Both the position numbers and the translations under genes were made by a program. A stretch of 64,000 bases of DNA from Treponemataceae bacterium (GTDB lineage Bacteria > Spirochaetota > Spirochaetia > Treponematales > Rectinemataceae). This document shows positions 1-64,000 of the stretch, in pieces (positions within the stretch are counted from its first letter, which is position 1; every line of letters begins with the position of its first letter). The DNA lies in the NCBI GenBank assembly GCA_963677895.2, contig CAXXGJ010000025.1:128001-192000 (forward strand), written 5' to 3'. The notes below the pieces were generated by a model. That model saw only the letters and a list, made by a program, of their open reading frames with translations. It did no database searches and was not told the DNA's origin.

Positions 1-67
1 GTCGGCGGCGAGCGATTACGTGAACGGATACACGGTCGCCGTGGACGGAGGCTGGCTGGCGCGTTGA
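1..67 (+). CDS. kduD: 3' end of 2-deoxy-D-gluconate 3-dehydrogenase (SDR), truncated by the window edge
   Basis: Frame 2 reads SAASDYVNGYTVAVDGGWLAR*, the characteristic KduD C-terminus; pectin-catabolism context. Confidence 0.85.
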   Translation, partial: SAASDYVNGYTVAVDGGWLAR

Positions 68-114
68 ACGAGGTTGGCTGACGCGCCGAACGAGGCGCGA
101 TAGGAGGTGGTTCC

Positions 115-573
115 ATGATTGCGACAAACCTGAGGAATATCGGACGCTACAAGGGCTTGGGCGACAACCTCGACGAAGCCATCGACTGGCTATCGGGGAG
201 CGACTGGAAAAACCTGCCCGACGGGAAACATGAGATAAACGGCGAAAATGTCTACGCCATCGTCTCGCGCTATCCTTCGAAACCCGCCGATGCCTGCCGC
301 TTCGAGACGCACCGCCAATACATCGACATCCAGCTGGTCGCATCGGGCGCCGAACTCATCGAGGTGAGAACGGCCGAGGGACTGAAAGTGGCGGAACCCT
401 ACAAGCCCGACATCGAGTTCTACGCCGCGCCAGAAGCGGGATCGTACGATACGCTGCTGATGGTGCCGGGAGCGGTGGCCATACTCTTTCCCGAGGATGC
501 CCATCGCCCCTGCATAGCGATCGAGGGCGTTCCGATAGCGATACATAAAGTGGTGATAAAAGTAGCCATCTGA
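115..573 (+). CDS. YhcH/YjgK/YiaL family protein
   Basis: FETHRQYIDIQ and FPEDAHRP motifs; GGAGG RBS. Confidence 0.9.
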   Translation: MIATNLRNIGRYKGLGDNLDEAIDWLSGSDWKNLPDGKHEINGENVYAIVSRYPSKPADACRFETHRQYIDIQLVASGAELIEVRTAEGLKVAEPYKPDIEFYAAPEAGSYDTLLMVPGAVAILFPEDAHRPCIAIEGVPIAIHKVVIKVAI

Positions 574-601
574 AGAAATTTCTGCAAGGAGAAACGCGAC
601 G

Positions 602-1639
602 ATGAATGTAGTGACCTTCGGGGAAATAATGCTCAGGCTCAAGTCGCCGGGACAGGAAAGGCTTTTCCAGTCTCCGTTCATGGAAGCCACCTTCGGCGGA
701 AGCGAAGGCAACGTGGCCGTGGCCCTCGCGAGGATGGGACAGCCGGCCAGCTTCGCCACGGTGCTTCCCGACAACCAGATCGGCAGGGAATGCGTGAGGG
801 AACTGCGCTATCACGGCGTGGATGTCTCCCTCATAAAATTCAAGCCGGGACGCATGGGCATTTATTTCTTCGAAAACGGAGCCAATCAGCGACCGTCCAA
901 CGTCATCTATGACAGGGCCGGATCGGCGATCGCCGAGATCGAGCCGGGCGACATCGACTGGGCGGCGGCCTTCGCGGGAGCCGGATGGTTCCACCTCTCG
1001 GGCATCACGCCGGCTATCTCCAGGAAATCGGCCGACGCCTCCATAGCGGCGGCGAAGGCCGCGCGCGAGGCTGGACTCACGGTTTCCTTCGATCTCAATT
1101 TCCGCGCGAAGCTCTGGAAATATGGGGCCAAGGCCAAGGACGTCATGTCCGAAATCGCGGCCTACGCCGACGTCCTCATCGGGAATGAGGAGGATTACCA
1201 GAAATCGCTCGGAATCGAGGGGCCGGCGAGCGCGGGCGCGGGCGCGATAGATACCGCCGAGTATTCCGCGATGTGCGCTCGAGCTCTCGCTAAGTTTCCC
1301 GCGGCGAAATACGCCGCCGTGACGTTGCGCGAAAGCCATTCAGCCGACAGCAACGACTGGTCGGCGATGCTCGCTTCGCGTGAAAGCGCGCGCGAAGGCG
1401 CGATGGTTTCAAGACGTTATGCGATAACTGATATCGTCGACAGGGTGGGCGCCGGCGACAGCTTCTCCGCCGGACTCATCTACGGACTCATCCAGTACGG
1501 CGAGCCGAGGCAGGCCCTCGAATACGCGGTCGCCCTCTCCTGTCTCAAGCATTCCATGTCGGGCGATTTCGCCCTCATCGAACCGGGCGAAGTGCAGAAG
1601 CTCTTGGGTGGCGACGCTTCGGGACGAGTCCAGCGTTGA
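602..1639 (+). CDS. kdgK: PfkB-family sugar kinase, likely 2-dehydro-3-deoxygluconokinase
   Basis: VVTFGEIMLRL N-terminus, DLNFRAKLW, DRVGAGDSFSAG, C-terminal SGRVQR. Confidence 0.85.
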   Translation: MNVVTFGEIMLRLKSPGQERLFQSPFMEATFGGSEGNVAVALARMGQPASFATVLPDNQIGRECVRELRYHGVDVSLIKFKPGRMGIYFFENGANQRPSNVIYDRAGSAIAEIEPGDIDWAAAFAGAGWFHLSGITPAISRKSADASIAAAKAAREAGLTVSFDLNFRAKLWKYGAKAKDVMSEIAAYADVLIGNEEDYQKSLGIEGPASAGAGAIDTAEYSAMCARALAKFPAAKYAAVTLRESHSADSNDWSAMLASRESAREGAMVSRRYAITDIVDRVGAGDSFSAGLIYGLIQYGEPRQALEYAVALSCLKHSMSGDFALIEPGEVQKLLGGDASGRVQR

Positions 1640-2677
1640 ATGCCGCGGTTTAGGGTAGCGAAGGAAGGACCGGCCGACTTCAGGACGATTTCGGAGGCCC
1701 TGGCCGCGATGGCCGCCGTCGAAGCCGATGCTTGCGGCGCCGAAGCCGGCCATCGCGGCGCCGATGCGGCCGTGATTTCCATCGCCGCCGGAATCTATCG
1801 CGAAAAATTGAGAATCGAGCGCCCGGGAGTAACCCTGATCGGCGAGGGGCGCGACTCGACGATCATAAGCTGGGACGATCACGCCACAAAACCTCTCCCC
1901 TCCGGCGAGCCGATGCGTACCTTCAATTCTTATACGCTCTATGTCGGATCCGCGGATTTCCAGGCGCGCGACCTTTGCGTGGAAAATTCGGCGGGCGACG
2001 GAAGAGCGGTGGGACAGGCGGTGGCCTGTTACGTCGACGCCGACAGGGCGGCATTTTACGGATGCGAATTCCTCGCGCGTCAGGACACCCTCTGCCTTGG
2101 CCCTTTGCCCGCCAATCCCCTCCCCAAGGGTTTGAACACGCTCCATCCCGTCGCGATAGCCAAGGCGGGCGACGAGTCACGGCCTTTCAGGCACTATTTC
2201 AGGAACTGCCGTATCGAGGGCGACATCGACTTCATCTTCGGGTCGGCCGCTGCCCTCTTCGAAGATTGCGACATAATCAGCCTGGAGCGAGGGGAGACGG
2301 TGAACGGCTATGTGACGGCGCCGTCGACACTTCCGGGCCAGCGCCATGGTTTCGTCTTCCTGGATTGCAGGCTGGGCGGAAACGCGGCCAAGGGCAGCGT
2401 GTTTTTGGGACGCCCCTGGCGCGCCTCGGCCAAGGCGGCCTTTCTGCGCTGCGAACTGGGCGGACACATAGCCGGATACGGATGGGACAACTGGGACAAC
2501 CCAGCCAACGAGCGCAGCGCCGAGTTCGCGGAGTTCGGCAATCGGGGCGAGGGAGCCGCCGGCGAGCGCGCGGCCTGGTCCCTCAAACTGGATGAAAAAA
2601 GCGCCGGCGGCTTTACGCCTCAGGCCATACTTTCAGGCGCTGACGGCTGGAGTCCTTGGGCTGGATCCCCGGACTAG
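1640..2677 (+). CDS. Pectin methylesterase (CE8), no signal peptide
   Basis: GIYREK, GQAVA, QDTL, IEGDIDFIFG and LGRPW motifs. Confidence 0.9.
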   Translation: MPRFRVAKEGPADFRTISEALAAMAAVEADACGAEAGHRGADAAVISIAAGIYREKLRIERPGVTLIGEGRDSTIISWDDHATKPLPSGEPMRTFNSYTLYVGSADFQARDLCVENSAGDGRAVGQAVACYVDADRAAFYGCEFLARQDTLCLGPLPANPLPKGLNTLHPVAIAKAGDESRPFRHYFRNCRIEGDIDFIFGSAAALFEDCDIISLERGETVNGYVTAPSTLPGQRHGFVFLDCRLGGNAAKGSVFLGRPWRASAKAAFLRCELGGHIAGYGWDNWDNPANERSAEFAEFGNRGEGAAGERAAWSLKLDEKSAGGFTPQAILSGADGWSPWAGSPD

Positions 2678-4122
2678 ATCCCTGAGCCGGATTTCGTGGC
2701 CGACAGAGGCTGCGCGGGCGTTATCGCGCATCCTTCCTCGACTTGAATGCCGCAGCCGCCGCAGTTATGAATCTGGACGCCGCTGAGTGAACAATCAACA
2801 TTTTTCAGCCTCAAGCCCCTGTGGGTCGTTTCCTCGAGCCCCTGGTACATTTCCGATTGACTCACCGGCACGAGATTGTCGCCGGCCATGGAAATCACGC
2901 AGTTCTCCAATATGAGATTGCCAATTCTCGATTCGGGAAGACCGACAATGAAGCCAGCCGAAGCCCGGCATTCGGAAGCCACGAGATTCGCCACCTTGAT
3001 ATTCCGGAATTGAGGAGTCAGGGGCGAAACCTCTTGGGGGAATTTAGAGAAAAGCGCGGGGGCATCTTCGGCTTGCGCCCCGCAGTTGTAGTAAAGATTG
3101 ACGGTGAGGGGAGCGAGGACTCTTTCCATCACAAGGTTCTGGAACAGCAAATTCTGGACCTTGCCGCCCCTTCCCCTTCGGCTCTTAATGCGTATGCCGC
3201 GGTCCGTTCCTATGAAGCGGCAATTGCTTACATCCACATTCTCGATGCCGCCGGCCGTTTCGCTTCCTATCACCACCCCGCCATGGCCGCTCAGGAAGGT
3301 GCATCCGGAAATCTTGACATTGCGCGTCGGCCGGTTTTCCGCCAGGCCCTGGGGACCCGCTCCCGCCTTGAGGGCGAGGCAGTCGTCGCCCACGTTCACG
3401 ACGCAGTCGACGATGGTTATGTCGGAACAGGAATCTATGTCGATGCCATCGGTATTCGGGGCATCGCTGGGATTCTCGATCCTGACGTTGTCTATGAGAA
3501 TCCTGCTGGAAAAAACGGGGTGCAGCGTCCAGAACGGCGAATTTCTGAGCGTCACGCCTCGAAGCGTCACGCCCTCGCAGGAGAGGAATTGGACGAGAGG
3601 GGGTCTGAGGAACTGGGTCTCGCGGCCTCCTCCGCCTGAGGGTTGGTTCAACCCCAGGCGGTTGAGGGCTCCAAGTCTTTTTTCGATGGCGCTGACCGGC
3701 CCCGCCTGTTTCTCCGCTTTCTTTCTGCGATGGGTTTCCCACCAGGTTTTCCCGTTTCCGTCTATGACGCCCTCGCCGATGATCGCCACGTTCCTGGCGT
3801 TCTTCGCGAAGACGAGAGGATGCATGGCGTGGCAGACGATGCCTTCCCAGCGCGTCTCGACAGGTTCGTAGCGTTCGGGATCGTCGATGAAAAGAAGGGT
3901 CGCACCTCTCGCCAGCTCCAGGGTCGTATTGTCCGGAAGTTCGATCGGCCCCGTGAGGAAGGTGCCTGCCGGCACGAGGATGTGGCCTTCGCCCTTTTCG
4001 CGGATGCCGGCGAGCAGCCGGGAAAAAACGGGCGAACAGTCCACCAGCCCGCCTGGTTCCGCGCCGAAATCCATTATGTTGTCGCTGGGAATCATAGACT
4101 TGAATTGTCGTTCTAATCCCAT
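2674..4122 (-). CDS. Glycoside hydrolase family 28 (polygalacturonase); start may be at 4095
   Basis: NTDGID, GDDC, GHGG-x-x-IGSE and GIRIK catalytic motifs. Confidence 0.92.
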   Translation of the reverse strand: MGLERQFKSMIPSDNIMDFGAEPGGLVDCSPVFSRLLAGIREKGEGHILVPAGTFLTGPIELPDNTTLELARGATLLFIDDPERYEPVETRWEGIVCHAMHPLVFAKNARNVAIIGEGVIDGNGKTWWETHRRKKAEKQAGPVSAIEKRLGALNRLGLNQPSGGGGRETQFLRPPLVQFLSCEGVTLRGVTLRNSPFWTLHPVFSSRILIDNVRIENPSDAPNTDGIDIDSCSDITIVDCVVNVGDDCLALKAGAGPQGLAENRPTRNVKISGCTFLSGHGGVVIGSETAGGIENVDVSNCRFIGTDRGIRIKSRRGRGGKVQNLLFQNLVMERVLAPLTVNLYYNCGAQAEDAPALFSKFPQEVSPLTPQFRNIKVANLVASECRASAGFIVGLPESRIGNLILENCVISMAGDNLVPVSQSEMYQGLEETTHRGLRLKNVDCSLSGVQIHNCGGCGIQVEEGCAITPAQPLSATKSGSGI

Positions 4123-4196
4123 GAACTGACAATTGTCTTTAATGGTGTCTTTTTGGATTTTTCTGATATCCAGCTATCGAGAATCGTGAATTTCCA

Positions 4197-7100
4197 TTGA
4201 CATATCTCCCCACTGGCCCGAAAATGAGAAAAAAGCGGCACGTCGGCATGCGCGGAGGAGAAGAGCCTATTCGCCCCGGAAAAGATTCCAAAAACAGAAA
4301 ACGCATCGCCTTCCTTCTCGCTTCCATCCACAGCGGGTCATCCACGAAGGTCTGGCCCGAAATTCTCGCCGAAAGCAAAAAACATCAGTGCACACTCTTC
4401 GTTTTTCCCGGCGGAAGACTTGCCAGCCATGATGAATTCGAATACATGAGGAACGGCATTTTCGGCCTGGTTGGCGCCCAGAGCTTCGACGGGGCCATAA
4501 GCTGGGCTTCTTCACTGAGCGGATTCGCTTCTGAAAAGCAGGTGGAGGATTTCCTGCTTTCCCATATCGACATGCCCCTCGTCACCTTCGGGCTCAAGAT
4601 CAGGGACACTCCCGTCGTCAACATAGACACCTACGCGGGCATGAAACAGCTCGTCTTTCATTTGGCCAAGCGGCATAAATGCGAAAGGATCGCGTATGTC
4701 GGGGGCCCCCGCGCCCATTCCTCGGCCGAGGACCGCTACAGGGCCTACCGCGACGCGCTCGGGGAACTGGGGCTGCGCTTCGACCCAAACTTGGCTTCTC
4801 TCGACAATTCATGGACCGAAGGACGAAAGGCCATGCTCGATCTTCTCGACGGGAGGAAGCTGAAACCGGGCACCGATTTCGACGCGCTCTGCGCCGCCAG
4901 CGATCTTTTGGCCTTCGAAGCCGCCGAGCTCCTTCAGGAGCGAGGATTCAGGATACCGGCTGACATCGCTCTGGGCGGTTTCAACGATACGGACGAGAGC
5001 AATCTTTTCTCGCCTACCTATACGACGGTGCGAATGCCTTTCGAGCGGCAGGCTCCGCAGGCTTTCCATATGCTGCTCGACAGGCTGGACGGGAAAAATC
5101 CGGCCGACAAGGTGCTGAAGACAAAACTTGTCATAAGGCAATCCTGCGGATGTCTCACCGAATCGGTTCACCTGGCGGGGATGACCGCATCTTCCCGCTG
5201 GAAAGGAATGGCGGCGGATGCCGCCGCCGCGTCCGAAGCCGAAATCCTTCATTTCGTTGCCAGCGTCGCGGGTTTTACGCCCGAAGAATCTTCGCTGTAC
5301 CTCGAGCCCATAGTATCCAGTTTTCTCGCCTGCCTGTCCGGCAGATCGAGAGGACGCTTTCTCAATACCCTCGACACCATCCTGAACGGTTTCATTTTCC
5401 GGGACGGGGATATAGAGACATTCCAGGATATCCTTTCGGCGCTGAGAATCAGCTGCAGAAGCCGGACGGCTTCGCCCGCGTCGGAGGCCATGTTCGAAAC
5501 GCTTCTCAGCCAGGGGAGGGTTCTCGTATCGGACGCCGAAAAACGGATAAGCAACTATAGGGCATGGAAGGAAAAAGAGTTCGACCATTGGCTCTATATC
5601 CTCAACCACGAACTGCTTTGCGCCAAGGATTTCGAGGCCATCGTGAGTATAGCCGGCCGCTGTCTCCCCAAACTGAATATCCAATCCGGCTTTTTCGTGC
5701 TGAACGGGAAAGATCCCGCTCACAGGATCTTCGCCGGAGGCTTCGACGCGACGGGAAGCCACGACGGCGGCGCGAAGATCCTGGAGCCGAAAGCCAACAG
5801 AAGGCTTTTCCCCTCGAGCCAGATTCTGCCGGAGGATATATATCCAGTCGGCAAGGGAGCCTATATCGTCCTCCCTCTCTATTATGAATCGACCTCGCTC
5901 GGCTATGTGATTCTGCGGCTCGAGAAGAGCGACGCCTATATTTTCGAGGAACTGCGCGCCATGTTTTCCTCGGCGATGCGGGGAGTCCTTCTTTTCGAGC
6001 AGGTGAACGAGGCGCGCAAAAGAGCGGAGAAAGCCGAAAAGATGAAGACGGAGTTCCTGGCGGGCATATCGGGAGAACTCCAGGAGCCCATGGGTTTCAT
6101 CTACGGCGCCGCGACCCGGCTTCTGGCGGACGCGAAGCCCGAACAGAGGGAGGATCTGGAAGCCATAGCTTCCTATTCAGCCCGTCAAATGGAACTCACG
6201 CGACATCTTCTGGATTTATCGCTGGCGCAGGTGGACGATCTCGCCTTGCACAGTTCGCTTTTCGACCCGCGATCTTTTATGGAAGGCTTCGCGGCGGCAT
6301 CGAGGGTCCAACAGCGAAGGAAAAAATGGGGTCCCGTCGGCATCTCGCCACCGGCGGGCAGCTCGCCACCGATAGGTGGCGAGCCACTGGTAAGTGGCGT
6401 TCCGCTCGCCTGGGGCGATGTCGCTCGCGTCGCGCAAGTCCTGGAAATCTTCCTCGACTGCCTTTTCCGCGATCTGGGGACTCCAAGCGTCGAAATTGTC
6501 CTTGGGATTTCGCCTTCCGGCATAGGATTCAAGATCGGCGGAGGCCCGAGCGGCGAGCGCGCCGCCCGGAACCTCGACGAGCTGCGCAGCCTCCTGGAAG
6601 CAGGTCCCGGAATCGCCTCGATGGAAAGGATGAAGATAGAATTGGAGCTCGCCAAACGCATTGCTTTCCTCCATGGAGGCAGCCTGCGATGCGAGGGAGA
6701 CGCCGAAGCTTTCAGCCTCGAACTTTGTCTGCCCTATCCATCCATGGAACCCTCGGCGCAGCGCGACGCGTCCGATCGCTGGAGCGCCGCCGTCGCGGCA
6801 TCAGGCACCATTGGGGTTCTCGGCGGGCGGCTTCCGGCCCCGCTGCTGGCCCTTTTCCCGGGATGGACGGCAAAAAAAATCGGCATCGCCGAAGCCGGCG
6901 GCTCGATGGTCCAAGCCGAGGCAATCTCCCTTCTCTACATCGACCCGACTTCCATGCAAGGAGAGGAGGCGGCGGCCGCCGGCCTTCTCCTCGACAACGG
7001 CGCCTTCCGAAGAGTGGGTTGTTATGTTCCCGCCTCAAGCTTCGCGTCCATTCCGGCATCCTGGGAAACGAATTCCGCGGCCGACAGTCCTTCCCTCGGC

Positions 7101-7871
7101 GATTTTCTCCTGCGCTTCGTTCCCGCAAAAGCATCCAACACCGTTCTCGTCCTGGGGGCTGCCGAACGCGGCGAAGATCCGGCCGGAAGCTGGGCGATCA
7201 GCCTGGCGGCATCCTCGGCGGAAGAAGCGCCGAGACTCCTGCGTTGCCGGGATCCGGAAGAACTCGAGCTTCTCGCGGAGCGTGAACCGCCTTGCCTCCT
7301 CATCCTTTTAGGCCAGAAAAGCGAATTCATCGGCGCCATCGCGGATTCTCCCGCCCTCGCCAACATTCCCCTGCTCTGCGTCGCGGCGAGATTCGACGAC
7401 GCTTCCTTCGAAAAGCTCATCGCCGATAGGCCCAGGACGATTATCTGCAATTCCGGCGATGTTTTCCGCGACGTTATCGCTTCCATCGCGGGCCGCTTGC
7501 CCGGTGGGGAGGAGCTCCTACCCGCGCCGACGGGCGCCATAATCATGAAGGCGATCGTTTTCCTCAACCGATATTTCCGCGAACAGGTTTCGCGCTGGAA
7601 GCTCTCCGAATACGTGAACGCGAGCGAAGACTATCTCTCGAGAATATTCCATAAACAGATGGGAATCCCGCTGTGGGAATACCTGAACAGGCTCCGAATC
7701 GGCTACGCGATTGAGCTTCTGAAGAGTTCGGCCGAGAGCGTCGCGGAGGTGGCCTCCAGGTCGGGATTCCAGGATCAGGCGTATTTCTGCCGCGTCTTCA
7801 GGAGGATTACCGGCGCGACGCCGGGAGCCATTCGAAAAGAATCGGGAAGCAATGTCAGAATAGTACAATAA
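4197..7871 (+). CDS. Hybrid regulator: LacI-type sugar-binding domain, degenerate HisKA/HATPase, degenerate receiver, C-terminal AraC HTH
   Basis: RIPADIALGGFND and KLVIRQSCGC (LacI core); KTEFLAGISGELQEPM (H-box without His); SGFQDQAYFCRVFRRITGATP (AraC). Confidence 0.82.
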   Translation: MTYLPTGPKMRKKRHVGMRGGEEPIRPGKDSKNRKRIAFLLASIHSGSSTKVWPEILAESKKHQCTLFVFPGGRLASHDEFEYMRNGIFGLVGAQSFDGAISWASSLSGFASEKQVEDFLLSHIDMPLVTFGLKIRDTPVVNIDTYAGMKQLVFHLAKRHKCERIAYVGGPRAHSSAEDRYRAYRDALGELGLRFDPNLASLDNSWTEGRKAMLDLLDGRKLKPGTDFDALCAASDLLAFEAAELLQERGFRIPADIALGGFNDTDESNLFSPTYTTVRMPFERQAPQAFHMLLDRLDGKNPADKVLKTKLVIRQSCGCLTESVHLAGMTASSRWKGMAADAAAASEAEILHFVASVAGFTPEESSLYLEPIVSSFLACLSGRSRGRFLNTLDTILNGFIFRDGDIETFQDILSALRISCRSRTASPASEAMFETLLSQGRVLVSDAEKRISNYRAWKEKEFDHWLYILNHELLCAKDFEAIVSIAGRCLPKLNIQSGFFVLNGKDPAHRIFAGGFDATGSHDGGAKILEPKANRRLFPSSQILPEDIYPVGKGAYIVLPLYYESTSLGYVILRLEKSDAYIFEELRAMFSSAMRGVLLFEQVNEARKRAEKAEKMKTEFLAGISGELQEPMGFIYGAATRLLADAKPEQREDLEAIASYSARQMELTRHLLDLSLAQVDDLALHSSLFDPRSFMEGFAAASRVQQRRKKWGPVGISPPAGSSPPIGGEPLVSGVPLAWGDVARVAQVLEIFLDCLFRDLGTPSVEIVLGISPSGIGFKIGGGPSGERAARNLDELRSLLEAGPGIASMERMKIELELAKRIAFLHGGSLRCEGDAEAFSLELCLPYPSMEPSAQRDASDRWSAAVAASGTIGVLGGRLPAPLLALFPGWTAKKIGIAEAGGSMVQAEAISLLYIDPTSMQGEEAAAAGLLLDNGAFRRVGCYVPASSFASIPASWETNSAADSPSLGDFLLRFVPAKASNTVLVLGAAERGEDPAGSWAISLAASSAEEAPRLLRCRDPEELELLAEREPPCLLILLGQKSEFIGAIADSPALANIPLLCVAARFDDASFEKLIADRPRTIICNSGDVFRDVIASIAGRLPGGEELLPAPTGAIIMKAIVFLNRYFREQVSRWKLSEYVNASEDYLSRIFHKQMGIPLWEYLNRLRIGYAIELLKSSAESVAEVASRSGFQDQAYFCRVFRRITGATPGAIRKESGSNVRIVQ

Positions 7872-7904
7872 TCCGACTGAAAATTTGCAAAATCATACTA
7901 TACT

Positions 7905-8879
7905 ATGATTGGTGGTAACAGTATGACATCACCAACGACAACCATCGCTTCTGCCCGCGCGGGCAGGACAGGCGGCAGTGGCCTCTGGAAGAGCATCAAG
8001 CGCCACAAATCGGTCTACCTGCTGGCCTCCATCTCCTTTACTTACTTCATCATCTTCAAGTATGTTCCCATCTGGAACGCGCAGATAGCCTTCAAGGATT
8101 TCATGGCCCTCGACGGCGTCCTGGGAAGCCCCTGGGTCGGCCTCCAGAACTTCAAGGATTTCGTCAATTCCTACTATTTCTGGGAACTCATACGCAACAC
8201 GGTGATGTACAGCATCGGCAAGATGATCTTCTCCATTCCCGCCGCGATTTTCCTGTCGGTGACCCTCTACGAGTGCCGCGTCTATTTCCTGCGCAAGTCG
8301 GTACAGACCCTCGCCTACCTGCCCCACTTCCTTTCCTGGGTCATAATGTACGCCATCCTTCTCGCCATCCTTTCGCCCTCGAACGGCATCGTCAACGACG
8401 TCATCAAGCTCTTCGGCGGCGAGCCGATATCCTTCCTCACCGACGCGAAGGCCTTCCCGTGGATCGTCATCCTCTCGGACATGTGGAAGGAAATGGGCTG
8501 GAGCGCCATCATCTTCCTCGCGGCGCTTATGGGCATCGATCCTTCGCTCTTCGAAGCCGCCACCGTCGAAGGCGCCAGCGCCTGGCAGCGCGTGCGCTAT
8601 ATCACCCTGCCCTCGATCCGCCCCGTCATCGTGATGGTTTTCCTCCTGAGGCTGGGAACCATACTGGACGCCGGCTTCAACCAGATATTCATGCTCTATT
8701 CGCTGCCCGTATACAGCGTGGCCGACATCATCGACACATGGATATACCGCCAGGGGCTCCTGGAATTCCGCTTCGGGCTGGCGACGGCAGTAGGTCTCTT
8801 CAAAGGAGTGTTCGGCCTCATTCTCATCGTGGTTTCCAACAGGCTTATCCGCAAACACACCGATTCCGGGTTGTACTAA
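7905..8879 (+). CDS. Carbohydrate ABC transporter permease (LplB/YteP-like)
   Basis: SPWVGLQNF, YLPHFLSWV, EAA loop LFEAATVEGAS. Confidence 0.9.
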   Translation: MIGGNSMTSPTTTIASARAGRTGGSGLWKSIKRHKSVYLLASISFTYFIIFKYVPIWNAQIAFKDFMALDGVLGSPWVGLQNFKDFVNSYYFWELIRNTVMYSIGKMIFSIPAAIFLSVTLYECRVYFLRKSVQTLAYLPHFLSWVIMYAILLAILSPSNGIVNDVIKLFGGEPISFLTDAKAFPWIVILSDMWKEMGWSAIIFLAALMGIDPSLFEAATVEGASAWQRVRYITLPSIRPVIVMVFLLRLGTILDAGFNQIFMLYSLPVYSVADIIDTWIYRQGLLEFRFGLATAVGLFKGVFGLILIVVSNRLIRKHTDSGLY

Positions 8880-8893
8880 TGAGGTATGGAAAC

Positions 8894-9778
8894 ATGAAAA
8901 GCAGCATCCGACTGACAAATAGCGATAAATTCTTCCACTTCCTCGTCAATACGAGTCTTTTCGTCATTCTCGCGATTTTCGTGATACCTATATGGAGCAC
9001 GATAACCCTTTCATTCCGCCCCAACACCTTCATCGGATCGGCGCTGGACGGCATGCTCCTGGCGCCCTGGAAATGGTCGACATCGGCCTACGAAGCCCTC
9101 CTCGGCCACAGGGCCTTCCTGACCTCGACCTTCAACAGCTTCCGCATATTCTTTCAGGGTGTGGCCACCGCACTTTTCCTCACGGTGCCCCTCGCCTACA
9201 TACTGTCGATCAAGACCCTGCCGGGGCGCAAGATTCTCTACGGCATCGTCATCATCCCCTATCTTTTCAATGTGGGACTCATCCCCAACTACCTACTCGT
9301 GGCCAAGCTCGGCCTCATGGACAAGCTGGCCGCCGTCTACCTGCCGGGGGCTATCAGCGTCTACAACACCCTCATCATGAAGAGCTTCTTCGAGGGAATC
9401 CCCGATGAGCTCAAGGAATCGGCGCGCATCGACGGGGCTTCGGAGATCACTGTTCTCTTGCGGATCATCCTCCCCCTCTCCAAGCCCATACTCCTGACGA
9501 TAGGCCTCTATTATGGGGTGCATTTCTGGAACGATTTCTTCAACGCCATGCTCTACCTCAACGACAGCGCCCTCCAGCCCCTCCCCATCCTCCTGCGCAA
9601 CATTCTCCTGTCCTCGGGGATGAACGAATATGTCGAAGTGAACGCCTTCGGCGAGGCGCCCATCGCCGCCATCAAGGCCGCCAGCGTACTTTTAGCGGCG
9701 ATTCCCATGCTCATCGCCTATCCCTTTATCCAGCGTTATTTCGTAAAAGGGACGATGCTGGGAAGCGTGAAGGGCTGA
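8894..9778 (+). CDS. Carbohydrate ABC transporter permease 2
   Basis: C-terminal part of ORF 8273..9778; ATG at 8894 after GAGG; ESARIDGA loop, YPFIQRYFVKGTMLGSVKG. Confidence 0.9.
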   Translation: MKSSIRLTNSDKFFHFLVNTSLFVILAIFVIPIWSTITLSFRPNTFIGSALDGMLLAPWKWSTSAYEALLGHRAFLTSTFNSFRIFFQGVATALFLTVPLAYILSIKTLPGRKILYGIVIIPYLFNVGLIPNYLLVAKLGLMDKLAAVYLPGAISVYNTLIMKSFFEGIPDELKESARIDGASEITVLLRIILPLSKPILLTIGLYYGVHFWNDFFNAMLYLNDSALQPLPILLRNILLSSGMNEYVEVNAFGEAPIAAIKAASVLLAAIPMLIAYPFIQRYFVKGTMLGSVKG

Positions 9779-9833
9779 ATCGGGTTCCATATCGGGGCTT
9801 TTGTCCCCGTCGCGATAGATCAAGGAGGTTTCC

Positions 9834-11387
9834 ATGAAACGAACAATCAGAATCATGATGACGCTCATTCTCGCCATGGTCTGCATCGGATCGACATTCG
9901 CCCAGGGGGCGAAGCCGGTGACGATCGAGATGTGGTATGGAGCGGCCATCACCGAGGCGGGCCCGCCCCCCGACGACTGGGTGGTCTACAAGATACTGCG
10001 CGAAAAATACGGGATCGAGCTCAAGATCACGGCCGAGCCTTCGAACGAGAACGACCAGGACGTGAAGATTCTGGCCGCGGCGGCTGCCAACCAGCTGCCC
10101 GACCTCTTCATGGTGCGCCGCGATCCCTGGCAGACCTTGATCAAGCAAGGCCTCGTGGCCCCCATAAACGACATGTATCCTCTCATGCCCAACAGGGCCG
10201 AGAATCATTTCAACGAGGATTCCATCGCCTTCTCGACGATCAGGGGCAAAAGCTACGGTTTCGCCTTCCCCGGCTCCCTCCAGAAGAACGAAGGCCTCGT
10301 CATCAGGAAAGACTGGCTCGACAAGCTCGGCCTCAAGATGCCAACCACCCTCGACGAGCTCTACGATGTCTGCTATGCCTTCACCTTCAAGGATCCCGAC
10401 GGCAACGGCAAGAACGACACCTACGGCTACGGCGCCTTCGTCGAGCTTTTCGACCAGGAGCAGTACCTCGGCAGGCGCTTCGAGCCCATCATGGGCGCCT
10501 TCGGCGTGGCCGGCACCTGGAACATGACCGAGAAGAATTTCGGACTCAACGCGAAAAAGCCCGAGTTCTTTGAAGCCCTCAAGTTCGTCAACAAGATGGT
10601 GGAGAACAAGGTCGTCGACCCCGACTGGCCTTCCCTCAAGAAGGACGATTTCCGCGCCGCCTGGAAACAGGGCAAGTTCGGCGTGATGAGAGAGCAGAAT
10701 GCCGCCCTCGCCGCCCAGGCCAACTACGCCCCCTTCGACAAGAATTTCCCCAACGGTGAATGGGTCGCGCTTCCCCCTCCCAAGGGTCCGAAAGGTCTCG
10801 CCGCCACGGGCGTCATGGATGCCAACTACAGGATCTATGCCGTCTCCCCCAAAGCCATAAAGGCCGGAAAGAAGGAAGCGATCGCCAAATTCCTCGACTG
10901 GATGGCTTCCGAAGAAGGCTATAAGCTCATCGGCTGGGGCGTCGAAGGCGTGAACTATTCACTCGACGCGAACGGCGACATCACGGAGAAGAACGTACCC
11001 GCCGACACCAAGTTCTCGTCTCCCAAGGGACAGACGGTCACGCAGCTCCGCAATATGGTTTTCTACAACAGCACCCTCGAGCTCAACGCCCGCTATCCCT
11101 ATTTCACGACCGCCAATGGCCGCAAGATCGGCCCCCTGGGTTACCTGAAGTCCTTCCAGTCCTATCCCTGGATCAACGTGACGGGTATGGGCACGATAGC
11201 CCCCTCCCCGAACAACGCCGACCTCAAGCGCTTCATCAACCAGGGCGTTCAGGAATTCGTACTGGGCAAGACGGCGCTGACGAAGGAAAACTTCGACGCT
11301 TTCGTGACCCAGATGGACAAGCTGGGCGCCGCTGCCTGGGAAAAGGCCGCCAGGGCGCAGATGGATGAGAACGGATACCTGAAATAA
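9834..11387 (+). CDS. ABC extracellular solute-binding protein (family 1), likely for oligogalacturonides
   Basis: Signal peptide; IRKDWLDKLGL and DPDGNGKNDT motifs; AGGAGG RBS. Confidence 0.9.
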   Translation: MKRTIRIMMTLILAMVCIGSTFAQGAKPVTIEMWYGAAITEAGPPPDDWVVYKILREKYGIELKITAEPSNENDQDVKILAAAAANQLPDLFMVRRDPWQTLIKQGLVAPINDMYPLMPNRAENHFNEDSIAFSTIRGKSYGFAFPGSLQKNEGLVIRKDWLDKLGLKMPTTLDELYDVCYAFTFKDPDGNGKNDTYGYGAFVELFDQEQYLGRRFEPIMGAFGVAGTWNMTEKNFGLNAKKPEFFEALKFVNKMVENKVVDPDWPSLKKDDFRAAWKQGKFGVMREQNAALAAQANYAPFDKNFPNGEWVALPPPKGPKGLAATGVMDANYRIYAVSPKAIKAGKKEAIAKFLDWMASEEGYKLIGWGVEGVNYSLDANGDITEKNVPADTKFSSPKGQTVTQLRNMVFYNSTLELNARYPYFTTANGRKIGPLGYLKSFQSYPWINVTGMGTIAPSPNNADLKRFINQGVQEFVLGKTALTKENFDAFVTQMDKLGAAAWEKAARAQMDENGYLK

Positions 11388-11410
11388 GGCGAAAAAAGAC
11401 TTAAGCTGAC

Positions 11411-11446
11411 AGGCGCGGCCGGGAGTATTCCGGCCGCGCCTCCTTT
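11411..11446 (+). terminator. GC-rich hairpin after the solute-binding protein gene (terminator or mRNA stabiliser)
   Basis: AGGCGCGGCCGG-GAGTATT-CCGGCCGCGCCT with only a weak U tract. Confidence 0.55.
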
Positions 11447-11457
11447 ATGGAACCACC

Positions 11458-12570
11458 ATGGACAAAGCACAACACACAGAATCAGGCAGGCTGCTCACCG
11501 ACCTCGCCGATGCAGCACTCCAGGCCTGCAGACCCGACACGGTGCGCTGGAACTACGAGAACGGCCTCATCCTTCAGGCAGTCAGGGAAGCCTCTAAACG
11601 GCAGCTGGGGAGCACCTATGACGCTGCATTGCGAAAAATCGCCGAAGCCCTCGTCACCCCCGAAGGATTCATCGTCGGCTATAGAACCGACGAATTCAAC
11701 CTGGACCAGATAAACGCTGGCAAATTCGTCTTCTCGATGTGGAAGGACAGCGGCGATAAACGCTATAAAATTGCCCTGGAGCAGCTCATGGAGCAGCTGG
11801 CATCGCATCCCCGCACGCCTTCGGGCTCTTTCTGGCATAAAAAGATCTACCCTAACCAAATCTGGCTGGATGGGCTCTACATGTTCGGCCCCTTCGCCGC
11901 CCGCTGCGCGGCTGAATTTTCCAATCCAGCCCTTTTTGATGATGTCTGCCTCCAGCTTTTCCATGTGAGGGAAAGTATGAAGGACAGGGCTACGGGGCTC
12001 TACTTACACGCCATGGATGAATCGCGTCGCATGGGTTGGTCCAATCCGGGAACGGGGCTTTCGCCCCATATCTGGGGCAGAGCGGTGGGCTGGCTTTCGA
12101 TGGCTCTCATCGACATCCTGGACTGGCTGCCCGAAAGCCATCGAGACAGGCTGGCTGTCGTCGCGATGTTCAAGGATCTCATGAAGTCGGTTGTTGCGGT
12201 CCAGGACGGCTCGGGGCTCTGGTACCAGATCCTCGACATGGCCAGTGAACCTGGCAACTATCTCGAGGAATCGGCTTCGGCCATGTTCGCCTACTCGCTT
12301 TTCAGGGGCATGCGCATGGGAATGCTAAGCCCGGAGACTTTTGCAGTGCCTGCCGAGAGGGCGCTGGCGGGGATCAAAGATCGTTTTGTCTCCCGCGATG
12401 CCACAGGCAGAGTTCATGTGGGCGGCATCTGCAAGGTGGCCGGCCTGGGAGGCAATCCTTATCGCGACGGTTCCTACGCCTATTACATGAGCGAACCTGT
12501 AGTCTCGGATGACTACAAGGGCACTGGTCCCTTGATCCTCGCGCTCTGCGAGGCTTGCGAGAAACTCTGA
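11458..12570 (+). CDS. Glycoside hydrolase family 105/88 (YteR-like unsaturated rhamnogalacturonyl hydrolase)
   Basis: WNYENG, FWHKKIYPNQIWLDGLYM, WGRAVGW, NYLEESASAMF, GLGGNPYRDGS. Confidence 0.9.
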   Translation: MDKAQHTESGRLLTDLADAALQACRPDTVRWNYENGLILQAVREASKRQLGSTYDAALRKIAEALVTPEGFIVGYRTDEFNLDQINAGKFVFSMWKDSGDKRYKIALEQLMEQLASHPRTPSGSFWHKKIYPNQIWLDGLYMFGPFAARCAAEFSNPALFDDVCLQLFHVRESMKDRATGLYLHAMDESRRMGWSNPGTGLSPHIWGRAVGWLSMALIDILDWLPESHRDRLAVVAMFKDLMKSVVAVQDGSGLWYQILDMASEPGNYLEESASAMFAYSLFRGMRMGMLSPETFAVPAERALAGIKDRFVSRDATGRVHVGGICKVAGLGGNPYRDGSYAYYMSEPVVSDDYKGTGPLILALCEACEKL

Positions 12571-12620
12571 GCATCGGCATAATAACGCCGTCAAGCATGC
12601 CTTGGTATTAGTCCTGAGGA

Positions 12621-14702
12621 GTGCGCGCCATGGAATTAAAAAACGTGAAACCAGGATTCCCCGCCTGCCTTGCTATCGTCTTTCTGCTCTCAACAATCGG
12701 GATCTTCCACGCGACAGCACAGACAGGGCAGCCTGGCGACAGCCAGCAGCTCTCCCTGAGCGCTCTTGGCTATGATACTTCCATCGGCCTTGTCCGCGAA
12801 GCCATCGCCCGCGACCTCGCCGTAGGCGTCGCCAGCAGCTCGGTAGCCATAACGGATGGCGGCAGGATCGTCTATTCCGAAGGCTTCGGCATGGCTGACC
12901 GGGAAAGAGACATCGCGGCGGATCGCAATACACTCTTCAACATCGGATCGATCAGCAAAGTCTTCACCGGCGCCGCCCTCATGCTCCTCGTCGACGACGG
13001 ACTTCTCGAACTCGACGATAAAGTGGTCGAGCATTTGCCTGAATTCGCGATGGAAGATCCTCGGCACCGAGACATCACGCTGCGCATGCTCCTCAACCAC
13101 AGCTCGGGGCTGCCAGGCTCCACGCTCTCCAACAGTTTCGGGGCGGAGCGCAATCCGGGGTTCCATGAGCAGCTGCTCTCCACCCTTCGCCGCTCCAAGC
13201 TCCGTTCCGACCCGGGAAAGTTCGCTTCCTACTGCAATGACGGTTTCAGCCTCGCGGAACTCGTTATCGAGCGCGTGAGCGGAAAGCCCTACGAAGAATT
13301 CCTGCGAACGAGGCTGTTCGCACCATTGGGGCTTGAAAAAACCGGCCTGAGCGTCGGGCTTCGTCCCGGGGAAACCAGCGCTGCCTTCTACAGGTCCCAA
13401 GACGGGGCTAAGGATGCTCTGGAGGTGGTGTCTGCCACAGGCGCTGGAGGCATTGCGTCCACTGCCGAGGATCTTTGCCGTTTCGCCGATTCTTTCTCGC
13501 TGGGAGGGACGAGGATTCTTTCCCAGGCATCCCTGCGCGAAATGATGAAGCCGCAGCCTTCCCTCGCGGCTATCGCGGCCGACAGGAATCCGGAGATGCC
13601 CTTCGGGCTGGGCTGGGATGTCGCCCTCCCCTCATTTTACGCCGACAAGGGTATCCAGGTATTCTGGAAGGGGGGAGATACCTACCACTACCACGCCTTG
13701 ATCCTGACAAGCCCCGAACGTCGGCTGAGCCTGACGATCCTCCAGTCCGGCGAGGGCACCGGCCTCATACGCCTCGCGAAGGAGCTATTCGAAAGCCTGC
13801 TTGCCGAAAAAGGCGTCATGGTCGCCCGCCCCCCTATCGCCTCCGTCCCGATTACATACCTGCCTGTGCCCGAGGAGTTTAGGGATTTTGAAGGCTACTA
13901 CGGGCCATCGCTCTTTAGGCTCGCCCTCTCGCCTTCAGGCGATTCCTTCATCCAATACATCTCGATAGGCAGCCAGGAGCTCCCGGTCTTAACCATGCGT
14001 TATACGGGCGGCCATTTCGAGGACGGGCAGGGCGGAAGATACTTCCTTACCCGCATGGGCAGAAAACAGTACTTGGCAGGCTCCATGTTCGATGACTGCA
14101 TAAGGATGGTGATGGGTCAGAGACTGCCGGAAAAGGCTGGGGAACAGACACTGCGTATGAACATCGACGGGAAGGTATGGCTGAAGAGGAGCGTAAAGCC
14201 CTTTGTTACCTCAGGCGACAGCGCCACCCATATCCTCGTTTCGAGTCTCGCCAGTTCCCTTCCCGGCTATGTCGACTTCGCGGGCATCAAGGAAATCACC
14301 GCGCCCGACCGCGCCGGCATGACCATCGAGGCCATCTCGGAACAACAGGAATTGCTGCTGGCAGAAGAGGAGGATCGAGTCTGGGTCTGGCTAGCTGAAG
14401 CCCTCTACTGCCCTGTCGACTCGGCTACAGCCCTCGCTACGGGAGCGAACACTACACGCATAGGGCAAAAGGGTCTCAACGAATGGCGCACGGCCAGCGC
14501 GGAGCGGCTGCTCCGTATCAGCCTTCCTTCATCGGGTAGGCTCATCGTGTTCTCCGCCGATCGCTCGGTCATCCACGACAGCGCCTTCGATACCCACCAT
14601 ACAGGCAGCCTCATTCACGTGGTGGAACTGCGCGTACCGGCCGGCAGCTTTGTGGAACTGGCAGGAAATCCTCAAGACCTATTCAGCATCGTTGTGGAAT
14701 AA
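12621..14702 (+). CDS. Exported serine hydrolase, beta-lactamase/AmpC-like superfamily
   Basis: FNIGSISK (SxxK), LLNHSSG, YCN (YxN), KGGD; N-terminal hydrophobic signal. Confidence 0.85.
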   Translation: MRAMELKNVKPGFPACLAIVFLLSTIGIFHATAQTGQPGDSQQLSLSALGYDTSIGLVREAIARDLAVGVASSSVAITDGGRIVYSEGFGMADRERDIAADRNTLFNIGSISKVFTGAALMLLVDDGLLELDDKVVEHLPEFAMEDPRHRDITLRMLLNHSSGLPGSTLSNSFGAERNPGFHEQLLSTLRRSKLRSDPGKFASYCNDGFSLAELVIERVSGKPYEEFLRTRLFAPLGLEKTGLSVGLRPGETSAAFYRSQDGAKDALEVVSATGAGGIASTAEDLCRFADSFSLGGTRILSQASLREMMKPQPSLAAIAADRNPEMPFGLGWDVALPSFYADKGIQVFWKGGDTYHYHALILTSPERRLSLTILQSGEGTGLIRLAKELFESLLAEKGVMVARPPIASVPITYLPVPEEFRDFEGYYGPSLFRLALSPSGDSFIQYISIGSQELPVLTMRYTGGHFEDGQGGRYFLTRMGRKQYLAGSMFDDCIRMVMGQRLPEKAGEQTLRMNIDGKVWLKRSVKPFVTSGDSATHILVSSLASSLPGYVDFAGIKEITAPDRAGMTIEAISEQQELLLAEEEDRVWVWLAEALYCPVDSATALATGANTTRIGQKGLNEWRTASAERLLRISLPSSGRLIVFSADRSVIHDSAFDTHHTGSLIHVVELRVPAGSFVELAGNPQDLFSIVVE

Positions 14703-14838
14703 GGTGGCCGGCCTGGGCGGGAACCCTTACCGCGATGATTCTTTCGCCTATTACATGAGCGAACCCATCGTGTCCGACGACTTCAAGGGTGCCGGCCCCT
14801 TCATGCTGGCGCTCTGCGAGGCGCTTGCGAATAATTGA
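14701..14838 (+). pseudogene. Orphan second copy of the GH105 3' end (diverged direct repeat of 12433..12570)
   Basis: Reads KVAGLGGNPYRDDSFAYYMSEPIVSDDFKGAGPFMLALCEALANN*; collinear 138 bp match to 12433..12570. Confidence 0.9.
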
Positions 14839-14985
14839 TAGGATTTACAGTTTTTGACAGGATAACAGGATGGGCAGGATTTACAGATAAGAATTTAGGT
14901 AAAGAAAAGAAAGAGCGAAACGATGCTTTTTTCTTTTTTTACCCAAATATTTTCCCGTAAATCCTGTCCTAACGTAAATCCTGTC
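14839..14985. repeat. Long imperfect inverted repeat (REP/MITE-like; possible bidirectional terminator)
   Basis: Reiterated (C)AGGATTTACAG/ACAGGAT on the left, GTAAATCCTGTC twice on the right; inner ATTTAGGTAAAGAAAAGAAAGAGC pairs with a T-rich arm ending TTACCCAAAT. Confidence 0.7.
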
Positions 14986-16247
14986 TAGCTCTTCTCCGCG
15001 AAGCCTGTCAGCGCGTGGGCGACCAGGTTCGTCAGCGATTCCACCTTCATGCCCATCGCGTAGTAGTCATTCAGCTCGGTGAGCTGGGTGTGGCAGTTCT
15101 CGCAGGCGGTGCAGATGATATCGGCGCGGGCTGCCTTGATCTGATCGACCTTCACCTTGGCCGATTTCATGCGGAATTCCTGCTCGCCCATCGAGATGAG
15201 CCCGCCGCCTCCGCCGCAGCACCAGTTTTCCTCGCGGTTCGGCGTGAGTTCTACGAAATCGCCGGTGAGGGCGCCGATAATGCGCCTGGGCTCCTCGATG
15301 ACGCCGCCGTTCCTCGCCAGCTGGCAGGGATCGTGATAGGTGAGACGGCCCTGAAGCGTGCCCGGTTTCAGGGAAATCCTGCCCTCGGCGATATAGCGGT
15401 CGATAAGCTCCACGATCGAAGTCACTTTGAAATCGTGCTTCCCCGATTGGAACTTCATGACGCGGGTGGCCGTGCCGCATTCCACGACGACGACTTCCTT
15501 CACGTTGAGGCGGATGGCCTCGTCGACGATGCGCTGGGAAATCTTCGCCTGTTTTTTGGCGTCGCCCAGCCAGGCGGCGAAATTGACCGCCTCGAAATAG
15601 CTCAAGGTCCAGTTTTCCTTCGCGGCGTTCATGATGGCCGCGGCCGGAATGATGGAGTGCGCGCCCGAGAGCCCGACATAGAGAACATCGGCGTCCTGGA
15701 CATCGACGGGGATCGTCTTCCTGCCTTCGGGCGTCGGAGCCAGGGCTTCCACCTGGGATTCGAGATTTTTGATGGCTTCCCTATAGTTTTCGCCCGACTC
15801 GACAAAGGTCTCGCCCTTGGCGATCGACATGTCGGAGAGCATCGCGAGAAGCTGAGGCTGCCGTTCCACGCCGATGAGGAGAAGCTTGGCTATGCCCATG
15901 ACCTGCTGGGTGTCGATGCCGAAGGGGCAGAAGCCGATGCAGCGGCGGCAGCCCGTGCAGGAAAAGGCGGCTTCGTAAGCCTTGTCCATGCCGATATCGC
16001 CGAAGGAAATCGTCTCGCCGAGCCAGGGCGCGAACTTGCCTTGAAGCTTGAAATAGCGCTTGAAAAGCTTGCGGATCACCTCGGCTCTGCCGACGGGCGT
16101 ATATTTGGTCTCGGGCATCGACGCGTAGACGTGGCAGGCTTCGACGCAGAGCCCGCAGCGAGCGCAGGTGTCTAGGTAAAGACGCATGGCCTTGTTGAGC
16201 TTCGTCTCGAAAAGGCGCTTCAGATGGCCGGTCGTTATATCATCCAT
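14985..16247 (-). CDS. Fe-S oxidoreductase with CCG domain (DsrK/HdrD/TmcB-like)
   Basis: CARCGLCVEAC and CTGCRRCIGFC 4Fe-4S motifs; YHDPC...CCGGGG...CTACENC. Confidence 0.85.
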   Translation of the reverse strand: MDDITTGHLKRLFETKLNKAMRLYLDTCARCGLCVEACHVYASMPETKYTPVGRAEVIRKLFKRYFKLQGKFAPWLGETISFGDIGMDKAYEAAFSCTGCRRCIGFCPFGIDTQQVMGIAKLLLIGVERQPQLLAMLSDMSIAKGETFVESGENYREAIKNLESQVEALAPTPEGRKTIPVDVQDADVLYVGLSGAHSIIPAAAIMNAAKENWTLSYFEAVNFAAWLGDAKKQAKISQRIVDEAIRLNVKEVVVVECGTATRVMKFQSGKHDFKVTSIVELIDRYIAEGRISLKPGTLQGRLTYHDPCQLARNGGVIEEPRRIIGALTGDFVELTPNREENWCCGGGGGLISMGEQEFRMKSAKVKVDQIKAARADIICTACENCHTQLTELNDYYAMGMKVESLTNLVAHALTGFAEKS

Positions 16248-16250
16248 GGC

Positions 16251-16988
16251 TTACCTCCTTCTCAGCATATTCAGCGGCAGGCTGAAGAATATGTGCACGA
16301 TCTTGCTGAAAGGCAGGATCATCATGAAAAGTTCAGCCAGGAAGACATGAAGCACGATGAAATGATAATGCGAACCATGCAGTACGAGTCTGGGGTTCAT
16401 GAAAGTGAAGCTCGAGAGGATGCCGAAGTAGCCGCGGAAATTGGCCTTCGTCATGACAAAGCCTTTGGCGGTCCAGGAATTTCCCCAGCTGATCATATCG
16501 CCCAGAAGGAAGGTGAAGAGAAGGAGAAGGAGGAGCAGATAGTCGGCGGGCACCGAGATATGCCTGTTCTCGCCCTTGAATCGCCTGAAAAGAAAATAGA
16601 AGGCGGGAACCGTGACCGAAACGCCGACGAATCCCGCGCCCACCATGTGGCGTGAAGCCGCCGGCACGATGTTGATGCCGGGGAAGAGGTCCAGATGGCC
16701 CAGGATCAGGAAGGCGATGCCCAGATGGAACCACATGAGGAAAAACCAGAAGACCGGTTTGCGCTTTCTGATCATCGGCATGCCGAAGGCGTCGCCCAAA
16801 GCCGCCAGGGCCGGGCGCTTCCTCGCGGGGAAGGTTTTCAGGCTGTAGGCGGGTGCGGGAGAGGAAATGATGGAGGCGATCTTCACGGCGATGCCGACGA
16901 CCATGACGGTGATGGAGATATAGACGAGAGGCACCATGATGAAGTAGTAGAGGCCATCCAGGAAAAGGGCGAAGCCAGTAGGGGCCAC
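16251..16988 (-). CDS. NarI/DsrM-like membrane b-type cytochrome
   Basis: About five TM helices; FHLGI...GH, LHVFLAEL and PFSKIVH His ligands. Confidence 0.8.
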   Translation of the reverse strand: MAPTGFALFLDGLYYFIMVPLVYISITVMVVGIAVKIASIISSPAPAYSLKTFPARKRPALAALGDAFGMPMIRKRKPVFWFFLMWFHLGIAFLILGHLDLFPGINIVPAASRHMVGAGFVGVSVTVPAFYFLFRRFKGENRHISVPADYLLLLLLLFTFLLGDMISWGNSWTAKGFVMTKANFRGYFGILSSFTFMNPRLVLHGSHYHFIVLHVFLAELFMMILPFSKIVHIFFSLPLNMLRRR

Positions 16989-16997
16989 GGCGAGGCC

Positions 16998-17237
16998 TTA
17001 CTTTTGTCGCTTCACGTAGAAGCGGATAAGGCCGGAATCTTGTTTCGTTTCGAGAACGGCATTGCCTGTCGATTTAGCCCAGGAAGGGACATCGGCGAGG
17101 GAACCCGGATCGGTGGAGAGCATCTCGACGACCTCTCCCACCTTCATCTTCGCGACTTCCATGCTGAGCTTGACGATGGGCATCGGGCAGGCGAGCCCTT
17201 TGCAGTCGAGCGTTTTCGTGACGGCGTAATCAGACAT
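16998..17237 (-). CDS. tusA: TusA-family sulfur carrier
   Basis: LDCKGLACPMP motif, TDPGS, 79 aa. Confidence 0.88.
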   Translation of the reverse strand: MSDYAVTKTLDCKGLACPMPIVKLSMEVAKMKVGEVVEMLSTDPGSLADVPSWAKSTGNAVLETKQDSGLIRFYVKRQK

Positions 17238-17264
17238 ATATTTCTCCTTAAGCGAAAAACTTGA

Positions 17265-17801
17265 TCAAATGAATAACTGGACGGCTGATTCCTTGGCGTC
17301 CGCGAGGAAGGAAGCCACCCCGACGACTTTCATGCCGGGATAATCGATCATCTCTTCCATCTTCATCCCCATGAGATCCATCGACATCTGGCAGATATTG
17401 ATTTCGACGCCCAAGGCTCCGGCCGCTTCGAAAAGCTGATCCAGGCTGGCGACGTTTTTTTTAGTCATGAGGCTTTTGAGCATCGCGGTGCCGGCGCCCG
17501 CCATGTTCATCTGCGAAAGCTTCAGCTTGTTGCGTCCTTTCGGGAGCATGAAACCGAACATCTTGCCCATGAAATCCTTGCCGCCTGCCTTCTTGGAAGG
17601 ATCGCGCAGGGCGGCGGTTCCCCAGAAGGTATAGAAAAGCACGACCTTCATGCCCATGGCGGCGGCGCCGGTGGCGATGATGAGGGATGCTATCTGCTTG
17701 TCGAGTTCGCCCGAAAAAACGACCATGGAGAGCTTGTTCTCCATGCCGGGGGCGGAGTTCACCTTAGCCTTGAGCTCACTGAGCTCTTTTTCGATGTCCA
17801 T
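17265..17801 (-). CDS. DsrE2/DrsE-like (DsrE/F/DrsH family) sulfur-transfer protein
   Basis: VFSGELDK, FYTFWG, LSQMNMAGAG, ICQMSMDLMG with conserved Cys. Confidence 0.88.
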   Translation of the reverse strand: MDIEKELSELKAKVNSAPGMENKLSMVVFSGELDKQIASLIIATGAAAMGMKVVLFYTFWGTAALRDPSKKAGGKDFMGKMFGFMLPKGRNKLKLSQMNMAGAGTAMLKSLMTKKNVASLDQLFEAAGALGVEINICQMSMDLMGMKMEEMIDYPGMKVVGVASFLADAKESAVQLFI

Positions 17802-17824
17802 AGAGTGTTTTCCTTGAGAGAACG

Positions 17825-18127
17825 CTAGTTGTCGCCAGCGCGGCAGCTTTCGAGACAGTGGAGGAGTTCGACGAGATGAGGTTGGGCGAGGCGATAGACG
17901 GCGAAGCCGTTTTCCCTGCGGAATTCGACGAGATCGGCCATGCGGAGAATGCGCAACTGTTGGGAGACGAGCGACTGCGGGACGGCGAGCCGCTCCGTTA
18001 GGTCGCTTACGTGCGCTTCGCCGCCGCAGAGCTGGGCGACTATCATGAGACGTATCGGGTGAGAAAGAGCCTTGAGTATTTCGGCAATATCGGCCGCGCG
18101 CGCCGAATCGTTCTTCAGGTCGCTCAT
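17825..18127 (-). CDS. ArsR/SmtB family transcriptional repressor
   Basis: LKALSHPIRL, SQQLRILR HTH; three Cys. Confidence 0.9.
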   Translation of the reverse strand: MSDLKNDSARAADIAEILKALSHPIRLMIVAQLCGGEAHVSDLTERLAVPQSLVSQQLRILRMADLVEFRRENGFAVYRLAQPHLVELLHCLESCRAGDN

Positions 18128-18149
18128 CGGAATATCCGCTTCCTCAGGA

Positions 18150-18215
18150 TATAGTGTTATCTTTATATCGCTATATCTTTATAAAACTATATTCCGTCGG
18201 CGCGCGCATGTCAAT
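18150..18215 (-). promoter_or_regulatory. Promoter and candidate ArsR operator of the sulfur operon
   Basis: Minus strand TTGACA...TATAGT followed by ATAAAGATA twice. Confidence 0.5.
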
Positions 18216-18219
18216 AAGT

Positions 18220-19875
18220 TCAGGCGCCGGCCATCATCGCTTCCACGTCGGCGTCGGCGCCGCCTATACCCTTGATGCCGAATTTCTCGACGAGGACAGT
18301 CGCGACGGCGGGCGACAGGAAACCGGGGAGCGTCGGTCCGAGCCTGATGTTCCTGAATCCGAGGTACAGCAGGGCGAGCAGTACCAGCACGGCCTTCTGC
18401 TCATACCAGGCGATGTCGAAGGACAGGGGCAGCTTGTTCACGTCGTCCAGGCCGAAGATTTCCTTGAGCTTGAGAGCGATGAGGGCGAGCGAATAGGAGT
18501 CGTTGCACTGGCCGGCGTCGAGGACGCGGGGAATGCCGCCGATGTCGCCCAGATTCAGTTTGTTGTAGCGGTACTTCGCGCAGCCCGCGGTGAGGATGAC
18601 GGCGTCCTTGGGCAGCTTTTCCGCGACGTCGGTATAGTAGGAACGGCCGGGCTGGCGGCCGTCGCAGCCGGCCATCACGACGAAGCGTTTGATGGCGCCG
18701 GTTTTCACCGCGTTCACCACGGTGTCGGCCAGGGCGAAGACCTGGTCGTGGGCGAAGCCGCCGACAATCTCGCCGTTTTCGATTTCGGTTGGAGGCGGGC
18801 ATGTCTTGGCCAGGGCGACGATGGCGGAAAAATCCTTCATTTTACCGGGAGCGCGGTCCTCGATATGGACGCAGCCCTCGAAACCGACGACGCCGGTGGT
18901 GAAGACGCGCGCCTTGTAGCTTTCCCTGGGGGGAACGAGGCAATTCGACGTGAAGAGAACGGGGCCATGGAAGTTCTCGATGTCGCCGTTCTGGCTCCAC
19001 CAGGAGCCGCCGTAGTTTCCGTAGAGATTGTCGTACTTATCAAAGAAGGGATAGTAGTGGGCGGGCAGCATCTCGCCGTGCGTATAGACGTCGACACCCG
19101 TGCCCTTGGTCTGCTCGAGAAGGTCCTGGAGGTCGACGAGGTCGTGGCCCGAGATGAGGATGCCCGGCCTGTCGCGGACGCCGGTCTTCACGTTAGTGAC
19201 GCGGGGATTTCCGTAGGCTCCCGAATTGGCGCCGTCGAGCAGCGCCATGGCCTTTACGCCGTATTCGCCCGTCTCGAGGACGAGGGCGGTGAGCTGGTCG
19301 AGGCTCTTCGTGGCGTCGGTGAGGTCGGCGAGGGCGCGCAACATGAATTTGAACACCTCGGGCGACTTTTTGCCGATAGCCCAAGCGTGCTCGACGTAGG
19401 CGGCCATCCCTTTGAGCCCGTAAAGAACGAGGGATTGGAGGGCACGGACATTTTCGTCGGCGATTTCCTTCCAGCCGCCCTTGCCCTGGGAGGCCGCGGC
19501 GCGCAGGGCTTCGGGGCTGGCCGCCGTCCAGGTGGCCGCGTCGGGAAGGGATCCGCTCGTCTTGACGCCGGCCTTGGCGCAGGCGGCCCTGAGATTTTCG
19601 CGATATCCAAGACCTTCGAAGATCCAGCGCTCGAAATCCCGGTTCGAAAAATTGGCGTTGGTGATGGTGGCGAAAAGCATCCTGTCCACGAAGAATGCCG
19701 CGGCTTCGTCGTAGATTCCCTTTTCGGCCGCTTTCGTGGCCCAGAATCCAATACCTTTGCACACATGGATCATGAGATCCTGCAGATCCGACACTTCGGC
19801 GGTCTTGCCGCATACGCCCTTGGCCGCGGCGCAGCCCGAGTTTTTCATTGTTTCCTGACACTGATGGCAGAACAT
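18220..19875 (-). CDS. hcp: Hybrid cluster protein (hydroxylamine/NO reductase)
   Basis: MFCHQCQET...C...[33 protein letters not shown]; start set at the Met after GGAGG. Confidence 0.95.
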
Positions 19876-19934
19876 TTCCACCTCCCGCATCTATGCGTGT
19901 AATCGGCGCCCCAGGGGCGGCCGTTGGGTTTCCC

Positions 19935-20366
19935 CTATTCCAATGCTCGATCGACGCGGGAAAAACTGCGGGCGATATCGTCTATCGTCGTGTTTTCGAG
20001 CGTCGCTCTCACTTTTTCTTCCACATCGTCGCAAAGCGACTTGAACGCGCATGTTTTCGTCGCGCATATGGCGCGCTCGAAGAGGCAGTAGTTGGAGGGC
20101 AAGGGCCCGTCGAGCGCCTCGAGCACTTCCATGCAGGGCATTTCGGAGGCGGGCTTGAGCAGGGAAAAGCCGCCGCCGATGCCGCGCACCGAGGCGATGA
20201 TGCCCTTGGCGGCGAGGCTCTGCAGAATCTTGGCCAGGTAGCTGGGAGAGACGCCGAGACGCTCGGCGGCGGCCTTCGCGGCGATCGAGCCGCCGTCGCG
20301 GGATGCCAGCGCGAGAGCGTGGAGCGCGGCGTTCGTTCTATCCGAGATCGCCAGTACTCTGTCCAT
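19935..20366 (-). CDS. Rrf2 family regulator with three clustered C-terminal Cys (probable Fe-S/NO sensor)
   Basis: SYLAKILQSL, SVRGIGGGFSL, CLFERAICATKTC. Confidence 0.9.
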   Translation of the reverse strand: MDRVLAISDRTNAALHALALASRDGGSIAAKAAAERLGVSPSYLAKILQSLAAKGIIASVRGIGGGFSLLKPASEMPCMEVLEALDGPLPSNYCLFERAICATKTCAFKSLCDDVEEKVRATLENTTIDDIARSFSRVDRALE

Positions 20367-20430
20367 TCATGCTCCTTGGCATTGCGGCCGACTTGTCTCT
20401 TAGGATTTGTTCGGGTTGCCGTCGTGCCGC

Positions 20431-20480
20431 TTAAATCAGATATGCATATCCTATTTTAACGCATTTTTGGATTTTGTCAA
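20431..20480 (-). promoter_or_regulatory. Rrf2-hcp promoter with palindromic operator
   Basis: TTAAAT-CA-GATATGCATATC-CT-ATTTTAA with a perfect 12 bp core; minus-strand TTGACA (20480-20475) and TAAAAT. Confidence 0.6.
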
Positions 20481-20501
20481 GGGCGGACGAGCGCTTAACC
20501 T

Positions 20502-23500
20502 TCAGACCCGGGTGAGGTTTTCGATCGTCAGGCTTATGGCGCCCCTGTTGTTCTCGACGAGGCCGGCGATCCAGAGCGGGTGTTCTTCGAAGAGCAGGTG
20601 GCGGTATTTGCGGTAGGCCTCGGGAAAGAGAACCGCCTCGAAGATGGCCGTCTCGTCTTCGAAGGAGACGAACTCCATGGTTTCCTCGCTGGAGGTGAGG
20701 ACGGGCTTGGCCGTTATGGGCCAGCCGAGGAGGCGGACGCGGCGGCCCACGTTGCGCCGCAGGTCGATGGCGCGCTCGCGGGGGGCGGCAAAGGCGCGCG
20801 GCCAGAGCTCCAGGGGATGGGAATCAAGGGTGGTGCCGAGGTATTTGAGCTCGGCGACGCGCTTCTTGCGCGTGGAGCCTGGAGGGGGTTCGGGAGCGCG
20901 CGGCGCCGGGGTGTGCGGCTCGCGGGCGCGGGACGCCTGAGCGCGGGGCTCCAGGCGGCGGGGCTCAGGGACGAGGCTTTCGCCATCGGGCGCGAAAAGT
21001 TCGAGCGGCCTGCCGGCGGCTAGGGAAGCGCCTGAGGTTCCAGGGAGGCAGGAAGCCCCGGGGCCGCCCGAGGTGGCGGGGCCTCCCGCCACGCCCTCGC
21101 GCGCCGCGCAGAGGGAAAGGAGAACCATGAGGGCGTCGGAGCGTTTCGCGCCTCCAAGGAGGCTGTCGAAGGCACCCGAGCCCACCAGGGCTTCGGCGTC
21201 GGTCCGCTCGAAGCGCTGGCGGCGCGCGAAGTCCTCGACGGAAAGGTAAGGCCCTCCCCGCTTCCGTTCGCGGAGCATGTCGGCGGCGACGCCCGCGCCG
21301 AGCGAGGAGAGCATGCAGAAGCCGAAGCGGATCTTGCCTCTTCGACCCCTGCATCGCTGGTCGCTCAGGTTGATGTCGGGAGGAAGGAGGGCGAGCCCCA
21401 TCCGCCTCGATTCGCTCGCGTAGGCAAGCGTGGAGTAGAATCCCCCGTGGTTGGAGAGGACGGCCGCCATGAACTCGGCGGGATAGTGGGCGCGCAGGTA
21501 GGCGGACTGGAAGGAGAGCATGGCATAGCTGGCGGAATGGGCCTTCACGAAGGAATAGCCTGAGAACGAACAGATCATGGCCCAGACCGCCTCGGTGCTG
21601 ACCTCGTCGGCGCCCTGCGCCGCGGCGCCTTCGAAAAAAGCGCTCCTGTATTCCTGGAGCCTGGTGTCGGCGTCCTTCTTCGAAAGGATCTTGCGGATGC
21701 CGTCGGCTTCGGAAGAGGAGAAGCCGGCGAGGGCTATGGCCGCCTTCGACACGTCCTCCTGGTAGCAGAGGATGCCGTAGCTTTCGTCGAAAAGCCCTTT
21801 GAGAAGGGGATGAAAGGCCTTCCAGGACTTGCCCCGCAGGCGATCGACATATTCGTCTATATATTTGTTCGCCGCGGGACGGATGATGGACGAATGGATG
21901 ACAAGGTGCTCGAAATCCCCCCTCCCCGTCTTGATCTGCAAAAGGCGCATGGCGGGGCTCTCCACGTAGAAGACGCCCATCGTGTCCCCCCGCGCGAGAA
22001 GGGCGACCGTGTCGGCGTCGTCGATCGGCTTCCATTTTCCCGTATCGAAGGACGGATCGTTTTCGCGCAGGTCGGCAAGCGCGTCCCTGACGACGGCGAG
22101 CGAGCGGTTTCCGAGAAGGTCTATTTTCACGAGGCCAGCCTCCTCCGCCCCCTCCTTGTCCCAGGCGATCACCCTTATGCCATTGCCCGTCTCCTCGACC
22201 GGAACGTGGTCGACCAGATTGTCCGGCACGATGATGACGCCGCCCGAATGCGTGCCCAGATGCCGCGGCAGGCCGACGATGCCCGCCGCCCGCCGCGCGA
22301 TGATCTTCCATTCGGGATCGGCCGAAGAGAGGGTCCCGTCGGTATCCACCTTGAGGGAGCGCTCGAAGTCCGAAATCTCGGCGTCGGGCATGCCGAAGGC
22401 CCTGGCGGTTTCGCGCAGGCCCGAGCGCGAGCGGAAGCAATTGTGGTTGGCCACCCTGGCCGTATGCTCGGGCCCGTAGGCTTTCACCACTTCGTCCAGG
22501 AGGGCGTCGCGCTCGTCCCAGGCGAAATCCACGTCGATGTCGGGCGGGTCTTTCCGCCCCGGGTTCAGGAAACGCTCAAAGTAGAGGGAATGGCGGATGG
22601 GATCGACCTCGGTGATGCCGAGGCAGTAGGCGACGATGCTCGCGGCCGCGCTGCCGCGGCCGCATATGCGCGATGCCTTCTTTATTATGTCCCAGACCAC
22701 GAGAAAATAGTCGCAGAATCCCTTGGACTCGATGAGCGCAAGTTCGCGCTCGATTCTCGCTTTCACCTCGGCGGTCACGGGCGAGTAGCGCCACGCCGCG
22801 CCTTCGTAGACGTAACGGCGAAGAAGTTCGGAGGATGAGGCCTCGGGGCTTGCCCTATGCGTCGCTTCCGAAACGGCGGCAGGGCTTTCCATATGGGTCT
22901 TTTCCGGAACGGCGGCGGCCGCCATTCCGAAACGGGGGAAGACAAAGCCCGAAAATGGCTCTCCCAGGGCTTCGCGCGCGATGAGGGCGTTGAAGGCGAA
23001 GGCTTCCTCCATCCACGCGGCCTGGGAAGGGAGAACGGCCCAGGGGCCGGCGGCCGGGACGACATCTGGGCCGGCACCTGGAGCGGCGGCTGAAGCGGCG
23101 GCCGGGACGGCATTCCAGAGCGCCTCGGGCGGGTCCAGCAAGTCGTCGCCGATATCGTGGATCGTGAGGTTCGCGCCGATGGCAAGAAGCAACCGCTGAA
23201 CTTCGCGCTGCTCCGGCTCGAGAAAGCTCGCCTCTGGCGTCGCGACGGGCCTGTGGCCTGAGGCGGCGAGGCGGCGCCACTTGGTTCTGTTGCAGGGCGT
23301 GACGAGGGCGAAGAGGTAATAGCGGGGTGAAAAGCGCGCGAGGAGGTTCTCGTCGTCCGTGAGGATGAAGAGGTCGCAGGAGCTTGCTTCCAGGATGCCA
23401 GCCACGGCTCCCCGGAGATCGTAGGGGGGAAGGCGACCCTTTCCGCGACGCTTCGCCGGCCTATCGGCCTTTTCGGCCGCCTCCGCGGTCGCGGAGGCGG

Positions 23501-23783
23501 CAGCCCTCGCGGTCAGGAGCCGCGAAATCGCCGAAAATCCCGCCTTCGTCGCGGCGATGAGGACGGCGCGGCCTCCTTCATACACAAGCTCCGTTCCGAC
23601 GATCGGTTTCAAGCCCGCCTTTCGGCAGGCCTCCGTGAAGGTGGGGAGGCCATAGACGCCGTTCCGGTCCGTCAGCCCGAGGCGCGGCAGGCCTGCTGCC
23701 TTCGCCGCCGCCACCCACGCCGCGGGCTGGACGACGCCGCGCATCATCGAGTAGGAGGAGCGGACGACGAGGGGCACGAGCAT
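20502..23783 (-). CDS. dnaE2: Error-prone DNA polymerase III alpha subunit (DnaE2/ImuC)
   Basis: PHP LGLTDRNGVYG, GRGSAA, FERFLN...PDIDVDF, PRHLGTHSGG, GYSFVKAH, C-terminal OB fold; follows imuB. Confidence 0.88.
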   Translation of the reverse strand: MLVPLVVRSSYSMMRGVVQPAAWVAAAKAAGLPRLGLTDRNGVYGLPTFTEACRKAGLKPIVGTELVYEGGRAVLIAATKAGFSAISRLLTARAAASATAEAAEKADRPAKRRGKGRLPPYDLRGAVAGILEASSCDLFILTDDENLLARFSPRYYLFALVTPCNRTKWRRLAASGHRPVATPEASFLEPEQREVQRLLLAIGANLTIHDIGDDLLDPPEALWNAVPAAASAAAPGAGPDVVPAAGPWAVLPSQAAWMEEAFAFNALIAREALGEPFSGFVFPRFGMAAAAVPEKTHMESPAAVSEATHRASPEASSSELLRRYVYEGAAWRYSPVTAEVKARIERELALIESKGFCDYFLVVWDIIKKASRICGRGSAAASIVAYCLGITEVDPIRHSLYFERFLNPGRKDPPDIDVDFAWDERDALLDEVVKAYGPEHTARVANHNCFRSRSGLRETARAFGMPDAEISDFERSLKVDTDGTLSSADPEWKIIARRAAGIVGLPRHLGTHSGGVIIVPDNLVDHVPVEETGNGIRVIAWDKEGAEEAGLVKIDLLGNRSLAVVRDALADLRENDPSFDTGKWKPIDDADTVALLARGDTMGVFYVESPAMRLLQIKTGRGDFEHLVIHSSIIRPAANKYIDEYVDRLRGKSWKAFHPLLKGLFDESYGILCYQEDVSKAAIALAGFSSSEADGIRKILSKKDADTRLQEYRSAFFEGAAAQGADEVSTEAVWAMICSFSGYSFVKAHSASYAMLSFQSAYLRAHYPAEFMAAVLSNHGGFYSTLAYASESRRMGLALLPPDINLSDQRCRGRRGKIRFGFCMLSSLGAGVAADMLRERKRGGPYLSVEDFARRQRFERTDAEALVGSGAFDSLLGGAKRSDALMVLLSLCAAREGVAGGPATSGGPGASCLPGTSGASLAAGRPLELFAPDGESLVPEPRRLEPRAQASRAREPHTPAPRAPEPPPGSTRKKRVAELKYLGTTLDSHPLELWPRAFAAPRERAIDLRRNVGRRVRLLGWPITAKPVLTSSEETMEFVSFEDETAIFEAVLFPEAYRKYRHLLFEEHPLWIAGLVENNRGAISLTIENLTRV

Positions 23784-23785
23784 GG

Positions 23786-24979
23786 TCAGGCCCTCCCTTC
23801 CGACAGGCGGGGGACGAGGATGCCGGCCGTCATGAACGCGCAGGGAGTCAGGGCGACAAATCCATATTTTCGGTGAACCTTGTCCAGGGCCGTCTGCAGC
23901 CGCGCTGACTTCGATTCCGAGGGCTCGAAGAGGTCGAGTTCGGGCCCCGCCGCGCCGAATTCGGAAAGCTCGACGCCGAGGCGGCGCACCCGCACGCGGC
24001 GCTCCATGGCTCGCTGGGCTATGTCCCAGGCCATGGCGGCGATCTCGTCGTCCCTCGTGAGGATGCGCGGCGACCGGGCCGAAGCTGAGGCGAAGCGCCC
24101 GTCGCTGTAGTCGATCCTGAGCGTCACCTTCCGCGCGCCGAGGTTTTCCTTGCGCGCGGCGAAGCCGAGGGTCGCCGCGAGATAGGCGAGATGAAGGCGG
24201 AGCGCCTCCTGCTCGGCGGTGTCGGGCTCGAGAACCGCGGAATCCCTGAGGCAGCGCCTTTCGGGGGGCTCGGGATTGACCGGCGAATCGTCGATGCCTC
24301 TCGCCCTCGCCACGAGGTCGGGTCCGCGGGGGCCGATGGCCCTCGCCTGAAAGGCTCCAAGGTCGGCTATCCCGCCGATATCGTCGATATCGAGGAGACT
24401 GAGCCTGTCCTTGAGCACCGGGCCCACGCCGGGCAGAAGCTCCACGGGCTGAAGCCTGACAAGGCTGGATTCCTCGTGCGGAAGGAGGGCGACGAAGCCG
24501 CCCGGCCTGAATACCCTGGTGGCCACCTTCGACACCGTCTTGTTCGAGGCGAGAGCGAGGCTCGGCTGAATGCCGGTCTCCTCCATTATTCTAATCCGGA
24601 TCTTTTGGGTCGCGTCCTCAGGCACGCCGTTTATGCGAGAGGTTCCCGCCAGATCGATGAAGAGATGTCCCTGCCCGGCCTTCTCGACGAGGGGAGAAAA
24701 GGACATGCCGATCTCCCACATGGCGTCGTCAGCTTTTCGGTACAGGTCAGGGTGAGGAGGCCTCACCGCGAGGCCGGGAAGACGGTGCCGCGCCAGCGAC
24801 AGCATCATGCCCCGCCTGATGCCTTCCCTGTGCGCTTCCGGCGAAAGATCGAGGACGATGGCGCGGGCAGCTCCCTCCCTCGCGACCACGAAGGGACGTG
24901 ACCTGAGGCTGCGGTCCAGCCCCTCCTCGATGGCGGCCATGAGACCCACGGCGTTGACGTGGAGGACCGTGCCGCCCAT
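23786..24979 (-). CDS. imuB: Y-family polymerase homolog lacking catalytic acids (ImuB-like)
   Basis: HVNAVGLMAAIE in place of HxDxDxFyAsvE; GQGHLFID in place of SIDEAxLD; LPGVG HhH; ELDLF clamp-like motif. Confidence 0.75.
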   Translation of the reverse strand: MGGTVLHVNAVGLMAAIEEGLDRSLRSRPFVVAREGAARAIVLDLSPEAHREGIRRGMMLSLARHRLPGLAVRPPHPDLYRKADDAMWEIGMSFSPLVEKAGQGHLFIDLAGTSRINGVPEDATQKIRIRIMEETGIQPSLALASNKTVSKVATRVFRPGGFVALLPHEESSLVRLQPVELLPGVGPVLKDRLSLLDIDDIGGIADLGAFQARAIGPRGPDLVARARGIDDSPVNPEPPERRCLRDSAVLEPDTAEQEALRLHLAYLAATLGFAARKENLGARKVTLRIDYSDGRFASASARSPRILTRDDEIAAMAWDIAQRAMERRVRVRRLGVELSEFGAAGPELDLFEPSESKSARLQTALDKVHRKYGFVALTPCAFMTAGILVPRLSEGRA

Positions 24980-25935
24980 CAGCCGCCTCCTTTCGAATCA
25001 ACGGCGTTCGATACGCTGTCCCCGGAAAGCCCGGCCCATAGTTCGGCCATGAGCGCCGCGCTCGCCGCCGCTCCATTTCCCCCGCCCGCCGTTACGTTTC
25101 CGTCGCCCGCCGCCACGCCGTATTCGCCCGCCGCGTTTCCGCCGCCCGGCGCGAAAATCACCCTGAGCTTGGCCGCCTGGGCCGCGAGCGCCTCGAGCCG
25201 GGGCAGCCAAGAGGACAAATCGGTCCTGTCGTTGAGTTTCAGGTACACGAGGGAAGAGGTCACGACATCGATGGAAGGAGGCGATCCCGGCTTCCTTGGC
25301 ATGTCGAGAAGGCAAAGAGCCACGCCGCGCGCCTTCAGGCCCTCGATGACCCGCGCCGAATACCAGTCGGCGCCGTAGAAAGCCACGGCGAGGGGCAAGC
25401 CCGAAAGATCCTTCGTCACGCGGTCGAGATGCCGGCGCGCGGCGGCGCCGTAGGAGCAGGAAGCGGGAAATTCGATGAGGAGAGCGGCTATGGCTGCCTT
25501 GGCCCAGGGCGTCGCCATGAGACGGCGGCAATCGGCGACGGCTTTCGCATAGGCGGCTTCCCTGTCCGCCGCCGTTGCCGCGCCTTCCGCCGTCGGCCTT
25601 CCCTTCGCCAATCCGCCCTCCCCCAGCATTCCCTCGGCCGGCCCGATGAAGTCTTCGCCCAGGCGGAGACAAAGATCGGAGAAGCCTCGCGCCAAGGTCG
25701 GCGCGGACGCCAAGGCCGAAGCAGGCACCAAAGCCGAGGCGGGCGCCAAGGCACCTTTCGGAGCGGACTGCGGGGCTGGACCGGCAGGCGCCAGTGTCCA
25801 CGCCCAGGCCCCGAAAGGCAGCTCCACCGTCGTGAGACCCGGGACAGGCGACGCGCCTAACTCGCGGGGTCCATTCCCCGCGGGCGCGATGCCAAAGTGG
25901 ACATCGGGCGATATCATCCACCTGTCTCCGATCAT
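24979..25935 (-). CDS. DUF72-like protein, divergent, with low-complexity insertions
   Basis: TVELPF, ALLIEFPASCSY, LPLAVAF, GVALCLLDMP, VTSSLVYLK; first gene of the cassette. Confidence 0.55.
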   Translation of the reverse strand: MIGDRWMISPDVHFGIAPAGNGPRELGASPVPGLTTVELPFGAWAWTLAPAGPAPQSAPKGALAPASALVPASALASAPTLARGFSDLCLRLGEDFIGPAEGMLGEGGLAKGRPTAEGAATAADREAAYAKAVADCRRLMATPWAKAAIAALLIEFPASCSYGAAARRHLDRVTKDLSGLPLAVAFYGADWYSARVIEGLKARGVALCLLDMPRKPGSPPSIDVVTSSLVYLKLNDRTDLSSWLPRLEALAAQAAKLRVIFAPGGGNAAGEYGVAAGDGNVTAGGGNGAAASAALMAELWAGLSGDSVSNAVDSKGGG

Positions 25936-25941
25936 ACGTTA

Positions 25942-25971
25942 ATTATAACTATACATTTGTTAAGTATTCAA
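25942..25971 (-). promoter_or_regulatory. Probable leaderless promoter of the mutagenesis cassette with an internal palindrome
   Basis: TTGAAT-N18-TATAAT-N6-ATG; TAAC-N9-GTTA at 25946..25962. Confidence 0.55.
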
Positions 25972-26037
25972 GAGTAAAAAGCGGGCCTTTTATTGACCGA
26001 TATCCTGATACGTCGCTATGTAATTCTCACATCTATT

Positions 26038-26096
26038 GTTGACTGGTCCTAAAAACCATGTTACAAATAATTTATTATTACGATGTTTTTTTATTA
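26038..26096 (+). promoter_or_regulatory. Left island promoter/operator
   Basis: GTTGAC-N14-ATGTTACAAATAATTTATTATTACGATGTTTTTTTATTA; inverted homolog at 36110..36168. Confidence 0.75.
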
Positions 26097-26125
26097 CTAG
26101 ACTTATACGACGTATGGGGGTGCCC

Positions 26126-27292
26126 ATGTATGACTTTGATTCGCTCCTCTCGAGAAGAGGAACTTCTTCCACCAAATGGGATGCCCTTTCCAGAGACTAC
26201 GGCAACGCCAACTTGCTCCCTTTTTGGGTCGCCGATATGGATTTCGAACTCCTGCCGGAACTAAACGAAGCATTGAGACAGCGCACCATCAATGCAACAT
26301 ATGGATATACCTTTGCCAGCGATTCATACTTCCATAGCATTGAAAAGTGGTATGCGGTGCGTCATGAGATGTCGATAAAGAAAGAAGAAATCGTCAACGT
26401 GCCCGGCGTGCTCACCGGGCTCAGCTTGGCGATAAGCGCCCTATGTGGAAAGAACGACAGAATCCTCATCAATACTCCCGCATACCCTCCTTTTTTATCG
26501 CTTGCAAAAAACAGCGATCTTGAGCTGGTTCACTCGCCCCTTCTCAAGAAAAAGGTAGGATATGAATTTGATTTTCAGGATATTGAAAAAAGGCTTAAGC
26601 AAGGAATACGTTGTCTCGTTTTATGTAGTCCTCATAATCCGGTAGGCCGCGTCTGGACTCGGAACGAGCTCGCCAGAATTGTGGAATTGTGCGATTCGTA
26701 TGGGACCTTCATCCTTTCGGACGAAATACATTGCGATCTTGTCTATCCAGGTCACCAGCACCTACCCTTGACAAGCATATCGGAACGCGCAAAACAAATT
26801 TCCCTTATCGCTTCCGCCCCGAGCAAGACATTCAATATTGCCGGCCTGAAAAACTCTTATCTGGTCATTCCGAATAGCGAGGTTCGCGAAAAGATAAAAG
26901 CGATGGTCGAGAAATATCATCTCTATACCAACCTTTTCGGGTTATTGGCAACCGAGATCGCCTACAGCCATGGCGACGAGTGGCTGGACGAACTATTGGC
27001 CTATCTCTGGAAGAACGCATGTTTTGTACGCGATTTTGTGGCGCACAGAAAACTAAAGATCAACGTGGAGCTGCCTGAAGCGACCTATCTGATGTGGATG
27101 GACTTCTCCAGATATGGCATGAGCCAAGAAGCGCTAATGGAAAGACTAAAAAACGTTGCCGGGGTCGCGCTGAACAACGGTCTTGATTTTGGGGACCAGT
27201 ATCTCGGGTATGCGCGATTGAATATCGGCACAACGAGGAAGTTACTCGAGGAAGGCATGAGGCGCATTGCCGATGCCTTCATTGACCTCTGA
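26126..27292 (+). CDS. MalY/PatB-family PLP-dependent C-S lyase
   Basis: RRGTSSTKWD, LPFWVADMDF, LCSPHNPVGRVW, SDEIHCD, APSKTFNIAG. Confidence 0.9.
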   Translation: MYDFDSLLSRRGTSSTKWDALSRDYGNANLLPFWVADMDFELLPELNEALRQRTINATYGYTFASDSYFHSIEKWYAVRHEMSIKKEEIVNVPGVLTGLSLAISALCGKNDRILINTPAYPPFLSLAKNSDLELVHSPLLKKKVGYEFDFQDIEKRLKQGIRCLVLCSPHNPVGRVWTRNELARIVELCDSYGTFILSDEIHCDLVYPGHQHLPLTSISERAKQISLIASAPSKTFNIAGLKNSYLVIPNSEVREKIKAMVEKYHLYTNLFGLLATEIAYSHGDEWLDELLAYLWKNACFVRDFVAHRKLKINVELPEATYLMWMDFSRYGMSQEALMERLKNVAGVALNNGLDFGDQYLGYARLNIGTTRKLLEEGMRRIADAFIDL

Positions 27293-27333
27293 TATACATC
27301 GTTTGCAGATAATCACAGGATGGAGGTGAAACA

Positions 27334-28443
27334 ATGGATCGAAAAGCCATAGATCTCATTTTTCTTTCTGAAAAAGACATGATCGAATCCGGAGTGCAGG
27401 ATACGAAAAAATGCCTTGCCGTGATGGAAGAAACCTTTCGTTTACTTGGAGAAGGTGACTATCTCATGGGCGGACCGAATGGTAACAGCCATGGAAGTCT
27501 GCTATGGTTCCCCGAACAAAGCCCCTTCCCGAAGATGCCGATAGCGGGCCCTGACAGGCGATATATGGCAATGCCGGCATACCTAGGCGGACGATTCAAC
27601 ATGACCGGGGTAAAATGGTACGGATCAAACATCAAGAACCCGGAAAAGGGTTTGCCTCGTTCTGTACTGCTTGTCTGCCTCAATGATGCGGATACCGGCG
27701 AGCCTTTGGCCATAATGTCAGCGAATCTCCTCAGCGCCATGAGGACTGGCTGCGTGCCAGGAGTGGCCACGAAGTACCTCGCCCGAAAAAATGCGAAGAC
27801 GCTTGGGATAGTCGGATGTGGGGTGATGAACAAGGCCTGTTCCAAGGCGATCCTGGAAAACCTACCAGGGGGAGAAAAAGTCTATATTTACGATATAGTC
27901 CGACGAAACGCGGAAAAATTCGCTTCGGAACTATCAAAAGAATATGGTTTGGAAATGGTTATCGTCGAGAGCCTCGAGGCCGCGATCTCCGATTCGGATG
28001 TTGTCAGCATCGCGGCTTCAGGCTCGATTGCGGTCAAGGTAGAAAAGAATTGGCTGAAGAAAGGATGCTTATTCACGATAACCGGACATGTTGACCTGGA
28101 AGACAGCTGCTATATCGAAAACAAACTCATATTTGACGATTGGAAAATGCACAAAGCCTGGCTCGAAGAAGGCTTGATGCATGAAAAAGGAATTATAAGC
28201 ATTTCGAAATGGGTTCCTTCTTACCAGATACTGAAGTTATACGATGACGGACTATTGCCCGATGACAGAATGTTCAGCCTTGGGGATGTCGCCTTCGGCA
28301 AGGAACCGGGAAGAAAAAACGATGAAGAGATAATCATCTTCTCCGCGGGTGGGTTACCGGTTGAAGATGTCTCCTGGGGTTATTCCGTATACCAAGAAGC
28401 TTTGGCTAAGGGTTTGGGCCAAAAACTCGCGCTTTGGGGATAA
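27334..28443 (+). CDS. Ornithine cyclodeaminase/mu-crystallin family protein ('tyramine oxidase subunit B'-like)
   Basis: GPDRRYMAMPAYLGG, KWYGSN...GLPRS, LSAMRTG, GCGVMN Rossmann motif, GLPVED. Confidence 0.85.
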   Translation: MDRKAIDLIFLSEKDMIESGVQDTKKCLAVMEETFRLLGEGDYLMGGPNGNSHGSLLWFPEQSPFPKMPIAGPDRRYMAMPAYLGGRFNMTGVKWYGSNIKNPEKGLPRSVLLVCLNDADTGEPLAIMSANLLSAMRTGCVPGVATKYLARKNAKTLGIVGCGVMNKACSKAILENLPGGEKVYIYDIVRRNAEKFASELSKEYGLEMVIVESLEAAISDSDVVSIAASGSIAVKVEKNWLKKGCLFTITGHVDLEDSCYIENKLIFDDWKMHKAWLEEGLMHEKGIISISKWVPSYQILKLYDDGLLPDDRMFSLGDVAFGKEPGRKNDEEIIIFSAGGLPVEDVSWGYSVYQEALAKGLGQKLALWG

Positions 28444-28640
28444 ACAGCTTAAGAGTGACTGGCGATCCGAACAAGGAGGTCGGATATTAAAGAGTCGCGA
28501 CAGGATATCGGTCTACAAGATTTGTTTTCGCCGGGTAAGGATTTAAGGCAATCCAGACAACATAGATGTCGGGTTTCCTTTCACCATATATCACGGAAGT
28601 GAAGGATGGTGATTATTTTATCGCAAGGGGGAGGATAGCT

Positions 28641-30152
28641 ATGAAACTTGGAACAAAGTGGCTTGTGGTTCTATTGCTTTTCTGCATGACCTTTTCGCCG
28701 TTCGCTCAGGGCACGCAGGGTAAAAACCTGAAAGATACGGTGACGGTGGTCTTGAAAGGTGAGCCCAGTAACATCGACCCGCATGGCAATGGGGAACTTG
28801 TCGCATTTACAACGCAGATGCAGATTTACGACAACCTGCTAAAAAAAGACGCGAACGGCGCAATTGTGCCGGAGCTGGCGACCAAGTGGCAAGTAATCGA
28901 CAAACAGACCATCCGATTTTTCTTGAGAGAAGACGTATATTTCCATAATGGAGAAAAACTGACTGCTGAGGACGTCAGGTTTTCTATAGCGAGGGCAACC
29001 CAGAAACCTTCCAGTTCCGCCATATTCAAAGGATTCGATGGGGAGAAGACAAAGGTCGTCAATGATTATACGATTGATATTGTCACGAAAGGACCTTTTG
29101 CCGGCATCTACAATTATCTCTGTTCTTCTCGAGGTAATATTCTCAGCAAAAAAGCGGTTATGGAGATGGGGGATGCCAAATTCGGACGAAATCCAGTAGG
29201 CAGCGGCCCGTTCGTCTTTGACACCTGGAGAACCGGCACCGATATCAAGCTAGTCAGGAATGAAAAATATTGGGGCACAAAACCTGCTTTCTCCACCATG
29301 ATTCTCAAGTTTGTCCCCGAAACCGCTTCGAGAGCGATAGAAATAGAGAGCGGTAATGCCGATGTAATTTTCGATCCCGACCCCGCCGATATTCCCAGGC
29401 TGAGCAAGAACAAGAATCTCAAGGTCATATCCGGACCTAGCTATGCTAATAGCTACATAGTATTCAAAATGTCCGACCAGGTTTTTAGCGATATAAAGCT
29501 TAGGCAAGCTCTTTCCCTGGCCCTCAACAAGGCGGGCATTGTCCAAGCGATCTATGGTGAACTCGGAAAGCCTTCGCAGAGTGTTTTCGCCAGCACCATA
29601 TTTTCGTACAAACCGATGGGTGTAACAGAATACAATGTCGAAAAGGCTGCGGCGCTCATGAAGGAAGCTGGCTACAAGAATGGACTCGATGTCGTGCTTG
29701 CCACCCCGAATACGAAACAGCTTATGGATATCGCCGAAATCGCACAGAACATGTGGAAGAAAATTGGAGTAAACGCGACGATTAAAACGACGGCGATGGC
29801 GGAATTCCTTGCCGCGGGACGGCGCGGTGAAAACCAAATTGCTATTTCCGCCGCGAATTATACTACTGGGGATCCGGGACACGCTCTTGCCGATTTCGAT
29901 ACTCGAAGCGATGGATTCTTCAAGCCAATAGACAAGAAAATCGACGCTTATCTGGATCAGGGCGCTTCGACATTCGAGACGGAAGCAAGGAAGAAAGTCT
30001 ACCAGGAAGTCCAGCAATATATCTACAATCAGTACTATATGCTGCCAATCGCTGATACGAACGTCAATTACGTAACAACTAACAAAGTTGAGAATTTTTT
30101 CTGCGATCCGGGGAATTCGCCTTATCTCGGCGATATTAAAGTATATCAATAA
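28641..30152 (+). CDS. Peptide/opine ABC substrate-binding protein (family 5)
   Basis: Signal peptide after GGAGG; PELATKW, FHNGEKLTAEDV, PVGSGPF. Confidence 0.9.
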   Translation: MKLGTKWLVVLLLFCMTFSPFAQGTQGKNLKDTVTVVLKGEPSNIDPHGNGELVAFTTQMQIYDNLLKKDANGAIVPELATKWQVIDKQTIRFFLREDVYFHNGEKLTAEDVRFSIARATQKPSSSAIFKGFDGEKTKVVNDYTIDIVTKGPFAGIYNYLCSSRGNILSKKAVMEMGDAKFGRNPVGSGPFVFDTWRTGTDIKLVRNEKYWGTKPAFSTMILKFVPETASRAIEIESGNADVIFDPDPADIPRLSKNKNLKVISGPSYANSYIVFKMSDQVFSDIKLRQALSLALNKAGIVQAIYGELGKPSQSVFASTIFSYKPMGVTEYNVEKAAALMKEAGYKNGLDVVLATPNTKQLMDIAEIAQNMWKKIGVNATIKTTAMAEFLAAGRRGENQIAISAANYTTGDPGHALADFDTRSDGFFKPIDKKIDAYLDQGASTFETEARKKVYQEVQQYIYNQYYMLPIADTNVNYVTTNKVENFFCDPGNSPYLGDIKVYQ

Positions 30153-30237
30153 ATAGAACATCGACAGGTGATGGCTGACAGGAATGTACCCAGTCAGCCA
30201 TCTTTACGGTTACATAAAATTCCAAAGAGAGGTTCCC

Positions 30238-30984
30238 ATGGATGTTTTGATTATCGACCAGATGACTTGGCCCGAACTGAACGATGAAATGAAGAACATA
30301 AAGCTGGCGATCGTTCCGGTAGGATCTTGTGAGCAACATGGACCCAACACCACCTTCGCGACGGATACCGCGAGAGCGGCAGCCTATTCAAAACTGCTGG
30401 CAAAAAGGTTGGGAAACAAAGTAGTGGTATTCCCCGCAGTCAATTATGGCTTATCCCTTCACCATATGGATTTTCCAGGCACGGTGACATTACGTGTTGA
30501 GACTATGCTGCATCTCCTTGAAGATATTGCGGTCTCGATAAGCAAACATGGGATAAAGAAAATACTGTTCCTCAACGCTCACGGGGGGAATTTCCCGGCA
30601 CTCGACGGGGCGATCATCAAATTGAAACAAGAACATTCGATCGACGCATATTGGTCCGCAATAGGATCGGAGATATCCACTGGCGGGCTTGTTGGCCTTC
30701 CGAAACTAATCGGACATGCCTGCGAGGTGGAAACCTCCCAGACGCTGTATCTATGCCCAGAAATAGTAAGAAAAAACAGAGTCCCTTCCCAAATGCAAGA
30801 CAGTATGCTTACGCGCGATTCGTTCGTGAAGGGAAATGCCGCATGGAGCTGGAAATATGACGCATCGCTAAATGGCGCGCTTGGGGACGCGAGAAAAGCG
30901 ACTGCGGAAATTGGCAAGGAGATGACTGAGGCGTCCCTTGAATATATGGAAAAGATCGTGGATGAAATCATTGCCAGGAAATGA
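30238..30984 (+). CDS. Creatininase-family amidohydrolase
   Basis: GSCEQHG, HHMDFPGT, NAHGGN, HACEVETS. Confidence 0.9.
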   Translation: MDVLIIDQMTWPELNDEMKNIKLAIVPVGSCEQHGPNTTFATDTARAAAYSKLLAKRLGNKVVVFPAVNYGLSLHHMDFPGTVTLRVETMLHLLEDIAVSISKHGIKKILFLNAHGGNFPALDGAIIKLKQEHSIDAYWSAIGSEISTGGLVGLPKLIGHACEVETSQTLYLCPEIVRKNRVPSQMQDSMLTRDSFVKGNAAWSWKYDASLNGALGDARKATAEIGKEMTEASLEYMEKIVDEIIARK

Positions 30985-31114
30985 ACGACGGGTGTTCTGA
31001 TCAACAAGCTTGGAAAGCATTACGCGAAAACAGCCGATGAACGGAACACCGCTTCATTTTATATTAACCTATTTTCTCGATCGCACTAATCTCAATCAAA
31101 CATATTTTCGCTCA

Positions 31115-32086
31115 CTATAAACAGGGGGAATTTATCTCTTCGTAATAGTGACAGGCGACAAAATGGTTCCTCTCCACTTCCCTAAGTTCCGGTTGGCTTT
31201 TACCGCATGTTTCCTTTGCGTAGATGCATCTCGGAAAGAACCTGCATTTCTCTTCAGGGTTGATTGGTGACGAAATTTCTCCTTTTAAAATCACCCTCTT
31301 GATTTTATTTTTCATCACCTTAGGTCGGGGTATAGCGGAGAGCAATGCTTTTGTATATGGATGGTAATGTTTCCTGAACAATTCCTTTGATTCCGTTTTC
31401 TCAACAATCTTGCCGAGATACATAACCGCTATCTCATCGGAAATATGACGTACAACAGATAAGTCATGCGTTATAAAGAGGTACGTTAGCCCCAGTTCAG
31501 CCTGTAGGTCTTGCATCAGGTTCAGTATCTGCGCCCTGATGGAGACATCAAGGGATGACACCGGCTCATCGCACACAATAAACTTCGGATTTAAAGCGAG
31601 AGCTCTCGCGATACCGACACGCTGCCTTCTTCCTCCGTCAAGTTCATGTGGATACGCATTCACAAGACGTTGCGCGATTCCTACAGTCTCCAGAAGTTTG
31701 TTAACCCGCTTGTTCAAATCGGCGGAACTCTGGAATTTATTGTAAATGATCAAAGGCTCGCCAACAATTTCCCCGATAGTCATCCTTGGATTTATCGAGG
31801 AATATGGATCCTGGAAGATCATCTGCATATCTTGCCGGATAGTCTTTAGTTCGTTTTTCCCAATGTCAGAAATATCTTTGCCGTCAAACGTCATCGTTCC
31901 TGCGGTGGGTTCAAGCAGATGCAGTATCACTCTTCCTAGTGTCGACTTCCCGCATCCTGATTCTCCAACAACGCCGAGCGTTGTCCCTCGCGCCAATCCA
32001 AAGCTCACTCCATCTACTGCATGAAGGAATCCGTTTGGCGTCTTGAAATACTTCTTCAGATCCTTCACCTCAAGCAAAGTATCCAT
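31115..32086 (-). CDS. Oligopeptide ABC ATPase (OppF/DppF-like)
   Basis: GESGCGKST, ELDGGRRQR, CDEPVSSLD, C-terminal Cys cluster. Confidence 0.92.
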   Translation of the reverse strand: MDTLLEVKDLKKYFKTPNGFLHAVDGVSFGLARGTTLGVVGESGCGKSTLGRVILHLLEPTAGTMTFDGKDISDIGKNELKTIRQDMQMIFQDPYSSINPRMTIGEIVGEPLIIYNKFQSSADLNKRVNKLLETVGIAQRLVNAYPHELDGGRRQRVGIARALALNPKFIVCDEPVSSLDVSIRAQILNLMQDLQAELGLTYLFITHDLSVVRHISDEIAVMYLGKIVEKTESKELFRKHYHPYTKALLSAIPRPKVMKNKIKRVILKGEISSPINPEEKCRFFPRCIYAKETCGKSQPELREVERNHFVACHYYEEINSPCL

Positions 32087-32097
32087 AAATTCCTCTC

Positions 32098-33069
32098 CTA
32101 GATCTTGTTTTTAGCAAGGATGCACTTGACTGAATGACCAGGAGATACTTCGATCATTTCTGGCGACATTTCTGCACATTCTCGCTTGGCGTGCGGGCAT
32201 CGGGGATGGAAAGGACAACCGGTGGGCAAGTTCGCTGGATCAGGCATCAATCCTTCGATCGGCTTGAGCCTATCCGCATCAGAATCCAGATCGGGTATCG
32301 AGCCGAATAATCCCAACGTATATGGATGCTGGGCGTTTTCATAAATATCTTCGATATTTCCGATTTCCACGATATTACCCGCGTACATTATCGCGACTCG
32401 ATTACATATCTCGGCCACGACCCCGAGATCGTGAGAAATAAGAATCATAGAGGTGTCGAAGTTTTGCTTGAGTTCGCTCATCATCTCAAGAACCTGAGCT
32501 TGTATCGTTACATCAAGCGCGGTCGTTGGTTCGTCAGCTATCAATATTTTTGGATTGCATGCAAGAGAGATCGCGATGACTACTCTCTGCTTCATGCCAC
32601 CAGAAAACTGATGCGGATAATCGTTGAATCTGTCGGAAGTGATTCCAACCATTCCCAGCATCTTGATCGCTTCTCTGTCCGCGTCTTTTCGTGACACTTT
32701 CTTGTGGATGCGAATGACTTCCGAAATCTGTTCGCCGACCTTCTGAACCGGATTTAAGGATGTCATCGGATCCTGAAAGATCATCGATATCTCCCGCCCT
32801 CTCATGAGGCGCAAGCCAAGCTTGCTAAAATTCAGGACATTCTTGCCTTTGTAGAGGATCTCGCCGCTGACTATCTTGCCAGGAGGATTGGGAATCAAGC
32901 GCATAATGCTCTTTGCTGTCGTGGTCTTCCCCGCGCCGGTTTCTCCTACTATCCCCAGTGTCTCTCGATAACCTAAGTCGAAAGAAAGCCCATTGACAGC
33001 TTTCACGACAGTTTTATCCTTGACATAGTGTACAGTCAGGTTTCGAATCGAAAGGATCTGTTCACTCAT
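32098..33069 (-). CDS. Oligopeptide ABC ATPase (OppD/DppD-like)
   Basis: GETGAGKTT, FSGGMKQR, ADEPTTALD, CPFHPRC. Confidence 0.92.
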   Translation of the reverse strand: MSEQILSIRNLTVHYVKDKTVVKAVNGLSFDLGYRETLGIVGETGAGKTTTAKSIMRLIPNPPGKIVSGEILYKGKNVLNFSKLGLRLMRGREISMIFQDPMTSLNPVQKVGEQISEVIRIHKKVSRKDADREAIKMLGMVGITSDRFNDYPHQFSGGMKQRVVIAISLACNPKILIADEPTTALDVTIQAQVLEMMSELKQNFDTSMILISHDLGVVAEICNRVAIMYAGNIVEIGNIEDIYENAQHPYTLGLFGSIPDLDSDADRLKPIEGLMPDPANLPTGCPFHPRCPHAKRECAEMSPEMIEVSPGHSVKCILAKNKI

Positions 33070-33101
33070 TGATATTCTCCAAAGGCGCAAACATGCTCAT
33101 C

Positions 33102-34007
33102 TTAACGTTTAAGCTTAGGATCAAGGGCATCCCGAAGACCGTCCCCGAAAAGGTTCAGCCCGAAAATAATCGCCATAATCGCAAGTCCTGGAAAGGTGAT
33201 GACATGCCAATGATCACGTATATACGGGCGCGCCGCTGAAAGCATTGCCCCCCATTCCGGAGATGGCGGCTGGACACCCATGCCTATAAAGCTTAAGGAA
33301 GCCGCTTCCAGTATCGATCTCGCGACGCTCATCGTCATATTCACTATTATAGGAGCCATGCAGTTCGGTAGAATATGTCGCATAATTATCCTGTAATCAT
33401 TGGCGCCAATCGATCTGGCCGCTTCGATATACTCCTGCTCTTTTACCGAGAGTATCGAAGCTCTGACGATGCGGGCATAGCCTGGGATCATGCCTATGCC
33501 AACCGCAATGATGACATTGTTCATTCCAGGTCCAAGCGCCGCTACTATGGATATAGCAAGCAACATGCTCGGTATCGCCATCATGATATCGATTCCGCGC
33601 ATTATCAGGTTATCCAGTTTCCCACCATAGAAACCTGCAAGGGATCCGAAAAAAATACCGACACCTGCCGAAAAAAGCGCGGAAAACAATCCAATCATCA
33701 ATGATACTCTTCCGCCAAAAAGAACACGACTGAATATATCCCTTCCAAGATTGTCCGTTCCAAAAATGTGCGATTTCGAAGGCGATACGAATCTGTTCAG
33801 AAGATCTTGGTCGTCAATGCCGTAGGGGGCTATAAAATCGGCGAGTATTACGGAAAGCAAAATGGCTACTATCAGAAAAAGACCGAATAAAGCAAGATTA
33901 TTCTTCTTGAGGCTATTCCAGGTCTCCTTTAATAATCCGATCTTTTTGACAGGCTCTGTGTCAATTTCCGTAGGGGCTGGAGTATTCGAGAGTTCATCTT
34001 GAAACAT
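33102..34007 (-). CDS. Oligopeptide ABC permease (OppC-like)
   Basis: FGTDNLGRD, YIEAARSIGA, GDGLRDALDP. Confidence 0.92.
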   Translation of the reverse strand: MFQDELSNTPAPTEIDTEPVKKIGLLKETWNSLKKNNLALFGLFLIVAILLSVILADFIAPYGIDDQDLLNRFVSPSKSHIFGTDNLGRDIFSRVLFGGRVSLMIGLFSALFSAGVGIFFGSLAGFYGGKLDNLIMRGIDIMMAIPSMLLAISIVAALGPGMNNVIIAVGIGMIPGYARIVRASILSVKEQEYIEAARSIGANDYRIIMRHILPNCMAPIIVNMTMSVARSILEAASLSFIGMGVQPPSPEWGAMLSAARPYIRDHWHVITFPGLAIMAIIFGLNLFGDGLRDALDPKLKR

Positions 34008-34023
34008 GCTATCCTCCAGGATG

Positions 34024-34992
34024 TCAAGCTTTTGCCGGAGCGGTTACCGCAGTCTTTCTGTGCTTTTTATATTGCGCCTTTATCCTTGGGTCGATAAATG
34101 CATAGAGAATATCCACGAGAAGGTTGACTATGCTGAAACCAAGGGCTATGAAAAGTACGCCGCCCTGCACCATTGGGTAATTCTTGACATTTATCGAGTC
34201 GATCATAAGTTTTCCTATTCCAGGAATGGAAAAGATTGATTCGGTAAGGATCGCGCCGCCTAACATCCCTCCAAAGGAAATGCCCACGACAGTCACGATG
34301 GGAATCAACGCATTTCGCAGAGCGTGATTGAATATTATATTCAGTTCGTTCTGCCCCTTGGCCCTGGCTGTGTTGATGTAGTCCTGCCTGATCACCTCGA
34401 GCATGCTTGATCTTGTCTGACGCATTATATTTGCCGTTGATGCCAATCCCACGGTAATGGAAGGAAGAATCCACTGTATCGGTTTCGAAAATCCAGAAGA
34501 CGGAAACCATCCGAGATATACAGAAAATATTATAATCAGCATTAATCCCGTCCAAAAGTTTGGCATGGAGACGCCGGTCAAGGCAAAAACCGTGGCAATA
34601 TTGTCGAAAATCGAGTATTGCTTAGTCGCTGCGATAATTCCTGTAATTATTCCTATTAGCGTAGCCAGTCCAATACTGAGGCATGCGAGCGTCACTGTCG
34701 TTGGCAGTCTTTCCAATATTTCTGTTGTGACGGATCGGCGCGTGGTATATGAAGTGCCAAAATCACCGTGTAGCAATATACCCTTAAGATAATTAAAGAA
34801 TTGGACGGGGAACGATTTATTCAATCCAAGCTCTTCTCTCAGCACCGCGACGCTGGTTTCGTTCGCGTCCATACCTAACATGTACTCTGCGGGATCGCCT
34901 GGAGTAAAATAAATCATGCTGAATACGATCAGAGATACTCCAAACAAGACAGGCACCATCATCAGAAGCCTTTTCATTATATATCTCAGCAT
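34024..34992 (-). CDS. Oligopeptide ABC permease (OppB-like)
   Basis: PGDPA, GDFGTS, TARAKG, HALRNALIP, DILYAFIDPR. Confidence 0.92.
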   Translation of the reverse strand: MLRYIMKRLLMMVPVLFGVSLIVFSMIYFTPGDPAEYMLGMDANETSVAVLREELGLNKSFPVQFFNYLKGILLHGDFGTSYTTRRSVTTEILERLPTTVTLACLSIGLATLIGIITGIIAATKQYSIFDNIATVFALTGVSMPNFWTGLMLIIIFSVYLGWFPSSGFSKPIQWILPSITVGLASTANIMRQTRSSMLEVIRQDYINTARAKGQNELNIIFNHALRNALIPIVTVVGISFGGMLGGAILTESIFSIPGIGKLMIDSINVKNYPMVQGGVLFIALGFSIVNLLVDILYAFIDPRIKAQYKKHRKTAVTAPAKA

Positions 34993-35055
34993 CGCTTTCT
35001 CCTGTAATTCAAGAAAAAAAACAGCTTATAAGAATAGCAGCAGATATTTTACCGA

Positions 35056-35442
35056 TCATTGCTTTATTGCGATGGCATCAATCTCAACAAGCGCGTTTTT
35101 CGGAAGCCGGGCCACTTGAACCGCAACTCTGGCCGGAAAATCAACCGTGAAAAACTCTTTATATACTTCATTCATAGAATTGAAATCGTCCATGTTCATC
35201 AAGTAAACAGTCACTTTTACGATATCTGGCATATGTAAATCACCCGCCTCAACAACGGCCTTCAAGTTATTGAGGACTCGCCGGGTTTGGATGGAAATAT
35301 CGCTTTGCACGAGAGCCCCTGTTGCCGGATCTATTGGGAGTTGCCCGGATACAAAGAGAAAGCTATCAACCCAAACACCTTGCGAGTAAGGGCCAATCGC
35401 AGAAGGTGCATTGGTAGTCGAGACGATCCGCTTTGTATTCAT
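35056..35442 (-). CDS. ridA: RidA-family enamine/imine deaminase
   Basis: APSAIGPYSQ, SGQLP, PAR (catalytic Arg), LVEIDAIA. Confidence 0.9.
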   Translation of the reverse strand: MNTKRIVSTTNAPSAIGPYSQGVWVDSFLFVSGQLPIDPATGALVQSDISIQTRRVLNNLKAVVEAGDLHMPDIVKVTVYLMNMDDFNSMNEVYKEFFTVDFPARVAVQVARLPKNALVEIDAIAIKQ

Positions 35443-35443
35443 C

Positions 35444-36088
35444 CTAGTTCTCCTTTTTTATCCCATTTAAGTACCTGTATACGGTGGCTTCCGATACATT
35501 CAGCCTAGAAGCCACTTTCATAACCGTACCTTTCAAGAGGAAGACTCCTCCCTCGTTCAATTTCTTGATTATCTCGATTTTTTCAGATTGCGACATCCTA
35601 TCAGGAGGAACGCCATAAGCCTCTATGACATTTTCGATGCTATCATAAGCCAATACATCTACCGTACGACTAAATCGCTCTATTGGATCGGTCTTATCTT
35701 GCTGTTTCGGTTGTTGGAGAATACTGTCCAGATAATCCCGGAATTGGACAAGTTTTTCATCGTCTATATTGATGCAAAGGAGCCCGATTATCTTCTGCGT
35801 ATCATCACGTATAAAAAAAGTCGAAGAACGCAGCTTCTTGCCAAAAGTTGACACACCCTTATAGTTAGTCAGAGCATGCGTATTTTCCGCACTCCCATCC
35901 TTCAGGATTTTTAGAACAAGATTCGTAGCCGGGGAGCCTACCTCCCTGCCGCTTATGTGATTATTTGCTATGGCAATTATGGACTTGTCTATATCCAGCA
36001 CGTCATGAAGCACGATTTCGGTATCTTTACCTAATACTACGGCGAGAAAATCAACCAAAGGAAGAAAGGGCTTTAAATATGGGTTCAT
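35444..36088 (-). CDS. YheO/DauR-like PAS + HTH transcriptional regulator
   Basis: EIVLHD, ISGREVGSP, LRSSTFFIRD, LCINID, GVFLLKG...SEATVYRYL. Confidence 0.88.
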   Translation of the reverse strand: MNPYLKPFLPLVDFLAVVLGKDTEIVLHDVLDIDKSIIAIANNHISGREVGSPATNLVLKILKDGSAENTHALTNYKGVSTFGKKLRSSTFFIRDDTQKIIGLLCINIDDEKLVQFRDYLDSILQQPKQQDKTDPIERFSRTVDVLAYDSIENVIEAYGVPPDRMSQSEKIEIIKKLNEGGVFLLKGTVMKVASRLNVSEATVYRYLNGIKKEN

Positions 36089-36109
36089 AGTAGATCCTCA
36101 TGCTCATTA

Positions 36110-36168
36110 TAATAAAATAGTATCGTGATAATAATTTATTTGTATCATGAGAATTGTGTTCCGTCAAC
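36110..36168 (-). promoter_or_regulatory. Right island promoter/operator
   Basis: Minus strand GTTGAC-N14-ATGATACAAATAAATTATTATCACGATACTATTTTATTA, containing a 30 bp imperfect palindrome. Confidence 0.75.
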
Positions 36169-36271
36169 TCTTTTCGTGACAATATAGGCTTATAGAATTC
36201 CTAATGTTTTCCGTGATGAATCCATAGTAGAAGACTCGGTAAATCGTAAGGGACTAGTGTCAAACATGCAT

Positions 36272-36309
36272 AAAAAACGACCTCCGGAAGGAAATCCTCC
36301 GAAGGTCGC
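36272..36309 (-). terminator. Rho-independent terminator after the IlvD-family gene
   Basis: CGACCTCCGGA...TCCGAAGGTCG hairpin preceded by A6 on the plus strand. Confidence 0.65.
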
Positions 36310-36335
36310 CTATCGATACGCGGAACGCTAAGCGA

Positions 36336-37994
36336 TCATTCGAGCACGGCGCCCTTCATTCCCGAGGTGACGGCTCTCCTGTAGCGGTTCAGGAAGGGAC
36401 TTTCGGTGGGCTGGACATAGGGCTTCCACTCCGTTTTGCGGCGCGCCAGCTCGGCGGCGTCCACCAGAATATCGAGCTTCTTGGCGGGAATATCGATGCT
36501 GATCATGTCGCCTTCGCGCACGAGGGCGATGGGACCGCCGCCGGCGGCCTCGGGCGAGACGTGGCCTATCGAGGCGCCGCGCGAGGCTCCCGAGAACCTT
36601 CCGTCGGTGATGAGGGCCACGGTTTTGTCCATGCCCATGCCGGCCAAGGCCGACGTTGGGGTGAGCATCTCGCGCATGCCGGGGCCGCCCTTGGGTCCTT
36701 CGTAGCGGATCACGAGCACGTCGCCGTCGACGATTTTCCTGGCCTGAATCGCCGCGAAAGCCTCTTCCTCGCTGTTGAACACCCTCGCCGGTCCCGTGTG
36801 AACGAGCATTTCGGGCGCCACGGCAGCCTGTTTGACCACGCTGCCGTCGGGAGCGAGAGAGCCGCGAAGGATGGCGATGCCGCCGGCCTTGTGATAAGGC
36901 CTATCCAGAGGCCTTATGACCTCTTCATTCTTGACGCGCACGCCGGCGAAATTCTCGTTCTGAGTCTTTCCTGTGACCGTGAGGCAGTCGCCATGGATCA
37001 GACCGCCCTGGGACAGCTCGGCCATCACGGCCTGCACGCCGCCGGCCTGATAGAGGTCCTGGATATGATGGGATCCGCCCGGCGACATGCTGCAGATATG
37101 CGGCACCTTGCTTCCCAGCGTATTGAACAGTTCGATATCGAAGCCTACTCCCGCCGCCCAGGCGATGGCGGGCAGATGGAGCGTCGTGTTCGTGGAACCC
37201 CCAAGGGCGAGATCCACGGCCACCGCGTTTTCGAAAGCTTTGGCCGTAAGGATGTCCCTCGGCTTGATATCCTTTTCGACGAGATTCATGATGGCCCTTC
37301 CCGCTTCCTTGGCCAGGCGATCGCGCGCGGAGTAGACGGCCGGAATCGTGCCGTTGCCGGGCAGACCGAGGCCGAGCGCTTCCATCATGCAGTTCATCGT
37401 GTTGGCGGTGAACATGCCCGAGCAGGAACCGCAGCCCGGACAAGCCGCGTTCTCGACCTCCAGGAGGTCCGCGTCGCTCGCCGTGCCGGCGATGTGCTTG
37501 CCCACGGTCTCGAACACCGTATTGAGGTCGATTTCCTTCCCATTGAGCATTCCCGTGAGCATTGGCCCGCCGGAGATGACGACGGAGGGAATATTCAGCT
37601 TCGCCGCCGCCATCGCCATGCCCGGGATGATCTTGTCGCAGTTGGTCACCATGACGAGACCGTCGAAGGCATGCCCCTGCGCCATGACCTCGATCGAGTC
37701 CATGATAAGCTCGCGCGAAGGCAGGGAAAACTTCATGCCCATGTGGTTCATGGCGATGCCGTCGCAGACGCCGATCGTCGGGAACTCTATGGGCAGGCCG
37801 CCGGCCGCGTAGATGCCGGCCTTCACCGCGTCCACGATCCGGTTGAGATGGACGTGGCCGGGAATGATCTGATTGTAGGAATTGGCGACCCCTATCCAGG
37901 GCCTCGCGATTTCCCAGTCGGTATAGCCGGCCGCCTTGAGCAGCGCCCGGTGAGGAGCCCTCTGCGGGCCTAGTTTCGCCCTATCGCTTCTCAT
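36336..37994 (-). CDS. ilvD: IlvD/Edd-family dehydratase
   Basis: [45 protein letters not shown]; a sugar-acid substrate is possible given the TRAP context. Confidence 0.85.
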
Positions 37995-38022
37995 TGCATT
38001 AATCTCCTTTCATAGCTGCGCA

Positions 38023-39291
38023 TCAGTACCCCGGCAGAAGCATCACCAATCCAGGAACATAGGTGATGAGCAGGAATACCGCGATGAGAATAAGCACCAT
38101 GGGGATGATCGGTTTCGTTATCTTGCCCATGGGCAGGCCGGTGATGGCGCTCGCCACATAGATGTCGATCGCCACGGGGGGAGTCGCCATGCCGATGGCA
38201 AGCCCCACGGTCAGCACCACGCCGAAGTGCACGAGGTTGCCGCCGACGCCTATGATGGCCGGCAGGAATATCGGCGTCAGGATGATAAGGGCGGAGGCGG
38301 TCTCCATGAACATGCCCGCGATCAGGATGATGACGTCGATCATCAGATAGATAAGGAAGGCGTTGTTGCTCGTCACGCTGAGCATGGCGCCGGCGATCGC
38401 CTGGGGAATCTGGTAAAAAGCGAGACCCCATCCGAACACTTTCGATGTCGCGATGATGAACATGACAAGGGCCGAGGTGACGCCCGAGCCCACCACGAGC
38501 TTGTAGAATTTCTTGAAGTCGAGAGCCTTGTACACGAAGATGGCCACAAGGAAGGTGTAGAGAACGGCCACGGCGGCGGCTTCGGAGGGCGTGAAAACGC
38601 CCGAGAATATTCCGCCGAGGATGATGCCCGGGCACATGAGTCCCCAGAGCGCCGTCACGAATTTCTTCCATATCTCCTTGGCCGAATATTTTCTACCCGC
38701 CGGATACTTCCGTTTCTTGGCGATGTAGATGGCCCATACGATGAGCCCCAACCCCATGAGGGTGCCGGGGATGAAGCCGCCCAAGAAAAGCTTGGCCACA
38801 GACTCTCCCGCGATGACCGCGTAGAGCACCATAGGGACCGATGGGGGGATGACGACGCCGATCGTTCCGGCCGAAGCGATGAGGGCGGCCGAGAAATCCA
38901 CGTCGTATTTTCTCTCTTCAAGCTCAGGCAGAAGCGAAGCGCCTACGGCCGCCGTCGTCGCCGCGCCCGAACCTGAAATCGCCGCGATAAACATGGACGC
39001 GAGTACCGACACGATGGATAGGCCGCCGCGAATTCTGCCGAGGCAGGATTCGGCGAACGCCACGATACGCTCGGAAATCCCGCCCCGCGCGAGAACATCG
39101 CCGGCGAGAATGAAGAATGGCACGGCCACGAGGGAAAAGGAATTATTGCCCTCGAAGAGGGTCTGCGGAACCATCTGGAGGGGAATGCCGGCCTGTATGA
39201 ACACGACGAGGGCGGCGAGGCCGATGGACAGGCCGATGGGCACGCCGATCAGAAGGAAAAGAAAGAAGGCGCCGAATATCAGGTAGCCCAT
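38023..39291 (-). CDS. dctM: TRAP transporter large permease
   Basis: AVPFFILAG, ISGSGAA, IPPSVPMV, FTPSEAA, TPPV. Confidence 0.92.
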   Translation of the reverse strand: MGYLIFGAFFLFLLIGVPIGLSIGLAALVVFIQAGIPLQMVPQTLFEGNNSFSLVAVPFFILAGDVLARGGISERIVAFAESCLGRIRGGLSIVSVLASMFIAAISGSGAATTAAVGASLLPELEERKYDVDFSAALIASAGTIGVVIPPSVPMVLYAVIAGESVAKLFLGGFIPGTLMGLGLIVWAIYIAKKRKYPAGRKYSAKEIWKKFVTALWGLMCPGIILGGIFSGVFTPSEAAAVAVLYTFLVAIFVYKALDFKKFYKLVVGSGVTSALVMFIIATSKVFGWGLAFYQIPQAIAGAMLSVTSNNAFLIYLMIDVIILIAGMFMETASALIILTPIFLPAIIGVGGNLVHFGVVLTVGLAIGMATPPVAIDIYVASAITGLPMGKITKPIIPMVLILIAVFLLITYVPGLVMLLPGY

Positions 39292-39292
39292 A

Positions 39293-39793
39293 TCAGCTCC
39301 TTTTCCAGATCGCCGTGAGAGAGTCGACGACATGGATCATTACGACGCATCCCACGAGGGGATACATGAGGTAGAGCCACTTCATCGAAATCTGCATGGC
39401 CGGAGTGATCTGGCCGGCTTCGCTCTTCATGAGGACGGCCCCGAACCACGCCACTATGGCAAAGAAACCGATGCCCAAAAATCCGATAACCGTCTGCATC
39501 ACTTTCTTGGCTGCCGGCGGCAATTTATCGAGCACGAAGGTGACGGCGATATGGTTGCCCTTTTTGAAGGCGACCGCCGTTCCGAGAAGGCTGGCGAACA
39601 CGAGGAGGAAACAGGCCAGCTCCTCGGACCATGTCAGCGCGGTGAAGAAAAATCTGAAAACGACCTGGGCCACGGTCACGATCACCATGAGGACGAGCGT
39701 CACGAAGAGCGCCGCCTCGGTGATCGTGTTGATCCGGTCGCTCAGTGAATGGAGAAGGCCAGTGTTGGCTTTCCCCTCTTCAGTTGAGGACAT
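39293..39793 (-). CDS. dctQ: TRAP transporter small permease
   Basis: QVVFRF, WSEELA, HIAV; four TM helices. Confidence 0.9.
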   Translation of the reverse strand: MSSTEEGKANTGLLHSLSDRINTITEAALFVTLVLMVIVTVAQVVFRFFFTALTWSEELACFLLVFASLLGTAVAFKKGNHIAVTFVLDKLPPAAKKVMQTVIGFLGIGFFAIVAWFGAVLMKSEAGQITPAMQISMKWLYLMYPLVGCVVMIHVVDSLTAIWKRS

Positions 39794-39806
39794 TAGTATC
39801 TCCTAT

Positions 39807-40766
39807 TCACTTCGTCGCGAGAATGGCGTCGATGAAATCCTGGCCATACTGCGCCGCGTACTGCTTGTAGACGGGCTGCACGGCGTCCAGGAAGGGCTTG
39901 AGGTTGGGCGTCGCGATCTGCATTCCCTTGGCCGCCAGATCTTTCATCCACTGGGCCTCGCTCGCGTTGTTGAAATCGCGCTCGAATTGGGCCGCTTCTT
40001 TCGCCGCTTTCATCACGGCTTCCTGCTGAGCGGGCTTGAGTTTGTCCCAGGTTTTCATGCTCATGATGAGAGGAGCCGGCGCATAGGCATGGCGGGTGAT
40101 CGTCATGTATTTCTGGCTGTCGTAGAGCTTGAAGGAGACGATGACGTTGAGGGGATTTTCCTGTCCGTCGATCGTGCCCTGCTGGAGCGCGGTAAGAGCC
40201 TCAGTCCAGGCCATCGGGACCGCGTTGGCTCCCAGAGCCTTGAACGAATCCACATAAATGGGGTTCTGCATCAGCCTGATCTTGAGACCTTTCATATCGG
40301 CCGGCGAATTGACCGGATGCTTGCTGTTGGTCAAGTTCCTGAAGCCGCGTTCGGCCCAGGCGAGCCCTTTCCATCCCTGCTTTTCCGCTTCCGCGAAGAG
40401 CTGGTTGCCGATGGGTCCGTCGAGAACGGCGTAGGCATGCTGAGGATCCCTGAAAAGGAAGGGCAGGTCGATGGCGCCGAACCTCGGAACGAAGTTGATG
40501 AAAGGTCCGTTCGTGATGATGGCCGCGTCGACGATGCCCATCTTCATGCGTTCGAGGAGGGTGCGTTCATCGCCGAGGACGGCGTTGGGGAACAAGGTGA
40601 CTTTCACTTCGCCGTTCGTGTACTTTTCCGTCAGTTCCTTGAATTTGGTCGCCGCCAAATGGAAAGAATCCTGCTCGTTGACTACGTGGGCCAATTTAAT
40701 GTCGATCGCGAAGGTCGGGGTGATGAGAGCCGCCGCGAGGACCAGGACGAGAAGCGCGCGTTTCAT
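39807..40766 (-). CDS. dctP: TRAP substrate-binding protein
   Basis: ERGFRN, KGLKIR, ALQQGTIDGQENP; signal peptide. Confidence 0.92.
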   Translation of the reverse strand: MKRALLVLVLAAALITPTFAIDIKLAHVVNEQDSFHLAATKFKELTEKYTNGEVKVTLFPNAVLGDERTLLERMKMGIVDAAIITNGPFINFVPRFGAIDLPFLFRDPQHAYAVLDGPIGNQLFAEAEKQGWKGLAWAERGFRNLTNSKHPVNSPADMKGLKIRLMQNPIYVDSFKALGANAVPMAWTEALTALQQGTIDGQENPLNVIVSFKLYDSQKYMTITRHAYAPAPLIMSMKTWDKLKPAQQEAVMKAAKEAAQFERDFNNASEAQWMKDLAAKGMQIATPNLKPFLDAVQPVYKQYAAQYGQDFIDAILATK

Positions 40767-40788
40767 AGTTTCCTCCTAATAAACGCTT

Positions 40789-40810
40789 TGGTACTACCTT
40801 GGTAGTACCA
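40789..40810. promoter_or_regulatory. FadR-type operator between the divergent dctP and regulator genes
   Basis: Perfect inverted repeat TGGTACTACC-TT-GGTAGTACCA, resembling the TGGT-N3-ACCA FadR-subfamily site. Confidence 0.75.
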
Positions 40811-40861
40811 TGTTGCCTGAAATGCTAAACCAGGTATATAATCATGTCAAGGTATTTTACG

Positions 40862-41560
40862 ATGGAAAAGAAAAGAGAAGAGCTCGTTCACAGACTATTG
40901 GGCATGATCCACGACCCTCAGGCCTTCCCGGACGGAAAGCTGCCACCCGAGCGCGAACTGGCCATAAAAATGGACATAAGCCGCAATCTCCTGAGGGAAG
41001 TGATCATCACCCTCGAAGCCATGGGCTATATCACCGTACGGGAACGACAGGGAGCCTTTATCGTCAAACCCAATCCGGACGATTTTACCGCCAGCCTCAA
41101 GCTGGCCTCCTTTTGGCCCGACGACATGCTCATCAACGTCATGGAGATGCGCCTCATCATCGAACCGCCCATCGCCGGCCTCGCGGCCCTCCGACGAAGC
41201 GAGGAAGAACTCGCGAAAATGAAGGAGTGCGTCGCCAAACTCGTCGCCATGCACGAGAGCCCCAGCCACGGCGCCTCGAGCGGAGGCCAATGGGATTCGA
41301 TGCTCCACATGCTGATCGTCCAGGCGGCGCGCAATCCCCTTCTCGCCCGCCTTTACGAGGGCCTGTCTTCCACGATGGACCAATACATCGTCCTCAGCCG
41401 CGTCAAGCTGCTCGCCCTGCCCCAATGGCCGCAGAAAATCATCGAGGAACACTCCCTCCTCGTCGCCGCCATCGAAGCCAAGGACGAAGTCGCCGCCAGG
41501 GAGGCGCAGAGCAAGCATCTGGGAAGCGCCCTCGCCATGCTCAAGGAAATCTCGAAATGA
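40862..41560 (+). CDS. GntR/FadR-family regulator
   Basis: KLPPERELA...SRNLLRE wHTH; FCD domain (DSMLH, EEH). Confidence 0.9.
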   Translation: MEKKREELVHRLLGMIHDPQAFPDGKLPPERELAIKMDISRNLLREVIITLEAMGYITVRERQGAFIVKPNPDDFTASLKLASFWPDDMLINVMEMRLIIEPPIAGLAALRRSEEELAKMKECVAKLVAMHESPSHGASSGGQWDSMLHMLIVQAARNPLLARLYEGLSSTMDQYIVLSRVKLLALPQWPQKIIEEHSLLVAAIEAKDEVAAREAQSKHLGSALAMLKEISK

Positions 41561-41973
41561 ACGTGGATCTCATAGCGGCTTCCATAGAAGCTTCGGTCGA
41601 GGTGGATTTCTCCAGGGCGGGAGGTCCCGGCGGGCAGAACGTCAACAAGGTGAATACGAAAGTGACCGCGAAGCTCGCCATCGACGCCATACAGGGCCTG
41701 AGCGCCGCCGAACGGCGTATCATGGTCTCGAAACTCGCCAACCGCATCACCACCGAAGGCATTCTGACCATTCAGGTGAGCGACGAGCGCACCCAGGGCG
41801 CCAATAGGCAGATAGCCTTCGAAAGGCTCCTCTCCCTCATCGTCGCCGCGGCGAAGCGCGATCCGCCCCGAATCCCCACCAAACCCGGCCGCGCCGCCCG
41901 CGAACGGCGCATGGATTCCAAAAAAGTCCGAGGCCGCACGAAACAGGACAGGCGCGGCCCCCTCGCCGACTAA
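41557..41973 (+). CDS. arfB: Alternative ribosome rescue peptidyl-tRNA hydrolase
   Basis: SRAGGPGGQNVNKV, ERTQGANR, basic tail PTKP...RR...KK. Confidence 0.92.
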   Translation: MNVDLIAASIEASVEVDFSRAGGPGGQNVNKVNTKVTAKLAIDAIQGLSAAERRIMVSKLANRITTEGILTIQVSDERTQGANRQIAFERLLSLIVAAAKRDPPRIPTKPGRAARERRMDSKKVRGRTKQDRRGPLAD

Positions 41974-42011
41974 GAAAAGCTAAAAATCGGGGCTAAACCC
42001 CATTTTTCAAC

Positions 42012-42476
42012 TTACAGCCCTTCCAGGATCTTCGCGGCGTGGCCGGCTGGCGTCACCTTCGGGAAGACCTTCGCCACGATGCCGTCGCCGCCGATTACGA
42101 AGGTCGAGCGGATCACTCCCAGCACCTTCTTGCCGTACATCATCTTCTCGCCCCAGGCGCCATACGCCGCAAGGACCTTTTTCTCCGGGTCCGAGAGGAG
42201 GACGAAAGGAAGCTCGTATTTTTTCCTGAACTTCGCGTGGGCGGCGGGCGAATCCGGACTCACCCCTACGACGCGAATGCCTCGCTTCGCGAATTCGCCG
42301 TAATTGTCGCGGAATGAACAGGCTTCCACCGTGCATCCGGGCGTATCGTCGCGGGGATAGAAATACAGGATAAAACCGGGTGTCCACGGACCGCCGCACA
42401 AGTCACCAAGCGTCCAGAGTTCCCCCTCCTCGTCGGCCAGGGAAAAATCGGGCGCCTTCATGCCTTTCTCGATCAT
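42012..42476 (-). CDS. bcp: Peroxiredoxin BCP/PrxQ
   Basis: YFYPRDDTPGCTVEAC, GVSPD, RSTFVI. Confidence 0.9.
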   Translation of the reverse strand: MIEKGMKAPDFSLADEEGELWTLGDLCGGPWTPGFILYFYPRDDTPGCTVEACSFRDNYGEFAKRGIRVVGVSPDSPAAHAKFRKKYELPFVLLSDPEKKVLAAYGAWGEKMMYGKKVLGVIRSTFVIGGDGIVAKVFPKVTPAGHAAKILEGL

Positions 42477-42587
42477 GTTATGCCTCCGTGCGTTCCATAC
42501 TACTCCGCTTCCGTCACAGCCCACACTATCTCATGAGCCCTCTCGGCGAGGCAATCGACGCCGTCGCCGAGCATCCTCAGCCCAAGA

Positions 42588-43040
42588 TCAGCTCTTCTTT
42601 ATCGGAAAGTAGATCACCGTCTCAAGCTTTTCGGGAGGCGTATCCTCGGGGGAATTGAGATATTCCTCGAACATGAAGGTCTCCATCTGGACGCCTTTTT
42701 CCTTTACGAAAGCCGTCAGGGCGTTGTAGGTTTCCTCGAGAGTCGTGTACGGCCCCGTATGTTTGGCCGTCGCGAAGGAACCTCCATGCAGCGTGCTCGC
42801 GGCGACCCTGCCCTCGCCGGCTGCGGCCTTGGACAAGGGGAAGCCGACCTCGACGTCCAGGTCGTTCATGTCCATGTTGTAGTAAATGACGAAGGGCGCT
42901 CCGGCGAAGGGAATGCCGCTTTTACCCATGTACGCGGCGATCTCCCCGTACATCGCGCCCATCGTGCTCGGCAGCTCCGACACCGGTGTCCGGTAGCGGA
43001 CGGACAGCGTGGGTGTCTCCTTCCTTTCAATGATCTGCAT
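42588..43040 (-). CDS. GyrI-like small-molecule-binding protein
   Basis: HTGPY, EEYLNSP...LETVIYFP. Confidence 0.85.
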   Translation of the reverse strand: MQIIERKETPTLSVRYRTPVSELPSTMGAMYGEIAAYMGKSGIPFAGAPFVIYYNMDMNDLDVEVGFPLSKAAAGEGRVAASTLHGGSFATAKHTGPYTTLEETYNALTAFVKEKGVQMETFMFEEYLNSPEDTPPEKLETVIYFPIKKS

Positions 43041-43087
43041 ACCAACCTCCATAATCTAATGATGGTTCGATGATGGCATGGGGTATA

Positions 43088-43104
43088 TGACAGCTGTATG
43101 TCGG
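43088..43104 (-). promoter_or_regulatory. Candidate WYL-regulator binding site upstream of the GyrI-like gene
   Basis: TGACA-GCTGTA-TGTCGG imperfect palindrome. Confidence 0.5.
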
Positions 43105-43116
43105 GGATAAAATCGA

Positions 43117-44052
43117 TTATTCGTAAATTCGCGAAATTTGTCCGGCCACGGTCTTGATTATGTCTCGTAGATGGGGAGGTTCGAGCACCTCGACAAAGGC
43201 GCCATAGCTGAGGATGTAGCCGTACATCCACCCGTCCTCCGGCATCCGCGTTCTGACGATGAGCCCGCCGTCCTCGGTTCGTTCCAAATCTTCCTTATTG
43301 TAGAACTCTTCCACCAAGGGAACCATCTTTTCAGAGAATTTCAAGGTCAATTCCATGACGTTTCCCGTCTTCTCCGGCGCGTTATCGCGGGAAAAATCCT
43401 CAAAACTTTGACTCCGTCGCCGGAACCGTTCACCCAGGATTTCCGGCTCCCGGATCCGCGATATCCGGAAAAGTCGATACCCTTCCCGGAGACGGCAGTA
43501 GGCGTAGAGATACCAGGCGCGCCACTGGAACACGATCGTCATCGGTTCCACGATCCGCGATTCGCGCTCCAAACGGTTGTTGGTATAGTCCATCTTGAGA
43601 AGCCGTCCCGAGTTCACCGCGGCCTGGACGGTCTTGAATGCTTGTCGCTGGTCCGGCCCTCCGCCGAGCATGCTGAAATCGATGTGGAGCTTTTCTTCCC
43701 GATCCTTGAAATCTCCATCCTCGGCCGTCGGCACGAGGCCGCGCATCTTCTCCAGGGTATCGTCGATCCGCTGGTCGTCCAGCGAGTCACCGATGCCGCG
43801 CAGGGCGGTGATGATGAAGAAGAGGTCGTCCACGGTCACCAGGCGCCGGTCCATCTTATAGCCGTCCATGATGCCGTAGCCGCCCGACGGTCCCTGGACG
43901 CTGATCACCGGTATTCCCGCGAGGTTTATGGCTTCCATGTCCCGCTGGATGGTCCTGACCGAAACGCCGAAGCGCTCGGCCAGTTTGCCGGCGCTCGCCA
44001 GATCGCGGTTGAGAAGGTAGACAACAATGGACAGGAGCCGGTCAATTTTCAT
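43117..44052 (-). CDS. YafY-family HTH-WYL-WCX regulator
   Basis: MKIDRLL, VSVRTIQRD, WYLYAYC...FRISRI, VEVLEP. Confidence 0.92.
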   Translation of the reverse strand: MKIDRLLSIVVYLLNRDLASAGKLAERFGVSVRTIQRDMEAINLAGIPVISVQGPSGGYGIMDGYKMDRRLVTVDDLFFIITALRGIGDSLDDQRIDDTLEKMRGLVPTAEDGDFKDREEKLHIDFSMLGGGPDQRQAFKTVQAAVNSGRLLKMDYTNNRLERESRIVEPMTIVFQWRAWYLYAYCRLREGYRLFRISRIREPEILGERFRRRSQSFEDFSRDNAPEKTGNVMELTLKFSEKMVPLVEEFYNKEDLERTEDGGLIVRTRMPEDGWMYGYILSYGAFVEVLEPPHLRDIIKTVAGQISRIYE

Positions 44053-44124
44053 GATGATTGGTTTGAAGCATGGTTCGCGCGGCTTCCCCTTGTCAAGGTA
44101 AACCGCCGATAGCTGTTGTCATTT

Positions 44125-44225
44125 TTTGTTACTTTTTTTAAATACTTAGTCTGTTTTTGTAACAAATAGGCTTGACAGTTTCATAGATAGTTACATATAC
44201 TCTACACATAGTTATTTTCAGTAAC
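44125..44225 (+). promoter_or_regulatory. Sigma70 promoter with two GTTAC-N26-GTAAC sites
   Basis: TTGACA 44172, TATACT 44196; half-sites at 44128/44159 and 44190/44221. Confidence 0.7.
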
Positions 44226-44239
44226 AATAGGAGCGCGTT

Positions 44240-44482
44240 ATGCCCAAGTTTACCTTCAATCTCGGCAGTTTTATCGTGAATGTGGCGATCGGGTGGTTTC
44301 TCATGTCCTTCATGCAGGCGGCGATAGGCGCTTTACGCGCGGGCGCGCGAAACGATATCATTCCACGTTTCAAGACTATCGCCTTTTTCCACGATAGGCC
44401 TGCCGCGATACTCAATATCGCCATCATGGCGGGGATCTGGATCGTTACGACGACGCTGTATTTTACCCTGAAGCGAAGGTAG
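44240..44482 (+). CDS. Small two-TM membrane protein of unknown function
   Basis: AGGAG RBS, two hydrophobic segments, downstream of a clear promoter. Confidence 0.7.
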   Translation: MPKFTFNLGSFIVNVAIGWFLMSFMQAAIGALRAGARNDIIPRFKTIAFFHDRPAAILNIAIMAGIWIVTTTLYFTLKRR

Positions 44483-44490
44483 GGCACCCG

Positions 44491-45357
44491 ATGGCGAATA
44501 CGCCCGCTTTCATGAAAGCCTTTCCCCTCACCGCGAGGGCGGCGGTGCACACCCCGCTCGTCTTCCGCGCGGGGCTCTACGCCGCGGACGGCCTGCCCTG
44601 GCCCTCCCTCGAGGGAATCCGGGATTTCGCCCATTTCGCGGGGGTAGAGGATGGGGCTATCCGCACCGCCCTTTCGCGGGGCAAGCGCGACGGATCGCTT
44701 GTCGTGGAAGCTGATCCCGCGGGCCGCAATCGATATTCCCTCGCGCCCGCGACTTTCGCCATGGGAACCGCCCAGATCCGCGCGGATCAGAGACCGGAAG
44801 GTTTTCTGCTCGCGGTTTTCTCGTTTACCACGCCGGAGCAGGAAGAGCGCGCCTCGCTGCGCGCGCTGCTCAAATCCTTCGGTTTCCGGAAGCTGGCGCA
44901 GAATACCTATATCCATGGCAGGATCGAAACCGAAGGGCTCCATGCCGCTATCCGCGAGCTCGGGCTCGAGAACAATTTTTTCCTTTTCACCTGTCCTGAT
45001 ATCGATGACGAAAACCTTGTCGCCCGCGTGATTTCGCTCTTCGATCTGGAGTCGCGACGGAAGAAGTTAGGCGAATACTTTAGCCTTTTGAAGGATTTTC
45101 TTCCCGAGAAGCTATCGCGGGCTGTCGCCGCTGGCGACGATGCCGCTGGCGACAACGCCGCGGGCGACGAATTCGCGCGAAGGCTTCTCTACATCGGAGC
45201 GGTGCATTGGGAACATGTCGAGGCGAGCGAACCGCCCATTCCCGCGAAGTATCTTCCGGCCGACTACGCTTTCAAGGAGATCCAGGCTTTCTACGGCCGG
45301 AAGCTCGAAGAAGGACGCGCCGCGACGCTCGGATACTTCCGGAGGGTGTTCGCCTAG
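44491..45357 (+). CDS. PaaX-like transcriptional regulator
   Basis: GVEDGAIRTALSR wHTH; ERASLRALLKSFGFRKL; EPPIPAKYLPADY. Confidence 0.65.
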   Translation: MANTPAFMKAFPLTARAAVHTPLVFRAGLYAADGLPWPSLEGIRDFAHFAGVEDGAIRTALSRGKRDGSLVVEADPAGRNRYSLAPATFAMGTAQIRADQRPEGFLLAVFSFTTPEQEERASLRALLKSFGFRKLAQNTYIHGRIETEGLHAAIRELGLENNFFLFTCPDIDDENLVARVISLFDLESRRKKLGEYFSLLKDFLPEKLSRAVAAGDDAAGDNAAGDEFARRLLYIGAVHWEHVEASEPPIPAKYLPADYAFKEIQAFYGRKLEEGRAATLGYFRRVFA

Positions 45358-46754
45358 GGGACGATGAGAATTTGGAGGTCGCAAACGTTCGTGTTCGTCG
45401 GCCCCGTTCGCAAGAGTCCGCTTATTTTATCGAAGAACGCGTAGGAATTGTTGTCGGCCAGGTAGGCGTCGGGATCGAGACCCGCTGTCCTGGCTCGCCC
45501 GAGCAGCGACACGGACGCGAACGCTCCCGCCGCGTCGGTCGGCCCGTCGGAGCCGTCCGTCGATGCGGCGAGGAAAACAAGGCCGCCTGAGTCCTTGGGA
45601 GCGCGCGCCATAGCGGCGAGGAAGGCGAGCGCCATCTCCTGGTTGCGCCCTCCCTTTCCTTTTCCGCGGAGCGTCACTGTGGTCTCTCCCCCGACGAGGA
45701 GACAAGCGGGGCGCCGGAGCGGGAAGCCCGAAACGGCTATATCCTTGCCGATTCCCAAGAGCATGAGCGCCGCCTCGCGGGCTTCTCCGGTAAGGCGGGA
45801 GGTCAGGACCAACGTCGAATAGCCGAGATCGCGAGCTTTTGATTCCGCGGCCATGAGAGCGAGCCGGTTCGTGCCTATGAGTAGGTTTCGGGTTCGCGCG
45901 AAGACTGGATCCTCCGCCTTGGGGGTGTCGGCGGGCGCATCCAATCCCCCCGCGGCGCCGTGCCGAAGCAGATCCGCGACGGCCGACGGTAATGCCGCCT
46001 CGATGCCTCGTCGCTTGACGATCGCCAGCGCGTCGGCCCATGTGGTCGGATCAGGCGCCGTCGGCCCCGAGGCTATGGCGTCGAGATCGTCGCCGATTAC
46101 GTCCGAAAGGATGAGCGACACGACCGTAGCAGGCGCGAAGGCGGCAGCGAGCCTGCCTCCTTTGACCGCCGAAAGGTGCTTTCTGACGCAGTTCACCTCT
46201 TGTATCGGAGCCCCGGAGCCGAGGAGCAGCGATGTGGTCGCGGCCTTATCCTCGAGCGAAATACCGCGCGCGGGCGCGCAGAGAAGCGCCGAGCCGCCTC
46301 CGGATATAAGGACGATCGCCAAGGTCCTCTCGTCGGCGCCCCTGGCCAGCGCCAGAACCGCCTTTGCCGCGGTCACGGAGCTCACGTCGGGGACGGGGTG
46401 CGAGGCTTCGAGCAACGCGACGCTCGCCACGCGATCGAGTTGGCCCCTTTTCACCACCACGGAGCCGCCCGCCAGAAGCGGCTCCGCGACGGTCCCGGCC
46501 AGGGCTTCTTCGAGGCCTCGCGCCATGCTCGCGCCGGCTTTGCCGAATCCGGTCACGATAATCCGGTCATATCCCGCGAGGTCGTAACTTGCCTTCTCGA
46601 GCCCGTTCCCGAAAGTAATCGCCCCGCCCTCGACTCGCACGGAGTCTCGTACCATGGCGGCGGGGTCGACCCTGGCCAGGGCCGCGCGGAAAATTACCTC
46701 CGCGTCGCGCGAGGCCTTTCCCTCGCGGCGGGCGCTTTCGTTCACATCGATCAT
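45354..46754 (-). CDS. Glycerate 2-kinase, type II (TtuD/MOFRL family)
   Basis: GKAG, ISGGGSAL, VKGGRL, SDVIGD, GKGGRNQE, TDGSDG, TNTNVCD. Confidence 0.9.
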   Translation of the reverse strand: MIDVNESARREGKASRDAEVIFRAALARVDPAAMVRDSVRVEGGAITFGNGLEKASYDLAGYDRIIVTGFGKAGASMARGLEEALAGTVAEPLLAGGSVVVKRGQLDRVASVALLEASHPVPDVSSVTAAKAVLALARGADERTLAIVLISGGGSALLCAPARGISLEDKAATTSLLLGSGAPIQEVNCVRKHLSAVKGGRLAAAFAPATVVSLILSDVIGDDLDAIASGPTAPDPTTWADALAIVKRRGIEAALPSAVADLLRHGAAGGLDAPADTPKAEDPVFARTRNLLIGTNRLALMAAESKARDLGYSTLVLTSRLTGEAREAALMLLGIGKDIAVSGFPLRRPACLLVGGETTVTLRGKGKGGRNQEMALAFLAAMARAPKDSGGLVFLAASTDGSDGPTDAAGAFASVSLLGRARTAGLDPDAYLADNNSYAFFDKISGLLRTGPTNTNVCDLQILIVP

Positions 46755-47446
46755 CGCGACTTCCTTTTCTTTGTCTGTTGGTTTGCTAGGGCGACCTTCG
46801 CCAGCTCCGCGTTCCTGGCGCATTGTGGAGATGAGGAGAGGGCGAAGGCTCGCTCAAAGAACGGGAGCGCCCGCTCGGGCATATGGAGTTCGTTGAGAAG
46901 GATCGCTCCCGCGTTGTTGAGCGCCGGCCAATAGCTCGGGTCAAGCCGGAACGCTTCCTCGAAAGCGGATACCGCCTCCTCGAGTCGGCCGGTTGACCTG
47001 GTCGCCTGAGCTTCCTCGAATTTGACATGACCGAGGCGGCTCCGCTCGAACGCCGCGCGATCGGCGCAGATAGCCTCCCGGATCCCAACGAGATCCGCCG
47101 AAGAAGCGCGGATCCCCGACGATGGTGAGGCCTCCGGCTCGGCGAGCGCCGCGCGGTAACGGCGAAGCGCCTCTTCACGACAGCCGGCGGCGTAAGCTAA
47201 ATCGCCTAACGCGCAATGGCGGTGATAGGAGGGTCCGAAAAGTTCCTCCTCGCGCGCGAGGTAACGTTTCGCCCCTTCGACATCCCCCTTCGCGAGGAGG
47301 ATAACCCCAAGATTGCGGAGGACGCGGATCGTCTCGCCCTCGCGAGCGAGGAGCTTCCGGAAGCGCGCCTCCGCCTTGTCGTAGTCTCCGGAGACATAGG
47401 CATTGAGGCCCATGCGCTCGTGAAATGATGCGATAATATCGCGCAT
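46751..47446 (-). CDS. Tetratricopeptide repeat protein
   Basis: Repeated NLG/ALG...A...Y/F..A helical motifs; ATGA overlap with the kinase gene. Confidence 0.75.
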   Translation of the reverse strand: MRDIIASFHERMGLNAYVSGDYDKAEARFRKLLAREGETIRVLRNLGVILLAKGDVEGAKRYLAREEELFGPSYHRHCALGDLAYAAGCREEALRRYRAALAEPEASPSSGIRASSADLVGIREAICADRAAFERSRLGHVKFEEAQATRSTGRLEEAVSAFEEAFRLDPSYWPALNNAGAILLNELHMPERALPFFERAFALSSSPQCARNAELAKVALANQQTKKRKSR

Positions 47447-47457
47447 GGGCCCGCCTT

Positions 47458-48789
47458 TTAGAAGATGAAGGACATGATCCAGATCGCCGCTATCGCGACG
47501 ACGCCCTCAATCGCTGTAGCCGAGGTGTAGACCTTGTAGGCGATGTTCACCTCCATATTGGAGAACTGAGACACGACCCAGAAGTAGGAATCATTGGCAT
47601 GAGACACCACCATCGAGCCGGCGCCGATAGCTATGGCGCAAAGAGCGGGGTCCAGCCCGAGGGTCGCCATCATGGGGGCGAGGATGCCCGAAGTCGTGAC
47701 GATGGCGACGGTGGACGAGCCCTGGGCCGTCTTCAAGGCCGCGGCGATCACGAACGGCAGGAATATGCCGAGGTTCATATTGGCCATGTTCATCTTTATG
47801 AAATCAGCGATGGGCGATTTCGCGAGGACCTCCCCGAAGGAGCCGCCCGCCGCGGTAATCACGAGGATGATAGCCGAATCCTTGATGCCCTCGCCCATCC
47901 AGGTGCTGATCGCTTCGCCCATTCCTCCCTTCTTGACGAGGAAGAGAGAGACGAGGACGCCGAGCATAAGAGCGACGACAGGGTCGCCGAGGAAAGAACA
48001 GGCCAGCTTGAAGCCGCCCTCCCCGAAGGGATGGGTCGGGTACTCGGCCAGTGTCTTGGCGAAGATGAGGATAAGGGGGAATACGATCGGCATGAAGGAA
48101 AGGAAGGTGTTCGGGAGTTTGCCGTATTTTTTGAGGATGTCGGAATAGGTTTCCTTGACGTCGGGATCGATCTGGTATTTCTTCGCGACTTTGAGAGCCC
48201 AGAAGAGGCCCGCGAGGGAAGCGGGTATGGCGGCGATGAGTCCGTAGACGATGACGAGCCCCAGGTCGGCGTTGAGGGCGGCCGCCGCGGCGAGCGGACC
48301 CGGCGTGGGCGGAACCATCGTGTGCGTCGCGTAGAGACCCGTTGCGAGAGCTACGGCCATGACAGCCATCGAGGTACCGGTCTCCTTGGCGAGGGCTTTG
48401 TTGAGCGGGTTCAAAATCACATAGCCCGAATCGCAGAAGACGGGAATCGATACCACGTAGCCGGCGATGTTCATTGCCAACGGCGCGCGCTTCTTGCCTA
48501 CGACCTTCAGAATAGCCTCGGTCATGGACAGGGCGGCGCCCGTGCGTTCAAGAATGGTGCCCATGATGGTGCCCGCTACGATGACGATGCCGATCTTGGT
48601 CAAGGTCCCGCCGAAACCGTTCTTGATGTAGGTGACAACATCGAGCGGCTTGATGCCGATCGCGAAGCCGTAGAAGAACGCGATGCCGATAAGCACGAGA
48701 AAGGCGTTCACTTTGTACTTACCAGTGAGGACGATGATGATCGCCACCGCGATCAACAAGTAGATAAGAGCTAATCCGCCGGAAACCAT
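47458..48789 (-). CDS. GntP-family permease
   Basis: IPVFCDSG, VPPTPGP, AQGSSTVA, SHANDSYFWV. Confidence 0.92.
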   Translation of the reverse strand: MVSGGLALIYLLIAVAIIIVLTGKYKVNAFLVLIGIAFFYGFAIGIKPLDVVTYIKNGFGGTLTKIGIVIVAGTIMGTILERTGAALSMTEAILKVVGKKRAPLAMNIAGYVVSIPVFCDSGYVILNPLNKALAKETGTSMAVMAVALATGLYATHTMVPPTPGPLAAAAALNADLGLVIVYGLIAAIPASLAGLFWALKVAKKYQIDPDVKETYSDILKKYGKLPNTFLSFMPIVFPLILIFAKTLAEYPTHPFGEGGFKLACSFLGDPVVALMLGVLVSLFLVKKGGMGEAISTWMGEGIKDSAIILVITAAGGSFGEVLAKSPIADFIKMNMANMNLGIFLPFVIAAALKTAQGSSTVAIVTTSGILAPMMATLGLDPALCAIAIGAGSMVVSHANDSYFWVVSQFSNMEVNIAYKVYTSATAIEGVVAIAAIWIMSFIF

Positions 48790-48918
48790 GAGTTAACCTC
48801 CTGCTCGATGGGTAATAGCGAAGGTTTTAGTATGGGACGATTTCTATTATAAGGAAATGGAAAAAGAATCAGACCTGCTCATTGAAAACTATGCACCGTG
48901 CACAGTTCTTGCCTTGGA

Positions 48919-50070
48919 TTATTTCGATTCAGAGAGTTCCAGGAAGCGAAAGAACAAGGCGGCGAGATCGCGGGCGCGGGAGTCAACCCTCGGGTCCGCC
49001 CCGATGAGCGAGCTGTAGCGATCGAGTCGCGCGGCAAGGGTGTTGCGATGAACGCCGAGGGATCCGGCCGCCTCCTTGACGTTGAATCCGCTTTCGACGA
49101 GCGCTTCGAACGAAGGAAGGAAATCGGCGGCGAGATCGGGGAGCAAGAACGACGTCAGGGGAGCGAAAGCGTTCACCAACTCGGCGCGCGGTATCTGCGC
49201 GATGAAGTATTCCATGAGCCTGCGGTGCGCGAAGAGGACCGGCTCTCCTTGTTCCGGATAACGGGAAGCCAGCCAGGCGGCTTGCCGGTATGCCCCGCGA
49301 TAGCGCGCGATATCGGTCTGGAACATCCCCACGTAGGCGCGTAAGCGTATCCGCCCCCCGAGGGCTTGCCGCGAGGCAGCCAGGTAATCCTCGATTTGCG
49401 ACTCGAATTCGGCGAAAATGCCCTGTTTGGAAAGCCGGATGGTCTTGAAGACGAAGATCGCACCATCGTTGGTCACCGACGAAAGATCCTCGGGACTGTG
49501 GAGACTGTTGCGCTTAATCGCCTTGAGCGTTGCCGCGGGGTCGAACCCTTCGCCCACATGGATGAGAATGGGGGCGCGAGGGAGCGCGACATCGTAGCCG
49601 AGCTTGGCGGCAAGGGCGGACGCGGCGTACCTCGGCGTTACGTCCTCGTAGAGCAAGTAGTTCAGAAGTGTGTTCTTGCTGTCTTGACGCCTAAGCATGA
49701 GATCTTTATAGAGTTCGAGTTCGACCATGGTTTCGACGCTTGTCTTCACCGCGTAAGCGACAGGCTCTACGACCGAAGGCTCGCCGGTGACGCCGACGAC
49801 GCCGATCACCTCGCTCTTGTAGAGGATCGGCAAGTTGACCCCGGGCTTGACGCCAGCGGGAAGATATTCGCTCGGTTCCACGGTCTCGATCGCCCCGCCC
49901 GACTGGACGAGCCGATGCGCGGCCTCATGGTAACTCCCCACCCTGGATTGGTCGCGGCTCGCGATAATGACTCCGTCCCTGTTCATTATGTTGATGTTAT
50001 AGTCTATGCGTTCGCCGAGACGCCGCACGAAAGCGGCTGCCAAAGCAGGATCGAGTCTCGTCGTTTCCAT
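48919..50070 (-). CDS. CdaR-family sugar-diacid regulator
   Basis: YNINIMNRDGVIIAS, GVKPGVNLP, VGVTGEP, HRNTL HTH. Confidence 0.88.
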   Translation of the reverse strand: METTRLDPALAAAFVRRLGERIDYNINIMNRDGVIIASRDQSRVGSYHEAAHRLVQSGGAIETVEPSEYLPAGVKPGVNLPILYKSEVIGVVGVTGEPSVVEPVAYAVKTSVETMVELELYKDLMLRRQDSKNTLLNYLLYEDVTPRYAASALAAKLGYDVALPRAPILIHVGEGFDPAATLKAIKRNSLHSPEDLSSVTNDGAIFVFKTIRLSKQGIFAEFESQIEDYLAASRQALGGRIRLRAYVGMFQTDIARYRGAYRQAAWLASRYPEQGEPVLFAHRRLMEYFIAQIPRAELVNAFAPLTSFLLPDLAADFLPSFEALVESGFNVKEAAGSLGVHRNTLAARLDRYSSLIGADPRVDSRARDLAALFFRFLELSESK

Positions 50071-50180
50071 TACCGCGAGTATACACCGGGCGCGCGCGGG
50101 CGAACAATCGTCGAACCGATCAACGGCTTGCCGAGTTTCCGACTTGCCCATGGACGCGTTGGCGGATACAATATCGCATC

Positions 50181-52025
50181 ATGGAATACCAGAAACGCAC
50201 GGTCACCTGCGGCGATCTTAACGCCGCCGACATCGGCAAAACAGTGGTGCTGAACGGATGGGTCCATCGCAAGCGCGATCACGGTGGGATCTCCTTCATC
50301 AACCTTCGCGACCGCTATGGCATCACGCAGGTAGTCGTCGACGATGACGCCTCGGCCGACCTCCTCGCGGCGGCGGCCGAACTCAAGAGCGAATACTGCG
50401 TCGCCATCCGCGGCACGGTGCGCGGCAGACCCGAATCCATGGTCAATCCGGACATGACAACCGGCGCGATCGAGGTAAAGGCCGACAACATCATCATATT
50501 ATCCAAATGCGCCACCCTTCCCTTCCAGATCGACGAGAAGAGCGACGCCAAGGAAGATACGCGCCTCACCTACCGCTACCTCGACTTGCGCTCCTTTTCC
50601 ATGCAGAAGAAACTGAAGTTGAGGCACGAGACCGCCTTCGCCGTCCGCGAATATCTGGTCGGCCAGGGTTTCTACGAGATCGAGACGCCCACCTTCATCA
50701 GATCGACTCCCGAGGGCGCGCGCGACTACCTCGTCCCATCTCGTCTCTATCCAGGCAAATTCTACGCCCTGCCCCAGTCGCCCCAGCTCTACAAGCAGAT
50801 CCTGATGGTGTCGGGCTTCGACAAATACTTCCAGCTCGCGCGCTGCTACCGCGACGAGGACGCCCGCGGCGACCGCCAGCCCGAGTTTACCCAGATCGAT
50901 ATCGAGATGTCTTTCGTCAAGCGCGACGACATTCTCGCCATGTGCGAAGGCCTCATGGGTTACGTTTTCAAGAAGACCCTCGGCGTCGAGCTGCCGGCGC
51001 GGTTCGTGCGCATCGCCTACGACGATTCCATCGACCGCTTCGGCTCGGACAAGCCTGACCTTCGCTTCGGTATGGAGATGCGGGATTTTGCCCCTTACGT
51101 CGAAGCCTGCTCGTTCCAGGCCTTCAAGGAAGCCCTCGCGGCCGGCGGCAAGGTCAAAGCCCTCGTCGTGCCCGGCAAGGCCGACTACTCGCGCAAGCAG
51201 ATCGAGGAACTGGAAGCCCAGGCCAAGATCTACAAGGCCAAGGGCATGGCGTGGATGAAAGTAGCGTCGCCAGCGCCTTCCGGCACTGGCGGCACGGAAG
51301 CTTCTAGCGAAGCTTCCGCGTTTGACCGGTCTGCTCGTCTCGAAGGTGGAGCCTCGAAATTCTTCGCCGCCAACGCCTCCGCCGTGGTGGAAGGCCTGGG
51401 CGCCAAGCCCGGCGATCTCATCCTCCTCGTGGCCGACGCGAAAGCCAAGGTCGCTTGCGTGTCCCTGGGCGCCGTGCGCTCCAAACTGGGACGCGATCTC
51501 GGCCTTCTCGATCCTTCCGTCTTCAAGTTCGCCTGGATCGTCGACTTCCCCATGTTCGAATGGAATGAGGAAGAGAACAAGTGGGACGCAGCCCACCACA
51601 TGTTCACGATGCCCCAGGCACAGTACCACGCGACCCTCGAATCCGATCCCGGCGCCGTCAAAGGCGATCTCTACGACCTCGTCCTCAACGGCTTCGAAAT
51701 CGCCTCGGGTTCCATCCGAATCCACGATCCCGACCTGCAGAACCGCATTTTCAAGATCGTCGGATTTACCGCGGAAGAAGCGCAGAAAAAGTTCGGATTC
51801 CTCGTCGATGCCTTCAAGTACGGCCCCCCGCCCCATGGCGGCATAGCCCCCGGCTTCGACAGGCTCGTCATGCTGATGGCCGGCGAAACTTCCATAAAGG
51901 AAGTGATCGCCTTCCCGAAGAACACCTTCGCCGTCAGTCCGATGGACCAGTGCCCGAACGAAGTGGACGAAAAACAGCTCAAGGAGATACACATCCGCAT
52001 CGTCCCGAAGGAAGAGAAACAATAG
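50181..52025 (+). CDS. aspS: Aspartate-tRNA ligase
   Basis: GWVHRKRDHGG, RYLDLR, ALPQSPQLYKQ, CYRDED, GPPPHGGIAPGFDR. Confidence 0.97.
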   Translation: MEYQKRTVTCGDLNAADIGKTVVLNGWVHRKRDHGGISFINLRDRYGITQVVVDDDASADLLAAAAELKSEYCVAIRGTVRGRPESMVNPDMTTGAIEVKADNIIILSKCATLPFQIDEKSDAKEDTRLTYRYLDLRSFSMQKKLKLRHETAFAVREYLVGQGFYEIETPTFIRSTPEGARDYLVPSRLYPGKFYALPQSPQLYKQILMVSGFDKYFQLARCYRDEDARGDRQPEFTQIDIEMSFVKRDDILAMCEGLMGYVFKKTLGVELPARFVRIAYDDSIDRFGSDKPDLRFGMEMRDFAPYVEACSFQAFKEALAAGGKVKALVVPGKADYSRKQIEELEAQAKIYKAKGMAWMKVASPAPSGTGGTEASSEASAFDRSARLEGGASKFFAANASAVVEGLGAKPGDLILLVADAKAKVACVSLGAVRSKLGRDLGLLDPSVFKFAWIVDFPMFEWNEEENKWDAAHHMFTMPQAQYHATLESDPGAVKGDLYDLVLNGFEIASGSIRIHDPDLQNRIFKIVGFTAEEAQKKFGFLVDAFKYGPPPHGGIAPGFDRLVMLMAGETSIKEVIAFPKNTFAVSPMDQCPNEVDEKQLKEIHIRIVPKEEKQ

Positions 52026-52062
52026 GTTTGTTTTTATATATACTATTTACACTATAAACTCT

Positions 52063-52090
52063 TTGCAAAACCGAAAGGCGGTGCTATAAT
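52063..52090 (+). promoter_or_regulatory. Extended -10 promoter for the cytochrome operon
   Basis: TTGCAA-N16-TATAAT with TG at the extended position. Confidence 0.6.
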
Positions 52091-52155
52091 TTCCGCGTTC
52101 CCCGAACGCATCAGCGCTCAAATCATCAATGTAGCCTTTTGACCTGGAGGTTGAA

Positions 52156-52974
52156 ATGTCCGATTCCGAAAAGACACTCGACAAAGAAGTTTCCCGCCGA
52201 AGCTTTCTGAAAACCGTTGGCTCCGGCATCGGGCTCGCGGCCGGAGCCCTCGTGCTCGGCACCGGCAAACTCGGCGCCCAGACCCCCGCGCCTGCGGGAG
52301 CCGTCGCGGAAAGTCCCTTCCCCTATGCCGAGCTCGATCCCGAGGAATCCTTTCTCAGAGGTCATGCCGGATACTATAAAGCGGGCTGCGCCTATGGCGC
52401 TTTTTACGCCGTTCTCTCGCTGATGAGGGAAAAAGTAGGCGGCCCCTACAACCAGGTTCCCCTTCGCATGCTCCGCTTCGGCGGCGCCGGCATCGCCGGC
52501 TGGGGCACGATCTGCGGAGCGCTCAACGGCTCCTGCGCCGCGATCGCCCTCACCGTTCCCGACGCCGATATCTCTAAAGTGTGCAACGAGCTTCTCGGCT
52601 GGTACACGAAGTATCCCTTCCCCAGCGCCAAATCGAACGCCCTGGCCGCTTCCGGCGGCTTCAAGTATTCCCCGGCCACCCATCCCAAGCTGAGCCTCGT
52701 GACCTCGGTTTCCGATTCCCCGCTCTGCCACGCCTCCAACGCCAAGTGGATCGCCGAATCGGGCTATGGACTCTCCACGCCCGAGCGCAAGGAACGCTGC
52801 GCCCGCCTCACCGCCGACGTGGCGGAAAAGACCGTCGAACTGCTCAACGCCTACAAGGCGGGCAAGTTCGCGCCCATCTTCAAGATCGACGAGGAAACGG
52901 CCAACTGCCTGTCCTGCCATGCCGACGACCAGGAAGGGAAGATGGCGTGCACGACTTGCCACGACCCTCACTGA
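52156..52974 (+). CDS. Split-Soret-type cytochrome c precursor (C_GCAxxG_C_C domain plus two CxxCH) with Tat signal
   Basis: SRRSFLK; GCAYG, GTICGALNG, PLCHAS, ERCARL; CLSCH and CTTCH. Confidence 0.82.
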   Translation: MSDSEKTLDKEVSRRSFLKTVGSGIGLAAGALVLGTGKLGAQTPAPAGAVAESPFPYAELDPEESFLRGHAGYYKAGCAYGAFYAVLSLMREKVGGPYNQVPLRMLRFGGAGIAGWGTICGALNGSCAAIALTVPDADISKVCNELLGWYTKYPFPSAKSNALAASGGFKYSPATHPKLSLVTSVSDSPLCHASNAKWIAESGYGLSTPERKERCARLTADVAEKTVELLNAYKAGKFAPIFKIDEETANCLSCHADDQEGKMACTTCHDPH

Positions 52975-53025
52975 TCGATAGTATTTGCCGCTAGAGAAGC
53001 CGCCCTTGGGCTGCCGAAAAAAATG

Positions 53026-53053
53026 AGGGCGGGGGTCCACCCCCGCCCTTTTC
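53026..53053 (+). terminator. Hairpin terminator/attenuator between the cytochrome gene and resB
   Basis: AGGGCGGGGG-TCCA-CCCCGCCCT-TTT. Confidence 0.6.
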
Positions 53054-53069
53054 ATATCTTGGGAGCATC

Positions 53070-54035
53070 ATGAAAAGATTTTCGGATACGGTCTACGACG
53101 CGCTGCGATCGGTGAAGCTCGCGACGGCGCTTATCATCCTCATCACCGTTTTCGCGGTGGCCGGCGGCATCATTCCGCAAGGCAGGGATGAAGCCTTCTA
53201 TCTCCACAAGTTTCCCGGCGCTCCCGCCCGGATCATCCTGGCTCTCGGACTCGACGGAATATTTTCCGGCATACCCTTCCTCCTCCTCGCGACGCTTTTC
53301 ACCACGAACCTTACCGTCTGCAGCTTTCACCGCTTCACCAAGGAGCTGAAAAAGCCGCGCGGAAACAGACGCCACGGACCCGACATCCTCCATATCGGTC
53401 TTCTCGTTTTCATTTTCGGCGGGCTTCTTACCGCGAGGACGAGATCAGAAACCCTCATCTACCTCGGCAAGGGACAGGAAGCCCGGCTCCCCGAAGGTTC
53501 CAGCATCGCGCTGATGGATCTTCGGGAGGAACGTTATCCCGACGGAAGACCGAAATCCTGGGAGTCCGACATTTCCATCGACGGGAAAGAAAGCACCATA
53601 AAAGTGAACAGCCCCCTGCGCTACAAAGGGTACACCATCTATCAGCAGGACTGGAAATCCGCGCAGCGCGCCGTCTTCGAGGACGCGGCGGGCATGAGGC
53701 TCAGCCTCGACCAGGGAGCCAAGGCCAAGATGGCCGAAGGTTCCATTTTCTTCATGACCATCGAAAAAAGCGCGCCCACGGAAATCGGGACAGATGAATA
53801 CGCCAACGCCGAAGCGGTCTTCCTTCTGGAAAATGACGCCGGTCGAAAGATCCTCAGGGCCAGGAAAGGCGACGCTATCGGACTCTTCACCTTCGCGGGA
53901 TTCGAGAAGGAGTCCATCTCGGGACTCAAGATCGTCCGCGACAAAGGCTTTCCCCTCGTCGCCGCCGGCCTCTTCCTGGTCGTTCTGGGTACTTTTCTCA
54001 CCTATATCCGTAAACTAAAAGGAATGCTCGCATGA
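53070..54035 (+). CDS. resB: Cytochrome c biogenesis protein ResB/CcsB (System II)
   Basis: SVKLA...IPQ, NLTVCS, LHIGLL, IKVNSPLRYKGYTIYQ, SGLKIVRDKG. Confidence 0.85.
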   Translation: MKRFSDTVYDALRSVKLATALIILITVFAVAGGIIPQGRDEAFYLHKFPGAPARIILALGLDGIFSGIPFLLLATLFTTNLTVCSFHRFTKELKKPRGNRRHGPDILHIGLLVFIFGGLLTARTRSETLIYLGKGQEARLPEGSSIALMDLREERYPDGRPKSWESDISIDGKESTIKVNSPLRYKGYTIYQQDWKSAQRAVFEDAAGMRLSLDQGAKAKMAEGSIFFMTIEKSAPTEIGTDEYANAEAVFLLENDAGRKILRARKGDAIGLFTFAGFEKESISGLKIVRDKGFPLVAAGLFLVVLGTFLTYIRKLKGMLA

Positions 54036-54817
54036 TATCAACCATCTCCTTCGCCCTGCTTCTCGTCAGCCTGACCGTCCAGGCGATCTATCTTTTCCGA
54101 AAGGATGGAGCCAAGGATCCCGTTTCGCACTGGCTCGCGCTGGGGTCAGGCTCCCTTCTCCTCGTGGAAATCATCAGACGGAGCGTCGCCATACGTTTCA
54201 TCGCGCTGACAGGCATGTTCGAGTCGCTGGTCTTCATCGCGTGCCTCGTTTCCATCCTTGTCTTCGCGCTGCGGTATCTCAGAAGCCTGCGTGCCGAGAG
54301 AGCCATCGCTTTCGGGGCCACGGCCCTGGCGGTCGTCTTCCTCGCGCTTGCCAGTTCACCGCTCGCCCCCGCCGATATTAAGCCGCCCGTCCCGGCGCTC
54401 CAGTCGGGATGGCTCATCCTCCACGTATCGTTTACCTTCATCGGGGAAGTGTTCTTCGCGGCGGGATTCGTGAGCGCCGTACTCCAGCTCACGACCGGAA
54501 ACGAGGAAAAGCGCAAGAATTACGACAGGCTGGCTTATACGAGCATCGCCATCGGCTACCCCATCTTCACGGCGGGAGCCCTGGTATTCGGAGCCGTCTG
54601 GGCGCAGAAAGCATGGGGAATATGGTGGAGCTGGGATCCCAAGGAAACCTGGGCCCTGATAACCTGGCTGACCTACACGGCGTACCTGCATTTCAGGCTC
54701 GTGCGCAAGAATACCAGCAAGGTGATGCCCATCCTGGTGATCGCGGGATTCCTCATCGCGATGTTCACCTTCTTCGGGGTCAACTTCCTGCTCTCCGGCC
54801 TGCACAGCTACGCCTGA
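54032..54817 (+). CDS. ccsA: Cytochrome c biogenesis protein CcsA/ResC (System II)
   Basis: PALQSGWLILHV, WGIWWSWDPKETW (WWD domain), GLHSY. Confidence 0.92.
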   Translation: MISTISFALLLVSLTVQAIYLFRKDGAKDPVSHWLALGSGSLLLVEIIRRSVAIRFIALTGMFESLVFIACLVSILVFALRYLRSLRAERAIAFGATALAVVFLALASSPLAPADIKPPVPALQSGWLILHVSFTFIGEVFFAAGFVSAVLQLTTGNEEKRKNYDRLAYTSIAIGYPIFTAGALVFGAVWAQKAWGIWWSWDPKETWALITWLTYTAYLHFRLVRKNTSKVMPILVIAGFLIAMFTFFGVNFLLSGLHSYA

Positions 54818-54829
54818 AGCAGAATATCC

Positions 54830-56143
54830 TTATTCGGGCAGTTCCTCGATCACCTTCCAGCGGCCTTCGGAATATTTGAAACGCTCGGCTTTCATGTCCA
54901 GGACGCGGCCGTCCTCGCCCGCCATCTTGACCGTGCCCGAGAGGGCATTCACTTCCACGACCTTGAAAAGCGTCCCGTCGTAGATGAACTTGACGCCCTC
55001 CTGGGGCAATTCGCGCCTCGCATCCTTGTAGAATTGGAATTCATAGCTCAAGCAGCAGAGGAGGCGGCCGCAGGGACCGGATATTTTGAGAGAGTTGAGC
55101 GAAAGATTCTGGTCCTTCGCCATCTTGATCGACACGGGATTGAGCCGGTCCGAGATGCCATGGCAGCAAAGAACGCGACCGCAGACGCCGCAGCCTCCCG
55201 TGACTCTCGCCTCGTCGCGGACGCCGATCTGGCGCAGCTCGATGCGCATCTTGAAGAGCGACACGAGATCCTTGACCAATTCCCTGAAATCGACGCGGGA
55301 CTCGGCGGTGAAATAGAAGAGAATTTTGGGTTCGTCGAGGAGATAATGGGCCGAGACAAGCTTCATAGGAAGGTTGCGCGCCCATATCTTGTCCCTGCAG
55401 AGCTCGTAGGCGTGCTTTTCCTTTTCCTTGTTGTCCTTGAGTTTGCGGAGATCGTCGATCCCGGCGGGCCGCTCGATGAGAACGATTTCGTCGGGATTGA
55501 TGAAGGCGGTATCGGTCGCCAAGCCCTGGACTTCGACCACATCTCTACCGTATTTCGTCGGCGCGATCACGAAAGCCCTGGCAGGGATACGCGGAACGGC
55601 TTTCGGCGCGACTTCTGGCAAGATGACCGCTGCGGCCTCTGGCGACACCTCCGGTTCGACCTCCGGTATGACCGCCGGTTTAACATCCGGTCCGGCTTCC
55701 TGGACGACTTCCGATATGGCTACCGTGGAAGCTTCGGCAGGAGCTTCAGCAGGAGCTTCCGCGGTAGTTTCCGCAAAAACCTCCGCTGAAGCTACCGCCG
55801 GACCCGGTTCCGGGTCGGCAAGCGTCTCGCCGGCATCCTGAGCCGGAACCTCATCGCTTTTCAGGCCATCCGAACCCGTGGCAAAGGGACCCTCGAGCAT
55901 CGCCTCGAGTTCGCGCTCCGTGCGGAAATGCGGCCACTCCGTTCCCGATGGAATATAATAGCCGTAGGAAGTCTCGCTGGAATGAATGGTCTTCAGCCTA
56001 TAGAGAATTTCCGGCAACTCGTCCAGGCTTTTGGCGCGGATTCTGGGAGCGGCTTCCTGCATCTCGGATTCGAGCATCTCGAAGTCTTCCGCGTGCCCGT
56101 TATTATTATTGTTAGTATGGTTGCCATTATGATGATTGGACAT
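54830..56143 (-). CDS. ricT: PSP1/YaaT (RicT) family protein with a long acidic N-terminal extension
   Basis: RVDFRELVKDL, RIELRQIGVRDE, GVCGRVLCC, ISGPCGRLLCCLSYE. Confidence 0.85.
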   Translation of the reverse strand: MSNHHNGNHTNNNNNGHAEDFEMLESEMQEAAPRIRAKSLDELPEILYRLKTIHSSETSYGYYIPSGTEWPHFRTERELEAMLEGPFATGSDGLKSDEVPAQDAGETLADPEPGPAVASAEVFAETTAEAPAEAPAEASTVAISEVVQEAGPDVKPAVIPEVEPEVSPEAAAVILPEVAPKAVPRIPARAFVIAPTKYGRDVVEVQGLATDTAFINPDEIVLIERPAGIDDLRKLKDNKEKEKHAYELCRDKIWARNLPMKLVSAHYLLDEPKILFYFTAESRVDFRELVKDLVSLFKMRIELRQIGVRDEARVTGGCGVCGRVLCCHGISDRLNPVSIKMAKDQNLSLNSLKISGPCGRLLCCLSYEFQFYKDARRELPQEGVKFIYDGTLFKVVEVNALSGTVKMAGEDGRVLDMKAERFKYSEGRWKVIEELPE

Positions 56144-56249
56144 AAATTCGTCTCCTTGGGATCCATGGCGAAACGTCGATGCCATAGTATAAGCGCCACC
56201 ATAGTATCATGAAAATTCGGGAATTAAAACCGCGCCGGAAACAGGCGCT

Positions 56250-56639
56250 TTACCCGGCGTTTTCCGGATCGACGGCGCCCAGGACGCTGCCCAGAAAGAG
56301 CGCTCCGTCTTCCAGCACAAAGCCGGGCGATTGTACGTCGGCTTTGACTTGGGCGGTGGAAGCCAGGCGGACCGATTTTCTCCCTTTGATCAAACCGGAG
56401 ACCTTTCCCGCAACGATGATATCATCCGCCTCGATCTCGGCCTCCGCCTTGGCGCCTTCGGCGATCACCAGGGTTCCGGTGGCGGAGAGCTTCCCGGCGC
56501 ATTCGCCTTCGAGGCGGAGAAGGCCTACGCAGGAGAGGGTTCCCTCGAGCCGGGAACCTTTCCCGATTACGCAGGCGGAAATGCCGGATTTACCGGCTAA
56601 AACGACTGTCTTGACCTTTTTCGATGTATTTTTTTTCAT
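56250..56639 (-). CDS. Bactofilin (polymer-forming cytoskeletal protein)
   Basis: VIGKGSRLEGTL...LRLEG...IVAGKVSG...LEDGALFLG beta-helix pattern. Confidence 0.88.
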   Translation of the reverse strand: MKKNTSKKVKTVVLAGKSGISACVIGKGSRLEGTLSCVGLLRLEGECAGKLSATGTLVIAEGAKAEAEIEADDIIVAGKVSGLIKGRKSVRLASTAQVKADVQSPGFVLEDGALFLGSVLGAVDPENAG

Positions 56640-57682
56640 GGAGTCCCTGCCTTTTTGACATTCAGGAAACGCAAGGGATCGATGACACTCGTCCCCAGAT
56701 GCACCTCGTAATGAAGATGCGGTCCCGTGGTCTTGCCGGTGTTCCCCAAGGTGCCCAAGACCTGTCCCTGCTCAACTTGTTGACCCTTTCTCACCTTGAA
56801 GGAACGCAGGTGGCCGTATCGCGTAAGGAAACCATGACTATGCTGTATCGTGACGCAGTTCCCAAGCCCCGCGTCGTAGCTGGCGTCGATTACCTTGCCG
56901 TCGGCCGTGGCTATGATGGGATCGCCGACCCTGAACGTCGATATGTCGATGCCGTTGTGGAGGTACCATTGTCCGCCGGAAAAAGGATTCTCGTTCTGCC
57001 CGAAGTACATGGAGATATGGCCGATGCCGCTCTGAATGGGCCAAATATTGGGAATCTCGGACATGATCTCCTTTTGACCGGCGATGACCGTCGCGATCTG
57101 CTCGAGGCCGGGCGCCGCCGAATCGAGATAGTCGGCCAGACCCCGCAGCCGCTCCAGCTCCCTGTACGCCAGCCCGCCCGAATCGGGCATGTTGAGAAGT
57201 CCCGAGAGGCCGGCGGCGCGAAGGGCATCCTCGCCCGAAAGATCCGCGCCCGGCTGCCCCTTCTTGCGCGCGGCGATCGACAAGAGCTCGGAAAGCCGCG
57301 TCTCAAACCTGAGCGCGGAACCCGTCAGAGCCTCGGCGCTGTCCCGGAGTTCGTCGATCGCCGCGCGGGACAGGGCCAGCTCGTGTTTCGCGCTCTCCAG
57401 CATCGCGACAGCGGCGAGATACCGCCCCGTCGCGAAAACGGAGAAGCCGACCAGCAGCAAAAAGGCCAGGCCTGCCAGCCCGAGGATAAAGCGGCTCGCC
57501 TGGAAGCGCTTCGACGCGGCTTCGGCATGAGGCATGACGATTATGCTCGTCCTCTGCCTCGCCCAAGCCAAAAAGCGTCGGGGAAAATTGATGAATGCCT
57601 TGAAGAATGCCTTGGTGCCGGCCACAAGCCTCGCGTAGAAGATTTTTTCCTGTTTCTTGATCTCGCGCAGGCCCTCGAGCAC
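56636..57682 (-). CDS. Membrane-anchored M23 peptidase
   Basis: TM helix, coiled coil, HNGIDI (HxxxD), YGHL, TGPHLHYEV. Confidence 0.9.
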   Translation of the reverse strand: MLEGLREIKKQEKIFYARLVAGTKAFFKAFINFPRRFLAWARQRTSIIVMPHAEAASKRFQASRFILGLAGLAFLLLVGFSVFATGRYLAAVAMLESAKHELALSRAAIDELRDSAEALTGSALRFETRLSELLSIAARKKGQPGADLSGEDALRAAGLSGLLNMPDSGGLAYRELERLRGLADYLDSAAPGLEQIATVIAGQKEIMSEIPNIWPIQSGIGHISMYFGQNENPFSGGQWYLHNGIDISTFRVGDPIIATADGKVIDASYDAGLGNCVTIQHSHGFLTRYGHLRSFKVRKGQQVEQGQVLGTLGNTGKTTGPHLHYEVHLGTSVIDPLRFLNVKKAGTP

Positions 57683-57850
57683 TCGCCTCTCCTTGTTTCA
57701 CCCCTGTAAAGTGCCTGTACTCTATCACCCGCCCGGAGAAAATGTCAAACCGCGGCCCCAAATACAGGCTCCACGGCATTTATCAAAGCGGGAAAATTTA
57801 GTATATTTACGTCACACGCTTTACACTACCCTATCTCCGGAGAGGTCTGT

Positions 57851-59755
57851 ATGTCGAAATACGCATTTAAAACCGAAGTATCCCAACTTCTCGAACTCAT
57901 CACCCATTCGCTTTACTCGCACAAGGAAATTTTCCTGCGCGAGCTCGTCTCCAACGCCTCCGACGCCATAGACAAGCTCCGCTACCTGAGCATCTCGGAC
58001 GACGCCTACAAGTCCATTTCGGTCGATCCCAAGATCACCATTTTCGTCGATAACGATGCCAAGACCATCGTCGTGTCCGACAACGGCGTCGGCATGAACG
58101 AGGAAGAGCTGGCGGGCAACCTGGGCACCATAGCCCGTTCCGGCACGAAGGCTTTCATCGAAAAACTCTCCGATACCGAACGCAGGAACTCGAACCTCAT
58201 CGGCCAGTTCGGCGTCGGTTTCTACTCCGTCTTCATGATTTCGGACAATGTCGAAGTGATAAGCCGCAAGGCGGGCGGCGACGAAGCCTTTTGCTGGTCG
58301 AGCACGGGCAAGGGCGAATTCTCCATCGAACCCTCCAAGCGCGAAAGCTTCGGCACCGACGTCAAGATCCACGTAAACGAGGACGGCGGCGAATACTTGA
58401 GCCGCTGGGCTCTCGACGGCCTCCTCAAGAAGTACTCCAACCACATCGCCTACCCCATCCATCTCATTTCCCAGGAACCCAAGTACGACAAGGACGGCAA
58501 GGAAGAGGGCAAGGAATTCAAGGACGAGCAGACCAATACGGCGAGCGCCCTCTGGCGCAGGCCGAAGTCCGAGCTGGCCGACAAGGACTACATCGATTTC
58601 TACAAATCCTTTACGGGCGAGGACGACGAACCCCTCGTCTGGCTCCACACAAAGGCCGAGGGAACGATCGAGTACAATTCGCTCTTCTACATTCCCTCCA
58701 AGGTCCCCGGGGATCTGTACTACCCCGTCAGCCAGCAGGGTATCAAGCTCTACGTGCGGAGAGTCTTCATCAGCGACAAGGAAACGAACATCCTGCCCCA
58801 GTATCTGCGCTTCGTGCGCGGCGTCATCGATTCCGACGATCTGCCGCTCAACGTCAGCCGCGAGATTCTCCAGCAGAACCGGGTCATGACGACGATCCAG
58901 CAGGCTTCGCTCAAGAAAATCTTCTCCGAACTCGAATCCCTGGCCAAGAACAATCTCGAGAAATACCGCAAATTCGCCGATCTCTTCAACACCCAGATCA
59001 AGGAAGGCCTCTGCTCCGACTGGCAGAACCAGAAGACCCTCCTCGGTCTCGTACGCTACAAGAGCACGGGCGTCGAAGGCTGGACGAGCCTCGAAGAGTA
59101 CAAGGCGAGAGCCGGCGAGCGAAAAGTCATCTACTACATAACCGGCAACAATGAGGAACGCCTGCGCGCCAGCCCCCTCCTCGAGGCCTTCGCGGCCAAG
59201 GGCATCGAAGTTCTCGTCGGCTCGGACGAGATCGACGAGCTTGCCTTCGCCACCCTGGGCCAGTTCGACGGCATGTCATTCAAGAGCGTGAACCACGCCG
59301 ACAGCGACGAGGATCTTGGCACGGGCAAGGAAGGCGCCGGCGCGGCCCAGGACGAGGAAGTCGGAAAGAAAGCCGCCGAGGCCGCCAAACGCATTCTCGG
59401 CGAAAAGGTCAAGGATGTCCGCCTCTCGAAGCGCCTGGAGAAAAGCCCCTCCTGCGTCGTCATGGACAAGGACGATCCCACTCTCCAGTACCGTGAGCTG
59501 ATGAAGAGAATTTCCAACGTGGACATGCCCGAGTCGGCGCCCATCCTGGAGATCAATCCCGGACACGCCCTCGTGAGAAAGCTGGCCGAGCTCGAGGAAA
59601 AGCGCCTGGCGGCCCCGGAAGACGCCTCCATGGCGCAGGACGCCGAGGACATAGCGAACATTCTGCTCGACCAAGCGCTTCTCGCCGAGGGGCACAAGTT
59701 CATCAGGCCCGCCGAGTTCATCGAAAGGCTCAACCGCCAGCTGGCTAAGGCCTGA
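57851..59755 (+). CDS. htpG: Chaperone HtpG (Hsp90)
   Basis: FLRELVSNASDA, DNGVGM, IGQFGVGFYS, LPLNVSREILQ, LEINPGH. Confidence 0.97.
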   Translation: MSKYAFKTEVSQLLELITHSLYSHKEIFLRELVSNASDAIDKLRYLSISDDAYKSISVDPKITIFVDNDAKTIVVSDNGVGMNEEELAGNLGTIARSGTKAFIEKLSDTERRNSNLIGQFGVGFYSVFMISDNVEVISRKAGGDEAFCWSSTGKGEFSIEPSKRESFGTDVKIHVNEDGGEYLSRWALDGLLKKYSNHIAYPIHLISQEPKYDKDGKEEGKEFKDEQTNTASALWRRPKSELADKDYIDFYKSFTGEDDEPLVWLHTKAEGTIEYNSLFYIPSKVPGDLYYPVSQQGIKLYVRRVFISDKETNILPQYLRFVRGVIDSDDLPLNVSREILQQNRVMTTIQQASLKKIFSELESLAKNNLEKYRKFADLFNTQIKEGLCSDWQNQKTLLGLVRYKSTGVEGWTSLEEYKARAGERKVIYYITGNNEERLRASPLLEAFAAKGIEVLVGSDEIDELAFATLGQFDGMSFKSVNHADSDEDLGTGKEGAGAAQDEEVGKKAAEAAKRILGEKVKDVRLSKRLEKSPSCVVMDKDDPTLQYRELMKRISNVDMPESAPILEINPGHALVRKLAELEEKRLAAPEDASMAQDAEDIANILLDQALLAEGHKFIRPAEFIERLNRQLAKA

Positions 59756-59764
59756 AACGGCCGC

Positions 59765-59793
59765 GAGGGCGCCCGGCTTCGCCGGGCGCCCTC
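59765..59793. terminator. GC hairpin after htpG
   Basis: GAGGGCGCCCGGC-TTC-GCCGGGCGCCCTC; no U tract. Confidence 0.5.
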
Positions 59794-59809
59794 GTCCCAA
59801 GGAAGTAGA

Positions 59810-60421
59810 ATGGCAGGATACGACAAGCCCGATTTCTGGTCCATCAAAGCCCGGAAGGAGGGCTACCCGGCCCGCTCCGTGTATAAGCTCGAGGAGATGG
59901 TCGCAAAATTCAGCCTCTTCAAAAAAGCCTCGGGAGCAGCCGGCGGCTTCCGGATACTCGACATAGGCGCCGCTCCGGGCTCCTGGAGCCTCTGGATCCT
60001 GCGCAACCTGGCGGGCGCGGGGCAACTAACAGCCATCGACATCCAGGATCTCGGCATCTCGCCCAAGGACGCCAATTTCACTTTCATAAAAGGCAGCATC
60101 CTCGACGAGGCAGTCCGCGCCCGCCTCCGCGAGTCCGGCCCCTACTCCCTCGTCGTTTCGGACGCGGCGCCCAACACCACGGGCAACCGCCTCGTGGATC
60201 AGGGCCGCTCGGAGGAACTCGTCGAATCCGTAATGGGCCTCGCCCTCGAAGTGCTGGCGCCGGGCGGTTCGCTCGTGATGAAGATATTCCAGGGCGGGGA
60301 GGAAAAGCGCCTCATCACCGATCTCAAGACACGTTTTGATCAGGCGCGCGGATTCAAGCCCGAGGCTTGCCGGGCCATATCCTTCGAGACCTATCTCGTG
60401 GCGATGGGATTCAAGGGCTGA
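59810..60421 (+). CDS. rlmE: 23S rRNA Um2552 methyltransferase
   Basis: ARSVYKL, DIGAAPGSW, SDAAP, K...E catalytic tetrad. Confidence 0.92.
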   Translation: MAGYDKPDFWSIKARKEGYPARSVYKLEEMVAKFSLFKKASGAAGGFRILDIGAAPGSWSLWILRNLAGAGQLTAIDIQDLGISPKDANFTFIKGSILDEAVRARLRESGPYSLVVSDAAPNTTGNRLVDQGRSEELVESVMGLALEVLAPGGSLVMKIFQGGEEKRLITDLKTRFDQARGFKPEACRAISFETYLVAMGFKG

Positions 60422-60427
60422 CGAAAC

Positions 60428-60985
60428 TCAGCAGGGCAGGTTTTTCAGGTATTCGATCACTTCTTTTTTGGATGGCCTTTTGGCTATGAAAGTTCTGAAG
60501 TCCTTCTTTCCGGCCATACAGGCGATGCCCGAAAGCGCCGAAAGATGATGCTGAACTCCCGCCGACAGGATGAGGAAGAGCGTTGTTACGGGCTTGCCGT
60601 CCGGAGCGCTCCAATCGAGCGGCATGTCCAGATAGCCGATAGCCATGAAAGCGCTTTCATCATTGGCCGCTTCCTGTTTCCGCGAATGGGGAATGGCGAA
60701 CCCTTCGCCTATGGCCGTCGTGCCGAGGCGTTCCCTTTCGATAAGCGCGTTTTTCAGCGCCGCCCGATCCACGGACTTGGGTAAGCGCAGCACTTTCGCG
60801 AAGGAAGAAATCGCCTCTTCCGCGCTTCCCCCCTGGATGTTGTAATACACGTCGCCTTTTTCCAAGAGAGAACAGACAAGGCTTTTTTTGGAGATTGCGG
60901 ATCCATCGACTTTGGACGCGTCATCCTTCTGCTCAGCGGATTGCTTCACAGATATTATTCTATAGATCGGGCGAGGTTTCAGCAA
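60428..60985 (-). CDS. PTS IIA (fructose/Ntr-type) domain protein; start uncertain
   Basis: ERERLGTTAIGEGFAIPH, APDGKPV, HLSALS. Confidence 0.85.
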   Translation of the reverse strand: MLKPRPIYRIISVKQSAEQKDDASKVDGSAISKKSLVCSLLEKGDVYYNIQGGSAEEAISSFAKVLRLPKSVDRAALKNALIERERLGTTAIGEGFAIPHSRKQEAANDESAFMAIGYLDMPLDWSAPDGKPVTTLFLILSAGVQHHLSALSGIACMAGKKDFRTFIAKRPSKKEVIEYLKNLPC

Positions 60986-61039
60986 GAGATAGGCAGACCT
61001 CGGCGATAGATCGGCCCGAGCTCACTCCAGCCCGTATTC

Positions 61040-61379
61040 GAAAACGGGGGTCTGGCCAGGGAGAGCGTGGAGACTGAGGGATTTCAATATGGTTTTCTTT
61101 CCGTCATACGAGAAGCACACGTTCTCGAATCGCATATCGCCACTAAGGTGACCTCGCCCATCATGAGGCCGATACAGACCAGGATGTGCTTCCTGTACTT
61201 CCCGAGATGTGCATAAAGGGTTCGTATCACGGTTTTTCATTCTCCTCTAGATCGCTCGGACACTGGGCGCCCATAGCCTCAAGATTCCTGATCATTCGTA
61301 TATACATGAAGCGTAAAACCCCACGCTCTTTGTCCGAGAAGCCTTCGAGCATGCGTTGATCCATGTCATCGAAAGCCAT
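61040..61379 (-). pseudogene. Collapsed remnant of a MarR plus ABC exporter operon
   Basis: MarR-like C-terminus (61379..61227), ABC N-terminus from GTG 61230, then out-of-frame GDMRFENVCFSYDGKKTILKSLSLHALPGQT. Confidence 0.65.
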
Positions 61380-61564
61380 TCCGGGCAGATTTCATCAAAC
61401 TTACCAATTCTCTTTCACTTCTTGCTTTCATTCACAATCTCATTATACCCTTTCCTTTTCGATGCCGCACTTGTAATATCAACACCTGCCTCTACCCTTC
61501 CGATTCGTAATACCGCCATGACTTTATATCCTTCAGGTAATCAAGGACGCTTTTCTGCGTAGTC

Positions 61565-61917
61565 CGTCTCTTGAGTCCTTTCTTCAGAGAAAGAAACGTG
61601 CAACGCTGCCTATTGCGCCAAAGGTCACCGGCGATGTTGAAGCGCACATCATCACCTTGTATTGTAGCAACCCTCCTGAAGGTTATATGCGATGGACTGT
61701 CCGTTTGCTGGCGGACAAATGTATTGAACTTGGAATTATCGACTCCATTTCTCCAATGACGATCAACAGGACATTAAAAAAACGAATTTAAGCCTCACTT
61801 GAAAAAATACTGGTGTATTCCTCCCCAGCACAATGGTCGTTTCGTTGCCGCAATGGAAGATGTTCTGGAAGTATATAGCAGGCCCTATAACGTCAATCGT
61901 CCGGTGGTATTCATGGT
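61565..61917 (+). mobile_element. IS630-family transposase fragment
   Basis: CSNPPEGYMRWTVRLLAD...RTLKK, A7C slippage, then KPHLKKYWCIPP...FVAAMEDVLEVYSRPY...PVVFM, cut just before the catalytic DE. Confidence 0.8.
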
Positions 61918-62009
61918 TATGCTGAGCCCATCGGGTAGGGCCACTACAGAAAATTAATAAGGTGGAATTGATAGTCCCCCAATATCTGGACACTTTTCAA
62001 GTTAGAAAA

Positions 62010-62825
62010 TCAGCCTGACAGGCTGTTGGGGACACATGCCAGGGACGCGAATTCCTTAGGTGTTCTGTACCCAAGGGAGCTATGCGGTCGGAACTCGTTG
62101 TAATCCTTTCGCCACGTCTCGATTTTAATCTTCGCATCTTCTAGAGACAGAAACCAGTGCGTCTGAAGGCATTCTTCCCTGAAACTCCCGTTGAAAGATT
62201 CAATGTACGCGTTGTCTGTCGGTTTACCAGGCCGGGAAAACACAAGCCCAATGCCTTTCTGGTAAGCCCAAAGATCAAGTTCCTTCGAAACGAATTCGGG
62301 GCCATTGTCGACTCGAATTGCGGATGGTTTTTGCCGATGAATACACAATCGTTCCAACGCCTGGACCACATCCGTGCCCTTCATCGATTGGCCTATATGA
62401 GTACAAAGGCATTCCCGGGTGAAAACATCAACGACCGTCAAAGTCCTGAACCACTTTCCATTGAAAAGCTGGTCTGAGACGAAATCCATTGCCCATACCT
62501 CGTTAGCTCGACTCTCTTTTACCAGTTCTATTCGAGGCCTCGCCACCTGCTTTCTTCGTGATTTGAGCCGCATGTTGAGGTTTTCTAGACAGTAAAGACG
62601 GTAGACGCGCTTTCTGTTTATCTTCAAGCCTTCGCGTTGCAGAAGTACATGGATCCTTCGATAGCCATACTTCACCCGCGTCGTAGCGTAATCGCGAATC
62701 TTCATCCGCAAGACTTCCTGATCATCAGGATGGGGCTTGTAGTAATAGGTTGCACGGTTGAGCAATAGGACCTTACAGGCGGTCCTGATGCTTACCCGGT
62801 AGGTGGCAACAAGGTTGTCGACCAA
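62010..62825 (-). CDS. IS3 OrfB (DDE domain), expressed via -1 frameshift from OrfA
   Basis: [31 protein letters not shown]. Confidence 0.92.
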
Positions 62826-62845
62826 CTCATGCTTCCGGGCAAGCG

Positions 62846-63112
62846 TCAGGCTTTTTTTGACAGCACCTCCTGCAGCATGTGCTTGTCCAAGCTGAGCTCG
62901 GCAACCATCTGCTTCAAGCGCTTGTTTTCATCTTCGAGCTGCCGCAAACGTTTCAGTTCACTGGGCAGCAGCCCTGCGTACTTCTTCTTCCACCGGTAGA
63001 AGGTCTGTTCGCTGATCTCCATCTTCCGGATGATATCAGCGACGGGGGTGTCGGTTTCCGCTTGCTTCAGGGCAAAGGCAATTTGCTCATCGGTGAAGCT
63101 CGATTTCTTCAT
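62846..63112 (-). CDS. IS3 OrfA
   Basis: [18 protein letters not shown], leucine zipper; A7G slippery site at the 3' end. Confidence 0.92.
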
Positions 63113-63219
63113 TGGACCGCTCCTTCCTGTAGTATCGCATTAAAATGCGATTACTGACATTATGAGTGTCCAGTTTTCGGGTGGCAGATCAGAATATCCT
63201 AGGAAAAGGAGTGTCCACC

Positions 63220-63522
63220 ATGAGGAAGAAGTTCGACGAGCAGTTCAAGACAATGGTTGCCCTCGAGGCAGTAAAAGAGGAGCTTACGCTCCAGGAGTTG
63301 GCCGAAAAGTATCAAGTCCACCCGAACCAGATCAGCGTCTGGAAGAAGAAGCTCCTGGAACAGTCCTCGGCGCTGTTTGAACGAAAGAACAAGAAGGACG
63401 AAGAATACAACCAGCTCAAGAAGGAAAAGGAAGAACTCTTCCGCCAGCTGGGGCAAATGCAGTATGAGAACGAATGGCTAAAAAAAAAGTACAAACAGCT
63501 GTACGGCAAAGATCCAGGCTGA
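63220..63522 (+). CDS. OrfA of a second IS3-family element
   Basis: FKTMVALEA...VHPNQISVWKK; AGGAG RBS; A9G run near 63480. Confidence 0.9.
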   Translation: MRKKFDEQFKTMVALEAVKEELTLQELAEKYQVHPNQISVWKKKLLEQSSALFERKNKKDEEYNQLKKEKEELFRQLGQMQYENEWLKKKYKQLYGKDPG

Positions 63523-64000
63523 TCGATAAAAAGGAGCCCGTCTTGTCAGTGCGACGACAGTGTGAGCTGCTCAAGGTCCAAAGGAGCTGCGTCTATTACC
63601 GCTCAAAGCCTACTCAAGACTTGAATCATGAGCGTCATAAGGCGCTTATCCTCGCCATAAACGGGAAGTTGCCCTTCTATGGCTATCGAAAGATCACGCT
63701 GGAACTGCAGTCAAAGAAAAGTGAGCTCAGCCAAAAGCAGGTTCGAAGGCTCATGCATTCAATGCATCTTAAAGCGTCGCATGCCAAGAGAATGACCAGC
63801 ATGAAGCATCCTGAGAATCCTATCTATCCGTACCTGTTGAAGAATATCGTTGTACGATATCCCAACCAGGTGTGGATCTCGGATCTGACGTACATTAAGC
63901 TTCCATGGCTTGGATATGTGTACCTCGTCGCTATCATGGATCTCTATAGCCGCAAGGTGCTGTCCTGGAAGCTTTCCAACAGCATGGACTCATTATTCTA
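63519..64000 (+). CDS. OrfB of the second IS3 element, running off the window
   Basis: LSVRRQCELL, PFYGYRKI, YPYLL...PNQVWISDLTYI, DLYSRKVLSW. Confidence 0.88.
   Translation, partial: MIDKKEPVLSVRRQCELLKVQRSCVYYRSKPTQDLNHERHKALILAINGKLPFYGYRKITLELQSKKSELSQKQVRRLMHSMHLKASHAKRMTSMKHPENPIYPYLLKNIVVRYPNQVWISDLTYIKLPWLGYVYLVAIMDLYSRKVLSWKLSNSMDSLF

Follow-up and report, generated by a model that had tools for sequence, protein, structure and literature searches.

A dsrE-tusA-M-K operon in a Rectinemataceae-like bacterium as a candidate DsrC-independent system for the reduction of carrier-bound sulfane sulfur

Introduction

The DsrMK(JOP) core, acting with DsrC, is a menadiol:DsrC-trisulfide oxidoreductase (PMC10861901; bioRxiv 10.64898/2026.08.25.746951). 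Cys329 of DsrK is persulfidated, and the substrate is a one-cysteine DsrC intermediate (bioRxiv 10.64898/2026.08.25.746951). TusA- and DsrE-type carrier domains are also found in the CoADR-rhodanese-TusA-DsrE fusion BF638R_0572 of B. fragilis, which is repressed by a MarR protein and the loss of which raises sensitivity to diamide (PMC6158253). DsrE2B of M. cuprina was unreactive with every sulfur compound tested (PMC4175335). How elemental-type sulfur is handled in anaerobes that have neither Dsr nor polysulfide reductase is an open question, on which the gene cassette analyzed here bears. No description of this cassette was found in the literature searched; comparative reviews of sulfate reducers or the supplements of papers could mention one.

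Results

The window (the whole 64,000-nucleotide stretch of DNA that was analyzed) contains, at 14985-18127 on the minus strand, five co-directional genes in the order arsR, dsrE-type, tusA, M and K, with intergenic gaps of 23, 27, 9 and 3 nt. The initial annotation had described five close-set, co-directional genes at 14985..18215 in a window devoid of dsrAB, dsrC, dsrJOP and sHdr genes; the former was confirmed by the ORF coordinates and gaps, and no dsr or sHdr gene was present among the remaining window ORFs scanned. A sigma70-like promoter (TTGACA-17-TATAGT, 18186..18214, minus strand), which matches the consensus at 11/12 positions, divides the operon from the upstream hcp; TTGACA is also kept 5' of arsR in loci L021, L023, L036 and L039. 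Given this promoter and a gene order that is kept across phyla, the five-gene operon is not a chance arrangement. In the host genus, the operon is preceded by rrf2-hcp. Both hcp and rrf2 were rejected as operon parts on the basis of separate promoters and a linkage seen in only 1/79 GTDB loci. A plasmid search returned one distant match (29%). In a run labeled as metatranscriptomic, contigs of a relative fell on dsrE, tusA-M and K, yet they also covered 18/30 bins of the adjacent 20 kb, and the run is thus uninformative on expression.

K (14985..16247, minus strand; Fer4_8 plus one CCG) is a DsrK/HdrD-type subunit of 420 aa. The two 4Fe-4S motifs and the single intact CCG noticed at the outset were both located: there are two CxxCxxCxxxC ([4Fe-4S]) motifs and one complete five-cysteine CCG motif (C308, C343, C344, C382, C385). 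A lone cysteine, Cys257, is situated in the sequence ECGTA. The catalytic residues of K are invariant, including in carriers that have no DsrC, and they agree with the DsrK set described in PMC10861901 and in bioRxiv 10.64898/2026.08.25.746951. The best NCBIfam match was DsrK (NF045796), at 238 bits compared to a cut-off of 400; K is 24% identical to a canonical DsrK, which measures about 540-550 aa. In a quick tree with SH-aLRT support that contained no HdrD sequence, K formed its own clade adjoining DsrK, and TmcB and HmcF fell in separate clades. These clades and the scores against TmcB (209 bits, cut-off 735) and HmcF (182 bits, cut-off 750) rule out K as an orthologue of either. The position of DsrK His331 is occupied by Thr in 79/79 K sequences, a count partly biased by the search pattern; a distant cassette (L122) has ECGHG at the lone-cysteine motif. 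The model of K (pLDDT 90) matched the folds of EtfD, LutA-LutB and HdrB, and a PDB sequence search returned no DsrK entry. Just one further CCG protein similar to K is encoded in the host genome.

M (16251..16988, minus strand) matched NarI (PF02665) at 36 bits, above the cut-off, and has five hydrophobic regions. The candidate haem ligands His88, His98, His214 and His232, which align to the four NarI histidines, were kept in 77, 76, 77 and 77 of 77 sequences, respectively. The Gly-His and the glycines near the quinol site of NarI are also retained in the alignment. M is predicted to be a dihaem cytochrome; the NarI/DsrM type had been annotated at the outset.

The DsrE-fold putative sulfur carrier (17265..17801, minus strand) matched DrsE_2 (PF13686) at 170 bits, and its nearest PDB entry is 3pnx. 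Cys137, the sole cysteine of the protein, is invariant in 68/68 aligned sequences. The gene had been called a DsrE2 with a conserved cysteine; the cysteine stands, but the label does not. The definition of DsrE2 that was applied comprised the NF047629 cut-off, two transmembrane helices and two conserved cysteines. The protein scored 65 bits against the cut-off of 210 and has one weakly hydrophobic segment and one cysteine, which rules out an A. vinosum-type DsrE2. The TusA (16998..17237, minus strand) is a family member by PF01206 (85 bits) and by its CPxP motif (CPMP), as the initial annotation had it; Cys17 of this motif is invariant in 71/71 sequences. It belongs to a cassette-specific subfamily: the mean column identity of the alignment is 69%, all 6/6 non-self matches of its profile in 120 genomes of the phylum lie between dsrE and M-K, and cassette TusA proteins score >80 bits against this profile, compared to 33-45 bits for the TusA domains of the fusions. 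TusA is an 8.6-kDa, one-cysteine carrier.

The ArsR/SmtB-family repressor (17825..18127, minus strand; HTH_5) bears Cys34, Cys91 and Cys95. Cys91 and Cys95 are present in 10/17 aligned ArsR sequences, and Cys34 in 9/17. A cysteine-bearing ArsR had been annotated correctly; the implied BigR/SqrR type was not supported. The aligned helix-2 position is Ala in the cassette ArsR and Cys in SqrR and BigR, and the score against the BigR profile was 74 bits (cut-off 155). By both measures, ArsR falls outside the canonical BigR/SqrR sensors, in which a helix-2 cysteine is paired with one in helix 5. A predicted ArsR operator, a 12-6-12 inverted repeat (18148..18177, minus strand), lies immediately 3' of the -10 box. 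Its arms match the perfect palindrome of L021 at 22/24 positions, and it is the sole site genome-wide with at least 19 matches. The inverted repeat was significant (0/300 shuffles) in 9/11 loci with arsR, versus 0/10 loci without it. ArsR occurs in 14/66 loci; a CC-bearing MarR substitutes in 27, and in other loci ArsR is missing.

Gene order was counted at the 66 GTDB loci for which 2.2 kb or more of upstream sequence was available. The order dsrE-tusA-M-K was present in 61/66, and all four genes in 63/66; this core was found in anaerobes of several phyla. The linkage of tusA and dsrE to M-K, a point that had been marked for checking, is very strongly conserved. Four M-K carriers have no PF13686 protein anywhere in the genome. 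FadL-type channel genes adjoin the cassette in 18 loci. The neighbors of locus L049 are a CoADR-rhodanese-TusA-DsrE fusion and an SQR-like gene, and that of L071 is a CsoR/CstR-family repressor; these sulfur-stress neighbors speak for the favored reading given below. In one genome (G014), the partners of dsrE-tusA are HdrL/HdrA/QmoC-like genes. Neither yedE with conserved hypotheticals nor shdr-lbpA genes were seen among the recurrent neighbor clusters or the window ORFs.

The possibility of a full dsr pathway elsewhere in the host had also been raised. In the host genome (Rectinemataceae-like, 92.8% complete), a search confined to dsrA, dsrC and NrfD/DsrP found none of the three. Both DsrA and DsrC were missing from 30/50 carrier genomes, and DsrC was present in 20/50, the majority of the genomes surveyed being incomplete MAGs. 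Among the carriers free of DsrA and DsrC are one isolate, Rectinema subterraneum, and two records that comprise multi-megabase contigs. A separate canonical DsrK accompanied the cassette in 3/5 carriers tested. Direct tests are made feasible by this cultured carrier and the predicted operator.

In the host family (n=25), 16 genomes have the cassette, eight the fusion, one both and two neither; the Fisher p of 0.0005 for this distribution is overstated, as kin are not independent. The two are almost mutually exclusive in the family, which points to reactive-sulfur disposal. Cassette and fusion occur together at L049 and in genome G077. The host also has a stand-alone soluble CoADR-rhodanese, and a CoADR match was present in 23/24 family genomes; DsrE and TusA could serve this enzyme instead of M-K.

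HemA, HemB, MenB and MqnA/D were not found in the host, and HemB is present in 2/16 carriers of the family. The host apparently cannot make haem, and without these haem genes and the early menaquinone genes M-K would depend on the scavenging of both haem and a quinone precursor. The genome carries ubiD-mqnP-ubiX with an ABC importer; its ubiD has two single-base frameshifts relative to two intact copies from the same genus. The quinone prenyltransferase PF01040 was found in 22/24 family genomes and did not separate those with the cassette from those with the fusion. Also encoded are c-type cytochromes with ResBC, as well as a flavoenzyme exported via Tat and accompanied by a tetrahaem cytochrome c, for which quinol would be required. 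No complex I subunits were found in the three genomes searched (G000, G001 and G002). An Ndh-2 domain search gave no match in the host, its control being positive in only 3/14 genomes. Cytochrome bd and NrfA were not found in the host. Other candidate quinone reducers are a GlcD/GlcF-like pair (on C9) and a GlpA-like gene (on C17).

Discussion

The favored reading, assigned a probability of roughly 0.5, is that M-K belongs to the DsrMK/HdrED superfamily but works without DsrC, is encoded with two carriers of its own and would use menaquinol to reduce sulfane sulfur to sulfide, mainly for detoxification. Reactive sulfane sulfur is likely gathered on the one cysteine of each carrier, DsrE and TusA. 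TusA would contact K and hand over the sulfur, M would pass electrons from menaquinol to K, and the sulfur would exit as sulfide. By analogy to Cys329 of DsrK, Cys257 may relay sulfur to the non-cubane cluster. Cofactor loading of M-K would presumably draw on scavenged haem, and the operon would be induced as ArsR leaves its operator.

The initial annotation had proposed that a quinol-linked M-K pair reduces a carrier persulfide, as an electron sink or for detoxification. Of the outcomes that had been named as refuting this, the two open to computation, a full dsr pathway elsewhere (as far as the genes searched show) and a lack of conserved linkage, did not occur. The residues, the linkage and the failure to find dsrA and dsrC in the host partly support the proposal; no quinol source was found. 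As to its purpose, detoxification is the most likely main role in the host, any electron-sink effect being minor, and it is the growth-supporting sulfur sink that fits less well, given that the host already has a soluble CoADR-rhodanese. Several observations speak against the favored reading: the four M-K carriers without PF13686, the genomes that hold both cassette and fusion, the frameshifts in the host ubiD, Thr in place of DsrK His331, and the unreactive DsrE2B of M. cuprina (PMC4175335). Rectinema cohabitans, which may or may not carry the cassette, did not reduce sulfur compounds (PMC6052044).

The reductive direction is opposed by energetics: menaquinol, at about -70 mV, donates poorly to sulfane sulfur, compared to the -346 mV of organic trisulfides. 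These potentials make the opposite direction easier, in which K would join sulfide and TusA-SH into TusA persulfide while M gives electrons to menaquinone. With the NADH-dependent CoADR-rhodanese, which stands alone in the host, this would constitute a sulfur-shuttled route from NADH to quinone, or it would supply persulfide for biosynthesis. Such a route would suit a host in which neither complex I nor Ndh-2 was matched, yet in which the flavoenzyme and tetrahaem cytochrome would need quinol. DsrMK, TusA and DsrE do act oxidatively in sulfur oxidizers (PMC10504309, PMC11094781), and the arrangement in G014 shows that DsrE and TusA can be coupled to quinone modules of different kinds. Oxidation is a serious rival, but the less probable of the two directions. 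In the host family the cassette stands in for a reductase fusion, high-potential sinks are scarce in the anaerobes that carry it (the host has no match to cytochrome bd or NrfA), repressor control suits a stress response more than a housekeeping electron route, and the GlcD/GlcF-like pair and the GlpA-like gene are available as alternative quinone reducers.

The identity of the substrate may also be disputed. M-K could be a general thiol-disulfide reductase for oxidative or thiol stress, acting on a mixed disulfide of TusA/DsrE, a thiosulfonate or a small-molecule disulfide (CoA disulfide, for example) rather than on a persulfide. The diamide phenotype of the MarR-repressed B. fragilis fusion (PMC6158253), the thiosulfonate (not persulfide) borne by M. 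cuprina TusA (PMC4175335), the HdrD-like fifth CCG cysteine of K with Thr in place of His331, and the position of the operon behind rrf2-hcp in the host genus all agree with this. It is judged distinctly unlikely, however, as the hcp linkage is local, one CCG cluster with a lone relay cysteine is the DsrK pattern rather than the two-cluster disulfide pattern of Hdr, binding of polysulfide sulfur is known for bacterial TusA and DsrE3 proteins, and FadL-type channel genes stand beside the cassette. Very improbable is a reading in which M-K is a spare or orphan DsrMK with DsrC as its substrate, with tusA and dsrE merely co-regulated and the DsrC-free cases explained as remnants or missed DsrC genes. 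The best NCBIfam match of K, its branching beside DsrK, the DsrC genes of 20/50 carriers, and the fact that most of the genomes are incomplete MAGs are compatible with it. Against it are the 30/50 carriers without DsrA and DsrC, R. subterraneum among them, the invariance of catalytic residues in these carriers, and the low identity of K to canonical DsrK, which coexists with it in the same genomes.

A broader and more doubtful proposal is that the favored system represents a third substrate class of the Hdr/DsrK superfamily, a TusA-persulfide:menaquinone oxidoreductase, widespread among fermenters and sulfate reducers, that would connect cytoplasmic sulfane sulfur with the quinone pool and operate without DsrAB/DsrC or molybdenum polysulfide reductase. 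If this is true, organisms classed as fermenters that scavenge haem and quinone could respire or cycle sulfur, possibly with a sulfur-shuttled stand-in for NADH dehydrogenase, and the cassette would be a model of DsrMK prior to its recruitment by DsrC. A two-subunit enzyme and a one-cysteine TusA would offer a simple, testable system both for the handling of elemental-type sulfur and for the single-cluster DsrK mechanism. Caution is warranted in metagenomes, where K-like proteins annotated as DsrK would be read as a sign of sulfate reduction.

Among known systems, DsrMK(JOP) resembles the cassette in its NarI-type dihaem membrane subunit with four haem histidines, its two cubane motifs, one CCG and lone ECG cysteine, its sister position in the tree, and protein-bound sulfur as the likely substrate. 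The cassette differs in its TusA and DsrE, its own repressor and predicted operator, and a host in which the search detected no DsrA, DsrC or NrfD/DsrP. K is not a DsrK orthologue; it has ECGTA in place of GECGH, and thus not the equivalent of His331, and a cysteine in place of Asp as the fifth ligand. TmcB/TmcC, HmcF/HmcE and HdrED share the superfamily and the M-K architecture, but Tmc and Hmc belong to multihaem periplasmic complexes, and HdrD, which acts on a small molecule, has two CCG clusters, compared to the one CCG stretch of K. The B. fragilis fusion likewise ties PF01206 and then PF13686 carriers to a reductase, and its repressor is also of a redox type; it is, however, a soluble single polypeptide that includes a rhodanese and is driven by FAD and NADH. 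Fusions of this kind are present in most family genomes that do not have the cassette. A YTD cluster and an sHdr relay were ruled out, as no such genes occur among the recurrent neighbors at cassette loci or the window ORFs scanned. The rhd-tusA-dsrE2 relay, sHdr-linked TusA/DsrE and the YTD cluster also encode TusA together with DsrE-type carriers, but in place of their rhodanese, YedE, LbpA or sHdr the cassette has a membrane M-K pair.

Organization and predicted regulation of the operon

An ORF check placed five co-directional genes where the initial annotation had put them, on the minus strand and 3–27 nt apart: arsR (17825–18127), dsrE (17265–17801), tusA (16998–17237), M (16251–16988) and K (14985–16247). 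Their Pfam domains were ArsR, DrsE_2, TusA, NarI, and Fer4_8 with a single CCG, respectively. A near-consensus minus-strand promoter (18214–18186) sets the operon apart from the upstream rrf2-hcp pair, and a 12-6-12 inverted repeat, the predicted operator, lies directly downstream of the -10 box (18148–18177). Scored by matches (of 24) to the perfect palindrome found at a locus from the same genus, this repeat was the sole site with at least 19/24 matches in the 3.5-Mb host genome. The repeat was found in nine of 11 arsR loci (0/300 shuffles each; 14/300 and 12/300 in the remaining two) and in 0/10 loci without arsR. Given that it is unique in the genome and tied to arsR loci, the host ArsR probably controls this operon alone, as far as sequence can indicate.

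The rrf2 and hcp genes (18220–20366; hybrid cluster protein, above cut-off) lie directly upstream and have their own promoter at 20480–20453 (11/12 consensus); their linkage to the cassette (the dsrE-tusA-M-K core) is limited to close kin. Beyond them are a DnaE2-like polymerase and a DUF72 gene (20502–25935). Pectin-degradation genes (GH28, pectinesterase, GH88) occupy 1640–12570, and ca. 120 bases just past K (14701–14838) repeat the 3' end of the GH88 gene (11458–12570), a partial duplication.

Conservation of gene order

GTDB was scanned for K (22 of 64 parts), and the best 79 loci were retained from ~1800 estimated stretches, many of which are surely other CCG proteins. These 79 were 48–98% identical and came from Spirochaetota, Bacillota, Desulfobacterota, Myxococcota, Eisenbacteria and Aminicenantes; the nearest named relatives among them were Rectinemataceae (98%). 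Gene order was counted in the 66 of these loci having at least 2.2 kb upstream, with 13 short loci set aside. The postulated linkage of tusA and dsrE to M-K was borne out, the order dsrE-tusA-M-K occurring in 61/66; in two others all four genes were present but M and tusA had exchanged places, one lacked dsrE, and two had M-K alone. In the reverse test, the cassette TusA profile matched six of 120 other genomes of the phylum, in the cassette setting each time (6/6). Neither tusA nor dsrE was found within 1.5 kb of DsrK, TmcB or HmcF paralogues. The operon is real and strongly conserved.

Among the best 79 loci, arsR preceded the core in 14 of the 66 counted, MarR took its upstream place in 27 (L076–L113; adjacent Cys-Cys pair in 26/27), and genes for FadL/TodX-type channels were present in 18. 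FadL channels let hydrophobic solutes through, and CstR, of the CsoR family, is a persulfide sensor. The cassette is tandemly duplicated in locus L105. A second, divergent dsrE-tusA-M-K with an ECGHG motif (L122; G041:C1:6461167-6465429) is found alongside the common cassette and canonical DsrK in one genome. At L078:2221-10365, a K-family protein and M, with TusA and DsrE absent, lie in an HdrA/MvhD cluster that also has two more HdrD-like genes and a metallo-beta-lactamase-fold gene.

Family placement of K and M

A quick IQ-TREE run used 56 of 108 extracted proteins, with SH-aLRT support only and HdrD left out. In this tree, 42 K proteins formed one clade (97), apart from TmcB and HmcF and adjoining DsrK (86, not starred). 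K is 24% identical to canonical DsrK. Its cluster cysteines and Cys257 were invariant among the best 79 loci, and all 79 carried ECGTA, a motif included in one search pattern, versus GECGH in DsrK; the distant cassette L122 has ECGHG. The AlphaFold model of K (pLDDT 90) matches EtfD, LutA-LutB and HdrB. M retains His88/98/214/232 at NarI spacing, can be aligned to NarI with no long insertion, and has glycines at 97, 117, 119 and 122.

Host gene content

The host assembly is 92.8% complete and 5.5% contaminated. DsrC, DsrA and NrfD/DsrP were all unmatched in it, in keeping with the expectation that a full dsr pathway is lacking, as were cytochrome bd, NrfA, complex I subunit D and an Ndh-2 domain. 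K, M, TusA and DsrE are each present in one copy. Rnf and a stand-alone CoA-disulfide reductase (CoADR)-rhodanese are encoded, and [FeFe]-hydrogenase-type motifs were detected with ad hoc patterns.

The host genome gave no match for HemA, HemB, MenB or MqnA/D, yet it carries ubiD-mqnP-ubiX together with an ABC importer, and it encodes c-type cytochromes along with ResBC; judging from this gene content, scavenging of haem and of a quinone precursor is probable. In the candidate menaquinone precursor salvage operon (L169:6472-12121, host contig C25), ubiD-mqnP-ubiX comes first, an NMT1-type binding protein and an ABC transporter are encoded after it, and mqnA/D are absent. Compared with two intact copies from the same genus, its ubiD shows two one-base frameshifts, which may reflect error or decay. 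A C_GCAxxG_C_C protein (window 52156–54814), Tat-exported and bearing two CxxCH motifs, is encoded beside ResB/ResC cytochrome c maturation genes, whose presence without HemA/HemB matches implies haem scavenging. A Tat-exported flavocytochrome-c-type flavoprotein and a tetrahaem cytochrome c (L220:4894-7416, contig C38) adjoin tatABC.

Redox partners of the carrier pair

Whether the cassette stands in for the soluble NADH enzyme, a CoADR-rhodanese-TusA-DsrE fusion, was examined in 25 genomes of the host's family. K was found in 16 (three truncated by contig ends), the fusion in eight, both in one and neither in two. Against a strict stand-in, some CoADR was present in 23/24 family genomes, and cassette and fusion coexist in L049 and G077. 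In L049 (5160–12534; an Oscillospiraceae MAG), the cassette is followed directly by the fusion and a weakly SQR-III-like flavoprotein. One of the two genomes with neither has dsrE-tusA beside genes for an HdrL/DsrL-like flavoprotein, an HdrA/QmoB-like protein and a QmoC-like protein (L206:1246-7838, G014:C8), a third redox partner. The dsrE-tusA pair, found with M-K, with CoADR-rhodanese and with HdrL/HdrA/QmoC-like proteins, therefore serves three different redox machines.

Proposed mechanism and alternatives

By analogy, and with a probability of roughly 0.5, the operon would reduce carrier-bound persulfide with menaquinol electrons. DsrE Cys137 and TusA Cys17 would capture sulfane sulfur and pass it to K Cys257, and the non-cubane cluster of K would reduce it with electrons arriving via M. 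In the accessible text of PMC10861901, menadiol drives sulfide release by DsrK; in that of bioRxiv 10.64898/2026.08.25.746951, DsrK Cys329 is persulfidated and is the proposed relay from a one-cysteine DsrC intermediate.

The direction of electron flow is the main weakness of this reductive reading, because the potentials are unfavourable (menaquinol about -70 mV, organic trisulfides -346 mV; PMC10861901, in part) and the search of the host for a clear quinol source came up empty, leaving GlcD/GlcF-like and GlpA-like genes as candidates. Rectinema cohabitans, which may or may not carry the cassette, is described in the available part of PMC6052044 as not reducing sulfur compounds. The same partners working in the opposite direction would run downhill and, with the host CoADR-rhodanese, would connect NADH to quinone for the periplasmic flavocytochrome; this reversal is a serious, if less probable, rival. 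A general role in thiol stress is less probable again; the Bacteroides fragilis fusion is under MarR repression and protects against diamide (PMC6158253, accessible portion). That the pair is an orphan DsrMK is very improbable. In 50 of the best 79 carriers, a choice weighted to non-Desulfobacterota, DsrC was found in 20, DsrA in 17 and neither in 30; canonical DsrK was additionally present in three of five carriers examined.

Comparison with known systems

No description of the dsrE-tusA-M-K cassette was found in full-text literature, subscription papers and supplements lying outside the search, and the operon is apparently undescribed. The accessible parts of PMC10504309, PMC6378623, PMC8528874, PMC12998232, PMC13490349, PMC11094781, PMC4175335, PMC9431562 and PMC5127849 between them cover YTD clusters, sHdr relays, and DsrMK in combination with DsrAB/DsrC. 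Closest among published cases is Desulfurella amilsii, which has dsrE-like genes inside a full dsrABC-MK operon (PMC6378623, in part). Compared by description rather than alignment, M resembles the quinol-accessible DsrM-1 type as presented in the available text of bioRxiv 10.64898/2026.08.25.746951. The operon enzyme would work like DsrMK or HdrED, but the family tests place it outside DsrMK.
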